In this document: piece by piece, positions 1 through 32,000 of the stretch | How positions within the stretch are numbered: the first letter of the stretch is position 1 | Layout of the letters: every line of letters begins with the position of its first letter | Assembly (NCBI RefSeq): GCF_018494065.1 | Contig: NZ_JABBFR010000001.1 | Span: forward strand, 248,205-280,204 | Length of the DNA stretch: 32,000 bases | Direction of reading: 5' to 3' | Source: Rosenbergiella gaditana | GTDB lineage: Bacteria > Pseudomonadota > Gammaproteobacteria > Enterobacterales > Enterobacteriaceae | Program-made: the position numbers and the translations under genes | The notes under the pieces: generated by a model | Told to the model about the DNA's origin: nothing | The model's input: the letters and a program-made list of their open reading frames with translations, nothing else | Database searches by the model: none

Positions 1-368
1 GAATGGGTACCGATATTGGCGCAGGAACCAGTTTTTCCTTGTTACGCACCTTATCTGAAGCCTATAAGGTTCAACAATTACAACACTATTCATTAACGGT
101 AACGGAAGCCTTTTACCATGCTACCTTGGGCGGAGCGGTGTCCCTTGCACTGGATGATAAGATTGGCAGCTTTATGCCCGGTAAGGATGCAGACTTTATT
201 GTCGTAGATTTAGCCGTAACGCCTTTGCAGACGCTACGGCAATCGCGGTGCCGAGATATTTGGGAGCGTCTTTTTGTGTTAATGACTTTAGGGGATGAGC
301 GCAATATCCGTCAAACTTGGGTTAATGGGCGTTGTGCATTCCAACGCCACGATAATATTTCGAGCTGA
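1..368 (+). CDS. guaD: guanine deaminase, C-terminal part (5' end outside window)
   Basis: The frame is open from the window edge. GTDIGAGTSFS...AFYHATLGGA...PGKDADFIVVD...LFVLMTLGDERNI matches the conserved C-terminus of enterobacterial GuaD as I recall it. The gene sits next to hpxO (purine catabolism context). Confidence 0.8.
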   Translation, partial: MGTDIGAGTSFSLLRTLSEAYKVQQLQHYSLTVTEAFYHATLGGAVSLALDDKIGSFMPGKDADFIVVDLAVTPLQTLRQSRCRDIWERLFVLMTLGDERNIRQTWVNGRCAFQRHDNISS

Positions 369-372
369 TGTC

Positions 373-1530
373 TTAACCCAGAGGTCCCCCTTCAATTGTT
401 TCACACATGCCGGCGAGGATACGTTCGCCGGTTTCCGAACGGAGCTCTTGGTACCAAGCCTCAGTCTGTTGTGGATCGATAGCATGCGTGACATCACAGC
501 GTTTGCGCGCTTTCAACACCAAATCACGGGTACGCACCGTACGACGTTGTTGGTAACGCTGCAAACAATCTTCAATGCCGAGAGAGTGACTGGCCAGAAT
601 ATCCGCTAGTACGACGGCATCTTCAATGGCTGCACACCCTCCTTGACCAATATCGGGCGTCGTACTGTGTGCGGCATCACCCAATAGTGCTACCCGTCCT
701 TTCACAAACTGATCAAAAGGATCAATGTCGTGGATTTCAACACGATTGGTGGTGGAGGGGTCGAGGGTGTCAATTAATGTCTGTACCGCAGGACACCAGC
801 CAGCGAAGTAGTTTTTGAGGTTCTCTTTCAATGTTTCTCGATTTTCCGCTAACCCCAAGGGTAAGGGCACATCGAAAAAGAAATAAAAACGATGATGACT
901 GACGGGCATGAGTGACACCCGCTTGCCTTCTCCAACGTATGTGGTCCATTGTGAAGCGGGAGCAATCGTTTCATCCACGGCGACTAATCCATTCCAGTTC
1001 ACATACCCGGCATAGCGTCGAGGCAGTGCTTTTTCTAGAACATAGGGCCGGGCGACAGAGTGCGTCCCATCGGCGGCGATTAAAAAATCGCCCTGTGCCT
1101 GAGTGCCATCCTCAAAGGTGACTGTCACGCCTTCCCTATTTTGGTCGATAGTCGCCAGTCGCTTACCGAACTGGATACGGCTTTTACCATAGTGATCGAT
1201 GAGCATATTCTGCAGTTCTGCCCGTACCACGGGATAAGGCGTTTCACCAACACGTTGCACTAAAGGGGACATACTGAACTGGGTGAGCGGTGAGCCGTGA
1301 CGGTAATCAAAGTATGCCATGGTACGCATATTGCCGCCAATCGCTTTAATTTTCTCGCCTAAACCAAGTGCATTCAGACATTTAACCCCATTTGGCCAGA
1401 TAGAGATGGCCGCACCAACGGGCTTCATCTCTTTCACTGCTTCAAAAACTTGGGTAGTGATGCCTTTATTCTCAAGGGCTATCGCACTTGATATCCCCCC
1501 AATACCCGCACCAATTATTATTGCTTTCAT
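373..1530 (-). CDS. hpxO: FAD-dependent urate hydroxylase (HpxO-type monooxygenase)
   Basis: 385 aa. N-terminal GAGIGG Rossmann motif. Long collinear matches to Klebsiella HpxO as remembered (VGAAISIWPNGVKC, RRYAGYVNWNGLV, QWTTYVGEGKRVSLMPVS, RFYFFFDVPLP, LLGDAAHSTTPDIGQGGCAA, LVLKARKRCD, EAWYQELR). Confidence 0.85.
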   Translation of the reverse strand: MKAIIIGAGIGGISSAIALENKGITTQVFEAVKEMKPVGAAISIWPNGVKCLNALGLGEKIKAIGGNMRTMAYFDYRHGSPLTQFSMSPLVQRVGETPYPVVRAELQNMLIDHYGKSRIQFGKRLATIDQNREGVTVTFEDGTQAQGDFLIAADGTHSVARPYVLEKALPRRYAGYVNWNGLVAVDETIAPASQWTTYVGEGKRVSLMPVSHHRFYFFFDVPLPLGLAENRETLKENLKNYFAGWCPAVQTLIDTLDPSTTNRVEIHDIDPFDQFVKGRVALLGDAAHSTTPDIGQGGCAAIEDAVVLADILASHSLGIEDCLQRYQQRRTVRTRDLVLKARKRCDVTHAIDPQQTEAWYQELRSETGERILAGMCETIEGGPLG

Positions 1531-1708
1531 AGTAAACCCCTTGCTAACAGATAGGGGGATAGTTGCAACTTTTGTACCAATTTAAGTATTGACGTTTTTT
1601 TGGTTTCATTGGCTAGTATGGAAACTTCTCTGCCTTACGTCGGGGAGACTGTTGCACTGATAAAGGACATTGCACTATTGTAGGGATAACTTTTTAGGAG
1701 ACAGAGCA

Positions 1709-2203
1709 ATGAAAAAATTAAGGTTATCTGGACTCATATTGATCGGATTAAGCGTTTCAAGCGGCATATTCACTACTACAGCGCGTGCCAGTGAGCCACT
1801 TGAGGCTTATCCAACCTCTTTACCTGGGTTACAACGTCACGTTATTCAACTCCCCGTTCTCAACAATGAGGCCAACCAGCAGGTCGAACTGATTATTGGA
1901 AAAGAAGAGCAGGTGGACTGTAATGCGACATCGCTATTGGGGACACTGACTTCTGAAACAGTCAAAGGGTGGGGGTATGATTATTATCAGGTGAAGGTTA
2001 AGCCGGGACGAATCTCGACCAAGATGGCATGCTTGCCTCAAACGCTTCAGAAAAAATTTATCACATTACCTTTAGACACATCACAACGCTTTGTTCGCTA
2101 TAACAGTAAGTTACCCATTGTGGTGTATGCACCGCAAGAGTTAGAAGTGAAGTATCGAATTTGGCAGGCTAACACTACGATATCCACTGCTGAGCAAAAG
2201 TAA
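1709..2203 (+). CDS. eco: ecotin (periplasmic serine protease inhibitor)
   Basis: Signal peptide MKKLRLSGLILIGLSV.., an AGGAG RBS at 1696-1700, and ecotin hallmarks (VELIIGK..VDCN, GWGYDYY, MAC, RYNSKLPIVVYAP..EVKYRIW). I prefer the start at the internal ATG 1709 over the ORF-track start 1670. Confidence 0.9.
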   Translation: MKKLRLSGLILIGLSVSSGIFTTTARASEPLEAYPTSLPGLQRHVIQLPVLNNEANQQVELIIGKEEQVDCNATSLLGTLTSETVKGWGYDYYQVKVKPGRISTKMACLPQTLQKKFITLPLDTSQRFVRYNSKLPIVVYAPQELEVKYRIWQANTTISTAEQK

Positions 2204-2206
2204 GCA

Positions 2207-2229
2207 GAGCGCCCTAAACTGGGGCGCTC
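2207..2229. terminator. hairpin between convergent eco and cytochrome c genes (candidate bidirectional terminator)
   Basis: GAGCGCCC-taaactg-GGGCGCTC, an 8-bp GC-rich stem. The flanking U-tracts are weak. Confidence 0.45.
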
Positions 2230-2237
2230 AATCGATA

Positions 2238-3434
2238 TTAATGTGTAGCCAAGAACGTCTTGACTTGTGACGCTGTCACTTTTTCTTCCTTACCAGCAAA
2301 ACGCCCTCGTACATAATTGGTTAAATCCGCGAGCTGTTCATCGTTGAGGACATGATGATAACCAGGCATTGACCAAGAGAGCTGTCCCAGCGTTTGCGGG
2401 GTTTGTGCGCCCTGAGCGATAACTTGAATCAGACTTGCGGGATTGTCCGCCATTACCAGTAAATTATTTTGCAGTGAAGGAATAACGTTAGGTGTGCCTT
2501 GACCTTCTTTGCCATGACATGTCGAGCAGTAACGCAGATAGTTTTTATCTGGATCAGTCAATGAAACTTGCAGCGCTGCCGGTCTTTGATTTTTCTCAAT
2601 ACGTATAGAGTCTAAGTAAAGCCCAATTGCTTTGGCATCACTGTCGGTCAAATACTGGCTACTGTGAGTGATCACTGAGGACATCGGTCCAGTAATCGCG
2701 CTGGTGGCATTGTGACCGGTTTTCAATATTAAGGCGGTTTGCTCTGCGTCGTAGGGTAATTGGCGAAGCGAAGGGGCGAACCATCCTTCAATTTCAGCCC
2801 CAGAGAGATAACTTTCACTCGCTGCCGTTAATCCTTTTTCCTGCATCATCCAACCACGGGGAGTATGACAGGCCCCACAGTGTCCGGGACCTTCCACTAG
2901 CCACGCACCACGCTTAATCGGATCGCTATCGCTGGTCGAGGTTGCACTGTTAGTCGGATTGGGAGCGTTGATGGCGTTCCAAATACGTAATGGCCAGCGG
3001 GCGGCGAGGTACCAAGGGATATCATTACCACTATTCGGCTGGTCGACCGCTTTAACACCCTGCATAAAATAAGTATAGAGCGCGTGAATATCCTGATCAC
3101 TCAGCTTTGCATAGGCATTATAAGGCATGGCCGGATAGAGACGTTGGCCATCCTTGCGGACTCCTTCACGTACCGCACGGGAGAACTCGGATTCACTGTA
3201 ATCGCCAATACCCTGTTGTTTATCTGGACTAATGTTGGTCGAATAGATCGTGCCGATAGGTAAAGCAAACTTCACGCCACCAGCAAAAGGCTTTCCACTA
3301 TCTGGTGTATGGCACGCCATGCAATCCGCCGCGCGAGCCAGATATTCACCCTGTGAGATCAGTGCAGTATTTTCTGTTGCATAGCTTTGCAGGGAAAATA
3401 GGAATAAGGTCGCTAATCCTAATTTTAGTTTCAT
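2238..3434 (-). CDS. tri-haem cytochrome c subunit of a periplasmic/membrane-bound dehydrogenase
   Basis: Signal peptide plus three CxxCH motifs (CMACH, CGACH, CSTCH), the layout of gluconate-2-dehydrogenase-type cytochrome c subunits. Its start overlaps the upstream gene's stop (ATGA at 3431-3434). Confidence 0.85.
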   Translation of the reverse strand: MKLKLGLATLFLFSLQSYATENTALISQGEYLARAADCMACHTPDSGKPFAGGVKFALPIGTIYSTNISPDKQQGIGDYSESEFSRAVREGVRKDGQRLYPAMPYNAYAKLSDQDIHALYTYFMQGVKAVDQPNSGNDIPWYLAARWPLRIWNAINAPNPTNSATSTSDSDPIKRGAWLVEGPGHCGACHTPRGWMMQEKGLTAASESYLSGAEIEGWFAPSLRQLPYDAEQTALILKTGHNATSAITGPMSSVITHSSQYLTDSDAKAIGLYLDSIRIEKNQRPAALQVSLTDPDKNYLRYCSTCHGKEGQGTPNVIPSLQNNLLVMADNPASLIQVIAQGAQTPQTLGQLSWSMPGYHHVLNDEQLADLTNYVRGRFAGKEEKVTASQVKTFLATH

Positions 3435-5338
3435 GATGCTGCTCCTTGAGGTACGGATAGCTCATTGACTGCTCTCCATGCTTGGTCAATTGCAGCGTGA
3501 GCATAAGGACTCCAATCTGAATCCGAATTAGCGATTACCACATGCCCAAACGGCTGACGCGCGGTCTTGATGGTTTTCTCGGCCTCGTCTTCATCATCAT
3601 ATAGGGTATTAACGATATAGGAGTAGCCATGCGCCCAACGGTTTACGGTAATCCCCAAGATATCTTGTTGGTGATCAAACCCAGCTTGGCCGAGCATTCC
3701 TTGCAGCTGCTCGCGGATCATCGTTTCAAACGTACTAAAAGGCGTTCCTAATAACCACGCCCGGCCTTTACGCGATTGTTCGCGATTGGATAACCCGCTA
3801 CCCGCCAGTGTAGGAACGTGAACCATATGCAGACAAATTGGCTTATTAGGATCACGGGGGTGGCGGTAGTCGCCCATATCGACCGGGAAGTCGAGTTTAA
3901 CCATACTGAAAGGCGCGGCCGGCGAATAGACATCATGGACACCTAATTGCTGGAAGGCACGCCATTGACGGATGACCACATTGCAATAGACTAAGGGGGC
4001 TTTAACATTCTGATGTAATGCTACTTTTTGGGCTTCTGGTAACTCAGGCATCAACCATGGAATAATCATATTATAACAAGCCATGACGACTTTATTGGCA
4101 GACACCTTATGCAGTTCGCCATGCTCGAAATAGCTCACTTCAGCAAGCGTATCGTGATTGGTCACATTCACCACGGTACTATTAAGACGTAACCGCACAG
4201 GGTGATCGTCACGATCTAATTGTGAGTAATCAAATTTCGCCGTAACGCAATCGTGCATCGTATCGCCCGGTGCCACACTGGGGATCAGGCGGCGTACCAT
4301 GATACGCGCCAGACCGGCATTGCCATCCGGGAAGTGGTAAATATAGGGGTCAGTAAGTTCGGCTTGTTCTTCTGGGTCAAGCGCCGGCAGTCCCATGGCC
4401 TCGAAACCAGGTAAACCACAGAGTTGTGCATCATTACATGCTGTTGCATCAATACCGACGGCTTGGAAATCATTAGTCATTTGCTGGAAATAGGCGATGG
4501 CGGTTTGAGATAGGCCAACCTTATCTTTCAGAAATTCTAAATAACTGTGCTTAGCCAACCAGTCTATTTTTTGCTGGGTATCCATGCCTGATAAATAATC
4601 TTTAGGTAGCGTATGCAATAAAATCAACGCTTGGCGATCTTCCGAGGAAAGGGGGAAGTCATTAATGTAGTCCGTGATAGGGCGACCATTACGACGATTG
4701 GCAGGGATATCATCTGCCACCACGCCATCCGGGTCACCGCTGACTAGCTTATCTTCACCAAAATGGGCTTTATCGAAATAGACACCACGGCTTAGCTTGA
4801 GGTCAGGGTAAAAATTAACGTCAAAATCTTTCGCCATCTGCTGAATATCAATATTTAGCGATTTCAATAATTGCAACACGACCGGACTGTAAATATGGGT
4901 AGGGGATTGAAAAGACTCACTCCCACCGTAACCAATAATGGTTCCTTCAGGCGTTGAAAACTCGTTACGCTTTGCATGGCCGCCAAAGTCATCATGGTTA
5001 TCCAATAGCAGGATACGTTGATCGTTACCCATCTTTTGTTGCCAAAAGAGTGCGCTAGCCAGACCACTCAATCCTGCACCGACAATCACCAAATCGTAAT
5101 GCTCTTTAGGGGATAATTTTTTAACCGCCGGAAGCACTCCTTCGCGCCCAATTTTATGCGCCATCTCGAAGGATCCTGGGTGGTTACCGCGCATCCCCAT
5201 CAACGCTGGTGGGTAATAGCGATTATTTTCTGTGGTCATCGCCGCGTAACTGAGTTTAAATGGTGTTAGGCCGGCAGCTAAGGTGATAGCCGTACCATTT
5301 AAAAAATCACGCCGAGTAATGGGCATGTCATTCTCCAT
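3431..5338 (-). CDS. Tat-exported FAD-dependent oxidoreductase (spermidine-dehydrogenase/amine-oxidase-like)
   Basis: Twin-arginine leader (ITRRDFLNGTAITLAAG) and an FAD dinucleotide fold (DLVIVGAGLSGLASA). It is translationally coupled to the cytochrome c gene. The substrate assignment is an inference from remembered SpdH-family architecture. The start may be ATG 5338 or 5326. Confidence 0.65.
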   Translation of the reverse strand: MENDMPITRRDFLNGTAITLAAGLTPFKLSYAAMTTENNRYYPPALMGMRGNHPGSFEMAHKIGREGVLPAVKKLSPKEHYDLVIVGAGLSGLASALFWQQKMGNDQRILLLDNHDDFGGHAKRNEFSTPEGTIIGYGGSESFQSPTHIYSPVVLQLLKSLNIDIQQMAKDFDVNFYPDLKLSRGVYFDKAHFGEDKLVSGDPDGVVADDIPANRRNGRPITDYINDFPLSSEDRQALILLHTLPKDYLSGMDTQQKIDWLAKHSYLEFLKDKVGLSQTAIAYFQQMTNDFQAVGIDATACNDAQLCGLPGFEAMGLPALDPEEQAELTDPYIYHFPDGNAGLARIMVRRLIPSVAPGDTMHDCVTAKFDYSQLDRDDHPVRLRLNSTVVNVTNHDTLAEVSYFEHGELHKVSANKVVMACYNMIIPWLMPELPEAQKVALHQNVKAPLVYCNVVIRQWRAFQQLGVHDVYSPAAPFSMVKLDFPVDMGDYRHPRDPNKPICLHMVHVPTLAGSGLSNREQSRKGRAWLLGTPFSTFETMIREQLQGMLGQAGFDHQQDILGITVNRWAHGYSYIVNTLYDDEDEAEKTIKTARQPFGHVVIANSDSDWSPYAHAAIDQAWRAVNELSVPQGAAS

Positions 5339-5629
5339 TGCTTCTTATAGTTATCGATATATTTTGCCGCCAAGGGTACCGATTTTCCACGCTGGGTTCC
5401 AGCCAGTCTGTGATAAACGTGACGCTTGAATACAATTAACCCCCAGGTTTAGAGAGTTTCGCTCAGTTTATGGGAGTGGGTGGAGATAGATTAGCATCGT
5501 TGTATAGGATTAATGACTGGAATTAACACTTTTATCACCTCGTTTTATCGTTCAAAAATGTTACCCTTTTAGTTCAATGATACGTCACTGTCGGTGAGGT
5601 ATCCCTACACCCTGCATGAGGAGTAAACC

Positions 5630-6361
5630 ATGACACGTAAAGTTGCACTGATTACTGGCGGCAGCCGTGGGATAGGCGCAGCCATTGCTCGCCAATTGGC
5701 CGAGCAAGGATTTGATATTGCCCTTTCCTTTGCGCGTAATAAGGTAAAAGCTAACGAAGTCGCTGAACAAATCTCAGCATTAGGCCGCAAGGTCGCGTTG
5801 ATTCAAGCTGACGGTTCGACAGTCGAAGGTAATCAGTTAGTGGTTAGGGAGACGGTAAAGCAGTTAGGTCGGCTTGACGTATTGGTCTGTAATGCGGGTA
5901 TTGGTAATCATAAACCCATTACTGAAGTCACCAGTGACGATATTGATGCGGTGCTCAACCTCAACTTACGCGGAATGATGATTGAGACCAGCGAGGCGGT
6001 AAAAGTGATGGGTGAAGGGGGCCGAATTGTATTAATGGGCTCAGCCTTTGCGGGACGTGTTCCTTTTGGTGGTCTTTCGGTCTACGCTGCCACCAAAGCA
6101 GGATTACGTGGGTTCGCACAAGGGGTGGCGCGCGATCTCGGGAAAAAAGGCATTACGATTAATGTGTTGGAGCCGGGTCCGATCGACACAGACTTGAACC
6201 CAGCGAACACCGAGGACGCTCAGTATCTCAGCAGTTTTGTGGCAACCGGCGCTTACGGTCAAGTTAACGATATTGCGAATGCCGTGGGATTCTTGGTAAG
6301 TGAGAAGGCCGGTTATATTACTGGCATTGCCATGCCGGTAGACGGTGGGTTACTCGCCTAA
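5630..6361 (+). CDS. short-chain dehydrogenase/reductase (SDR)
   Basis: TGGSRGIG cofactor motif, NAG, catalytic YxxxK (YAATKAG), and a GAGGAG RBS upstream. Confidence 0.85.
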   Translation: MTRKVALITGGSRGIGAAIARQLAEQGFDIALSFARNKVKANEVAEQISALGRKVALIQADGSTVEGNQLVVRETVKQLGRLDVLVCNAGIGNHKPITEVTSDDIDAVLNLNLRGMMIETSEAVKVMGEGGRIVLMGSAFAGRVPFGGLSVYAATKAGLRGFAQGVARDLGKKGITINVLEPGPIDTDLNPANTEDAQYLSSFVATGAYGQVNDIANAVGFLVSEKAGYITGIAMPVDGGLLA

Positions 6362-6395
6362 GCTTTAACATTAGGCATCCTTGGATGCCTATGCT

Positions 6396-7094
6396 TTACT
6401 TTTCCACGTGACTTATCAGTTGGTCTAATTGCGCTACATCTATATCAAGCGTGTTATAGGCTTCGCTAGTGGGATTATTGATCTCGATACTGTGCTTAAC
6501 TTGATAATCAACCACTGCGTTAGCGGCAGTAAACGACAAGACATGGCCGCTAATTTTTCGATCATCACTTAAAAAGTGAAAATGAAAGCCGGGCACTGAA
6601 ATACGACCAAATAACGCTGGAGTCCAAAAACCAATTAATTGGCCAGCAATATTGTGATGGGTATCAACTTGTTGTGAGTCCGACATCTCTTGAACGGTAC
6701 GGGTTTGCGATTCATCACGCTGTGGACGCCGGATAACCACCTCATCAAAGCGGCTCTTAACATTAACGGCTAAAAAAATATTGTTGATAGCAAGCTGTTC
6801 AGATAAGCGATGCTCGAGGTTTTTATCGTTAATACCCGTGGCTTTTAACGAGTTTTCTGCCACAAAGTCGGTAACTTGTAAAAAGGGTAGTTGACGATCG
6901 TCAAGCTGGTGAAGTGACTCACCTGCCGTCGCTTCCCAAAACTCTCCTCCACATACCGTGAGTTCGCCACTAATGCCACATGAGCATCCCAAGCCAAAGA
7001 GCGTTGGGCTATGGGTAGATTTCACGGAAAAATCGCCAGCAAAGTGACCTGACATCAGCGCACCGATGGTGGAATATTGTGTAATTTTACTCAT
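6396..7094 (-). CDS. alpha-acetolactate decarboxylase family protein
   Basis: QYSTIGALMSG..FGLG...GEL at the N-terminus and GFWTP...VPGFHFHFLSDDRKISGHVL near the C-terminus resemble BudA/AlsD. I chose the start at ATG 7094 (GGAGA RBS) rather than the ORF-track start 7187. Confidence 0.65.
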   Translation of the reverse strand: MSKITQYSTIGALMSGHFAGDFSVKSTHSPTLFGLGCSCGISGELTVCGGEFWEATAGESLHQLDDRQLPFLQVTDFVAENSLKATGINDKNLEHRLSEQLAINNIFLAVNVKSRFDEVVIRRPQRDESQTRTVQEMSDSQQVDTHHNIAGQLIGFWTPALFGRISVPGFHFHFLSDDRKISGHVLSFTAANAVVDYQVKHSIEINNPTSEAYNTLDIDVAQLDQLISHVEK

Positions 7095-7249
7095 AACTCT
7101 CCGATTATTAGCGAATAAATAGTGATCAATACTCGAGGTAATGCCAGCGATATCTCTGTTTTTTTTACTGAATAAGCGTAGTATCACCTCGGCAATTTGA
7201 CTAGGCTTATCATTGAACTTAAGCGGACATATGAAACTTAGTTAAATTA

Positions 7250-8551
7250 CTAATTCAAATAGTGATTAATAAAAATAGCCGCTCTTTTAGTCACTTCAGG
7301 GAGAGACTTGACTTCTAGAGTCTCACTCTGACTATGAGCTCCCTTTCCCCAAGGGCCAAGGCCATCAAGACTGGCGCTAACATATTGTGCAATATAAGAA
7401 ATATCTGCCCCCCCACGTTCAGCAGCCGACACAGCCTGTAAGCTCGATCCCCCCAACGCCACACTAATATCGCTGAACTCAGCTAAAAGCTGCCTATTCT
7501 CATTTTTCTCCGACATAGCTGGCATTATATTGTTGAATATCAACTGGCTGGAGGTTAGTGGTAACGCGGACATCGTAATTTCACGCATTTTTTGCTCAAC
7601 CATACATTTCTGTTCATCTGATAAAAACCGTAAATCACCATGCACAAGTGTTTGAGCTGCAATGATTGTCTTCTGACCGCTGGCGTTACCGGTGTTTTGC
7701 TGCGTATCTTCCTTAACAGTCTGCCCTCCGAGAATAATGCCTGGATTAAGCGTTAACCCCGGAATATTTGAAAGGACAGTTCGAAAACTGTTTAGCACCC
7801 GTGCCGTTTCATAGATGGCACCATCCCCTGATGCAGCCTGAAATATTTTGGAGGAGTGTCCTGATTTACCACTGCTGGAAAGGTACCATTCGCTCAATCC
7901 TCGTCTTCCTGTCACCAGCTGATTTTCGGTAAGCGAAAATTCGAATCCCAGTGCAATATCGCTGCCCTGAGCGGCTTCCGTCAGTGCTTTACGTGAGATG
8001 GAGGTTGGTTTTTCTGCCTGTTCCTCATCCCCGGTAAGTACTACCGTTAGATTGGCATACTTCAATTTTCCGGCCTGATTCAGCGCCTTGAGTGCATATA
8101 AAATCGTGACGAGGCCCCCTTTATCATCAATGACTCCCGGTCCTGTTGCTGATAGGTGGTCTGGCGAAAGCGTAAATGACTGAAAAGGGCTATGGGAAGG
8201 AAAAACGGTATCCAGGTGGCCAATTATCAAAATTTTCTTTCCCGGACCGCTATGCGTAGCCACTAAACTACCGGCATGTTTCATAGAAGCGGGGAGATTG
8301 ACCCACTGTGTTTTGAAACCCAAATCATCTAATTCAATTCTGAATCGCTCCCCAACTTTTTCAACTCCGCGACGATTCCCCGTACCACTATTGATATTAA
8401 CCAAGTCCTCGAGCAGTTTTAGTTGGTTTGTTTTATGTTTATCAATGTAATTGATTAAAACGCTATCATCTGAATTTAACCTTGCATTTACTGCCGTGAT
8501 GCTGCTGAGACTGGACAGTATTAATACCAGAAATAATATTTTAGCTTTCAT
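7250..8551 (-). CDS. secreted M20-family metallopeptidase (carboxypeptidase G2-like)
   Basis: Signal peptide, then GHLDTVFP and GPGVIDDKGG motifs typical of M20 glutamate carboxypeptidases. Confidence 0.8.
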   Translation of the reverse strand: MKAKILFLVLILSSLSSITAVNARLNSDDSVLINYIDKHKTNQLKLLEDLVNINSGTGNRRGVEKVGERFRIELDDLGFKTQWVNLPASMKHAGSLVATHSGPGKKILIIGHLDTVFPSHSPFQSFTLSPDHLSATGPGVIDDKGGLVTILYALKALNQAGKLKYANLTVVLTGDEEQAEKPTSISRKALTEAAQGSDIALGFEFSLTENQLVTGRRGLSEWYLSSSGKSGHSSKIFQAASGDGAIYETARVLNSFRTVLSNIPGLTLNPGIILGGQTVKEDTQQNTGNASGQKTIIAAQTLVHGDLRFLSDEQKCMVEQKMREITMSALPLTSSQLIFNNIMPAMSEKNENRQLLAEFSDISVALGGSSLQAVSAAERGGADISYIAQYVSASLDGLGPWGKGAHSQSETLEVKSLPEVTKRAAIFINHYLN

Positions 8552-8929
8552 TTTTACTCTCCGGGCTGTACAGAGCCTGAATTTGATATGTCGGTGAGGG
8601 ACTGTAACCTGTGGTATCTGCTGTATCGCGGATACTGAGTTTTTACCTGCCGATAGTACAACACTTTCTGGTGCTGTTCGGGAACGGCCTATTTTCTGCA
8701 GTAACTACCCAACGTATGTGCCCGCTCCATTCCCTATTTCTGCCGCTGGCGTCAGATGCGACATTACGGCCATCAGGTCGATAAGCATTTACGTTACGTC
8801 ATTCATCGTGTGCTGTCACGTTTTGATTATGGCGTCAGTGTACCCTTATACATAACCATGATCTCTTCACAAGACGAGCACCCAGTTCAGCCTTCATTTC
8901 ATTTATTGCCGAATTTGTTTCTTTCTGAA

Positions 8930-9203
8930 GAAGCAGCTTCCTAGAGGATCGGTTTGAAAACCGGAATCAGAAGGGCAATTGTCAAGGGCGCTCCCCAGCG
9001 GACAAGGACTGTTTCCTTTTTGGTCCCGAAAAAGATCTCGGCTCCAACTGTAAGAATTCAGAAAATCAGACTTGGAGCCGTTTCCAGAGCCGTTTGTCAT
9101 CCCACATCGAATGTTTTCATCAGCCATCCTATAACCGCCAAAAGAAAAACAGCTACACCGATGAAAACCAGCTCTACACCATTTGTATCGTTACGCCTAG
9201 TGT
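8930..9203 (-). pseudogene. decayed 5'- and 3'-truncated copy of the prophage membrane-protein gene (homologue of 13838..14269)
   Basis: The nucleotide sequence aligns by eye with 13990-14262 at high but imperfect identity. Translated in the homologous frame it lacks a start codon and has in-frame stops (e.g. APSLIF*ILTVGAEIFFG, PIL*EAA). Confidence 0.75.
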
Positions 9204-9309
9204 TGATTCTGGTTCGTCTGGAGAAACGGGTAACGTAGAATCACTGTGATAGTCGCCAGTTAACGACCAGAGTCAACGCTCGCCGCCAGATTCCCCCTGC
9301 ATTCGCATT
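9203..9309. repeat. att-proximal tail repeat, copy 1 (pairs with 20445-20552)
   Basis: TTGATTCTGGTTCGTCTGGAGAAACGGGTAACGTAGAATCA...GATAGT.GCCAGTT.ACGACCAG.GTCAACG occurs at both places. In each case it runs into a dif/dif-like XerC arm. Confidence 0.85.
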
Positions 9310-9337
9310 AGTGCACATAATGTACAACAATTAAAAA
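9310..9337 (+). other. degenerate dif-like Xer site 1
   Basis: AGTGCACATAA-TGTACA-ACAATTAAAAA. The XerC arm matches dif at 9/11 positions and the XerD arm is degenerate. Confidence 0.6.
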
Positions 9338-9346
9338 ATGTTATAA

Positions 9347-9892
9347 GATTTCGGTGCATCAGGTAAAGGTTACTCCGTTTCACAGGCTCCCGGTCTTTGG
9401 CGAATTTATGACACCGATGGTACTTTTGTCAGACTGGAAGAAGCGCCTTTAGAATCACCGCAGATTGAGCCGACTGATATTGCGTTACTCGCAGCAGGTG
9501 TTTTCCGCATTTTCTTTGCTAGCAGGGTGTTACTGCAAAGCGGAGTCAGAACGGCCATCACTGTAAAACTTAGTCAGAGTACGGTCAGTTTTCTACGTGG
9601 GCGATTGAAGGCGGGGTTCTCAGCTCGCAGTCTTAAAATGACAGAAACTGCTGCGAAGCACATGCAGAACCCCGGTCGCTATGTCCCTTTACAAATTCAG
9701 GAAAAAGCTATCCGTTATGGCAGACGAATGCCTGATCCAAAGAAAAAACCAGGGCTTTTTCGCTATGAGACTGAAATGTATAGACTTGTTGAGAACAAAC
9801 AAGCTAAAGGAACATATTATTACAAAAAGTATACTCTCGAAGTCCTTGTTCGTGAGAAAGACTTGACAATCAGTCATTTCCAGTATTTTTAG
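9347..9892 (+). CDS. orphan C-terminal toxin domain fragment of a polymorphic toxin (DUF4258-like putative RNase)
   Basis: The frame is open from the stop at 9344-9346, immediately after dif-like site 1, with no ATG (the ORF track uses GTG 9527). The tail TETAAKHMQNPGRYVPLQIQEKAIRYGRRMPDPKKKPG resembles the H..R..(G)I....I..G...DP pattern of small CdiA/Rhs/WapA-type C-terminal nucleases. A small acidic ORF follows directly. Confidence 0.4.
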   Translation, partial: DFGASGKGYSVSQAPGLWRIYDTDGTFVRLEEAPLESPQIEPTDIALLAAGVFRIFFASRVLLQSGVRTAITVKLSQSTVSFLRGRLKAGFSARSLKMTETAAKHMQNPGRYVPLQIQEKAIRYGRRMPDPKKKPGLFRYETEMYRLVENKQAKGTYYYKKYTLEVLVREKDLTISHFQYF

Positions 9893-9900
9893 AGGTAATT

Positions 9901-10329
9901 ATGATTGATATTGAAGTTGGGATACTGAAATTTCAACTGTCACCTTATGAAAGAGAACATGCCGAAGAGGACCTATCAGACGACTCGATAAAGACGTTTG
10001 TTGAATATAAGCTGCCAGTATTAACGACACAGTACAGCACTGCATTTACGGTTCCTGAACTTATTGAGTTAAAGAAAGAAATTCAATCTTTCTATGAAGG
10101 TCTGATTAAACAGGAGCCTCGTCCTGATATATTTTTTGACAGTTTAGAACATCATTTTAGTTTACAGTTCAGGCAAGTTAGTCATCATGATATTGCAGAA
10201 GTAAATATTGTGATGAAACCAGAAGATAATGCAGACAGTGTCAAAGTCACCGACACATTTTATCTTGACCAGAGCTACTTTCCGGCGTTGCAGTCCGGCC
10301 TTGACGAGATGATTAACTGGCAAAACTGA
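9901..10329 (+). CDS. putative cognate immunity protein (WapI-like pattern)
   Basis: 142 aa, acidic, and starts 8 nt after the toxin stop. The C-terminal ..FYLDQSYFPALQSGLDEM.. resembles the DQSYL motif I recall for WapI-family immunity proteins. Confidence 0.5.
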   Translation: MIDIEVGILKFQLSPYEREHAEEDLSDDSIKTFVEYKLPVLTTQYSTAFTVPELIELKKEIQSFYEGLIKQEPRPDIFFDSLEHHFSLQFRQVSHHDIAEVNIVMKPEDNADSVKVTDTFYLDQSYFPALQSGLDEMINWQN

Positions 10330-10352
10330 CAGGAATAGCTTGTCTGCGCACT

Positions 10353-10380
10353 GGTGCGCATAATGTATGACGCTATGTCA
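10353..10380 (+). other. dif-like Xer site 2
   Basis: GGTGCGCATAA-TGTATG-ACGCTATGTCA. The XerC arm is perfect. The XerD side is degenerate, but a better XerD-like CTATGTCACAA lies 3 nt further on. Confidence 0.65.
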
Positions 10381-10395
10381 CAAAAGGGTTCTGAG

Positions 10396-10427
10396 CCATT
10401 CCGGTAGAATGGGGTTTACCGGAATGG
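10396..10427. repeat. perfect 11-bp inverted repeat (hairpin)
   Basis: CCATTCCGGTA-N10-TACCGGAATGG. Confidence 0.7.
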
Positions 10428-10532
10428 GGAGGGTTCGTTTATAATAAAGCGAATGAGTTAGAACTCCATACTGTACAGGGGTTGTAAGCGGGAACCCGCC
10501 AAAATTTTGTGGCGTCTGCCATTCTTAAGCTT

Positions 10533-10808
10533 TCAGCCTGATGACAGTGTCAGTCCGTCAATCATCGCGTCCAGATCGATCTCTTTCCCTTCAGTGATAA
10601 AAGTGTAATGCCCGTTTAAAAAGATATGCTGCCATGCGACGGGCGACATCCGTTTGAGGAACTCCAGCCCCCGGGTGTTACCGGTTGCTTCATATCTTTG
10701 CAACAATCGCGATAACAGGGCTGAGTTATAATAAATAATCACGATGCTGAGTAGCCGGCCACACTGATTGCTGATTTCGAGCTCTATGTCATTCTGGCCC
10801 GTCAGCTT
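10533..10808 (-). pseudogene. tnpA: Tn3-family transposase, C-terminal ~92 codons only
   Basis: ..LLSIVIIYYNSALLSRLL...LKRMSPVAWQHIFLNGHYTF matches the extreme C-terminus of Tn3-family TnpA. The frame is closed by a stop at 10809-10811. Confidence 0.75.
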
Positions 10809-10859
10809 CTATCAATGGTACGGTATCAATCTCTTTGATGGCCCCTCAAACGTACATTT

Positions 10860-11220
10860 ATGACTGAAATACGCATTGGCTATGCACGCTGCTCTACTGA
10901 CCGACAGGACCTGGCCGCACAGCAGGAAGCCCTCGTCAGCCTGGGCGTCTCCTCGGACCGAATTTATACCGAACGTGCTGGCGACGTTTGCCGAGTTTGA
11001 AGGTGATCTGATACGTCTGCGTACCAGAGAAGGTATGGCTATCGCCAGAGCAAAAGGCAAGCTGAAAGGTAAACAGCCAAAATTATCAGAGAAGCAGCAG
11101 CAGGAACTGTGTCGTATGCACGGTAGAGGGGAACATTCTATCAGTGATCTGGCAGAACTGTTTTCAGTATCGCGGCCGACCGTTTACCGGACGCTTATAC
11201 GAGGCAGAGAAAAGCAGTAA
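10860..11220 (+). pseudogene. tnpR: serine recombinase/resolvase with internal deletion and frameshift
   Basis: The N-terminus MTEIRIGYARCSTDRQDL (catalytic Ser region) in frame 0 stops at 10998-11000. The C-terminus VLATFAEFEGDLIRLRTREGM...SVSRPTVYRTL (HTH) continues in another frame. About 70 central residues are missing. Confidence 0.8.
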
Positions 11221-11246
11221 TCATTTTATTTAAACAAGGACGAATT

Positions 11247-11729
11247 ATGGCTCAGGATATTTTTATAAAAATTGATGGTATCGAAGGTGAATCTCAGGAT
11301 TCCACCCATAAAGGAGATATTGAGGTACTTAACTGGGACTGGTCCGTTAGTCAGACATCAAATATGCATTCTGGTAGTGGTGGAGGGGCGGGAAAATGTA
11401 CTGTTGAGGATTTTCATTTTGAGCACTATATCGACAAATCCAGTACTAACCTTCTTCAGTATTGCCTGACCGGAAAGCATATTCCCGAAGCAGTATTAAC
11501 AGTCAGAAAAGCGGGCGGCTCACCGCTGGAATATCTGCGCATTACCCTTCAGGAAATTATCATCACCGCCGTACATCCTGTTTATTACAACACCATGCGT
11601 GTACCACGCGAGGCGGTAAGCCTGGCGTTCTCCAGAGTACAAATGGACTATGTGTTGCAGAATGCAGAGGGAAGTACAGCAGGTACGGTTTCCATGGGAT
11701 ATGACATTAAAGCCAATGCAGCTATTTAA
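11247..11729 (+). CDS. hcp: type VI secretion tube protein Hcp (TssD)
   Basis: 160 aa. IFIKIDGIEGESQDSTHKGDIEVLNWDW...GGGAGK....DF.F.HYIDKSS..L...C..GKHI is the canonical Hcp1-family N-terminus. Confidence 0.9.
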   Translation: MAQDIFIKIDGIEGESQDSTHKGDIEVLNWDWSVSQTSNMHSGSGGGAGKCTVEDFHFEHYIDKSSTNLLQYCLTGKHIPEAVLTVRKAGGSPLEYLRITLQEIIITAVHPVYYNTMRVPREAVSLAFSRVQMDYVLQNAEGSTAGTVSMGYDIKANAAI

Positions 11730-11756
11730 GTACAGGCAATATAAAGGAATATAATT

Positions 11757-12379
11757 ATGTTATTCGTTGATAAAAATGGTTTAGTGGATGCAGAGCGAAT
11801 TATTGTCAAGCGATTCAGTACAATAGAGCGTGGCAAGCTGGACAAAGTGAACGGGATAATCGTTCATCAGACTAACAGTCCGACAGCCCAAAGCACATTC
11901 AACAGCTACAATCAAACCTCAGCGAATGGCGCTCATTTTTTAATAGACAAAGACGGTAAGATTTATCAGACAGCATCTTTGTTAAAGTAACCTGGCATGT
12001 AGGATTGATGCAATCCAGATGCTTTTTGAAAAAAAAATGTAAACCAACAGAGGTTAATCTTTTGGCTTTACATACTAAAAGTTACTGGAAGAGAAAAATA
12101 TCTCAACAAATATCTGATATAGAAAAAGGGAAAGAATTTCCTGACCGATTCCCAGGCAATACCGATAGTATTGGAATTGAAATTGTTGGACTTGCTATTG
12201 ATGTTAAAGGTAAACCAGAGCCTGTCTATGAAGCGGTTAATGATAAACAAAATGATTCTCTTAGATGGTTGATTGCTGAACTTGCTTCAACATTCAAAGT
12301 TTCTATGACTGAAATTTACAGACACCCTGATGTAGGCCGGAAAAATGAAACAGAAGCGGGTACAGCAGAATGGAAATAA
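11757..12379 (+). pseudogene. PGRP/Amidase_2-type N-acetylmuramoyl-L-alanine amidase, putative Hcp-linked T6SS effector, split by a 1-nt frameshift
   Basis: ORF1 ends ..GIIVHQTNS...GAHFLIDKDGKIYQTASLLK*. The next frame reads KVTWHVG...NTDSIGIEIVG...ND.Q..SL..L...L......I.RHPDV...KNETE. Together these form one Amidase_2 domain. The break lies at TTAAAG (11982-11987). Confidence 0.7.
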
Positions 12380-12753
12380 AGAAGATAGTATTCCTTGTTT
12401 TTTTATTCATCCCCACATTTACTCAGGCAAGGGTAGTAAATGAGATAAATATAATGGAAACAGGTGCCTGGGATAGTGATAACAGAGCTGAATATGAAAA
12501 AGAAGGTTGCAAGACATTTAATCCGACTAAAGAACAACTAATCCAATATTTCTCTCAGGCTCAGGAATCATCCTCCAGTGGTAACTGGATAAATGAGTAT
12601 TATTCGCCTTGTATTGCATCTGGTAAAGTTACTTTTAAGGATGGAGATTCAGGTGCGTGGAGAATACATTCCAGTGGACTCGGATGGGTGGATTTTATTA
12701 ATAAAACAAGACGATATTTCTACTTTACTGACAATGATTGGGAGAAAGAATAG
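12370..12753 (+). CDS. secreted/periplasmic small protein, putative immunity to the amidase effector
   Basis: Signal peptide MEIKKIVFLVFLFIPTFTQA. The start overlaps the effector stop (ATGGAAATAA). Two Cys residues. The position is typical of T6SS peptidoglycan-effector immunity genes. Confidence 0.55.
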   Translation: MEIKKIVFLVFLFIPTFTQARVVNEINIMETGAWDSDNRAEYEKEGCKTFNPTKEQLIQYFSQAQESSSSGNWINEYYSPCIASGKVTFKDGDSGAWRIHSSGLGWVDFINKTRRYFYFTDNDWEKE

Positions 12754-12762
12754 ACAATACAT

Positions 12763-12785
12763 AAAGCCTGTTAAAAACAGGCTTT
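12763..12785 (+). terminator. rho-independent terminator after the immunity gene
   Basis: AAAGCCTGT-taaaa-ACAGGCTTT followed by a T-rich tract (TTTATTCAAGTTTTATTT). Confidence 0.7.
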
Positions 12786-13017
12786 ATTCAAGTTTTATTT
12801 AGAGCGACGTTTCACAATACGTTATGGTAAATCATAGGAGTGTAAAATGGCTGATGGTGAAAAGTTGACAGTTATATTGCCTGGCGAAATGCTGTGTTAC
12901 CTGAAATCTGTCTACCTGTAGCCTGAAAATTGACATCATTTCCTTGTAATAAGAATTCAGCACACAATCAGACCTAAGGCCGCAAGACATTTCAACTATT
13001 ATGCGTACCGTTATCTA

Positions 13018-13049
13018 GGTGCGCATAATGTCGACGCATTATGTTGAAA
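13018..13049 (+). other. dif-like Xer site 3 (left junction of the filamentous prophage) with extended central region
   Basis: GGTGCGCATAA-TGTCGACGCA-TTATGTTGAAA. The XerC arm is perfect and the XerD arm matches at 9/11, but the spacer is 10 bp instead of 6. An inverted XerC-like arm TTATGCGTACC lies at 12999-13009. Confidence 0.65.
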
Positions 13050-13050
13050 A

Positions 13051-13081
13051 GGCCGCTGCGAAAATATCTCCCGCAGCGGCC
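13051..13081 (-). terminator. rho-independent terminator of the antisense accessory operon
   Basis: GGCCGCTGCG-N11-CGCAGCGGCC, a 10-bp stem. On the minus strand it is followed by TTTTCAA. Confidence 0.7.
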
Positions 13082-13118
13082 TCTTTAGCATAATGTCATT
13101 GTGCGAACCAATTATTTA

Positions 13119-13463
13119 TTAATAATCATGACGACCTTGGCTCCGTTCAATTTCATCAATCATCGCATCAACATCTTGTTTAAATTGAAAGTTTAGATGA
13201 CTCCATCCGAAATCACCTGCTTCGTAGGTGAACTCATGCCCTTTTTTTGTTGTCAATTTAAAGAAGTAATCACCAGATCCATAACCGATTAGTTGAATGT
13301 CGCACCAGTAAAGATATGTTATGTCTAATACAGCCATGTCAGGCGAATTCATTTCAGAAAAAACATGCGCTTTGCTTGCACCCGGCACAGGCATATTGTA
13401 AATATACTCACCGCCATGTGCAGTTCTAACCTTTACTTTATAAACCCTTGATTTTTTAGCCAT
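13119..13463 (-). CDS. hypothetical soluble protein (prophage accessory gene 3)
   Basis: 114-aa ORF, last gene before the strong terminator. I recognise no motif. Confidence 0.5.
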   Translation of the reverse strand: MAKKSRVYKVKVRTAHGGEYIYNMPVPGASKAHVFSEMNSPDMAVLDITYLYWCDIQLIGYGSGDYFFKLTTKKGHEFTYEAGDFGWSHLNFQFKQDVDAMIDEIERSQGRHDY

Positions 13464-13482
13464 TTATGCCGCCGCGTTAATT

Positions 13483-13884
13483 TTATAAATCATTTCGCAT
13501 TGATTCTATTAGTTTATTAAAAGCATCGTGTCTTTCTTCTCTTGGTCCATCATTCGTATCGACAATTTTTTGCGAATAGTGGACGACCTGTTTTGAGCCA
13601 AACAAAGAACAATGCGTCTGCCATAGTGCATATTCTTTTGATGCTTCTTCCGATGGGGAAATTGCAGACTTGTGAATGGATGACAATAACCCTAAATATG
13701 CATTTCTTTTTTCTTCGTATAACCGTTCATCTTTTTTTGTTTTTTTATTTAAGAGGCTGGTAATGGCTGAATTTAACATAGTCCCTATCCCTAACCCCCC
13801 GATAACCCCTAATATAATGTTGTAATCCATACTATTATTACCAGTAATATGAATTTCTTCTGTGCCACCAATAAAGCAGCCCAT
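13483..13884 (-). CDS. hypothetical single-pass membrane protein (prophage accessory gene 2)
   Basis: TM segment YNIILGVIGGLGIGTMLNSAITSLL, then KKTKKDE and a helical soluble part. The real start may be ATG 13830 (M19), 7 nt after the upstream stop. Confidence 0.5.
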   Translation of the reverse strand: MGCFIGGTEEIHITGNNSMDYNIILGVIGGLGIGTMLNSAITSLLNKKTKKDERLYEEKRNAYLGLLSSIHKSAISPSEEASKEYALWQTHCSLFGSKQVVHYSQKIVDTNDGPREERHDAFNKLIESMRNDL

Positions 13885-14269
13885 ATCCTACAATAAGAAT
13901 CCCGAAGAACATCAGGGACATTCCCCAACCAGTTCCGTACCACGAAACCATATCATCGAAAACCAATCCGCCAACGTCACGAACTCCAGCAGCTTCTTTA
14001 AGGATCGGTTTGAAAACCGGAATCAGAAGGGCAATTGCCAATGGCGCTCCCCAGCGAACAAGGCCAGTTTCCATTTTGATCCCGAAGAAGATCCCGGCTC
14101 CTACTGCAAGAATCCAGACAATCAGGCTTGGGGCCGTTTCCAGAGCCGTTTGCCATCCAACATCGAATGTTTTCATCAGCCATCCTATAACCGCCAAAAG
14201 AAAAACAGCCACACCGATGAAAACCAGCTCTACACCATTTGTTTCGTTACTCCTACTCATCTCTTTCAT
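13838..14269 (-). CDS. hypothetical four-TM inner-membrane protein (prophage accessory gene 1)
   Basis: 143 aa with four hydrophobic segments. A decayed second copy lies at 8930-9203, so the gene belongs to the conserved element backbone. Confidence 0.6.
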   Translation of the reverse strand: MKEMSRSNETNGVELVFIGVAVFLLAVIGWLMKTFDVGWQTALETAPSLIVWILAVGAGIFFGIKMETGLVRWGAPLAIALLIPVFKPILKEAAGVRDVGGLVFDDMVSWYGTGWGMSLMFFGILIVGYGLLYWWHRRNSYYW

Positions 14270-14369
14270 CCTTTTTTTTGCATAGAAATTTTAGCCGCTA
14301 AAATTCTTCACATCGCCGCGAAGCGGTTCGGGGTTCTGTGACACCCGAACTTTGGTATGGATTCCCATA

Positions 14370-14585
14370 CTACCGATGATGCATTGTCATGATTTCCCGC
14401 TCGACTCGTGCTCTCTCGGTAAGCTCTTCTGCGGCTTCTTTTGCATAATCATCAATCAGATGATTAACAATGTCTGTCCATGAGATCTGTGATCCAGCCT
14501 TCTGACTGGCATCTATCGCCATCCTCTCCAGCTTCATCTTCCGCTCAGCAGTAATGGCCATTGTTGTTCTTTTAGGTTTTTGCAT
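14370..14585 (-). CDS. small ribbon-helix-helix-like DNA-binding protein, putative prophage repressor
   Basis: MQKPKRTTMAITAERKMKLERMAIDAS..ISWTDIVNHLIDDY fits a strand-helix-helix layout. It is divergent from gII across a repeat-rich region. I chose the start at ATG 14585 (AGGTG RBS). Confidence 0.5.
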   Translation of the reverse strand: MQKPKRTTMAITAERKMKLERMAIDASQKAGSQISWTDIVNHLIDDYAKEAAEELTERARVEREIMTMHHR

Positions 14586-14626
14586 TTGTTCACCTGGATC
14601 ATAGAAGGTCATTTGTATGTGAGTAT

Positions 14627-14715
14627 ACATGCGTACCAAATACCCATGCAGTTATGCTTGCATACATGCATTCACATGCGATGTTATTTTTTTACGGCAT
14701 ACATGCATACATGCA
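14627..14715. promoter_or_regulatory. ACATGC / TGCAT-AC-ATGCA repeat cluster between repressor and gII (operators and/or origin iterons)
   Basis: ACATGC occurs at 14627, 14664, 14674, 14701 and 14709. The palindromic unit TGCATACATGCA occurs at 14660-14671 and 14704-14715, with a near copy (G instead of the first T) at 14696-14707. Confidence 0.5.
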
Positions 14716-15844
14716 TAGGGGTTCTTGGGTGTTTTACGACTGGCTCTCGATTGAACAGGATTTTGGTTATCAGCTTCCTATTCTTGGTGATGTTGCATAT
14801 CAGCGCATTCACCTTGAAACGGGTGAGGGTAGCTCACTTTCCCAGCCAGTATTTCAGCATAAGGGTTCATTTTGCGATGTTGTCTCAGTCTCTATAAGAG
14901 GCTCGGTACTTAAGATTACGGGTAATCCTTCACGCTGGAACAGACTTGATAACCTTTTTGGTCTGACTTCTGTTGATGCTTGTGTCGCTGTTTATAACAG
15001 CATCCTCTTTGATTTGGGCTTACCGCCTTTTACAAAATGTACAAAAACTTTTTTTAGCCAAACTAAAGAGAATGAAAAAGTAACGCTTATTTCTGATGGT
15101 GCAATTATTCGTGAGCTACATATCACCTCAAATAAATCCACTGGAAAAGGCAATGAGGATGAATATATATCAGGCTTATCAACGCAACCTTATAGAAATA
15201 GTGTTCCTAGACTTCATAGTAATGGTAAGTCAGTTGATTCGTTGTCTAAAAAGGGTAATGTTAACTTAATATACCCGACTGTTTATAATAAAGGGCATGA
15301 ACTTGCATTACATTCCCTGACTAAAATAAAAAATAAATTTGGTTCTGATTCAGAGCAAGTGAAACATATTAATAAAGTAATTGAATATTGCGAAGAGAAT
15401 GGAATCGTTCGTTTTGAACAGAAATTAAAATCACGTTATTTGCAGAAAAATAATCTTTTATTCTGGGGGCTATCTGATTACTCCATATTAAACGAGTTAT
15501 ATAATACATTTTTGAATTTAGATGAAAAACTATCGGTGAATGCTATGGAATTTGAAACTATAAGCGAACATTTAATCTCACAGGGTATTGTTGATACGGT
15601 AAGAGCGGCTAATACAACTTCTATGTATGCCATTCAATGGTTTCATGGTCACTCTTTCGATTTTTCAAAGTCCGCTGTAAAGATTCATCGAGCAAGGCTT
15701 AGAAGAATTGGTATCGATATTGCGCAGCGCTGCAATGTAGCTAAGTTTTCACCTGTTATCACCAGAGAAGTCAGAGAAATTAAAGTTAAAGATTGTGTTA
15801 TTCCATCATGGTATTTGAAGCCATCACATGTAAAAGTTGCTTAA
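14711..15844 (+). CDS. gII: rolling-circle replication initiator (Ff gene II protein homologue)
   Basis: The position and the motif VRFEQKLKSRYLQKNNL (f1 pII: VRFEARIKTRYLKSFGL). The start is uncertain (ATG 14654, ATG 14711 or GTG 14729). Confidence 0.75.
   Translation: MHRGSWVFYDWLSIEQDFGYQLPILGDVAYQRIHLETGEGSSLSQPVFQHKGSFCDVVSVSIRGSVLKITGNPSRWNRLDNLFGLTSVDACVAVYNSILFDLGLPPFTKCTKTFFSQTKENEKVTLISDGAIIRELHITSNKSTGKGNEDEYISGLSTQPYRNSVPRLHSNGKSVDSLSKKGNVNLIYPTVYNKGHELALHSLTKIKNKFGSDSEQVKHINKVIEYCEENGIVRFEQKLKSRYLQKNNLLFWGLSDYSILNELYNTFLNLDEKLSVNAMEFETISEHLISQGIVDTVRAANTTSMYAIQWFHGHSFDFSKSAVKIHRARLRRIGIDIAQRCNVAKFSPVITREVREIKVKDCVIPSWYLKPSHVKVA
15545..15844 (+). CDS. gX: putative pX (in-frame internal start within gII)
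   Basis: Internal ATG at SVNAMEFET.., collinear with the f1 pX start (GDSMNIYDD). This is an inference by analogy only. Confidence 0.35.
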   Translation: MEFETISEHLISQGIVDTVRAANTTSMYAIQWFHGHSFDFSKSAVKIHRARLRRIGIDIAQRCNVAKFSPVITREVREIKVKDCVIPSWYLKPSHVKVA

Positions 15845-15856
15845 TGGAGATATGTA

Positions 15857-16135
15857 ATGATTAAAATTGAAATTAAACCATCACAAGCTGTAGCCGACAC
15901 TCGTAGCGGTGTATCTAAAACAACTGGCAAAGCTTATACGATCCCTGAGCAATCAGCGTATATTTTCCTTGGTGGTGACTATCCACAGATGTTCAAGATT
16001 AATCTTGAGAACGGACAACCTCCATATCCGGCAGGGCTTTACTCTCTTCATGAGTCCAGTATTTATGTAGGTGACTTTCAAAAACTAAGAGTCGGAAAAA
16101 TAGTACTTGTCCCTTATCAAGATTCATCTAAGTAG
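15857..16135 (+). CDS. gV: ssDNA-binding protein (Ff gene V protein homologue)
   Basis: MIKIEIKPSQA..TRSGVS...GQPPYPAGLYSLHESS..VGDF compared with f1 pV MIKVEIKPSQA..TRSGVS...GQPAYAPGLYTVHLSS..VGQF. Confidence 0.9.
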   Translation: MIKIEIKPSQAVADTRSGVSKTTGKAYTIPEQSAYIFLGGDYPQMFKINLENGQPPYPAGLYSLHESSIYVGDFQKLRVGKIVLVPYQDSSK

Positions 16136-16144
16136 ATTATTAAT

Positions 16145-16231
16145 ATGGATGAATTAACCCAGATTCTTATAGCATCCGGTATTGTCATTTCTTTTGGGCT
16201 AGGAGCAATAACGGCGGGGGTACTTCGCTAA
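16145..16231 (+). CDS. gVII: minor coat protein pVII-like (28 aa)
   Basis: Not in the ORF track. MDELTQILIASGIVISFGLGAITAGVLR is a hydrophobic mini-protein at the Ff gVII position, and its stop overlaps the next start (TAATG). Confidence 0.6.
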   Translation: MDELTQILIASGIVISFGLGAITAGVLR

Positions 16232-16326
16232 TGTATATTGCCTATTTCTTTGGGGCTTATGCCTTTGGCTTAGCTCTTTTCTATGCGGTCGGTTCATTTA
16301 AATCATTAACTGACCGTCTAATGTAG
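16231..16326 (+). CDS. gIX: minor coat protein pIX-like (31 aa)
   Basis: Not in the ORF track. MYIAYFFGAYAFGLALFYAVGSFKSLTDRLM is a hydrophobic mini-protein at the Ff gIX position. Confidence 0.6.
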   Translation: MYIAYFFGAYAFGLALFYAVGSFKSLTDRLM

Positions 16327-16355
16327 TTTTCTATGTAATCAATGGAGTTATTTTT

Positions 16356-16595
16356 ATGAAAATCTTATCTACCGTAAAATCAAAAATCGCTGTTGCTTCA
16401 ACTGCACTTTTTGTTTCTGCAAGCTGTTTCGCAGCGGGTGAAGGTGCATCTACTGATTATGCCGGGCAGGCTATGGACTCTCTGTTAACTCAGGCTAACG
16501 ATCTTATTGCTAAAGTCTGGCCTGTTGTAGTCGCTGTTGTCGGAGCTGGTCTGGCTATCCGTCTTTTCAAAAAGTTCTCCTCAAAAGCTGTTTAA
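16356..16595 (+). CDS. gVIII: major coat protein (pVIII homologue)
   Basis: Signal peptide ending ..CFA. The mature part has an acidic N-terminus, a hydrophobic core and the basic tail [12 protein letters not shown] (f1: IKLFKKFTSKAS). Confidence 0.9.
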
Positions 16596-16603
16596 TATCT
16601 ATC

Positions 16604-16622
16604 AGGGGCACTTGCTGCCCCT
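16604..16622 (+). terminator. terminator after gVIII
   Basis: AGGGGCA-cttgc-TGCCCCT followed by TT. This is the same position as the Ff post-gVIII terminator. Confidence 0.55.
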
Positions 16623-16642
16623 TTAAATTAAAGCGGGCCATT

Positions 16643-17872
16643 ATGAAAAGGGAAATATTATTTCTTTCCGCTCTTTGTTTACCTTCATTTTCACATGCTG
16701 ACTCATGGGAAAGCGTTTCTAAATCTACCTATCAAAGCTCTGCATATTCAGAAAGCAAGCAAATAGTAAATCAGGATGGTACTCAAACCACTGTATATTA
16801 TATTGATGCCGCTATGCAGTCCTCAGCTTGTCAGGCTGCTAAAGACAGTGCTAAAAGTGTATTTGAACAGGTCAAAGTAACCTATCAGGGCGTTTGGCCT
16901 GATTCTGAATTTCGTCTCGTTACGGCTGATGCTTGTACTTATAATGGTTCTCCCGGCCAGCAAGATAAATTCTGGTCTTTAGCTGCTTATATCGTTGGCG
17001 ATATTCAACGCACTATTCCCGATGAAAAACCTTCCGAACCTACGCCAGAAGAAATTTGTGAAGCAAAACCACCTGAAAATGGTGTGTTCAATAATGTCTA
17101 TTCTGATTCTGGTGATCGTTATATTTATTATAATGGCTGCGAGTACGAAGCCACTGGCGTTATTGTTTGCCAGAGTGATAGCTCTGTTTGCGCTGCAACG
17201 TGGAAGCCAACCGGAACGGTAGCGGACTCATCCGATAAACCTTCTTCTCCTGCTGGCGATGGCGGTGACACCGGAGGAGATGAGGCGGATAGTGGCGATA
17301 ATGGAGGTAGCGATACAGGCGGCAGTTCTGGCAGTAGTAATGGTTCAAATCTTACCAAAGATGATATTCAGTCAGCTATGGAGGGCGCTTCGCCTAAAGT
17401 CGCCAGTGAAATTTATGACAAGCTAACGGAAAAAGATACCTCATCTGATGATAAAAAAACGTCTGATGAACAGACTAAAAATAATATAAATCGTCTTGGT
17501 GACTCTATAAATAATCTTACCCGTGGTGCTGCGCGTTTTGCTGACGCTTCCGGTGGTGACTCCCGTTATGGAAAAGGTGACTCTGAATTAGATAGTGCTT
17601 CAAATTTGGCAGAATCTGAATTAGGGATAGCTAAAGAATCTCATGGGGCATTATGGGAAGCATTTTTAAATAAAGGTGCGATGCTGCCTAATTTACCTAA
17701 TGGTAATGGTTGTTCTGACTTAATTATTTTTCCAGGAGAGGTTTATCAAATTGATATCGAATGCGATAAATTACTTTCTATTAAAGATGCACTTTCATGG
17801 ATCTTTTACTGCCTTACATTTTGGTATGTATTTACATCTTTAACTTCATTACTTCGTAAAGGGGATGAGTAA
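16643..17872 (+). CDS. gIII: minor coat/adsorption protein (pIII-like)
   Basis: Signal peptide, Cys-rich N-domains, a Gly/Ser/Asp-rich linker ([31 protein letters not shown]) and a hydrophobic C-terminal anchor. Confidence 0.8.
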
Positions 17873-18213
17873 TGCCTTTCTTATTGGGTATTCCAGCACT
17901 GTTACGTTTTCTTATTGGTCTTGTTCCTTTATTGATTGGCTATGTGGCGAGTTTTATTGCTCGCCTTGCAACTAAAACAGGGTTGATTGCTTTTGCACTT
18001 GTTGCATTAATTACAACTACTGTGACGCTCTTAATGCAATATCTTGCCGAGGTTATGTACAACGGTCTTCCTGCTGATTTTTCCCATTTAATGGCATCTG
18101 TATTACCTGACCATTTTCAGGCTTGCATTAATGTCATTATGGTTACTCGTATTAGTGTTTTCGTCTTCGACTTAAAACAAAAATTCCTTGATTATGCGAA
18201 TAGGGTTATATAA
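17872..18213 (+). CDS. gVI: minor coat protein pVI homologue
   Basis: [14 protein letters not shown].. compared with f1 MPVLLGIPLLLRFL... 113 aa, with a TAATG overlap with gIII. Confidence 0.85.
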   Translation: MPFLLGIPALLRFLIGLVPLLIGYVASFIARLATKTGLIAFALVALITTTVTLLMQYLAEVMYNGLPADFSHLMASVLPDHFQACINVIMVTRISVFVFDLKQKFLDYANRVI

Positions 18214-19308
18214 ATGGCGGTTCATGTTGTAACAGGTAAATTAGGCTCAGGTAAAACACTGGTCAGCGTGTCCAGAATACAGGAAAGATTAGCTAAGGGA
18301 TGTCCTGTTGCCACCAATTTAGACCTTAAATTACATAATATGCCGATGGTAGGTCGCTATGCAAAAAAAACGCGCGTCATTCGCATTCCTGATAAACCAT
18401 CGTTAAATGATTTATTGGCAATTGGCATAGGCAATACGTCTTATGATGAATCCCGTAATGGTCTTTTAGTGCTTGATGAATGTGGTACTTGGTTTAATTC
18501 CCGTTCATGGGGCGACAAGGATAGACAACCTGTTATTGACTGGTTTTTACATGCCCGTAAATTAGGTTGGGACATCATATTTCTCATCCAGGATGTTTCC
18601 ATCATGGATAAACAGGCGCGATTAGCTCTTGCTGAACATGTTGTTTATTGTCGTCGATCGGATAAATTAAATATACCTATTATTGGCTCTCTTATTAATC
18701 TTCTTTCAGGTTCACGTTTCTCTTTACTAAAGGTACATTTTGGTATTGTTAAATATGGCGACAATGTAAATTCAATCACTGTTGACAAATGGATATATAC
18801 TGGTAAATCTCTTTACTCCGCTTATAACACCAAGCAGACTTTCACAGACAATTATTCTCTCGGTGCTTACTCATATCTACCTCCTTTCATCACTCATGGT
18901 CAGTTTTCAGTTAATAGAGGATTTAAATACCATATGCGCCTGACGAAAATTTATTTTCGCAAATCCAATCGATTAATATTAATACTTTCATTTCTGATAT
19001 TGGGGCTTGGAATAGGTTTCTGGCTAAAATCCGAGGAGATTACTAATCAAACTTCGGCTATTAAATCTGTTAGAGCTGAACAGGCGAGGGCGGTAACGCC
19101 TAATAATGCCGATGATTTACCGAGACTTTCTATCAACTCTTTCACTCAACTTGGTTTTGATGTTTCCGTTACCTTTATTGATGCTAGGGGTATGAAATAC
19201 CAGTATTTTGATTTAATCAAAGATGGTTATTCCGTTGATATTAAAGATCCTTGCCGGATTGACATCAGAAAAGACCGTTATTTACAGACTGTAACTTGTC
19301 AGGAGTAA
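18214..19308 (+). CDS. gI: assembly ATPase pI (Zot family)
   Basis: MAVHVVTGKLGSGKTLVSV (Walker A), LLVLDECGTWFNSRSW, IDWFLHARKLGWDIIFLIQD and LAEHVVYCRR are nearly identical to f1 pI blocks. Confidence 0.92.
   Translation: MAVHVVTGKLGSGKTLVSVSRIQERLAKGCPVATNLDLKLHNMPMVGRYAKKTRVIRIPDKPSLNDLLAIGIGNTSYDESRNGLLVLDECGTWFNSRSWGDKDRQPVIDWFLHARKLGWDIIFLIQDVSIMDKQARLALAEHVVYCRRSDKLNIPIIGSLINLLSGSRFSLLKVHFGIVKYGDNVNSITVDKWIYTGKSLYSAYNTKQTFTDNYSLGAYSYLPPFITHGQFSVNRGFKYHMRLTKIYFRKSNRLILILSFLILGLGIGFWLKSEEITNQTSAIKSVRAEQARAVTPNNADDLPRLSINSFTQLGFDVSVTFIDARGMKYQYFDLIKDGYSVDIKDPCRIDIRKDRYLQTVTCQE
18934..19308 (+). CDS. gXI: putative pXI (internal in-frame start at Met241 of pI)
   Basis: MRLTKIYFRK aligns with f1 pXI start MKLTKIYLKK, at the same codon number. 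This is an inference by analogy. Confidence 0.4.
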   Translation: MRLTKIYFRKSNRLILILSFLILGLGIGFWLKSEEITNQTSAIKSVRAEQARAVTPNNADDLPRLSINSFTQLGFDVSVTFIDARGMKYQYFDLIKDGYSVDIKDPCRIDIRKDRYLQTVTCQE

Positions 19309-19315
19309 TATTACA

Positions 19316-20395
19316 ATGCGCTCACTTCTTATTGTTTTTTTATTTTTTTGTTCATTTTGTATTTCTGCTGAAACTGTTAATCTCAATAATTCATCTGTTC
19401 GTTCTTTTGTACAATGGTATTCATCAAAAACGGGTAAGCCCGTTATAGTTAATCCGGATGTTAAAGGAGCCGTGACAGTTTTTAATGCAGATGTAAATCC
19501 GACCAATATTGATGATTTTTTTAAATCAGTATTAAATGCCAACGGCTTTGTGATGCTTTCCGGTAATCCTGCTTTGGTATCTTTGCCGTCTAAACTACCA
19601 TCACAGATGGCGGCTGAACCAGATGATACAGATAATAATCTTTATGATGCCATACAATCCGATTCATCTTCTCAACCCGTTTCTGTGGCTTTTACCGTCA
19701 GAAATTTTAAGCTGACAAAAGTACGATCGTCTGATATTCAGCAACTGGTAAAAATTTACCTCGATTCTAATGGCGGGGGGAATGTCGTCGACTATCCCGG
19801 CAATAATTCGCTTCTCGTTTCTGCGCCGGACGAATTACTGCCAGTTCTGACTGATTTTATCAATTCCGTAGACGTTGCTCGTGATCAGGTTTTAATTCAG
19901 TCTCTGATGTTTGAAACCAGCTTGTCCGATGGTGTTGATTTGTCGTTTGCTGCGGGTTCTGCATCTGGGCATAAGGTAGCAGGGGGCTTTAATACTTCGG
20001 CGTTGGGTAGTGCATTGTCGACGGCGGGCGGCTCTTTTGGCATTTTTGATGGTAATGTACTGGCCTTATCCTTGCGTGCGGTACAGAGTAACTCCCGCTC
20101 TAAGGTGATTTCGACGCCCCGAATTCTTACCCAGTCTGGCCAGACCGGGTACATTTCTGTTGGTAAAAATGTACCCTTTATCACAGGCAAGGTTACGGGT
20201 GAATCCGCTGGGGTAAATAATCCATTCCAGACTATCGAACGTCATGATGTTGGCGTGTCTCTAAAGGTGACGCCTGTTGTCATGGGGAACGGTCAGCTTG
20301 TTCTTACGATTGATACCCGCGCTGACTCAATTAGCAATGATGAACAGGCATCCGATATTATTACTAATGATTTACCAACGATAAAGGGCGAGTGA
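19316..20395 (+). pseudogene. gIV: secretin pIV homologue, C-terminally truncated
   Basis: Collinear with f1 pIV up to ..ADSISNDEQASDIITN (about 20368), e.g. NVPFITGKVTGESAGVNNPFQTIERHDVGVS. It then diverges (DLPTIKGE*) and lacks the final secretin-domain segment (f1: QRSIATTVNLRDGQTLLLGGL...). Confidence 0.75.
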
Positions 20396-20444
20396 TGGGA
20401 TGAACAAGCCTGAGTGGTGAAGTCAGGCCGTTCATTTACTGCAT

Positions 20445-20552
20445 TTGATTCTGGTTCGTCTGGAGAAACGGGTAACGTAGAATCATCATCGATAGTAGCC
20501 AGTTGACGACCAGTGTCAACGAATCACGGCACATTCCATCTACATGCGCATT
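20445..20552. repeat. att-proximal tail repeat, copy 2 (pairs with 9203-9309)
   Basis: See copy 1. This copy ends ...CATGCGCATT immediately before the dif XerC arm. Confidence 0.85.
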
Positions 20553-20580
20553 GGTGCGCATAATGTATATTATGTTAAAT
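20553..20580 (+). other. dif: chromosomal dif site (XerC/XerD dimer-resolution site)
   Basis: GGTGCGCATAATGTATATTATGTTAAAT is a 28/28 match to the E. coli dif consensus. Confidence 0.9.
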
Positions 20581-21156
20581 TGCATTTGTGGTTTATAAGT
20601 CAGTTATTTTACCCTAGCTCCTATAGCCGCTTCGTCATTCCTTAGGTTCTATTCAAGCTATCGTTAACGCCACCCTATTCACCGAATACTGTACTTCGCC
20701 CAATGAGCTTTCTCAGTACGCAATTGTTGATATAGAGAATTACTCAACGAAAAATTTCTTTGAACCTCTAATGGACAAGTTTACTGCGCTGGAAGATAAT
20801 CCAGTGAGTGAACCTTGACATGATAGTTTTTCAGTTTCCGGTATTGGCGACAAGTTACCCTATAACTCGACTCAAGTAACAACACGCGCTAAAGGCTTTA
20901 ACCTGTCATGCATTTTTTGTTTAAGGTAAATTTAACAAACCATATTTGGCTAAACGCTTTACTGTAAAACCTGCGTCATTCTTCATTAGCATGACAAACG
21001 GGATTATAGAGTGCGTGTTTGATAAACTCGCACTGATAGTCAACAGTATTTTGTCGTACCAAAGATATTGACTGAAGTGGATACGCAAGTAAGAACGCCT
21101 ATACCTCCTATTCTTTAGGATCCTTGCCCTCCCCTAACGATCCTTTAATAGTAGAG

Positions 21157-22461
21157 TTACCCTAGTCGAGCAATACGTTGTCGTGCATCAGCTAAATGCG
21201 TCGCTAATGCAGTAAGACAAGGCATAAAATTATCGGAGAATTGATTACACTCGCGGGCCAGCCTTAAAAACTCTTCAGCCATTTGCAGTGCCTCGTGCCA
21301 ACTCAGTTCGTCAATCGTATCAAGTAAAGTAGCTGGTCGTAGCGTATTTACCCGTTCGCCTCCTGATTTCGGCGCAAAGCCCATCGGTAGCATATCGTAA
21401 GCCGGTGCGAGCTGGTAAGGCCGACCATGATCACTGATAAAAGATAAATTCCCATGGTGCATATCGGTGTTACCGATCAGTACACCAAATGCCCAGAGTT
21501 TTGCCGCTTCTTGCACCGCGCTGGGAACAACATGTTGCTGGGTGGCGAGCTCTTTAACGAGATTTGGCCAAGGCTCTCTGGCTCGTCCAATAAATTCCGC
21601 CTCCAACGCGCGTAATGAGAAAATACCTATCCGGCCAAGTTCATTTTGGCGATCAAAGCGAGGAATTTCTAAAAATCGTTGTGTGCCTAAATCAATCACT
21701 GTCGTTTCAACACCCAGCACCTGTAAGGCCAAATGCTCAGCCAATAGCAGATCACGCCAACGTTCACTCACTGGATTATCTTCCAGCGCAGTAAACTTGA
21801 CCAGTACATGACCGCGTTCGCTGTAAGTACAGAATTTAGGTTGCTCTCCACCTGCTGATGAGCCTGGTACCTCGCCCGAACTGGTCGATAAGGCAAGTTG
21901 CGGATAGTGCTGGTCACGGTCTATCGGTCTAGGAATTGGCATCGCTAAAAATTGTGTTTTCGCCCTTTCACCAATCAATAAGTTACCCACGCTATCATGA
22001 CCATGGACTAATAAGGCTCTAATCACTTCGTCGTCTTGCCAATCTTCCGGATTCGATGACAAGCGTAACTCAGTTGAAAAAGCCGCCGCAAACGCACGGC
22101 CAAGATAACCTTGCGGTCGCATATCAAATAGCCACCAAGGCAGTCCATCACTATGGTTTGCTCTCCCATCAGCTTGGTGCATCACAAATCCATGCGGGTA
22201 TACCGGAATGAGGTTACCCAACAATCTGATTTTTCCTTGGTCAGAAATTCGGTAGATCGGTGCAATACGAAACCCACGATAAGGATGTATTAAGGCGTAA
22301 TGAATAGAAGGCCCTGCACCTATTCTGATAATTTCACTCTCCATGCTTTTAAGTGCACGAGAGAGCGTTGGCTGACTAACCTTAATATTATCAGTAAGTT
22401 GCCTAACCGTCATTGGCGATTGTTGAAGGTAATAACGTATGGCTTCTGCGCGATTTTTCAT
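21157..22461 (-). CDS. HipA-family Ser/Thr kinase with fused N-terminal HTH (YjjJ/HipH-like)
   Basis: The N-terminal MTVRQLTDNIKVSQPTLSRALK is an HTH. HipA motifs follow: SSAGGEQPKF, PRFDR, GNTDMHHGNLSF, APAYDMLPM. Confidence 0.8.
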   Translation of the reverse strand: MKNRAEAIRYYLQQSPMTVRQLTDNIKVSQPTLSRALKSMESEIIRIGAGPSIHYALIHPYRGFRIAPIYRISDQGKIRLLGNLIPVYPHGFVMHQADGRANHSDGLPWWLFDMRPQGYLGRAFAAAFSTELRLSSNPEDWQDDEVIRALLVHGHDSVGNLLIGERAKTQFLAMPIPRPIDRDQHYPQLALSTSSGEVPGSSAGGEQPKFCTYSERGHVLVKFTALEDNPVSERWRDLLLAEHLALQVLGVETTVIDLGTQRFLEIPRFDRQNELGRIGIFSLRALEAEFIGRAREPWPNLVKELATQQHVVPSAVQEAAKLWAFGVLIGNTDMHHGNLSFISDHGRPYQLAPAYDMLPMGFAPKSGGERVNTLRPATLLDTIDELSWHEALQMAEEFLRLARECNQFSDNFMPCLTALATHLADARQRIARLG

Positions 22462-22476
22462 GGGTACGCACCAATT

Positions 22477-22507
22477 TGAATAGATTAATGAATAGCTTTT
22501 TGAATAG
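22477..22507. promoter_or_regulatory. three TGAATAG direct repeats with exact 12-bp phasing upstream of the HTH-HipA gene
   Basis: TGAATAG at 22477, 22489 and 22501. The repeats lie 16-46 nt upstream of the start codon (22461, minus strand). Confidence 0.4.
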
Positions 22508-22666
22508 ATAACCTATCATGCGTGCGGGGGAATGTCACCTTAATGGCCGTTCTCTACGCATGAAGCGCGTAACCCACGATAGTCCAGATCCTGATGGCAA
22601 CGTGCATGCCGCGCTTACCGGCAAACTGCAGTAATCCAATTTATTTTTAGCCGTAAACCGATCACC

Positions 22667-23161
22667 TTAAGTAGACGAACGAAATGCCACGCTATCCCAA
22701 TACCCTGCAAGAGTCTTTTGGTAAACGGCAATCGCCTCGGTTGGGGGATGATTGATTATTAAGCTCAGTAACAAATCACTCGCCAGCGAAGCTTTATTCA
22801 AGGCCATTGCACAGAGCGCATAAAAAGGAATAATTTCGCTGCGTTCAGGGTAACGTGCTAACAACCTTTTGAAGAGTGTCTCAGCCTCAGAGAGTTTACC
22901 TAAACACCGGGCAGTACACGCAAGACCAAAAGTAGCCTCAAATTCATCATCGGCGCTAAGCGGTTCACTCAGTGCCCGCTGATAATAGTCGAAGGCCTGC
23001 TCCTCTCTTCCTTCATTATCATAAGCCCAAGCAATATGTAGAAAGAGTAGCCCTTTAACAGAGGCGGTCGTCAGTAATGAAAAAAGCCTTTGCCGGCTTT
23101 GTGTATAGTGCTTATTTTTTCGTAGTGTTATCGCATAGGGCAGCAGGTGCGCATCTGTCAT
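22667..23161 (-). CDS. tetratricopeptide-repeat protein
   Basis: 164 aa. Repeated A..YY..AL / A..L...L helical-pair patterns (AWAYDNEGREEQAFDYYQRAL, LGKLSEAETLFKRLLARYP). Confidence 0.6.
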   Translation of the reverse strand: MTDAHLLPYAITLRKNKHYTQSRQRLFSLLTTASVKGLLFLHIAWAYDNEGREEQAFDYYQRALSEPLSADDEFEATFGLACTARCLGKLSEAETLFKRLLARYPERSEIIPFYALCAMALNKASLASDLLLSLIINHPPTEAIAVYQKTLAGYWDSVAFRSST

Positions 23162-23239
23162 ACTATCGGTAACTCAATTCAATGAGGGTTACCGATAGCT
23201 TAGCGCTTCTGTGCTTTTTTGTCTAAGATAATGGAATTT

Positions 23240-24289
23240 TTATGCGGAGATACGGGTGATTAGCCGTTGGAGCTTTTCGCTGAACTCCACTGCATGAAAG
23301 TGGCTAATTTCTCTGCCCACCACCACCGTTTCAGCAAGGGTCTGCATAGGCGGCCAGCGGGTTTTAAAATTAGAGTAGATTGCTAAGACGGGTACCTTAT
23401 AAGCACTGGCCATATGCACGATCGACGTGTCGGGAGAAATCGTTAAAAAGGCATTGCGTACCACCGCGGCGCTACGGAGAATAGAAGGCTCGAGCGATAA
23501 GATATAGATGTTTTGCCATTCAGCCACACGTTTTTTAGTCTGCTCACTCATTTTCGGGCTATGCACTATCACGACGGGTAAGGGGGTCACCTGCTGGATA
23601 AGCGAGAGTAACTGATCAGCTGCTGCCGGTGAAAAAGTTCGTTCTGCCACACTCCCTTCTAGGTTCAACGCAATATAGGGGCCTAATGCGTTGATTTCTG
23701 AATCAACTTCCCGCGACGTCGCTTCGGGAATGGGTAGTTCGAAACCGGCCTCCACCACCGGAAACCCTGCTTCGCGCATTAGAATAGACCACGTCATGGG
23801 GACAGGAGCACGAAATTTTTGGTCCATACGCGAAGCAATACGGCAATAGGGCGAAAAACAGCGCATCTTTAGTCCTACGGCTTGTAAATTAGCCTTCGCA
23901 CGTAAGGTGTTCACAAAAAGTAAGGTTTTAAGATTTTTTTTACGCATCGCCTCAATACAGAGATCGGGTGTACCGTACTCTGCGCGGATCTGCTGGGCCA
24001 ATGCCTTGATTTCACTGTAACGGGCGACATCCTGAAACTGAGTGGTCATTACGGTTAAACGGGTGTTAGATAATGTTAACGCCTCGAACACATGATGATT
24101 AAGGGTTGAGGCGATAATGATGAGATGCGCGATCTGTTGCTTTTCTAAAGAACGAATAAGTGGGTAGGTCGCCATGGCATCGCCGATTTGATCGGGGATA
24201 TGCAATACTACGGTATGGATATTTTTGGCAACCAAAGGCTGTGGTTTATAGTCGAAAAAGCGAAAGGCTAAATTTCTCAATATGGACAT
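23240..24289 (-). CDS. glycosyltransferase family 9 (heptosyltransferase-like)
   Basis: 349 aa. N-terminal IGDAMATYPLIRSL and C-terminal ISPDTSIVHMASAYKVPVLAIY resemble GT9 signatures. Confidence 0.65.
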   Translation of the reverse strand: MSILRNLAFRFFDYKPQPLVAKNIHTVVLHIPDQIGDAMATYPLIRSLEKQQIAHLIIIASTLNHHVFEALTLSNTRLTVMTTQFQDVARYSEIKALAQQIRAEYGTPDLCIEAMRKKNLKTLLFVNTLRAKANLQAVGLKMRCFSPYCRIASRMDQKFRAPVPMTWSILMREAGFPVVEAGFELPIPEATSREVDSEINALGPYIALNLEGSVAERTFSPAAADQLLSLIQQVTPLPVVIVHSPKMSEQTKKRVAEWQNIYILSLEPSILRSAAVVRNAFLTISPDTSIVHMASAYKVPVLAIYSNFKTRWPPMQTLAETVVVGREISHFHAVEFSEKLQRLITRISA

Positions 24290-24442
24290 TTTTGTATTCT
24301 ACCAAGCTATTATACTTTTAGTATCGGAATTACATAATTGACCGCGCTAAGCATAAAATGTTCAACACACTATACACAGTAGTTTCAAACTTTAAGTATT
24401 TAATAAAATCAGGTGAGAGAAGCTTCCCCCACCTGAAATCTA

Positions 24443-25612
24443 TTACTGATGAGTGGCGGTATGTTTGGGCAGTGCAAATCCTATTAGACCTGCAGTCACT
24501 AACATAAGCCCGCCACATAGCGTTATGGGTGCGAGGATCCCTTGGCCATCGAGTAGTAATCCTCCCAGCGCAGCCCCCAAGGTATTGGCAAACTGTATCA
24601 CCGCCACCTGTACTGCCCCGGCATTCTCCGCTTGATGAGACAGATTACGAGCAATCCAAGTAGACCATGCGACGGGAATAAAACCGAAAGTAAGTCCCCA
24701 CAGAACCATAATCATCGACGCAACCCATGGGATATGGCCAAAGATAATGAAAAGCCCCGCGCAGAAGAAAAGTGTGGTAGGCGCAAGAAATAACGTCCGC
24801 ATTAAATGTTTTTTTAAGACGATCGCAGAACAAGATGTACCGATAAAATTGGCAATCCCAAATCCTAAAAAAATGAGTGTGAGCTGGTTGACATCTAACT
24901 CGGAAACCGTGGCCAAAAGTGGGCGAATATAGGTGAAGAAAGAAAACTGCCCACAAAAAGTCAGGAATATGGCCAACATCGCAACCATGACGCCAGTTTG
25001 CTTAAAGATCCCTAGCATGGATTCTTTTTCTACCGATGAATCACGCATTGCGGGTAACACCTTCATTAACCACACACTGCAGACCCCTCCTAGCACTGCC
25101 GCGCCGATAAATACGTTTCGCCAGCCAATAATATTTCCCAAAAAACTGCCAATGGGTGCAGCAATGACCATCGCAATGGATACACCGCCAAACACCACAG
25201 AAAGTGCTTTGGCTAACGCATGGGGAGGAACGAGTTTCATGGTGACCGAAGCCGCCAGCGCCCAAAATCCGCCCAGTGCAATACCCAATACTACACGCCC
25301 ACCTAAAAGTAAGAAAAAGTTAGTGGAGAATGCGACAATTAAACTGGACAAGGAGAGTAATATCGCAAAGGCAATGACCACATAACGGCGATCGGTGTTC
25401 TTTATTAATGATGTAATAATGATACTGGCAAACATGGCCACTAACGCCGTGGTTGTTACGGTTTGCCCGGCTGCCCCCTCACTGATATGAAGATCTGCTG
25501 CCATCGGCGTAAGTAAACTTACCGGTAAAAACTCTGCGGTAATTAAACAGGCCACACAAAATGCAATAGCGAACACTGCAGGCCAGTTTGGTCTCTGCGA
25601 AGAGTAAGACAT
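24443..25612 (-). CDS. nepI: MFS transporter, purine ribonucleoside efflux pump NepI-like
   Basis: RPNWPAVFAIAFCVACLITAEFLPVSLLTPMAADLHISEGAAGQ and later blocks are collinear with E. coli NepI as remembered. Confidence 0.8.
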   Translation of the reverse strand: MSYSSQRPNWPAVFAIAFCVACLITAEFLPVSLLTPMAADLHISEGAAGQTVTTTALVAMFASIIITSLIKNTDRRYVVIAFAILLSLSSLIVAFSTNFFLLLGGRVVLGIALGGFWALAASVTMKLVPPHALAKALSVVFGGVSIAMVIAAPIGSFLGNIIGWRNVFIGAAVLGGVCSVWLMKVLPAMRDSSVEKESMLGIFKQTGVMVAMLAIFLTFCGQFSFFTYIRPLLATVSELDVNQLTLIFLGFGIANFIGTSCSAIVLKKHLMRTLFLAPTTLFFCAGLFIIFGHIPWVASMIMVLWGLTFGFIPVAWSTWIARNLSHQAENAGAVQVAVIQFANTLGAALGGLLLDGQGILAPITLCGGLMLVTAGLIGFALPKHTATHQ

Positions 25613-25739
25613 AAGAGTACCCTAACGTGAAAAGGTCGATAAGCGGATCAATGAGCCGCTTGGAAGAAAATTTGTGCTCTGTGAGGTAAGCCGTTGCCAG
25701 TATTCACTGCAACGGCAAGGAATAAACTAAAATAAGCGA

Positions 25740-26768
25740 TTACGAAACTTTAATGACCATTTTACCGAAGCTTTCGCCGCGTAAAACCTTGTTCAATGCT
25801 TCTGGAGCCTGTTCGAGGCCTTCGATCACTTGTTCACGATAATGGATTTCGCCCTCCTCAACCCAAGGCGTCATGGTTGATAAGAAATTGGCGTAGTGAT
25901 CAGCGTAGTCCGCGAAAATAATAAAGCCTTGTAGCAAAATACGCTTCTTAATGAGTTGCGTAAGGATGTAAGGCGTTTTATCTGGACCAGCAGGTAACTC
26001 AGTGTGGTTGTAATAAGAGACTGCGCCACAGACGGGAACACGAGCCCGAGGATTTAAACGAGGGAACACGGCTTCAAACACCTTTCCGCCCACATTTTCA
26101 AAGTAAATATCGATCCCCTGTGGACAGGCTTTTACCAATTGCTGGTCAAAATCTTCAGCACGATGATCGATACAGTGATCCAAACCTAATACTTCTACTG
26201 CATAGCGACACTTCTCTTCGCCACCAGCGACCCCAACAACATGGCAACCGAAGCGTTTCGCTAATTGACCGACGGTCGCGCCAACCGGACCCGTTGCGGC
26301 ACCTACCACTAAGGTGTCACCGGCCTTCGGTTTACCAATATCGGTCAGCCCCATATAGGCGGTGAAGCCAGGCATGCCGAGTATTCCTAACGCATAGGAG
26401 GGATGTGCTAGCGTTTGGCCAAGCTTCACCACCTCTTGCGGTTTGGCGAGAGAATAATTCTGCCAGCCTCCTTGAGACAGGACCCAATCGCCCACCTCGA
26501 AGCCTTCCACGGTGGACAGCTCCACCCGTGATACTGTCCCACCGACCATCACTTCACCGAGTTGAACGGGCGGAGCATAGGATTCACCGTCATTCATTCT
26601 GCCGCGCATATAGGGGTCTAACGAAAGGTATTCGGTACTAAGAAGTAGTTCTCCTTGTTTCGGGCTCGGCCGCTCACCAGTCACCCACGAGAAGCACTGC
26701 TCAGTAGGCTCTCCACTAGGGCGTTGAGTAAGCTGCCAGCCCTGATAGGTTTTTTCTGCAGTGGACAT
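25740..26768 (-). CDS. curA: NADPH-dependent medium-chain reductase (CurA/YncB-like)
   Basis: YLSLDPYMRGRM, VMVGGTVSRV, LGMPGFTAYMGL.DIG.PK.G.TLVV.AATGPVGATVGQ, GIDIYFENVGGKVF and LQGFII match E. coli CurA blocks. Confidence 0.85.
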   Translation of the reverse strand: MSTAEKTYQGWQLTQRPSGEPTEQCFSWVTGERPSPKQGELLLSTEYLSLDPYMRGRMNDGESYAPPVQLGEVMVGGTVSRVELSTVEGFEVGDWVLSQGGWQNYSLAKPQEVVKLGQTLAHPSYALGILGMPGFTAYMGLTDIGKPKAGDTLVVGAATGPVGATVGQLAKRFGCHVVGVAGGEEKCRYAVEVLGLDHCIDHRAEDFDQQLVKACPQGIDIYFENVGGKVFEAVFPRLNPRARVPVCGAVSYYNHTELPAGPDKTPYILTQLIKKRILLQGFIIFADYADHYANFLSTMTPWVEEGEIHYREQVIEGLEQAPEALNKVLRGESFGKMVIKVS

Positions 26769-27135
26769 AGTGACTCCTTAAGAATATTAATAATATCTTT
26801 CAAGCCTAGCGAAATTTCTGCTTACCCGCTAGCGAGAGCGCTTATCCTTTAATGCGACAGCGAATATGGCGCTCTGCACTACTAATGAGTCTTAGGGATT
26901 TACGGGTGACGATACACTTCGCGTAAGATATTGATATGCCATACCCCGATTTTGGTATTTTCTGAATGGACTGATCCAACGATCAGTGAACAGGCGAGAA
27001 TTAGTACGCTAATCACGGGATGGCGGCTACGATATACCTTCTTCGCCTATGAGAATGGCGTCGATGACGAGCTTAGACTTCAGCAAACCTTTTATCGCCT
27101 TCCAAACGTATGGATCGTGTTGTGTCAACACCTGA

Positions 27136-27774
27136 TTAACAGGCGATACCCTGCAGGATGATTTTTTTTACATTCTCAAAAGTCTGTTGAAAAAACTCAG
27201 GATCATCCAACGTTTTACCGCTGATGGCCGCGACTTGTACGCCAAAATCAGCATAGTGTTGTGTGGTCGCCCACAGCGTAAATAATAAATGCAGCGGATC
27301 GATGGGCGCAAGTTGCCGTGCATCGATCCACCCCTGAATAATGGCCGATTTCTCGTCGATCAATTTCTTCAAGGCAGTATGGAGTGTCTGTGTTAACAAC
27401 GGAGCGCCCTGCAGCATTTCCAAGCAGAAAAGTTTGGAGGCCTCGGGGTGATCCCGCGAGACAGTTAACTTCAGCAAAATATAGTGCTCAATGGCAGGGA
27501 TGGCGTGCTGGTCTGCTTCAAACGCTTTTAAAGGTGCCAGCCACACCTCCAGCAAATCTTCCAACAGCGCAATGTACAAGGCTTCCTTAGAAGGAAAATA
27601 GTAAAGAAGATTGGTTTTTGAAACGTCGGCACTTTCGGCTACACGCTCTAAGGATGTGCCATGTAACCCAAACTGGGAAAACAGGGTCAATGCCGCGGAA
27701 AGAATGGTGCGACGTTTCTGATTTGCAGCGCGTGAACGCCGTGAATTACTGACTTTGGTTTCACTCACAGACAC
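27136..27774 (-). CDS. rutR: TetR-family regulator, RutR-like
   Basis: ILSAALTLFSQFGLHGTSLERVAE.ADVSKTNLLYYFPSKEALYIA.L...L..WLAPLKAF and WATTQHYADF are collinear with E. coli RutR as remembered. Confidence 0.8.
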   Translation of the reverse strand: MSVSETKVSNSRRSRAANQKRRTILSAALTLFSQFGLHGTSLERVAESADVSKTNLLYYFPSKEALYIALLEDLLEVWLAPLKAFEADQHAIPAIEHYILLKLTVSRDHPEASKLFCLEMLQGAPLLTQTLHTALKKLIDEKSAIIQGWIDARQLAPIDPLHLLFTLWATTQHYADFGVQVAAISGKTLDDPEFFQQTFENVKKIILQGIAC

Positions 27775-27856
27775 TCTCCTCTCTACGCTAGGCTAAGGGT
27801 TAGCAGCTGACTGCACCGCCCTTGCCCATTGCGGTGCAATAATTGTGCGTTACGGT

Positions 27857-27885
27857 TTAACCAAACGGTCTAGTTTAGACCAAAT
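27857..27885. promoter_or_regulatory. candidate RutR-type operator upstream of rutR
   Basis: TTAACCAAACGGTCTA resembles the RutR box TTGACCAnnTGGTCAA. It overlaps the perfect palindrome GGTCTA-gtt-TAGACC. Confidence 0.4.
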
Positions 27886-28340
27886 GCTCCAATGAATAGC
27901 AGTATAAATGATTAACACTCTCATCGATAAGGCTTTTTTAAACGAGAGTAGCCAGTTTCCTTTTTCTGACAATCGCTGAATTGCTGTTGTTTTGGTCGTT
28001 AAAGCATAGCGTGTCAGAGCTGCTACACGGGTATCCGACACCTGCGTAATTGCTGGTGATATTACACAAATACTGTCTATCGTATGAATAACTCCTATGG
28101 CCTGAACCAGTGATGGGGTGTTAATTTTAGTGGTTCCATTAGTGTAGGCGGATCACTGCTGACGATAGCTGGGGCAGTCAATAGTCTGAGCGGCTACATC
28201 ATTGCCGTAGTAATCCCATCATTTTTTGGTTCTTGTTTTATCAGTAAACTACTACGACATAGAGATAACGCTAACATTGTTCCTCAACCGCATAACTTCT
28301 GATTAATCAATGGACGTAACAACTATAAAGGAATTATAAC

Positions 28341-29468
28341 GTGATATCTGTCCCTGCCGTCGATGGGCTGTGTGCGCTCACTCGCCCGTATCAGTGTGAT
28401 TCAAGTAGTGAGCAGCTGTTCCATAACGCGATGCTGGAGATTGTTTCTTTTCATGTGAAAAATACGTCGGGGTACGCGCAATGGTTAACCCATCACCACA
28501 TAAACCCAGACAATCCACAGCTGAACTCATGGGGCGATCTGCCGCCGATATTTGCTAATTATTTCAAGCGTCATCTTTTGCTCAGTAATACCGGCCAGGA
28601 CGCGCTGGAACTGACGTCCTCAGGGACTAGTGGGCAAAAAAGCCGAATGCGTTTTGACGAGCGTAGCATAAAAGCCGCACAAGGTATGGTCGACCATATC
28701 TTTCATCACTATGGCTGGGTTAAACCAGATACGCCCTGTAATTATCTCCTGCTGAGTTACGAACCTAACGATATCATTACGTTAGGTACGGCCTACACCG
28801 ACCAATTTTTATGTAAATATGCGCCAGTCAAACAGGCTGTGTATGCTCTGAGAGATACCGGGAAAGGTCATGAGTTCGATCCATTTGGTGTTATTCAGGC
28901 GCTACAAACCTTCTCACGGGATGATGCACCCGTACGTATTCTAGGGTTCCCTGCGTTTATGTGGTTCGTTCTTGAAAGAATGCGCGAGATGAATTTGCCG
29001 CCGCTCACCCTGCCGCCAGGTTCATTAACATTTTTCGGCGGCGGCTGGAAAACGCATGCGGACAAAGAAATACCAAAGGCAACATTATATGCACGGCTTG
29101 GTGAACAACTGGGGTTACCTGATGCCTATTGTCGGGATGGCTATGGCTCTGTTGAACACTGTGTTCCTTATGTCGAATGCGCCCATCACCACTTTCATAT
29201 CCCGGTATATGCCAGAGCATGGATCCGCGATACCCGCACATTTGAGATTAAAGGCTACGGATCGAGGGGATTTCTGCAATTTGTCTCGCCGTATATTACC
29301 TCCAGCCCGGCCCATAGTATTGTGATGAGCGATTTAGCCATCCTGCATCGCGCCCATGAATGCGGGTGTGGAACTGATACAGACTGGTTTGAACTGCTTG
29401 GCCGCGCCAGTCAGCATACAGCCCGGAGCTGTGCATTAGCGGCCTCGGAGTTAATACAAGGAAAGTAA
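28341..29468 (+). CDS. LuxE-like acyl-protein synthetase / acyl-adenylating enzyme
   Basis: 375 aa, GTG start with an AAGGA RBS. TSSGTSGQKSRM P-loop-like motif and overall LuxE-family length and layout. Confidence 0.65.
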   Translation: MISVPAVDGLCALTRPYQCDSSSEQLFHNAMLEIVSFHVKNTSGYAQWLTHHHINPDNPQLNSWGDLPPIFANYFKRHLLLSNTGQDALELTSSGTSGQKSRMRFDERSIKAAQGMVDHIFHHYGWVKPDTPCNYLLLSYEPNDIITLGTAYTDQFLCKYAPVKQAVYALRDTGKGHEFDPFGVIQALQTFSRDDAPVRILGFPAFMWFVLERMREMNLPPLTLPPGSLTFFGGGWKTHADKEIPKATLYARLGEQLGLPDAYCRDGYGSVEHCVPYVECAHHHFHIPVYARAWIRDTRTFEIKGYGSRGFLQFVSPYITSSPAHSIVMSDLAILHRAHECGCGTDTDWFELLGRASQHTARSCALAASELIQGK

Positions 29469-29469
29469 T

Positions 29470-30915
29470 ATGTATTTTATTTATGGTAAATGCTACTCCT
29501 CCTCCACTACGGAACAGGCGCTAAGCATGCTGACAGAGACGCTGCACGATACGCTGAGCCAGCCGCTGCCGACAGATGCGTTGTTTGCCTGTGCGAGACG
29601 TTTTGTGAAGCGGCTGGAAGATAGTGCATTTTTACCCCGACTTGATGCTGTGGTCAGGGAAGATGTGAGCCAGTTCTGCCAGCCAGATGCATTGCGCTTC
29701 AAGCTTGAACATGAGCTGGGGGATGCCCCCTTCTCGCTACGCCGTTTTAATCTATCGCAGTCGCATTTCGAAAGCTGGCGCCCCCTAGGCGTCGTGTTGC
29801 ATGTCACTCCGGCTAATGCGGAGTCGCTCCCTTTTCTGGCAATAGTAGAAAGCATATTGGTGGGCAATATTAACTGGCTGCGTCCCAGCACTAGCGAACA
29901 AGGTCTGACCCTTGAACTGTTACAGGCCTTTCTTGACTGCGATGCGACAAATACGCTGGCGAACTACTTCGCCATTCTGCCAGTGGAGGCCGATCAGCTC
30001 GCTCTGCTGATGGCCCATGTGGATGGCGTTTCGGCATGGGGCGGTGATGCGGCGCTTAACGCTATACGTCATCAGCTTCCTGGCGGCTGTCGCTGGATCC
30101 CATGGGGACATAAAATTAGCTTTTCCTGGCTGATTCCGAATGCGGTTGAAGACAGACAGCTTGATGCACTGGCGGATGAAATTTGCCGTTTCAATCAGCT
30201 GGCATGTTCCAGCTCGCAAGTCATATTTGTCGATACCGAGTCGCAGTCTACGTTAACAGAAATTGGTGAAAACCTGGCGCAGGCAATGCATCGTCGTTGC
30301 GCACGCTGGTCCTTTAACCAACCGGACGAAAAGTCGGCAGCAGATATCACCAGCGCGCAAGCCTTTAGCGAACTTGACAAGATTTTTAACAATGGCCATA
30401 ACCATTGCTGGAGCGGTGAAAACTGGCGTATTTTGCTGCAAGATACGGTCGGGCTTGAACCCTCTCCACTCTATCGCACTTTGTTGTTACGCCCGATGCC
30501 CCGTCATAAGCTGATTCAGACACTACGCCCCTGGCGTACTTATCTGCAAACCTGTAGCCTGGCGGCGACAGCAAATGACACGGTCTTCCTCAGCCAACTT
30601 CTGCTGGCTGCTGGTGTTAATCGCATTACGACGCTTGCAGGCATGCATTCTAGCTATAGCGGCGAACCGCACGACGGTATGTTCGCATTAAACCAACTGG
30701 TGCGACGGGTTACTGTCACCCTTGATGCCGATTCGTTACCCGGATTAGCGACGCTCGATCTTCCGCTCCGGGCGCCAGACTTGCCCATCGCTCAGCCGAT
30801 CATGAATAAATCTGACTTCATTGAAAACATGATCCAGCCCAGCGCAAAGCTGTTTTTTCGCAGCGGAGGCAGCAGCGGCGTACCTAAACTGGCCGGTTTT
30901 ACGTATCGTGATTAG
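29470..30915 (+). CDS. LuxC-like acyl-CoA reductase fused to the N-terminal P-loop of an adenylate-forming (PaaK/F390-synthetase-like) domain; ends at an in-frame TAG
   Basis: The start is 2 nt after the luxE-like stop. LuxC-size body. The C-terminal FFRSGGSSGVPKLAGFTYRD matches the (S/T)GG(S/T)(S/T)GxPK AMP-binding motif. Confidence 0.55.
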   Translation: MYFIYGKCYSSSTTEQALSMLTETLHDTLSQPLPTDALFACARRFVKRLEDSAFLPRLDAVVREDVSQFCQPDALRFKLEHELGDAPFSLRRFNLSQSHFESWRPLGVVLHVTPANAESLPFLAIVESILVGNINWLRPSTSEQGLTLELLQAFLDCDATNTLANYFAILPVEADQLALLMAHVDGVSAWGGDAALNAIRHQLPGGCRWIPWGHKISFSWLIPNAVEDRQLDALADEICRFNQLACSSSQVIFVDTESQSTLTEIGENLAQAMHRRCARWSFNQPDEKSAADITSAQAFSELDKIFNNGHNHCWSGENWRILLQDTVGLEPSPLYRTLLLRPMPRHKLIQTLRPWRTYLQTCSLAATANDTVFLSQLLLAAGVNRITTLAGMHSSYSGEPHDGMFALNQLVRRVTVTLDADSLPGLATLDLPLRAPDLPIAQPIMNKSDFIENMIQPSAKLFFRSGGSSGVPKLAGFTYRD

Positions 30916-31398
30916 TTGGTCGTCACAAATCTAACACGTCGACTCATGCCGCTGATTCGTTATCCTGTTGGCGATATTGCTGCCTGGAGTGAACCGCTGG
31001 GAAAAACCGCGCGTAAGTTCATTTTGCAAGGAAGGAGCAGCCTCGGGCAACGTATTCGTGTAGGTTTTTCTTCTGTTTTTCCTGATGAATTCGACACTCT
31101 GATTACCGAAATATTTGGCAGGCAACAGTGGCAGATGGTACTAGATCATCAAGATTATTGCGATCAGTTAACTCTACGCATTGTCTTTACCGGCAGTGAT
31201 AACGATGCGGATGCTCTGTGTAATTCTATACTGGAAAAGGATCACTCACTTGCTGAATTGTGTGAGGCAGGTCAGTTACGCCTGATCATTGAGTGGTGCA
31301 GACAGGATGAGCTTATCTGCAACTCCCGTACCGGAAAATTACAGCGGGTCATAGACAGACGCACGTATATGACAACTGGAGTGGAAAAATGCTCGTAA
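30916..31398 (+). pseudogene. C-terminal part of the adenylate-forming domain (same frame as the preceding ORF, separated by TAG)
   Basis: LVVTNLTRRLMPLIRYPVGDIAAW matches the PaaK-type ..TtL....PLIRYrtGD.. motif that normally lies about 200 residues after the P-loop. Here it follows 6 codons after it. Confidence 0.5.
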
Positions 31399-32000
31399 TA
31401 AGGAGTTTCCAGGCAAAGGATGCTGAGGGTATCAGCATGCTGTTTCGTGAAGTATACGGTGATCGCTACGTCTATTCTGACCTTTACGTACCGACTATGA
31501 TCGAGTGGAACAACGCACAACACAACTGGCGCAGCGCGGTAGCAGTAAAAAACAACTGCATCATAGGGCATGCAGCTTTATGGCTGCATGATAATGATTC
31601 CTGTGCCGAACTGGCTATGTTTGCTACTCATCCTGAAGCCCGACATTGTGGTATAGCCACGAAACTGGGGAGGTATCTCTGTCATGAGGCACGTAAACAG
31701 CAATTGTCCACACTCACGATAAAAATGGTATGTAGCCATCCTTATTCACAACGGGTGGCGAAAAATCTGGGTTTTCATACCACAGCCCTGTTACGGGATT
31801 ACGTCGTGTCGCCATTCAAATCAGACGATCGTGAAAGCGTTATAGTTGGCGTTCTGGCTTTACAGCCACGACCAGTCCCTCAGATAGTGGAAATGAGAGG
31901 ACAGTATCTCTGGCTATCACGCCTTAGTTCCCATTTTGGCAATACGCAACCTTCTCCTTCCCTGCAGACTATCTTACCTCTTGACATTACCGACGTTAGC
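31389..32000 (+). CDS. GNAT-family N-acyltransferase (3' end outside window)
   Basis: Not in the ORF track because no stop lies within the window. I translated it by hand from ATG 31389 (10 nt overlap with the previous ORF): MLVIRSFQAKDAEGISMLFREVYG...AELAMFATHPEARHCGIATKLGRYL..., a GNAT motif-A-like region. It is open for all 204 codons to the edge. Confidence 0.7.
   Translation, partial: MLVIRSFQAKDAEGISMLFREVYGDRYVYSDLYVPTMIEWNNAQHNWRSAVAVKNNCIIGHAALWLHDNDSCAELAMFATHPEARHCGIATKLGRYLCHEARKQQLSTLTIKMVCSHPYSQRVAKNLGFHTTALLRDYVVSPFKSDDRESVIVGVLALQPRPVPQIVEMRGQYLWLSRLSSHFGNTQPSPSLQTILPLDITDVS

Follow-up and report, generated by a model that had tools for sequence, protein, structure and literature searches.

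How does a chromosome come to carry four dif-type sites in one orientation, with phage and competition genes between them? We address this question for a locus of the nectar bacterium Rosenbergiella gaditana S61 (Rosenbergiella sp. S61; Erwiniaceae), using a 32,000-nt stretch of DNA that we call the window, in which the array is divided into modules A to D. The array is probably an accretion stack of Xer-integrated elements (IMEXs) at dif, mainly filamentous phages of the CTX type, that later eroded. On this reading, a defective filamentous prophage shares the locus with three older, eroded insertions that each still terminate in half a dif site.

Judged by its sequence and synteny, the locus is the chromosomal dif, the chromosome-dimer resolution site. 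The functional-type site at 20553-20580 on the + strand (GGTGCGCATAA-TGTATA-TTATGTTAAAT) agrees with the E. coli-type dif at 28/28 positions; this exact 28-bp sequence has 0 occurrences in shuffled sequence. Two relatives carry dif in the same syntenic interval with different content there, which bears out the assignment made in the original prediction from the DNA sequence. A related metagenome-assembled genome (MAG) has a bare dif in the same interval, and its XerC arm is GGTTCGTATAA, the type that IMEXs carry. In R. nectarea, a 230-bp relic with both ends of a D-type phage adjoins dif. Orthology between the window and Erwinia sp. OLFS4 ends at 8788.

A search of the window with GGTGCGCATAATGT (≤2 mismatches) returns four matches, all on the + strand, where 0.35 are expected from shuffles; four matches were reached in 0 of 100 shuffles. 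The sites at 10353, 13018 and 20553 have 0 mismatches each and the one at 9310 has 2, in agreement with the predicted positions and orientation. The predicted spacers and XerD sides did not hold. The best XerD-like arm at 10353 (CTATGTCACAA, 7/11) follows a 9-nt spacer, and that at 13018 (TTATGTTGAAA, 9/11) a 10-nt spacer. Site 1 (9310-9337, + strand; AGTGCACATAA-TGTAC..., XerC arm with 2 mismatches) is a degenerate hybrid with no credible XerD arm (best 5/11) and no hairpin to its right on folding (z +0.6). Two further sites had been missed: an inverted dif-like site at 13099-13109 on the - strand (GGTTCGCACAA-tgaca-TTATGCTAAAG), and an inverted, XerC-arm-like half-site, GGTACGCATAA, at 12999-13009.

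It is extremely improbable that the inner sites are chance or convergent dif look-alikes with no recombination history. In shuffles, XerC-arm-like 11-mers with 2 mismatches are frequent, at a mean of 7.4 per window, but two inner sites match at 14/14, against the 0.35 matches expected at ≤2 mismatches, the matches lie on a single strand, and every inner site falls exactly on a homology boundary with dif-integrated elements of other genomes. The site counts and these boundaries refute the look-alike reading.

The pdif modules of Acinetobacter plasmids are bounded by complete XerC-6 nt-XerD sites in alternating orientation. Like the array, these modules (described in part in PMC5790767) are short cargo units between Xer-type sites. 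The array differs in its chromosomal location, its co-oriented sites and the retention of the XerC arm alone. The suggested resemblance fails on site completeness and orientation, because the inner sites have no usable XerD arm or no 6-bp spacer and all are in direct orientation.

Module D (13018-20552) is best read, from its gene content and ends, as an IKe/UPphi/CUS-1/Ypf-like inovirus that is now defective. Its attL (13018-13109, + strand) is a CTX-type attP region, composed of GGTGCGCATAA-TGTCGACGCA-TTATGTTGAAA, a loop and the inverted GGTTCGCACAA-tgaca-TTATGCTAAAG. Folded as ssDNA, the 13018(+)/13109(-) pair gives a forked hairpin of -28.6 kcal/mol (z -8.5). The same attP architecture occurs in E. 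coli F11 (z -8.0), whose tandem prophages have the D-type site at attL and at the junction between copies. E. coli dif prophages with ~82% DNA identity to D start exactly at 13011/13018 and end at 20580-20588. The genes of D (13119-20395; Pfam G2P, Phage_DNA_bind, G3P_pilus-bind, Zot and Secretin) comprise leftward accessory/regulatory ORFs (13119-14639, - strand) and the rightward genes pII (14654-15844), pV (15857-16135, with small ORFs after it), pVIII (16356-16595), pIII (16643-17872), pVI (17872-18213), pI/Zot (18214-19308) and the secretin gene pIV (19316-20395). The inovirus gene set is complete, with pIV C-terminally truncated to Secretin profile positions 1-99 of 169, and the Pfam search of D found no integrase domain. 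A conserved phage right-end region (20398-20552, + strand) runs into the phage-borne XerC arm and aligns with module A, the right end of the E. coli 3-72 element, E. tracheiphila and the R. nectarea relic. D probably cannot produce phage, since the C-terminus of the secretin is missing and there is no tandem partner.

CTX-type IMEXs include CTXphi/RS1 of Vibrio cholerae, YpfPhi of Yersinia pestis and CUS-1Phi of E. coli (PMC4246890; PMC4266046); YpfPhi and CUS-1Phi are classed with CTXphi on the basis of a hairpin attP and irreversible integration with XerC acting first, followed by replication (PMC4246890). They share with the array integrase-less inoviruses, an attP whose two inverted dif-like sites fold as ssDNA, integration at dif that leaves a dead hybrid as the left junction and regenerates dif at the right end, and tandem and mixed arrays. 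The array differs in its nectar-associated Erwiniaceae host, in its IKe/I2-2/PEar-like structural genes (D has 66-68% DNA identity to Erwinia phage PEar1, I2-2 and IKe), and in the truncated secretin and missing tandem partner of D. By the same mechanism, two inverted dif-like sites in the phage ssDNA genome would fold into a forked hairpin mimicking dif. XerC would exchange one strand pair with dif, aided by the TGT shared beside the XerC arm, and replication would then finish the insertion. The left junction would become a dead hybrid of the host XerC arm, a 9-11 nt phage spacer and a phage XerD-like arm; on the right, the XerC arm of the phage would restore a working dif, the landing site of the next element. 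This XerC-first footprint was part of the original prediction, and the same junctions are present in the E. coli F11 tandems and in a 3.9-kb E. coli element. From the observed sites, homologies, hairpins and comparators, we infer the order of events, catalysis by Xer and an array that is now frozen, with D as its latest arrival.

Module A (8932-9309) is an inovirus relic, a second copy or relative of phage D. Residual sequence at 8932-9199 is a fragment of a gene for a 143-aa membrane protein on the - strand, 91% identical to 13988-14255 of D. The remainder (9203-9309) is a phage right-end region, of which 9203-9243 is 100% identical to 20445-20485 of D. The module is in register, up to site 1, with the right ends of D and of the E. 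coli element, and the position of site 1 is homologous to the dif at the end of D. Module A is best read as the remains of an earlier relative of D after a deletion. Because its left junction (attL) has been lost, the beginning of the array is beyond reconstruction.

A second phage lineage is indicated at the start of module C. The segment at 10353-10470 (+ strand) consists of a perfect XerC arm, TGT, the 9-nt spacer, CTATGTCACAA and a hairpin remnant, and shares 88% identity with the left end of the 3.9-kb E. coli 3-72 element. That element, found in 8 E. coli genomes, is bounded by a 10353-type site and dif; its attL hairpin has z -6.8, and the inner stem alone is retained in the window. An IMG/VR contig that encodes pV and pIV homologs has the same attL, which also delimits, with dif at the other end, a relic of 724 bp in the metagenome contig L080. 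On these homologies, the start of module C is best read as what remains of the attP of a second inovirus lineage, 'IMEX-2'. Modules A and C both contradict the view that only the last module is a phage.

The 'IMEX-2' remnant is interrupted, 8 nt past its end, by a Tn3-family relic (10478-11220; PF01526, PF00239, PF02796). It comprises a terminal inverted repeat (IR; 10478-10529, GGGG...TAAG) 100% identical to one in E. tracheiphila, a tnpA tail (10533-10742, - strand) and an internally deleted tnpR (10860-11220, + strand). The hcp cassette (11247-12753, + strand) follows the resolvase remnant, in the passenger position past tnpR. It encodes a full-length Hcp (11247-11729; PF05638), an Amidase_2 effector (11757-12379; PF01510 in two pieces) and a putative secreted immunity protein of 127 aa (12370-12753). 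The effector gene is disrupted by a 1-nt frameshift near 11982, not by an in-frame stop as first read. The earlier gene calls (inovirus genes, Hcp, Amidase_2, WapI-like, Tn3 transposase tail and resolvase fragments) otherwise hold by Pfam; the three corrections concern this frameshift, the toxin gene of module B and the phage origin of module A. A search of the window found no second Tn3 IR, so the passenger status of the cassette is putative.

The cassette resembles the hcp-linked T6SS auxiliary effector-immunity cassettes of Erwiniaceae, which combine hcp, an Amidase_2 effector and a small secreted protein. LUAb1 and P. agglomerans contain the same unit with the same spacing (70-72% DNA identity over window 11234-12781), with no dif-like sites nearby in Pantoea or LUAb1. 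The three-gene unit is also present on E. rhapontici plasmids, and the Erwinia plasmid copies have no dif-like neighbour. The Rosenbergiella cassette differs from these copies in its frameshift and in its place within a dif array, after a Tn3 resolvase remnant. Since no dif-like site adjoins the unit elsewhere, its delivery by Xer, as originally proposed, is unlikely; in module C, invasion by the Tn3-family transposon would have followed the second inovirus lineage, and the cassette probably entered by transposition or another non-Xer insertion.

The right end of module C (12782-13017) counts against accretion. It matches neither E. coli genomes or plasmids nor any known IMEX, and it ends, after the inverted GGTACGCATAA, in 9 nt (CGTTATCTA) that lie directly against the next site and are identical to the native-looking left flank of dif in the related MAG. 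Together with its left flank, the XerC arm at 13018 could be the ancestral chromosomal half of dif, with D as the only Xer integration there; an IMEX array of older or foreign origin, comprising A, B and the start of C, would have been put to its left by non-Xer events. In that case, successive integration at a regenerated dif could not have brought in A to C. Sharing of CGTTATCTA at a fixed position has a chance of ~4e-6, a Tn3 end lies inside the array with the other end missing, and in Erwinia sp. OLFS4 a Tn3 adjoins the same M20 gene. Yet the homology covers just 9-12 nt, with a local-alignment z of only 3, and the IMEX-type XerC arm of the MAG means that the flank may itself be an IMEX remnant. 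Among the mechanisms tested, none puts a co-oriented array left of a native flank. We consider the ancestral half-site improbable, and equally doubtful the routes it would require, namely Tn3-mediated rearrangement or deletion, or homologous replacement from another strain.

Arrays at dif with cargo, and relics that retain cargo, are already published, which weakens the claim that such an array with competition genes was undescribed. UPphi phages of Enterobacterales (PMC7307601) share with D an IKe-like gene order, integration at dif, tandem non-identical copies and variable accessory ORFs beside dif; their case study, ECONIH2, is among the best E. coli matches to D, but the DNA identity is only ~82% and the accessory genes differ. 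Vibrio IMEX arrays and prophage hypervariable regions (PMC12715192, 2025) likewise join different dif-targeting elements. These inovirus arrays have variable cargo beside the attachment side, including defence and T6SS-related genes, and degraded elements have lost phage genes and kept cargo (PMC12715192). They belong to another bacterial order and other phage lineages, and the hcp cassette described here is seemingly transposon-borne, not phage-borne. Non-phage cargo between a dif-like site and dif on the chromosome is also known from vgrG T6SS effector-immunity clusters of N. subflava, flanked by dif sites (PMC10210955), from the EcloIMEX/EludIMEX carbapenemase islands of Enterobacter, which are non-phage IMEXs (PMC11138976, PMC5357621), and from the gonococcal genetic island. 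Those elements have fuller dif-like boundary sites, and the gonococcal island has been shown to excise; the Rosenbergiella array has inner half-sites, from which excision is not expected.

The one new detail of the locus is a small toxin-immunity cassette, module B, that seemingly moves with dif sites. Its toxin gene (9347-9892, + strand) lacks the start codon and ~45 N-terminal codons. Nearly all of its 112 homologs are stand-alone, at ~224 aa, and an origin as a fragment of a large toxin was ruled out; the supposed orphan toxin-CT is a copy, shortened by a 5' deletion, of a gene for a stand-alone 224-aa toxin. In an AlphaFold model (pLDDT 78.8), the C-terminal domain best matches the CdiA-CT NC101 tRNase 5i4q_A (prob 1.0, TM 0.62, E 0.016), suggesting a tRNase-like domain. 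The intact immunity gene (9901-10329, + strand; 142 aa) is WapI-like (PF24716, E 1e-13), and in homologous loci it is always 3' of the toxin gene.

Salmonella Lisboa, of a different bacterial family, has a copy of module B with 96.3% DNA identity over 1003 nt that abuts a perfect dif amid unrelated flanking genes, and its junction from stop codon to XerC arm is identical in kind. In S. plymuthica, a pseudo-dif comes after the cassette; in E. tracheiphila, a phage right-end remnant is immediately to its left. In three genomes, the XerC arm lies a fixed 23-25 nt after the cassette. Site search and folding found no recognisable XerD arm and no hairpin at the left end of module B. Most toxin/WapI homologs in viral contigs belong to prophages that lack both inovirus genes and dif-like sites, so the cassette is not exclusive to Xer elements.

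The Lisboa copy and the fixed XerC arm would also fit B and C as autonomous Xer modules that XerCD excises and inserts, either chromosomal and pdif-like or small non-phage IMEXs, with dif a platform that gathers competition genes; tiny attL-to-dif elements do exist, at 724 bp (L080) and 230 bp (R. nectarea). This is nonetheless unlikely, given inner sites with 9-10-nt spacers or no XerD arm, all in direct orientation, the hcp cassette without dif-like neighbours in other genomes, and B also as cargo in non-inovirus prophages. The small elements, moreover, resemble deletion relics with both phage ends kept. Of the cargo originally described as Xer-borne, B shows signs of moving with dif, on the Lisboa copy, and the hcp cassette of C does not. 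Within the accretion stack, module B is best read as a ~1-kb toxin-immunity cassette next to an IMEX-borne XerC arm, and would be phage cargo located close to dif or, alternatively, all that remains of a phage that lost everything but its cargo.

The search for dif-like sites recovered four co-oriented matches in the window. The 14-mer GGTGCGCATAATGT (up to 2 mismatches) matched at 9310, 10353, 13018 and 20553, always on the + strand, against 0.35 matches expected from shuffled sequences, which reached 4 in 0 of 100 shuffles. The site at 20553-20580 is an exact 28-bp dif (the chromosome-dimer resolution site) of the E. coli type. When XerD-like arms were sought with variable spacing allowed, they were found after a 9-nt spacer at 10353 and a 10-nt spacer at 13018, both on the + strand; the 9310 site (+) has no XerD arm, its best candidate matching at 5 of 11 positions. 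The four same-orientation sites proposed in the original prediction are thus borne out, with these refinements. An inverted dif-like site at 13099-13109 (-) pairs with the 13018 site. A further inverted XerC-arm-like element, GGTACGCATAA (12999-13009, -), precedes the 13018 site at a distance of 8 nt, and together they make a near-palindrome of two XerC arms.

The window contains the chromosomal dif locus of the genus, since the dif interval is syntenic in R. nectarea and in a related metagenome-assembled genome (MAG). In both, one good dif per interval has the same neighbours: the SDR and acetolactate decarboxylase genes flank it on one side, and the opposite flank carries yjjJ and genes for a TPR protein, a glycosyltransferase and an MFS transporter. 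A HipA-family YjjJ gene is also found to the right of dif in the window; its product is 100% identical to a Rosenbergiella sp. S61 protein, and the amidase fragment of the window is the same as an R. gaditana entry in nr. The content of the interval is completely different among the three genomes. KOPS motifs (GGGNAGGG) occur twice on the + strand left of dif and once on the - strand right of it; this orientation is consistent with a terminus, though three motifs are not above chance and too weak to add support. GC skew across the 32-kb window was uninformative as a terminus check. No match came from exact-protein searches with the M20 peptidase, Hcp or the immunity protein, and a contig scan with the M20 peptidase returned only two short Erwinia contigs, both without dif. 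The M20 peptidase orthologue of Erwinia sp. OLFS4 has a Tn3-family transposon immediately upstream of it (locus L001, 109-5575; two resolvase/recombinase genes), so this neighbourhood is a transposon target in a relative.

The rightmost module, D (13018-20552), is an inovirus prophage bounded by the co-oriented hybrid site 13018 on the left and the perfect dif 20553 on the right. Pfam recognises pII, pV, pIII, pI/Zot and pIV, and finds no integrase domain in any ORF of 13018-20552. Relatives of D are present in about 900 E. coli genomes, the best being about 82% identical, and in several of the E. coli dif prophages homology begins at 13011/13018 and stops at 20580-20588. E. coli F11 carries two tandem copies of a D relative beside hipA. 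The sequence GGTGCGCATAA-TGTACGACTCG-TTATGTTGAAA is found there at the left junction and between the tandem copies, which identifies it as the phage attachment site, attP. A second, inverted site follows ~90 nt beyond the first in both the window and E. coli F11. Folded as single-stranded DNA, the sites 13018(+) and 13109(-) form a forked hairpin with paired arms and an unpaired central bubble (-28.6 kcal/mol, z -8.5), and the E. coli F11 attP yields the same structure (z -8.0). This is the attP architecture of CTXphi, and a published table assigns YpfPhi and CUS-1Phi to the CTX class (PMC4246890). VGJ-type integration, which is reversible and uses a double-stranded attP, was rejected for D on the grounds of the inverted second site, the hairpin and the published classification (PMC4246890).

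With its location at dif behind a hybrid left site, its hairpin attP and its inovirus genes lacking an integrase, D is best read as a CTX-type Xer-integrated mobile element (IMEX). The site architecture, read with PMC4246890, suggests that D entered by a XerC-catalysed single strand exchange completed by replication, which would be irreversible. Its structural genes are IKe/I2-2/PEar-like, as are those of the UPphi phages, which integrate at dif and vary in the ORFs beside it (PMC7307601). The D secretin (pIV) matches only profile positions 1-99 of 169, and its gene is joined to the end of the ORF that follows; D is therefore defective.

Module A, at the left end of the array, is an older, internally deleted relative of D. 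Its 8932-9199 segment is 91% identical to part of the 143-aa membrane-protein gene of D, and 9203-9243 is identical to the right end of D. The alignment continues in register through to the 9310 site, which takes the place of dif. The left junction of A has been lost, as orthology to Erwinia sp. OLFS4 stops at 8788.

Directly left of its XerC arm, the 13018 site has the 9 nt CGTTATCTA, and dif of the related MAG has an identical 9-nt left flank. Either the end of one IMEX family was retained in both genomes, or the match marks an ancestral half-site. The shared flank would fit a history in which 13018 is that half-site and modules A to C were placed by non-Xer rearrangement, a history that we consider improbable.

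Module C (10364-13017) began as a second inovirus lineage, because its left prophage junction (attL) recurs both in an E. coli 3-72 element and on a viral contig that encodes homologs of pV and pIV. Positions 10349-10443 are 88% identical to the left end of this 3.9-kb element, which seven E. coli genomes besides 3-72 also carry. In E. coli 3-72 (locus L004, 12002-15895) it is bounded by a 10353-type site and dif, beside hipA, and has a hairpin attP of a second type (z -6.8); the inner stem alone is left in the window. A 724-bp relic on a metagenome contig is likewise bounded by the 10353-type attL. The E. coli 3-72 element, either a satellite or a relic, lacks genes for replication and assembly; it encodes a 481-aa protein and part of the 143-aa membrane protein. 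Six of the E. coli genomes with this element are from mouse isolates.

A Tn3-family inverted repeat is located at 10478, 8 nt past the attP remnant, followed by the tail of tnpA and a deleted tnpR. Homology of the hcp cassette to other genomes begins 14 nt after tnpR. The cassette consists of genes for Hcp, an Amidase_2 protein and a 127-aa protein, whose spacing is unchanged in LUAb1 and P. agglomerans, and it is also carried on Erwinia plasmids. E. coli genomes contain no DNA match to it. The Hcp protein matches PF05638 over positions 1-129 of 129. A full-length hcp, an effector gene and a small immunity gene are thus kept together as a conserved T6SS unit; in the window copy the effector is frameshifted. 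The 1-nt frameshift in the amidase lies in a T/A-rich stretch at 11978-11990 and is present in the deposited assembly, as nr holds the fragment as a 123-aa protein; it could be a sequencing error.

The cassette had been predicted to be a Xer module, a view that is not supported, since no dif-like site is found near it in LUAb1 or P. agglomerans. The reading as cargo of the second inovirus was rejected on account of the Tn3 end between the attP remnant and the cassette and by the start of the homology block just past tnpR. Since the cassette follows tnpR and occurs elsewhere without a dif-like site, its origin is most simply non-Xer, as a transposon passenger or an unrelated insertion. A Tn3 element with passengers has two inverted repeats around tnpA, tnpR and the passengers; the window contains one, the second being missing, and a plasmid search returned no plasmid with both Tn3 and the cassette. 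We conclude that the T6SS cassette was probably brought by a transposon, and, for annotation, that Xer is not necessarily the route by which cargo enters a dif array.

Module B (9321-10363) carries a toxin gene and a WapI-like gene. The toxin frame (9347-9892) has no start codon and lacks about 45 codons relative to its homologs. The 112 homologs come from Erwinia, Pantoea, Serratia, Enterobacter, Citrobacter, Yersinia and others. Nearly all stand alone, with a length of about 224 aa (177-256 aa; one has 316 aa), and no homolog among the 112 belongs to a large delivery toxin. The gene was originally taken for an orphan toxin-CT; the window copy is instead a 5'-deleted stand-alone gene. Two readings of 9335-9350 were considered, the promoter region of the toxin and a piece of the phage accessory ORF, and the similarities are too short to choose between them. 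Sequence searches against solved structures gave no match for the toxin or the amidase. In an AlphaFold model of the toxin (pLDDT 78.8) the C-terminal domain is confident, and the only PDB entry it matches well is the CdiA-CT tRNase of E. coli NC101 (prob 1.0, TM 0.62, E only 0.016). A 142-aa WapI-like gene is always found downstream. B would accordingly combine a predicted toxin fold with an adjacent cognate immunity gene, as in polymorphic toxins, and the CdiA-CT-like fold together with the constant WapI-like neighbour makes a toxin-immunity pair likely.

The right boundary of B is a dif or dif-like site in Rosenbergiella, Salmonella Lisboa and S. plymuthica. In Salmonella Lisboa, a contig assigned through exact Salmonella enterica (serovar Lisboa) matches of its other proteins, the toxin/WapI pair shares 96.3% DNA identity with the window over 1003 nt. 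The cassette ends there in tgcgcact-GGTGCGCATAA, as in the window, followed by a perfect dif, and its neighbours bear no relation to the genes around the window copy; no clear left-hand site was seen in Salmonella. In S. plymuthica (locus L006) a pseudo-dif (9137-9164) directly follows the WapI-like gene, 5.4 kb before the true dif (14579-14606). The interval holds genes for regulators and oxidoreductases and may be a further block of this kind, bounded by dif and carrying metabolic cargo. On its left the true dif is flanked by atccttaccca, which is similar to the right end of CUS-like phages. The E. tracheiphila pair has a phage right-end remnant immediately on its left and, on its right, a CUS-type attL and a dif-like site. 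The C. koseri pair is located within an integrase-associated island. Neither inovirus genes nor dif-like sites were found near the pair in 56 IMG/VR contigs. Given these varied contexts, B is mobile cargo of several kinds of prophage. A metagenome scan with the right junction of B gave no match.

In some lineages B adjoins an IMEX-borne XerC arm, and at this position it has recently passed from one bacterial family to another. It is doubtful that B and its own XerC arm constitute a minimal dif-targeting unit, either as a miniature IMEX or as one captured and re-exported by CTX-type phages. Capture would occur by rolling-circle replication of such a phage reading across adjacent array elements. 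If B were such a unit, dif arrays would be a general device for the capture and spread of interbacterial toxin-immunity genes among Enterobacterales families. The toxin gene of Kosakonia oryziphila (locus L017, 10208-10211) and that of the window (9368) are both truncated before GYSVSQ, at points no more than 3 nt apart. The Kosakonia copy, a pIV::toxin fusion fragment, lies away from dif, near guaBA and next to IS66. The shared cut point would be explained by a recombination hot spot or by common ancestry.

The resemblance to Acinetobacter pdif modules proposed earlier does not hold. Those modules have complete XerC-6 nt-XerD sites that flank their cargo in opposite orientation, and they reside on plasmids, whereas the window sites are incomplete in spacer or XerD arm, co-oriented and chromosomal. 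Closer parallels are known: mixed dif arrays in Vibrio with attachment-side cargo regions that include T6SS-related genes, and with degraded relics that keep cargo (PMC12715192); vgrG effector-immunity clusters flanked by dif in N. subflava (PMC10210955); and cargo-bearing, non-phage IMEXs in Enterobacter (PMC11138976, PMC5357621). The array itself is of a known type, and the toxin-immunity cassette abutting dif is its one modestly new element. The lead is this cassette, placed against a XerC arm in three genera and near-identical between Salmonella and Rosenbergiella. If it truly travels on dif-targeting elements, filamentous phages would offer competition genes a way to spread. To our knowledge, the role of these phages in gene spread has been documented until now mainly for virulence and defence genes. 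The array also widens the range of CTX-type (hairpin-attP) inovirus integration and array decay to include Rosenbergiella, an Erwiniaceae genus associated with flowers and insects, and is a clean example of dead hybrid sites recording former insertions.

In R. nectarea (locus L018, 17599-17900), two degenerate XerC arms and a 230-bp relic precede a perfect dif. The relic consists of both ends of the same phage as in the window, contains the GGTACGCATAA arm variant in direct orientation, and illustrates how far erosion can go. Three DUF1493 genes and one DUF8209 gene are found on the XerC side of this dif, and defence-like PIN, SMC-like ATPase and DUF2971 genes on the XerD side. The surroundings of dif in Rosenbergiella are variable on both sides. 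In the window, a 56-nt piece of the yjjJ/hipA-like gene is duplicated in inverted orientation with 91% identity (20769-20824 and 21751-21806). The inverted copy sits in the spacer between dif and this gene, and suggests that the XerD side of dif was rearranged in the past.

Follow-up and report, generated by a model that had tools for sequence, protein, structure and literature searches.

A decayed hcp–Amidase_2–immunity cassette with Tn3-family remnants between dif-like sites in Rosenbergiella gaditana

The window analysed here is a 32,000-nt stretch of the Rosenbergiella gaditana genome (assembly GCF_018494065.1, contig NZ_JABBFR010000001.1, positions 248,205-280,204 of the forward strand), and the region under study, hereafter module B, covers window positions 10353-13049, from dif-like site 2 to dif-like site 3. 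Module B contains an end of a Tn3-family transposon with remnants of tnpA and tnpR, an intact hcp gene, a pseudogene of an Amidase_2 effector and an intact gene for a putative periplasmic immunity protein; each feature that an earlier note had listed here was found where that note had placed it. The same note's statement that the window carries no T6SS core gene held as well, as none was found among the larger open reading frames scanned within the 32-kb window.

The hcp (tssD) gene (11247-11729, + strand) encodes an intact protein of 160 aa that covers the full length of PF05638 (positions 1-129/129, E 2.4e-41, 141.5 bits versus a cut-off of 23.5), while its score against TIGR03344 (54.3 bits) lies just below the cut-off of 58.9. 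The product is 89% identical to the Hcp proteins of the E. mallotivora and S. plymuthica cassettes and shares a 90% cluster with E. mallotivora proteins named Hcp. Exact copies of this Hcp or of the immunity protein on other contigs were not on record.

Starting 27 nt from hcp, the effector pseudogene (11757-12379, + strand) is split over two reading frames, 11757-11990 and 11960-12379. It lacks one T after position 11983, where the window, in a reading from a single assembly, has TT and the 99%-identical relative, locus L085, has TTT; the frame is shifted at codon 76 and a premature TAA follows at 11988-11990. With one T restored the effector measures about 206-207 aa, homologs have 199-207 aa in a single frame, and an intact relative of 207 aa (P0148) shows 89% identity. 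Against PF01510 (cut-off 26 bits) one half reaches 34.1 bits and the other 30.1 bits, and an intact homolog with 75% identity reaches 67.7 bits. A single-base lesion in a short T run could be an assembly or sequencing error, which would make the effector intact and the locus a working Hcp-effector-immunity unit, and the TTT of the relative, the full retention of the invariant catalytic-type residues and the dependence of the window sequence on one assembly are in favor of this view. However, a TT/TTT run is short for the usual homopolymer error, tnpR and tnpA of the same module are also broken, and the closest relative has lost the same gene independently, as L085 lacks the equivalent of window 10331-11800 and thus carries another effector-killing deletion next to an intact immunity gene, as would be expected if selection on the effector had relaxed in this lineage. 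We consider an error unlikely. As a pseudogene, the effector makes the window locus no working weapon; with hcp and the immunity gene intact and the effector inactivated, the locus supplies at most spare Hcp and protection against relatives still firing the toxin, and the copy in the window is a relic of limited functional importance.

Five residues (H37, E142, H190, K196 and E200) are invariant in the effector family and all of them are kept in the window copy. H37 (in VHQT), E142 (in GIEIVG) and H190 (in RHP) align with motifs of AmpDh2, and E200 is our guess for the third zinc ligand, in a part where the alignment is not secure. The family spans the 131-position Pfam model over about 168 residues, which implies additional residues separating the conserved motifs; this added stretch holds two invariant Cys. 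An AF2 model of the 75% homolog (P0001; pLDDT 74, pTM 0.73) was compared with known structures using Foldseek, which returned AmpD first (E 1e-5, TM 0.50-0.56), followed by PlyL, XlyA, LysC, AmpDh2, PGRP-SD and AmiD. A papain-like or NlpC/P60-type cysteine peptidase domain is absent from the effector, Amidase_2 being the sole Pfam match and all fold matches being Amidase_2 proteins. A search of PDB sequences with the family profile gave marginal AmpDh2 matches only (E 0.05). The likeness to AmpD and endolysins is at fold level only, with 14-18% identity. The N-terminus of the effector, MLFVDKNGLVDAER, has no hydrophobic leader, and the repaired product would be a zinc-type Amidase_2 peptidoglycan amidase of about 23 kDa without signal peptide.

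The first 10 nt of the putative immunity gene (12370-12753, + strand) overlap the effector gene at its stop, an arrangement conserved in Pantoea and Morganella. The gene is intact and encodes 127 aa starting with MEIKKIVFLVFLFIPTFTQA, by inspection a Sec-type signal peptide; the protein is 98% identical in L085, and the family alignment revealed a conserved signal-peptide-like N-terminus together with two invariant Cys. Searches of Pfam, NCBIfam, PHROGs and the PDB gave no match, and the structure search with a model of the protein returned nothing below E 0.75. With a fold that has no solved relative, this immunity protein would lend itself to structural and inhibitor studies if intact family members act as inferred. 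Directly 3' of the gene lies a hairpin (12761-12787), followed by a T-rich stretch on the + strand, which is likely the terminator.

Synteny was evaluated in a sample of 80 species-representative loci, with denominators of 76 for hcp and 79 for the immunity gene. Directly upstream of the amidase, 42/76 loci have an hcp gene, and directly downstream 75/79 have an immunity homolog; in ten loci the immunity gene is followed up by further copies in tandem. The hcp-amidase-immunity trio is a conserved cassette, and the earlier reading of the window genes as hcp, Amidase_2 effector and periplasmic immunity gene is backed by these counts. In about 45% of the amidase family loci, hcp is missing from the position directly upstream, which suggests that Hcp dependence may not be universal. 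With at least 296 loci, the family occurs in species-representative genomes of Erwinia, Pantoea, Serratia, Morganella, Burkholderia, Cupriavidus, Variovorax and other genera, and this widespread pair of amidase toxin and antidote appears to have had no experimental test so far.

The synteny also bears on the question of whether this amidase could be of the housekeeping AmpD/AmiD type or derive from a phage endolysin, in either case linked to hcp only incidentally and with no role as a T6SS toxin. AmpD and phage endolysin amidases are the top structural matches, PHROG endolysin families match with E 1e-14, some members are named AmpD in public annotation, and a filamentous prophage adjoins the module. 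Against this stand the low identity to these amidases given above, an NCBIfam AmpD score of 29.8 versus a cut-off of 143, the frequent signal-peptide partner and hcp neighbor, the extra tandem immunity genes, and the presence of multiple copies per genome (at least four in Erwinia rhapontici), while lysis or phage genes were not seen nearby in the contexts read. Moreover, filamentous phages are not known to use endolysins. A housekeeping or endolysin origin is thus highly improbable.

Between site 2 and hcp, module B carries three Tn3-family remnants. The left terminal IR (10478-10515, + strand, 38 bp, GGGGTTGTAAGCGGGAACCCGCCAAAATTTTGTGGCGT), which begins with GGGG, is identical at 37/38 positions to the IR of a Tn3-family element on a Serratia fonticola plasmid, with the same start position and divergent flanks outside. 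The tnpA remnant (10533-10808, − strand) comprises the last 91 codons (10536-10808) and the stop codon, corresponds to positions 344-389 of 389 in PF01526, and shows 96.7% aa identity to TnpA residues 924-1014 and 94% nt identity to the S. fonticola plasmid copy. The tnpR (serine resolvase) remnant (10860-11220, + strand) retains residues 1-40 and 103-190; alignment to the full-length tnpR of Erwinia tracheiphila (L061) revealed a 220-bp internal deletion near 10972 with a shifted frame, and the pieces match the N- and C-terminal parts of PF00239 as well as HTH_7, in two frames.

No right IR was found in the window at up to 14 mismatches. An inverted right IR is located just past the immunity gene in the S. 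plymuthica loci L017 and L089-92 (29/38 match) and in the metagenome contig L097 (32/38 match), and five species, the window's and four others, share the tnpR-hcp junction. On the strength of these right IRs in S. plymuthica and the metagenome contig, the cassette is regarded as Tn3-family cargo; together with the shared junction, they substantiate the earlier proposal of a Tn3 passenger. A complete Tn3::hcp transposon with both IRs and intact tnpA was found neither in the fetched loci nor in a plasmid search with the cassette, which returned five records only; the Erwinia megaplasmid copy that was inspected has no nearby Tn3 genes. Pieced together from several genomes, the transposon runs IRL-tnpA-res-tnpR-hcp-effector-immunity-IRR; from the copy in the window, the bulk of tnpA, the res site, a piece of tnpR and the right IR are gone.

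The true chromosomal dif is located at 20553-20580 and is a perfect 28/28 match to the E. coli-type dif. Apart from it, three sites with XerC arm plus central region (9310, 10353 and 13018) share its orientation, giving four matches including dif versus 0.28 expected in shuffles, and module B is bounded by the direct-orientation sites at 10353 and 13018. Site 2 (10353-10380, + strand) consists of the XerC arm GGTGCGCATAA followed by TGTAT and a degenerate right half; it equals true dif over the first 16 nt, diverges beyond, and can be interpreted as the left-hand junction formed when an Xer element integrated. A 97-nt backbone (10381-10477) separates it from the transposon end, homology to the S. 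fonticola Tn3 element beginning only at 10478. Site 3 (13018-13049, + strand) combines an XerC arm, a 10-nt spacer and the XerD-like arm TTATGTTGAAA (9/11). Its left half is the module/dif side and its right half the prophage attP side, and this right half together with the hairpin after site 3 is part of the filamentous prophage, outside module B; window 13011-13100 is also found at the left ends of filamentous prophages in E. coli. The right-hand backbone of the module (12788-13017, 230 nt) is non-coding, has no Tn3 IR and is contiguous with dif in L085. The dif context described in the earlier note is supported by this relative, in which the right end of module B is fused to a perfect dif, the XerC arm of site 3 running on into it, and the filamentous prophage is absent. 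Placed side by side, the window and L085 show presence/absence for the prophage, not for module B.

From this arrangement, we place module B in a tandem series of Xer-type junctions immediately next to the chromosomal dif, with the filamentous phage to its right as the most recent integration. Alternatively, module B may never have been an Xer element itself, the sites at 9310 and 10353 being junctions of earlier, degraded filamentous prophages and the cassette having arrived by Tn3 transposition and/or homologous recombination. A prophage remnant (8932-9300) immediately precedes site 1, the octanucleotide TGCGCACT on the left of site 2 is similar to TGCGCATT at the right end of the prophage (96% over 24 nt), the backbone between sites 2 and 3 that is neither Tn3 nor cassette amounts to only about 340 nt, a cassette flanked by dif-like sites was not found in any of the 83 loci scanned, and the cassette shows clear recombination. 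This account has to face a site 2 that looks exactly as expected of an Xer left junction, with the XerC arm and central region of dif followed by a foreign right half, which is moreover unlike that of the prophage, and a backbone (12754-13060) without match to any phage record. We regard it as possible, though less likely than not. The exact site-2 junction gave zero matches in the metagenome and viral contigs scanned, and neither excision nor a circular form nor an empty site was seen for module B.

Our main reading, to which we assign a probability of roughly three in four, sees module B as the decayed form of a self-sufficient T6SS pack of Hcp, amidase and immunity protein, carried as Tn3-family cargo and placed in a dif-side array. 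The kind of cassette is known, the effector/immunity family is uncharacterised, and the copy in the window is decayed; for T6SS dependence, amidase activity and neutralisation, we infer the following course. The small effector would be loaded inside the ring of its cognate Hcp and fired by a T6SS encoded elsewhere, upon which it would enter the periplasm of a neighbor and cut the MurNAc-L-Ala amide bond of peptidoglycan, while the Sec-exported immunity protein would block the amidase in the periplasm of sibling cells.

Tae effectors likewise adjoin signal-peptide immunity genes, often within hcp operons (PMC4096383). Tae1-4 (Tse1, Ssp1/2, Atu4347 and others) resemble the window effector as small, periplasm-acting peptidoglycan effectors; however, they are cysteine-type peptidases cutting within or between stem peptides, whereas the window protein is an Amidase_2 enzyme by Pfam and fold. 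Atu4347 of Agrobacterium was considered as an Amidase_2 effector of an hcp operon and rejected, as it belongs to Tae family 4 (PMC4096383). The view of the earlier note that such an effector is less charted stands, since Tae1-4 are not Amidase_2 proteins and the searchable literature gave only AmpDh3 and an amidase beside hcp3 in strain MFE01. AmpDh3 (PA0807) of Pseudomonas aeruginosa is reported to be a T6SS-delivered Amidase_2 enzyme that hydrolyses prey peptidoglycan, and its action on the prey cell wall is cited in PMC12494544. It shares with the window family the Amidase_2 superfamily, the proposed MurNAc-L-Ala amidase chemistry and the target compartment, and AmpDh2 structures are among the fold matches of the family. 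In contrast, sequence similarity is marginal, with the family profile E of 0.05 referring to the paralog AmpDh2 and AmpDh3 itself not being recovered, and the window family is about 200 aa long, directly hcp-linked and paired with an immunity family without known relatives. AmpDh3 is larger than these proteins and is not known to be encoded beside hcp. If intact members act as inferred, the family of about 200 aa would be a second way for Amidase_2 enzymes to take part in T6SS warfare, linked to Hcp and an alternative to AmpDh3. In Pseudomonas fluorescens MFE01, Hcp3 contributes to T6SS killing and an uncharacterised amidase adjoins hcp3 (PMC5256989); this locus differs in that it also carries vgrG3 and other genes, and no Tn3 or dif context is reported for it.

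Among mobile elements, TnXax1 of Xanthomonas is a Tn3-family transposon with non-resistance passenger genes (PMC6304161), and it shares a Tn3-family backbone (IRs, tnpA, tnpR) with virulence or competition cargo. The window cargo differs as a T6SS Hcp-effector-immunity trio directly after tnpR, seen in decayed copies only. Our literature search found no paper on such a trio as Tn3 cargo. If true, carriage behind tnpR inside Tn3-family IRs would allow effector sets to move with their own Hcp by replicative transposition and might account for the orphan hcp islands that lie dispersed between housekeeping genes. Regarding dif, T6SS effector-immunity vgrG clusters flanked by dif sites are mentioned for Neisseria subflava (PMC10210955). 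IMEX arrays (CTX/TLC in Vibrio, GGI in Neisseria) are similar in their tandem elements beside the chromosomal dif, with direct-orientation dif-like sites between them and a filamentous phage as newest arrival, whereas module B differs in its short non-cargo backbone and in the lack of any observed excision product or empty site.

Comparison of the cassette with its relatives revealed that sliding identity switches at about 11850-11900, and the six synonymous differences between the window and L085 are all located within 11832-11858. The window copy is thus a recombinant, in which tnpR, hcp and the first 35-45 or so amidase codons came from the Tn3-linked lineage and the rest of the amidase with the immunity gene from a Pantoea/Erwinia/Morganella-type lineage. 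This mosaic holds for the closest relatives of the window only; tested across all loci, co-variation of the amidase N-terminus with Hcp found no general support (Spearman 0.22, p 0.16). A wider picture, whose odds we put somewhat below even, would be that of a Tn3-family transposon carrying a portable T6SS munition, composed of its own Hcp, a toxin from an uncharacterised Amidase_2-fold family and an immunity protein without detectable relatives in Pfam, NCBIfam, PHROGs or the PDB. The hcp-proximal 40 or so codons of the toxin would travel with Hcp and the rest with the immunity gene, so that replicative transposition, along with recombination within a conserved motif, would bring carriers and toxins into new pairings, and such units could be captured in Xer arrays at dif. 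In the window and its 99% relative, the toxin was lost in two independent ways and the antidote was kept, a case of immunity outlasting the weapon.

Scanning of open reading frames, family models and direct reading of the sequence recovered all features that the earlier note had described for 10353-13049. Behind dif-like site 2 (10353), a Tn3-family inverted repeat (IR, 10478-10515) is followed by the minus-strand 3' end of tnpA (final 91 codons, 10533-10808), a resolvase gene (tnpR) split over two frames (10860-11220, plus strand), an intact hcp encoding 160 aa (11247-11729, plus strand), an Amidase_2 gene likewise split over two frames (11757-12379, plus strand) and, as the last gene before dif-like site 3 (13018), a plus-strand ORF for a 127-aa protein (12370-12753) whose first 10 nt are shared with the 3' end of the amidase gene. 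The larger ORFs in the rest of the window comprised housekeeping genes, a HipA-like kinase gene and a complete filamentous prophage, and a family scan of these ORFs bore out that no T6SS core gene is among them in the 32 kb.

A one-base repair of the amidase frame yielded a 207-aa protein, which was matched by 872 database proteins, nearly all of the matches listed being 199-207 aa long and encoded in a single frame, with 75% identity for the best match. Comparison with L085, a 99%-identical relative of the window, revealed that the lesion is one T missing after 11983 (TCTTTGTTTAAAG in L085 versus TCTTTGTTAAAG in the window), and an intact 207-aa protein with 89% identity to the amidase occurs in other samples within the same trio of hcp, amidase and 127-aa genes. 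The Amidase_2 assignment held by sequence threshold, passed by each of the two window halves, as well as by fold: AlphaFold modelling of the 75% homolog (pLDDT 74) gave a structure matching AmpD (E 1e-5), followed by phage endolysin amidases, AmpDh2, PGRP-SD and AmiD, with identities of 12-18% throughout. Membership in Tae1-4 was rejected on the same two grounds. H37, E142 and H190 are among the family-invariant residues, all of which are retained in the window copy, and align with the catalytic motifs of AmpDh2. Between its WHVG and GIEIVG motifs, the family carries additional residues, two invariant cysteines among them, and its N-terminus is devoid of a hydrophobic leader. The 127-aa partner starts with MEIKKIVFLVFLFIPTFTQA followed by R and also contains two invariant cysteines; its structure was modelled with confidence (pLDDT >90 over the mature part), but no relative was found in Pfam, NCBIfam, PHROG or PDB.

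When one genome per species was scanned, loci encoding amidase relatives numbered 296. Synteny was counted in the best 80 of these. An Hcp homolog ended at most 250 nt upstream of the amidase in 42/76 loci offering room for one, leaving roughly 45% in which hcp was not directly upstream, while a homolog of the 127-aa partner started at most 300 nt downstream in 75/79; extra tandem immunity-like copies were present at ten of the best 80 loci. Cluster neighbours of the window proteins originated from Erwinia sp. OLTSP20, Pantoea agglomerans, Erwinia mallotivora, Enterobacteriaceae bacterium LUAb1 and Tatumella morbirosei, from which the host would probably belong to the Erwiniaceae. According to the gene tables, the trio forms an isolated island amid unrelated genes in P. 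agglomerans, Morganella, Serratia plymuthica, Erwinia persicina, an Erwinia rhapontici megaplasmid and several metagenomic contigs, and no phage lysis genes were found near it in these tables. A small enzyme lacking a leader, a partner with a signal peptide, an adjacent hcp and orphan partner copies represent the standard signature of Hcp-associated periplasmic T6SS effector-immunity systems (Tse/Tae). As the locus pattern matches this signature, we read the two proteins as such an effector-immunity pair, and the synteny counts bear out the same reading in the earlier note. We infer that the enzyme would be secreted, bind Hcp and be active, and that the partner would neutralise it.

At L006, L020, L046 and L077, immunity-like genes stand in tandem arrays of two to four behind one effector, some with effector fragments; these arrays look like orphan immunity islands for the amidase family. 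Erwinia rhapontici 1SR harbors at least four amidase cassette copies (L005, L006, L010 and L024), three chromosomal and one on a plasmid, and at L006 two amidase genes lie side by side.

Published reports describe AmpDh3 of P. aeruginosa as an Amidase_2 T6SS effector (PMC12494544), to which the window amidase family is only remotely related, and an uncharacterised amidase after hcp3 in P. fluorescens MFE01 (PMC5256989). Experimental work on this Amidase_2 effector family was not found in the literature searched, and the copy in the window is a relic.

Both the IR and the tnpA tail of the window have counterparts in a Tn3-family element of a Serratia fonticola plasmid (IR 37/38, TnpA 96.7%), with homology starting exactly at the GGGG end of the IR and tnpA and tnpR being divergent in both. 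Compared to Erwinia tracheiphila (L061), in which a full-length tnpR immediately precedes hcp, the window tnpR is 220 bp short. The notion of a Tn3 passenger gained support from the junction between the tnpR 3' end and hcp, common to the window, E. tracheiphila, E. mallotivora, S. plymuthica and E. persicina, and from an inverted IR copy about 100 nt past the immunity gene, both in S. plymuthica (29/38) and in JGI contig L097 (32/38 overall, 31/32 over the outer 32 nt); by our own estimate, the expectation of a match of at least 29/38 in the DNA searched is ~1e-4. Pieced together across genomes, these matches point to an ancestral unit that would have read IRL-tnpA-res-tnpR-hcp-amidase-immunity-IRR. 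The window contains no right IR, and a complete IRL-to-IRR copy was found neither among the fetched loci nor in a plasmid search with the cassette. Tn3-family elements with non-resistance passengers are known in Xanthomonas (PMC6304161), while no report of such an element carrying an Hcp-effector-immunity trio was found in the literature searched.

From 11230 to ~11850, the window DNA is ~90% identical to the Tn3-linked cassettes (L015, L017, L061), whereas from ~11900 onwards, through the immunity gene, identity to these drops to just 35-60% and 75-80% is reached with the cassettes of Pantoea, Erwinia AnSW2-5 and Morganella. At the protein level, the Tn3-linked group shares 82-89% for Hcp, 90-95% for amidase residues 1-40, 58-59% for the rest and 31-33% for the immunity protein, versus 62-68%, 49-54%, 71-77% and 65-67%, respectively, for the second group. 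Six synonymous differences between the window and L085 are bunched in 11832-11858, with almost none beyond. The identity switch and the clustered differences indicate that recombination close to the conserved VHQT motif fused a segment next to hcp with one encoding toxin and immunity protein. Co-variation of Hcp and the amidase N-terminus across all loci was not significant.

In the window, the toxin is frameshifted while hcp and the immunity gene are kept intact. In L085, a 1470-bp deletion runs across site 2, the Tn3 scars and hcp into the toxin gene, of which the first ~15 codons are lost, and the immunity gene is kept with 98% identity to that of the window. Judged from these sequences, the toxin appears to have been killed by two independent lesions with the antidote intact in each, a pattern consistent with orphan immunity genes being retained.

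A perfect 28-bp E. coli-type dif (site 4) is located at 20553-20580, and its XerC arm, together with the first part of the central region, recurs in the same orientation at 9310 (site 1), 10353 and 13018, giving four XerC-arm-type matches versus 0.28 expected from shuffled sequence; sites 1-3 combine good XerC arms with foreign right halves. The L085 alignment covers window positions 7697-10330, jumps to 11801-13031 and then runs straight into a perfect dif. Thus, a filamentous prophage occupies 13032-20552, having integrated at dif in the lineage of the window; its left end takes in a hairpin at 13037-13095 and, within site 3, the right half, and the right end of the cassette module adjoined the true dif before integration. 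This complete inovirus (Inoviridae; 13050-20552 without site 3), missing from L085, encodes gII-like, gV, gIII, gVI-like, gI/Zot and gIV secretin genes as well as three accessory minus-strand ORFs (13119-14269); its kin include the Erwinia PEar phages, I2-2 and IKe, and 90 nt at its left end also occur in E. coli, where they separate tandem filamentous prophages.

In the IMEX model, XerC-side strand exchange leaves such a left junction for each integrated element and regenerates a functional dif on the right. On this model, a prophage remnant (8932-9300) would have arrived first, followed by module A (9338-10352), the cassette module, of which just ~340 nt are non-cargo backbone, and the prophage. 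The dif-bounded setting of the module is supported by its bounding sites and by the abutment on dif in L085. The module may itself have moved by Xer, but dif-like flanks of the cassette were absent from the 83 loci scanned, and exact scans of metagenome and viral contigs for the site-2 junction found nothing. Dif-flanked vgrG effector clusters are noted for Neisseria subflava (PMC10210955).

Module A contains a start-less open frame (9362-9892) without family match and a WapI-like immunity gene (9901-10329; PF24716, E 1e-13), and looks like an orphan polymorphic-toxin C-terminus and immunity cassette lying between dif-like sites 1 and 2. To its left, 8932-9325 represents a second filamentous prophage remnant (8932-9199 is 91% identical to 13988-14255, 9203-9243 identical to 20445-20485), which has lost its left junction and ends in site 1 with the XerC arm variant AGTGCACATAA. 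The 8 nt left of sites 1, 2 and 4 are conserved (TGCGCAYT/TTCGCATT; positions 9302-9325, 10345-10368 and 20545-20568) and form with the XerC arm a near-palindrome, ATGCGCA..TGCGCAT, that may be part of the attP of dif-array elements.

A 56-nt inverted repeat (20769-20824/21751-21806, 91% complementary) has one arm just right of dif and the other within the minus-strand gene of the HipA-like kinase with N-terminal HTH (21157-22461). [quoted passage not shown]

Follow-up and report, generated by a model that had tools for sequence, protein, structure and literature searches.

The locus and its genes

The window (the whole stretch of 32,000 nucleotides of Rosenbergiella gaditana DNA that was analysed) carries three neighbouring ORFs on its minus strand, called at 13119-13463 (114 aa), 13483-13884 (133 aa) and 13838-14269 (143 aa). 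They lie directly downstream of a small RHH-like ORF, a putative repressor, with which they share direction, and run opposite to the morphogenesis genes of a filamentous prophage (gII to gIV, 14654-20395, plus strand). An initial annotation, made from the sequence without database searches, had described this arrangement, and the ORFs are present as called. The topology that it proposed also agrees with hydropathy: the 143-aa product has four hydrophobic segments (the 4-TM protein), the 133-aa product has one, N-terminal, at residues 5-23 (the single-pass protein), and the 114-aa product has none (the soluble protein, ORF114). The features of the locus, with the gene starts as revised below, are collected in Table 1.

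Table 1. Features of the locus, in window coordinates
Feature	Position	Strand	Remarks
Sibling-phage remnant (module A)	8859-9243	-	Pieces of another cargo gene and of the 4-TM gene, with a right-end sequence
attL / attP-derived forked hairpin (predicted fold)	13018-13117	none	Two inverted dif-like sites and a tip hairpin; left boundary of the cargo slot
First dif-like site of the attP hairpin	about 13023-13050		GGTGCGCATAATGTCGACGCATTATGTT
GC-rich tip hairpin of the attP structure	13050-13085		The 'terminator' of the initial annotation
Inverted dif-like site of the attP hairpin	13092-13117
ORF114, second cargo gene	13119-13463	-	Small soluble protein; independently mobile
ORF115, first cargo gene	13483-13830	-	N-terminal membrane anchor and helical bundle (predicted)
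4-TM protein gene	13838-14260	-	140 aa; ORF open to 14269; right boundary of the cargo slot
Conserved hairpin element	14313-14369	none	Flanked by the RHH and 4-TM genes
Small RHH-like ORF, putative repressor	14370-14639	-	phrog_2503, E=4e-26; upstream of the 4-TM gene
Chromosomal dif (attR)	20553-20580	+	GGTGCGCATAATGTATATTATGTTAAAT

All three ORFs have homologues, and their dN/dS values against the E. coli or Pantoea-like copies are low (0.098 for the 4-TM gene, 0.033 for the single-pass gene and 0.040 for the soluble gene). For these two reasons the ORFs are taken to be genes and not chance ORFs, and the ratios (0.03-0.10) indicate that all three are under strong purifying selection. Searches of Pfam, NCBIfam, PADLOC and PDB gave no match to any of the three proteins. 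The PDB sequence searches returned nothing below E=0.1, and PADLOC-DB v2 returned zero families for ORF114 and the 4-TM protein and, for the 133-aa ORF, only AriA at E=0.024. A PHROG scan placed the 4-TM protein in phrog_4174 and gave a weak match of the 133-aa ORF to phrog_13166 (E=0.003); ORF114 had none.

Two of the called starts need revision. The 4-TM gene is taken to start at the fourth codon of its ORF, at 14260, because its homologues begin there; the product is then 140 aa and not 143 aa long. The start of the single-pass gene was set by an alignment of 25 homologues. Of the homologues of the 133-aa ORF, 21 of 24, including all those outside inoviruses, start with MDY or MEx and are 115-120 aa long, so the start is most likely the ATG at 13830 and the 133-aa call is over-extended (the 115-aa product is called ORF115 below). 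This ATG lies 7 nt after the 4-TM stop codon. With this start the overlap of 47 nt vanishes.

The host prophage

Profile matches and sequence identity mark the host element as a dif-integrated filamentous prophage of the UPphi type (IKe/I2-2-like), occupying about 13018-20580 of the window; the three genes lie at its attL end, on the lysogeny-side strand. PHROG and Pfam profiles pick out gII, gV, gVIII, gIII, gVI and gI. Gene I has 75% nucleotide identity to gene I of I2-2, and gVIII-gIV has ~80% nucleotide and 73-96% protein identity to the E. coli UPphi prophage of the UM146/ECONIH2 type. The ECONIH2 prophage has the same architecture as that of the window, the 4-TM gene included, and hipA and SDR genes flank the prophage region as they do in E. 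coli. ECONIH2 is named as a UPphi host in the UPphi report (PMC7307601). The RHH-like ORF is 61% identical to an equally placed 60-aa ORF of E. coli UPphi prophages, and its true length is probably only about 60-70 aa.

Other parts of the element are diverged or missing. The gII and gV proteins of the window have no blastp match to gII and gV of UM146, an E. coli UPphi; the window gII nonetheless belongs to the G2P family (PF05155). When the E. coli products (102 aa and 77 aa) of the group-specific genes that follow gene IV, h1 and h2, served as tblastn queries, nothing was found in the window. The secretin is also truncated: its match stops at aa 351 of 421. The missing h1/h2 and the truncated secretin look like a deletion in this copy of the prophage, and they make expression in this strain uncertain. 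No gII remnant was found in the neighbouring modules. The dif region of the window also holds a WapI-like immunity gene and an Hcp-amidase islet.

Attachment sites and other signals

At the right end of the prophage lies chromosomal dif, identical in sequence to E. coli dif. At the left end, 100 nt folded as ssDNA give a forked hairpin of -30.5 kcal/mol (z = -8.7), which is 91-100% conserved beside differing cargo genes at E. coli, Izhakiella and Phytobacter loci. The predicted fold identifies this element as the attP structure of the phage, similar to attP(+) of CTXphi, where a pair of inverted dif-like sites in the packaged strand folds up as a duplex Xer substrate whose central region is unpaired (PMC4266046, PMC4246890). 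The sequence, unlike the fold, is unrelated to the Vibrio sites, and the Xer substrate of the window is a prediction from the fold. The attP sites of YpfPhi and CUS-1 are likewise pairs of inverted XerC/XerD binding sites.

The GC-rich hairpin within this structure had been read as a strong terminator touching the att site. The hairpin exists, but it is the tip of the forked attP structure, and a scan for terminator patterns did not pick it up; the attP hairpin may also terminate transcription. On the minus strand, a consensus scan revealed no convincing promoter ahead of the 4-TM gene. The conserved hairpin element between that gene and the RHH gene (fold z -3.2) has short matches of 91-100% in 658 E. 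coli genomes, with 424 of the matching places on plasmids, and may be a single-strand initiation signal. An Rfam scan of 12800-14900 gave only sub-threshold miRNA noise.

The 4-TM gene

The 4-TM protein matches phrog_4174, a phage family of unknown function, with E=1e-75, residues 4-143 of the called ORF aligning to positions 1-140 of the 140-position profile. Its family comprises 41 clusters in Enterobacterales, with a mean column identity of 81%. The gene occurs in 128 of 5426 complete E. coli genomes and in all of the about 38 related loci examined; in deposited phage genomes, I2-2 and If1 included, tblastn found no match. This distribution marks it as a constant backbone gene of UPphi-type prophages, as the initial annotation had supposed in placing it in the core of the element family.

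In UPphi, three reverse ORFs beside dif have been described, of which h3 is conserved (221 of 229) and h4 and h5 are variable (56-57 of 229) (Shapiro and Putonti, 2020; PMC7307601). By its position and frequency, the 4-TM protein is most probably h3. The ECONIH2 copies have reverse ORFs of 159 aa, 91 aa, the 4-TM protein and 60 aa, an order that fits h5/h4/h3. The 4-TM protein most likely serves the phage itself in some lysogeny-associated role. Our best guess, given that non-integrating relatives lack it, is that it excludes superinfecting phages at the inner membrane.

A second copy of the gene survives in part in module A, the remnant of a sibling phage. The piece comprises 268 nt (8932-9199), is 91% identical and covers codons 9-95. 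The remnant also includes a 41-nt right-end sequence identical to 20445-20485. The 4-TM gene had been considered the only coding sequence kept there, but 81 nt (8859-8939) of another cargo gene, from the alternative TM-159 family, are kept as well.

The cargo slot

The interval between the 4-TM gene and attP varies among the related prophages. Conservation in blastn ends exactly at 13113 and 13833/13838, and these ends define a cargo slot with exchangeable contents, which runs precisely from the stop codon of the 4-TM gene to the attP hairpin. At least 13 states of the slot, the empty slot included, occur among the about 38 related loci, a census drawn mainly from IMG/VR and E. coli loci, since a narrow-pattern scan of the genome collection gave only seven 4-TM loci. 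The empty slot measures 10 nt, and attP then directly follows the 4-TM gene (L032 and L033). The commonest cargo, of the h4/h5 type, is a 91-aa Zn-ribbon protein with TM-159. All cargo variants are oriented as the 4-TM gene is and begin 7-141 nt after it, which suggests that cargo is most likely transcribed by read-through from one or more promoters on the lysogeny side, with the transcript ending at the attP hairpin.

Among the slot contents of sibling phages are an AbiJ-like protein (AbiJ_NTD4 and DUF7014, 1e-77), a DpnII/MboI-type nuclease-domain protein (REase_DpnII-MboI, 7e-59; PADLOC Aga_Helical-REase, 1e-34) and a CAP12/Pycsar-type TIR protein (CAP12/PCTIR TIR, 4.5e-20). The earlier view that this is a position for lysogenic-conversion or defence genes is supported by the location and by such contents, and because sibling slots hold recognisable defence-type genes, the unannotated occupants become defence candidates. 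The argument from position is a weak one, because most of the slot variants (9 of the 12 non-empty types) also come without any defence annotation. When the Zn-ribbon/TM-159 and 250-aa cargos were searched with PADLOC, nothing beyond weak zinc-ribbon or coiled-coil noise emerged.

The reading that we favour, and consider reasonably probable, is that these 1.15 kb make up the tail, on the lysogeny strand, of a XerCD/dif-integrating filamentous prophage of the UPphi type and have two layers. The first would be the constant 140-aa four-helix inner-membrane protein of the phage backbone. The second would be the exchangeable slot, filled here with two unrelated and individually mobile cargo genes, one for a 115-aa anchored helical-bundle protein and the other for a 114-aa soluble protein. 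The anatomy is observed, whereas it is the functions that we infer: the position and the company of AbiJ-like, nuclease-domain and TIR-domain proteins in sibling slots suggest that the cargo genes most likely act singly to defend the lysogen from other phages or mobile elements, ORF115 for example by exclusion at the membrane.

Association of the three genes

The initial annotation had treated the three genes as one functional cassette, in which the 4-TM, single-pass and soluble proteins would form an exclusion, abortive-infection or holin-like system. Their tight packing on the same strand is as such a system would have it, the 7 nt from the 4-TM stop to the ORF115 start might allow translational coupling, and a membrane-anchored protein is present in half of the cargo types, a possible sign of joint action with the constant membrane protein. 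The genes are separable, however. The 4-TM gene is seen with an empty slot and with 12 other, unrelated cargo sets, including soluble single-gene defence-type proteins, and of the 128 E. coli genomes with a 4-TM gene only 1 has the trio. The ORF114 gene is found without the ORF115 gene, and the ORF115 gene without both others. This is the lack of co-conservation that the annotation itself had said would speak against its cassette. The cassette is not supported, and a system of all three proteins now seems hardly tenable.

A pairing of the two cargo genes deserves more attention. ORF115 and ORF114 could be a module captured whole, with a membrane effector or toxin and a soluble partner, antidote or sensor, the 4-TM gene being a mere neighbour. 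Genes of the two families occur in the same order and with short spacers (19 nt and 11 nt) in two diverged phages, that of the window and the E. coli UPphi prophages, which leaves room for a functional pair. The two genes are discordant in their identity to the E. coli pair (88% versus 57%), while ORF114 is 86% identical to the Pantoea copy. This speaks for independent genes, although a pairing kept despite different divergence could mean that it is selected. Among the 5426 complete E. coli genomes the window-type pair is present in one and an ORF114-like gene alone in three. Against a module, an ORF114-like gene stands as sole cargo in E. coli UPphi prophages and in L028/L049. Relatives of ORF115 are solitary in the other elements described below, no ORF115 relative lies near the ORF114 homologues on Salmonella and Pantoea plasmids, and neither protein matches any TA, Abi or PADLOC model. 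We regard a two-gene module as unlikely and keep to two cargo genes that move individually.

ORF115

The ORF115 family comprises 256 clusters in 1.84 billion representatives, nearly all of 110-125 aa. One homologue sits alone, antisense, between the Mu G and I homologues of an Edwardsiella Mu-like prophage, and other relatives occur in Aeromonas integrase islets, whether or not an inovirus is present, and beside Tn3 or IS elements; in deposited phage genomes, tblastn found no match. From these contexts, ORF115 belongs to a moron family common to several kinds of mobile element.

Structure prediction, which the initial annotation had recommended, gave a confident AF2 model for ORF115 (pLDDT 88.5), with one long helix followed by three shorter ones, but no informative fold match for ORF115 or ORF114. 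In BFVD, ORF115 resembles uncharacterised siphovirus proteins of the same size (best E=1.8e-3, TM 0.84), which are functionally uninformative. Generic helical bundles retrieved by Foldseek from PDB (CnrX and the QseE sensor, E about 1) were rejected as non-specific.

Small inner-membrane proteins expressed from the prophage at accessory positions, such as PfsE of Pf4 and gp15 of HK97, are known as morons or superinfection-exclusion proteins of temperate phages. ORF115 is comparable in position, occupying an accessory site both in a Mu-like prophage and in the inovirus slot. A more specific proposal is possible, if doubtful: that ORF115 and its relatives are a new kind of exclusion or defence factor, encoded by a single gene and expressed from the prophage, that the 4-TM protein is a UPphi-type superinfection-exclusion (or membrane docking) protein cooperating with membrane-anchored cargo, or both.

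ORF114

For ORF114 there was no match in Pfam, NCBIfam, PADLOC, PHROG or PDB. Its AF2 model, built on an alignment of five sequences, has a pLDDT of 65 and found no match with E<=0.001 in Foldseek-PDB. The closest homologue, 86% identical, is from Pantoea. On a Pantoea ananatis plasmid, and a related contig, it lies in an array downstream of DUF1795, an Rhs-WHH toxin and SMI1/SUKH immunity, three genes downstream of the SMI1/KNR4 immunity gene of the Rhs region and with no recognisable toxin adjoining. On Salmonella plasmids the homologue adjoins TA modules and T3SS effector genes, and no neighbour is common to the Pantoea-like and Salmonella contexts.

The Pantoea array raises the question of whether ORF114, as an orphan protein, confers immunity to a polymorphic (T6SS/Rhs) toxin, protecting in interbacterial competition and not against phages; the WapI-like immunity gene and Hcp-amidase islet in the dif region of the window would suit such a role. 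However, ORF114 has no Pfam match to an immunity family, its neighbours in the Pantoea array are without a toxin signature, and those in Salmonella are TA modules and T3SS effectors and not toxins of the Rhs kind. The low confidence of the model, with no fold match, also counts against it. An immunity role is quite improbable, and protection of the lysogen from other phages or mobile elements is still the reading that we prefer for ORF114 as for ORF115.

Relation to known systems

As a new instance of a known arrangement the locus is rather ordinary, variable slots having already been published for UPphi and for Vibrio inoviruses. With UPphi (UPphi901 and relatives) it shares an IKe/I2-2-like morphogenesis module, integration at dif and reverse ORFs between gII and dif of which the first is near-constant and the distal ones are variable. 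It differs in the points given above, namely gII and gV without a blastp match, the absence of h1/h2 and the truncated secretin, and also in cargo, with ORF115 and ORF114 in place of the commonest 91-aa Zn-ribbon protein and TM-159.

YpfPhi and CUS-1 are also dif-integrated enterobacterial inoviruses, and the ORFs at their attL side differ (YPO2271/YPO2272 in YpfPhi, orf1/orf1a in CUS-1; Derbise and Carniel, 2014; PMC4266046), so that here too unrelated attL-end ORFs of unknown function are swapped between near-identical phages. Their morphogenesis genes are different, UPphi being reported to have <20-30% amino acid identity to YpfPhi outside gII/gV. In the filamentous and tailless prophages of Vibrionaceae there is an accessory-gene hotspot enriched in defence and TA functions (2024; PMC11630473). 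The likeness lies in a single variable locus between conserved genes (often a regulator) with diverse, mostly unannotated contents, and the phage group of the window has exact conserved flanks and defence-type cargo in some siblings. The phage lineages and hosts are different, the flanks here are the 4-TM gene and the attP hairpin, and the enrichment statistic is that of the Vibrio study.

To specialists the locus will be unsurprising, and it makes no long-standing question testable. If the favoured reading is true, two uncharacterised small-protein families would be added to a cargo slot that is already documented. The 4-TM protein, conserved and absent from non-integrating relatives, would be a defined target for a lysogeny-specific function, and it would be reasonable to look among the unannotated occupants (ORF115, ORF114, the Zn-ribbon/TM-159 pair and others) for new small proteins of defence or exclusion. 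With slot boundaries that are exact to the base, the contents can be harvested systematically from genomes.

Prophage Backbone and Relatives

The window carries a filamentous prophage integrated at dif, its right end being an exact dif site, GGTGCGCATAATGTATATTATGTTAAAT. Gene I shares 75% DNA identity with gene I of phage I2-2, and the products from gVIII to gIV are 73-96% identical to those of prophages of E. coli UM146 and ECONIH2. ECONIH2 is listed among the hosts of "UPphi," the IKe/I2-2-like filamentous phages of this type (Shapiro and Putonti, PMC7307601). The window prophage differs from canonical UPphi in lacking h1/h2 and in its replication module: gII (396 aa) and gV (92 aa; together 14654-16135) have no blastp match to gII/gV of an E. 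coli UPphi (L001 9870-11251), but their flanks (RHH-like ORF, 4-TM gene, morphogenesis genes) are conserved, which indicates a replication-module exchange within an otherwise collinear phage.

A sibling phage on an 8.3-kb contig of Izhakiella australiensis D4N98 (L021, NZ_MRUL01000039.1) is 95.7% identical to window 13838-20239. This separate contig, whose coverage is very high (cov 336), may represent an active phage, either in its replicative form or as a tandem array that collapsed in assembly; its cargo is Zn-ribbon plus TM-160. The right end of the window prophage is damaged (19316-20552): the UPphi-specific h1/h2 are absent and the secretin is partial, matching the 421-aa E. coli gIV up to residue 351 only (window 20368). 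Here the 41-nt stretch 20445-20485 recurs without change at 9203-9243, in remnant module A, a decayed fragment of a sibling phage. Virion export may have been lost in this copy.

Coordinates of features in the window
Feature	Position	Strand	Remark
Remnant module A	8859-9243
dif-like sites	9302-9325, 10345-10368, ~13023-13050		array also includes true dif, 20553-20580
121-aa ORF + WapI-like immunity protein	9901-10329 (immunity)		PF24716
Second module: broken serine recombinase	10860-11220
Second module: Hcp	11247-11729
Second module: Amidase_2 gene	11757-12379		split in two ORFs
Second module: 127-aa protein	12370-12753		N-terminal hydrophobic stretch
Prophage	13018-20580
attP hairpin	13018-13117
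ORF114	13119-13463	-	soluble
133-aa ORF (ORF115)	13483-13884	-	single-pass
4-TM gene	13838-14269	-
gII	14654-15844	+	PHROG and Pfam matches
gV, gVIII, gIII, gVI, gI/Zot, gIV		+	PHROG and Pfam matches

A Constant Gene and an Exchangeable Slot

The three minus-strand ORFs of the initial annotation lie where it had placed them, with four hydrophobic segments in the first product, one at the N-terminus of the second and none in the third. Homologues exist for all three, and dN/dS values of 0.098 (4-TM), 0.033 (single-pass) and 0.040 (soluble) show strong purifying selection; the ORFs are genuine genes. Homologues of the 133-aa ORF are 115-120 aa long, and those outside inoviruses all start at MDY, which places its likely start at 13830, 7 nt past the 4-TM stop (hence ORF115); the seeming conservation of the longer N-terminus in E. 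coli comes from its overlap, in a different frame, with the C-terminus of the 4-TM protein, which is conserved. Homologues of the 4-TM protein start at the fourth codon of the window ORF, giving 140 aa.

Two inverted dif-like sites make up a forked hairpin of 100 nt, whose tip is what had been read as a strong terminator; the hairpin folds as single-stranded DNA at -30.5 kcal/mol (z = -8.7). CTXphi attP is described as having the same arrangement, and YpfPhi has been proposed to have it (PMC4266046). In DNA comparison with eleven related loci, similarity ends exactly at 13113, where the attP region (91-100% conserved) ends, and restarts at 13833-13838, the 4-TM stop; the sequence between differs from phage to phage. 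The 4-TM gene and the attP hairpin were located in ~38 loci, taken from genomes of E. coli, from species-representative genomes and from IMG/VR; the interval between them, the slot, was found in 13 states. Its genes, the cargo, all share the orientation of the 4-TM gene. These loci show a constant gene beside an exchangeable slot with fixed bounds.

Slot states among the ~38 loci (L-numbers, related loci)
Content	Length	Loci
Empty	10 nt	L032, L033
Lone ORF114-like gene	401 nt	L028, L049
ORF115-like + ORF114-like	718-724 nt	window; one E. coli phage type
Zn-ribbon 91 aa + membrane-anchored 159 aa	786 nt	commonest; includes Izhakiella sibling phage
250-aa membrane protein		L002
321-aa protein		L024
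AbiJ_NTD4 + DUF7014 protein		L035, L038, L042, L044
98 aa + 262 aa pair		L037, L045
REase_DpnII-MboI-domain protein + DUF6953		L039, L040, L043
CAP12/Pycsar-type TIR protein		L050
155 aa + 123 aa pair		L048, L052
89 aa + 240 aa pair		L023, L051
374-aa membrane protein		L041

The proposal of a three-gene system finds no support in these loci, across which the trio is not co-conserved. Of 5,426 complete E. coli genomes, 128 carry the 4-TM gene, one carries the window-type pair and three more a lone ORF114-like gene. The general category of accessory cargo on the prophage side was right. Defence-type domains occupy the same slot in sibling phages. The window itself records a cargo swap: in remnant module A, 81 nt of the alternative TM-159 cargo gene are joined to 4-TM codons 9-95. 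Exchange is explained most simply by homologous recombination between co-resident sibling phages having both flanks in common; the window includes a sibling remnant, and tandem or heterogeneous copies have been reported for UPphi and YpfPhi (PMC7307601, PMC4266046). The cargo would be co-transcribed from the lysogeny side, stopping at the attP hairpin, and would protect the host by exclusion or defence.

Constant genes with a variable slot are already described: the attL-side ORFs differ between YpfPhi and CUS-1 (PMC4266046), and Vibrio filamentous prophages have a single hotspot of accessory genes, enriched in defence systems (PMC11630473). The arrangement is known; the window's cargo has not previously been discussed. 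Its value, a modest one, comes from a sharply bounded slot open to mining and from three well-conserved proteins of unknown function.

Klebsiella spallanzanii (L023 198-7500) has mini-elements in tandem. They are made up of gII, gV, small ORFs and a regulator of 150 aa, and no morphogenesis genes can be recognised in them; the last unit has the 4-TM gene with the 89 aa + 240 aa cargo. They may be satellite-like derivatives.

The 4-TM Protein

The 4-TM protein matches phrog_4174 end to end (E=1e-75), the sole family or PDB sequence match in Pfam, NCBIfam, PADLOC, PHROG and PDB sequences. Mean column identity is 81% across Salmonella, Klebsiella, Citrobacter, Pantoea, Lonsdalea and Yersinia, and the gene keeps its place as adjoining genes change. 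As upstream regulator, most E. coli copies have an RHH-like ORF of 60 aa, the window an ORF 61% identical to it, and APEC E19057 and L023 one of 150 aa. Deposited phage genomes, those of I2-2 and If1 (relatives that do not integrate) among them, all lack the 4-TM gene, and the accessory genes are absent from IKe and I2-2 (PMC7307601). The protein is therefore dispensable for virion production in those relatives and tied to the integrating lifestyle; solely on these two grounds, we guess at an exclusion-type or other lysogeny-associated function, which would be exerted at the membrane.

Histories of ORF115 and ORF114

An exhaustive profile search with ORF115 gave 256 clusters, almost all of 110-125 aa, so the family is a single-domain one. 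Its AF2 model, a confident one (pLDDT 88.5), has a long helix holding the membrane anchor, then three helices; Foldseek found only generic bundles in the PDB and only uncharacterised siphovirus proteins of the same size in BFVD. In an Edwardsiella Mu-like prophage a relative stands alone and antisense between homologues of Mu G and I, a placement that recurs in an IMG/VR contig. In Mu-like phages of Pseudomonas, anti-CRISPR genes occupy this position. More distant relatives (30-52% identity) adjoin a Tn3 transposase on a Yersinia ruckeri plasmid or lie between IS elements in Piscirickettsia. In Aeromonas islets, relatives adjoin an integrase, with or without a different inovirus. In Aeromonas L016 and L019 (1-10500) the homologue and the adjacent tyrosine integrase are constant and the neighbours vary: an inovirus of Rep_trans/RstB type, an unrelated one of Phage_GPA type, or none; the homologue may belong to an integrase islet acting as a landing site.

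Relatives of ORF114 are rare (five clusters plus the E. coli inovirus copies). Pantoea ananatis plasmids carry the closest (86%), with DUF1795, an Rhs-WHH toxin and SMI1/SUKH immunity upstream of it; others are on Salmonella conjugative plasmids next to TA modules, and the Pantoea and Salmonella contexts have no neighbour in common. The histories within the pair are discordant: the window ORF115 and its E. coli inovirus counterpart share 88% identity, whereas the window ORF114 shares only 57-62% with its own E. coli inovirus counterpart and 86% with the Pantoea copy. Both cargo genes are mobile independently of each other.

Other DNA Elements and the dif Array

A hairpin element lies between the RHH-like ORF and the 4-TM gene (14313-14369). 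Among the 5,426 genomes of E. coli, 658 have short 91-100% matches to it, and plasmids account for 424 of the match places, e.g., near IncFII repA/yacAB; it may be a single-strand initiation signal or minus-strand origin. The RHH-like ORF stretch 14437-14573 is 77.7% identical to an If1 segment annotated "major intergenic region"; either a small ORF was left unannotated in If1 or the stretch has an additional non-coding role. The dif-like array beside the prophage (9302-13050 and 20553-20580) bounds small modules; these resemble a stack, at dif, of T6SS effector/immunity islets that would be Xer-dependent elements.
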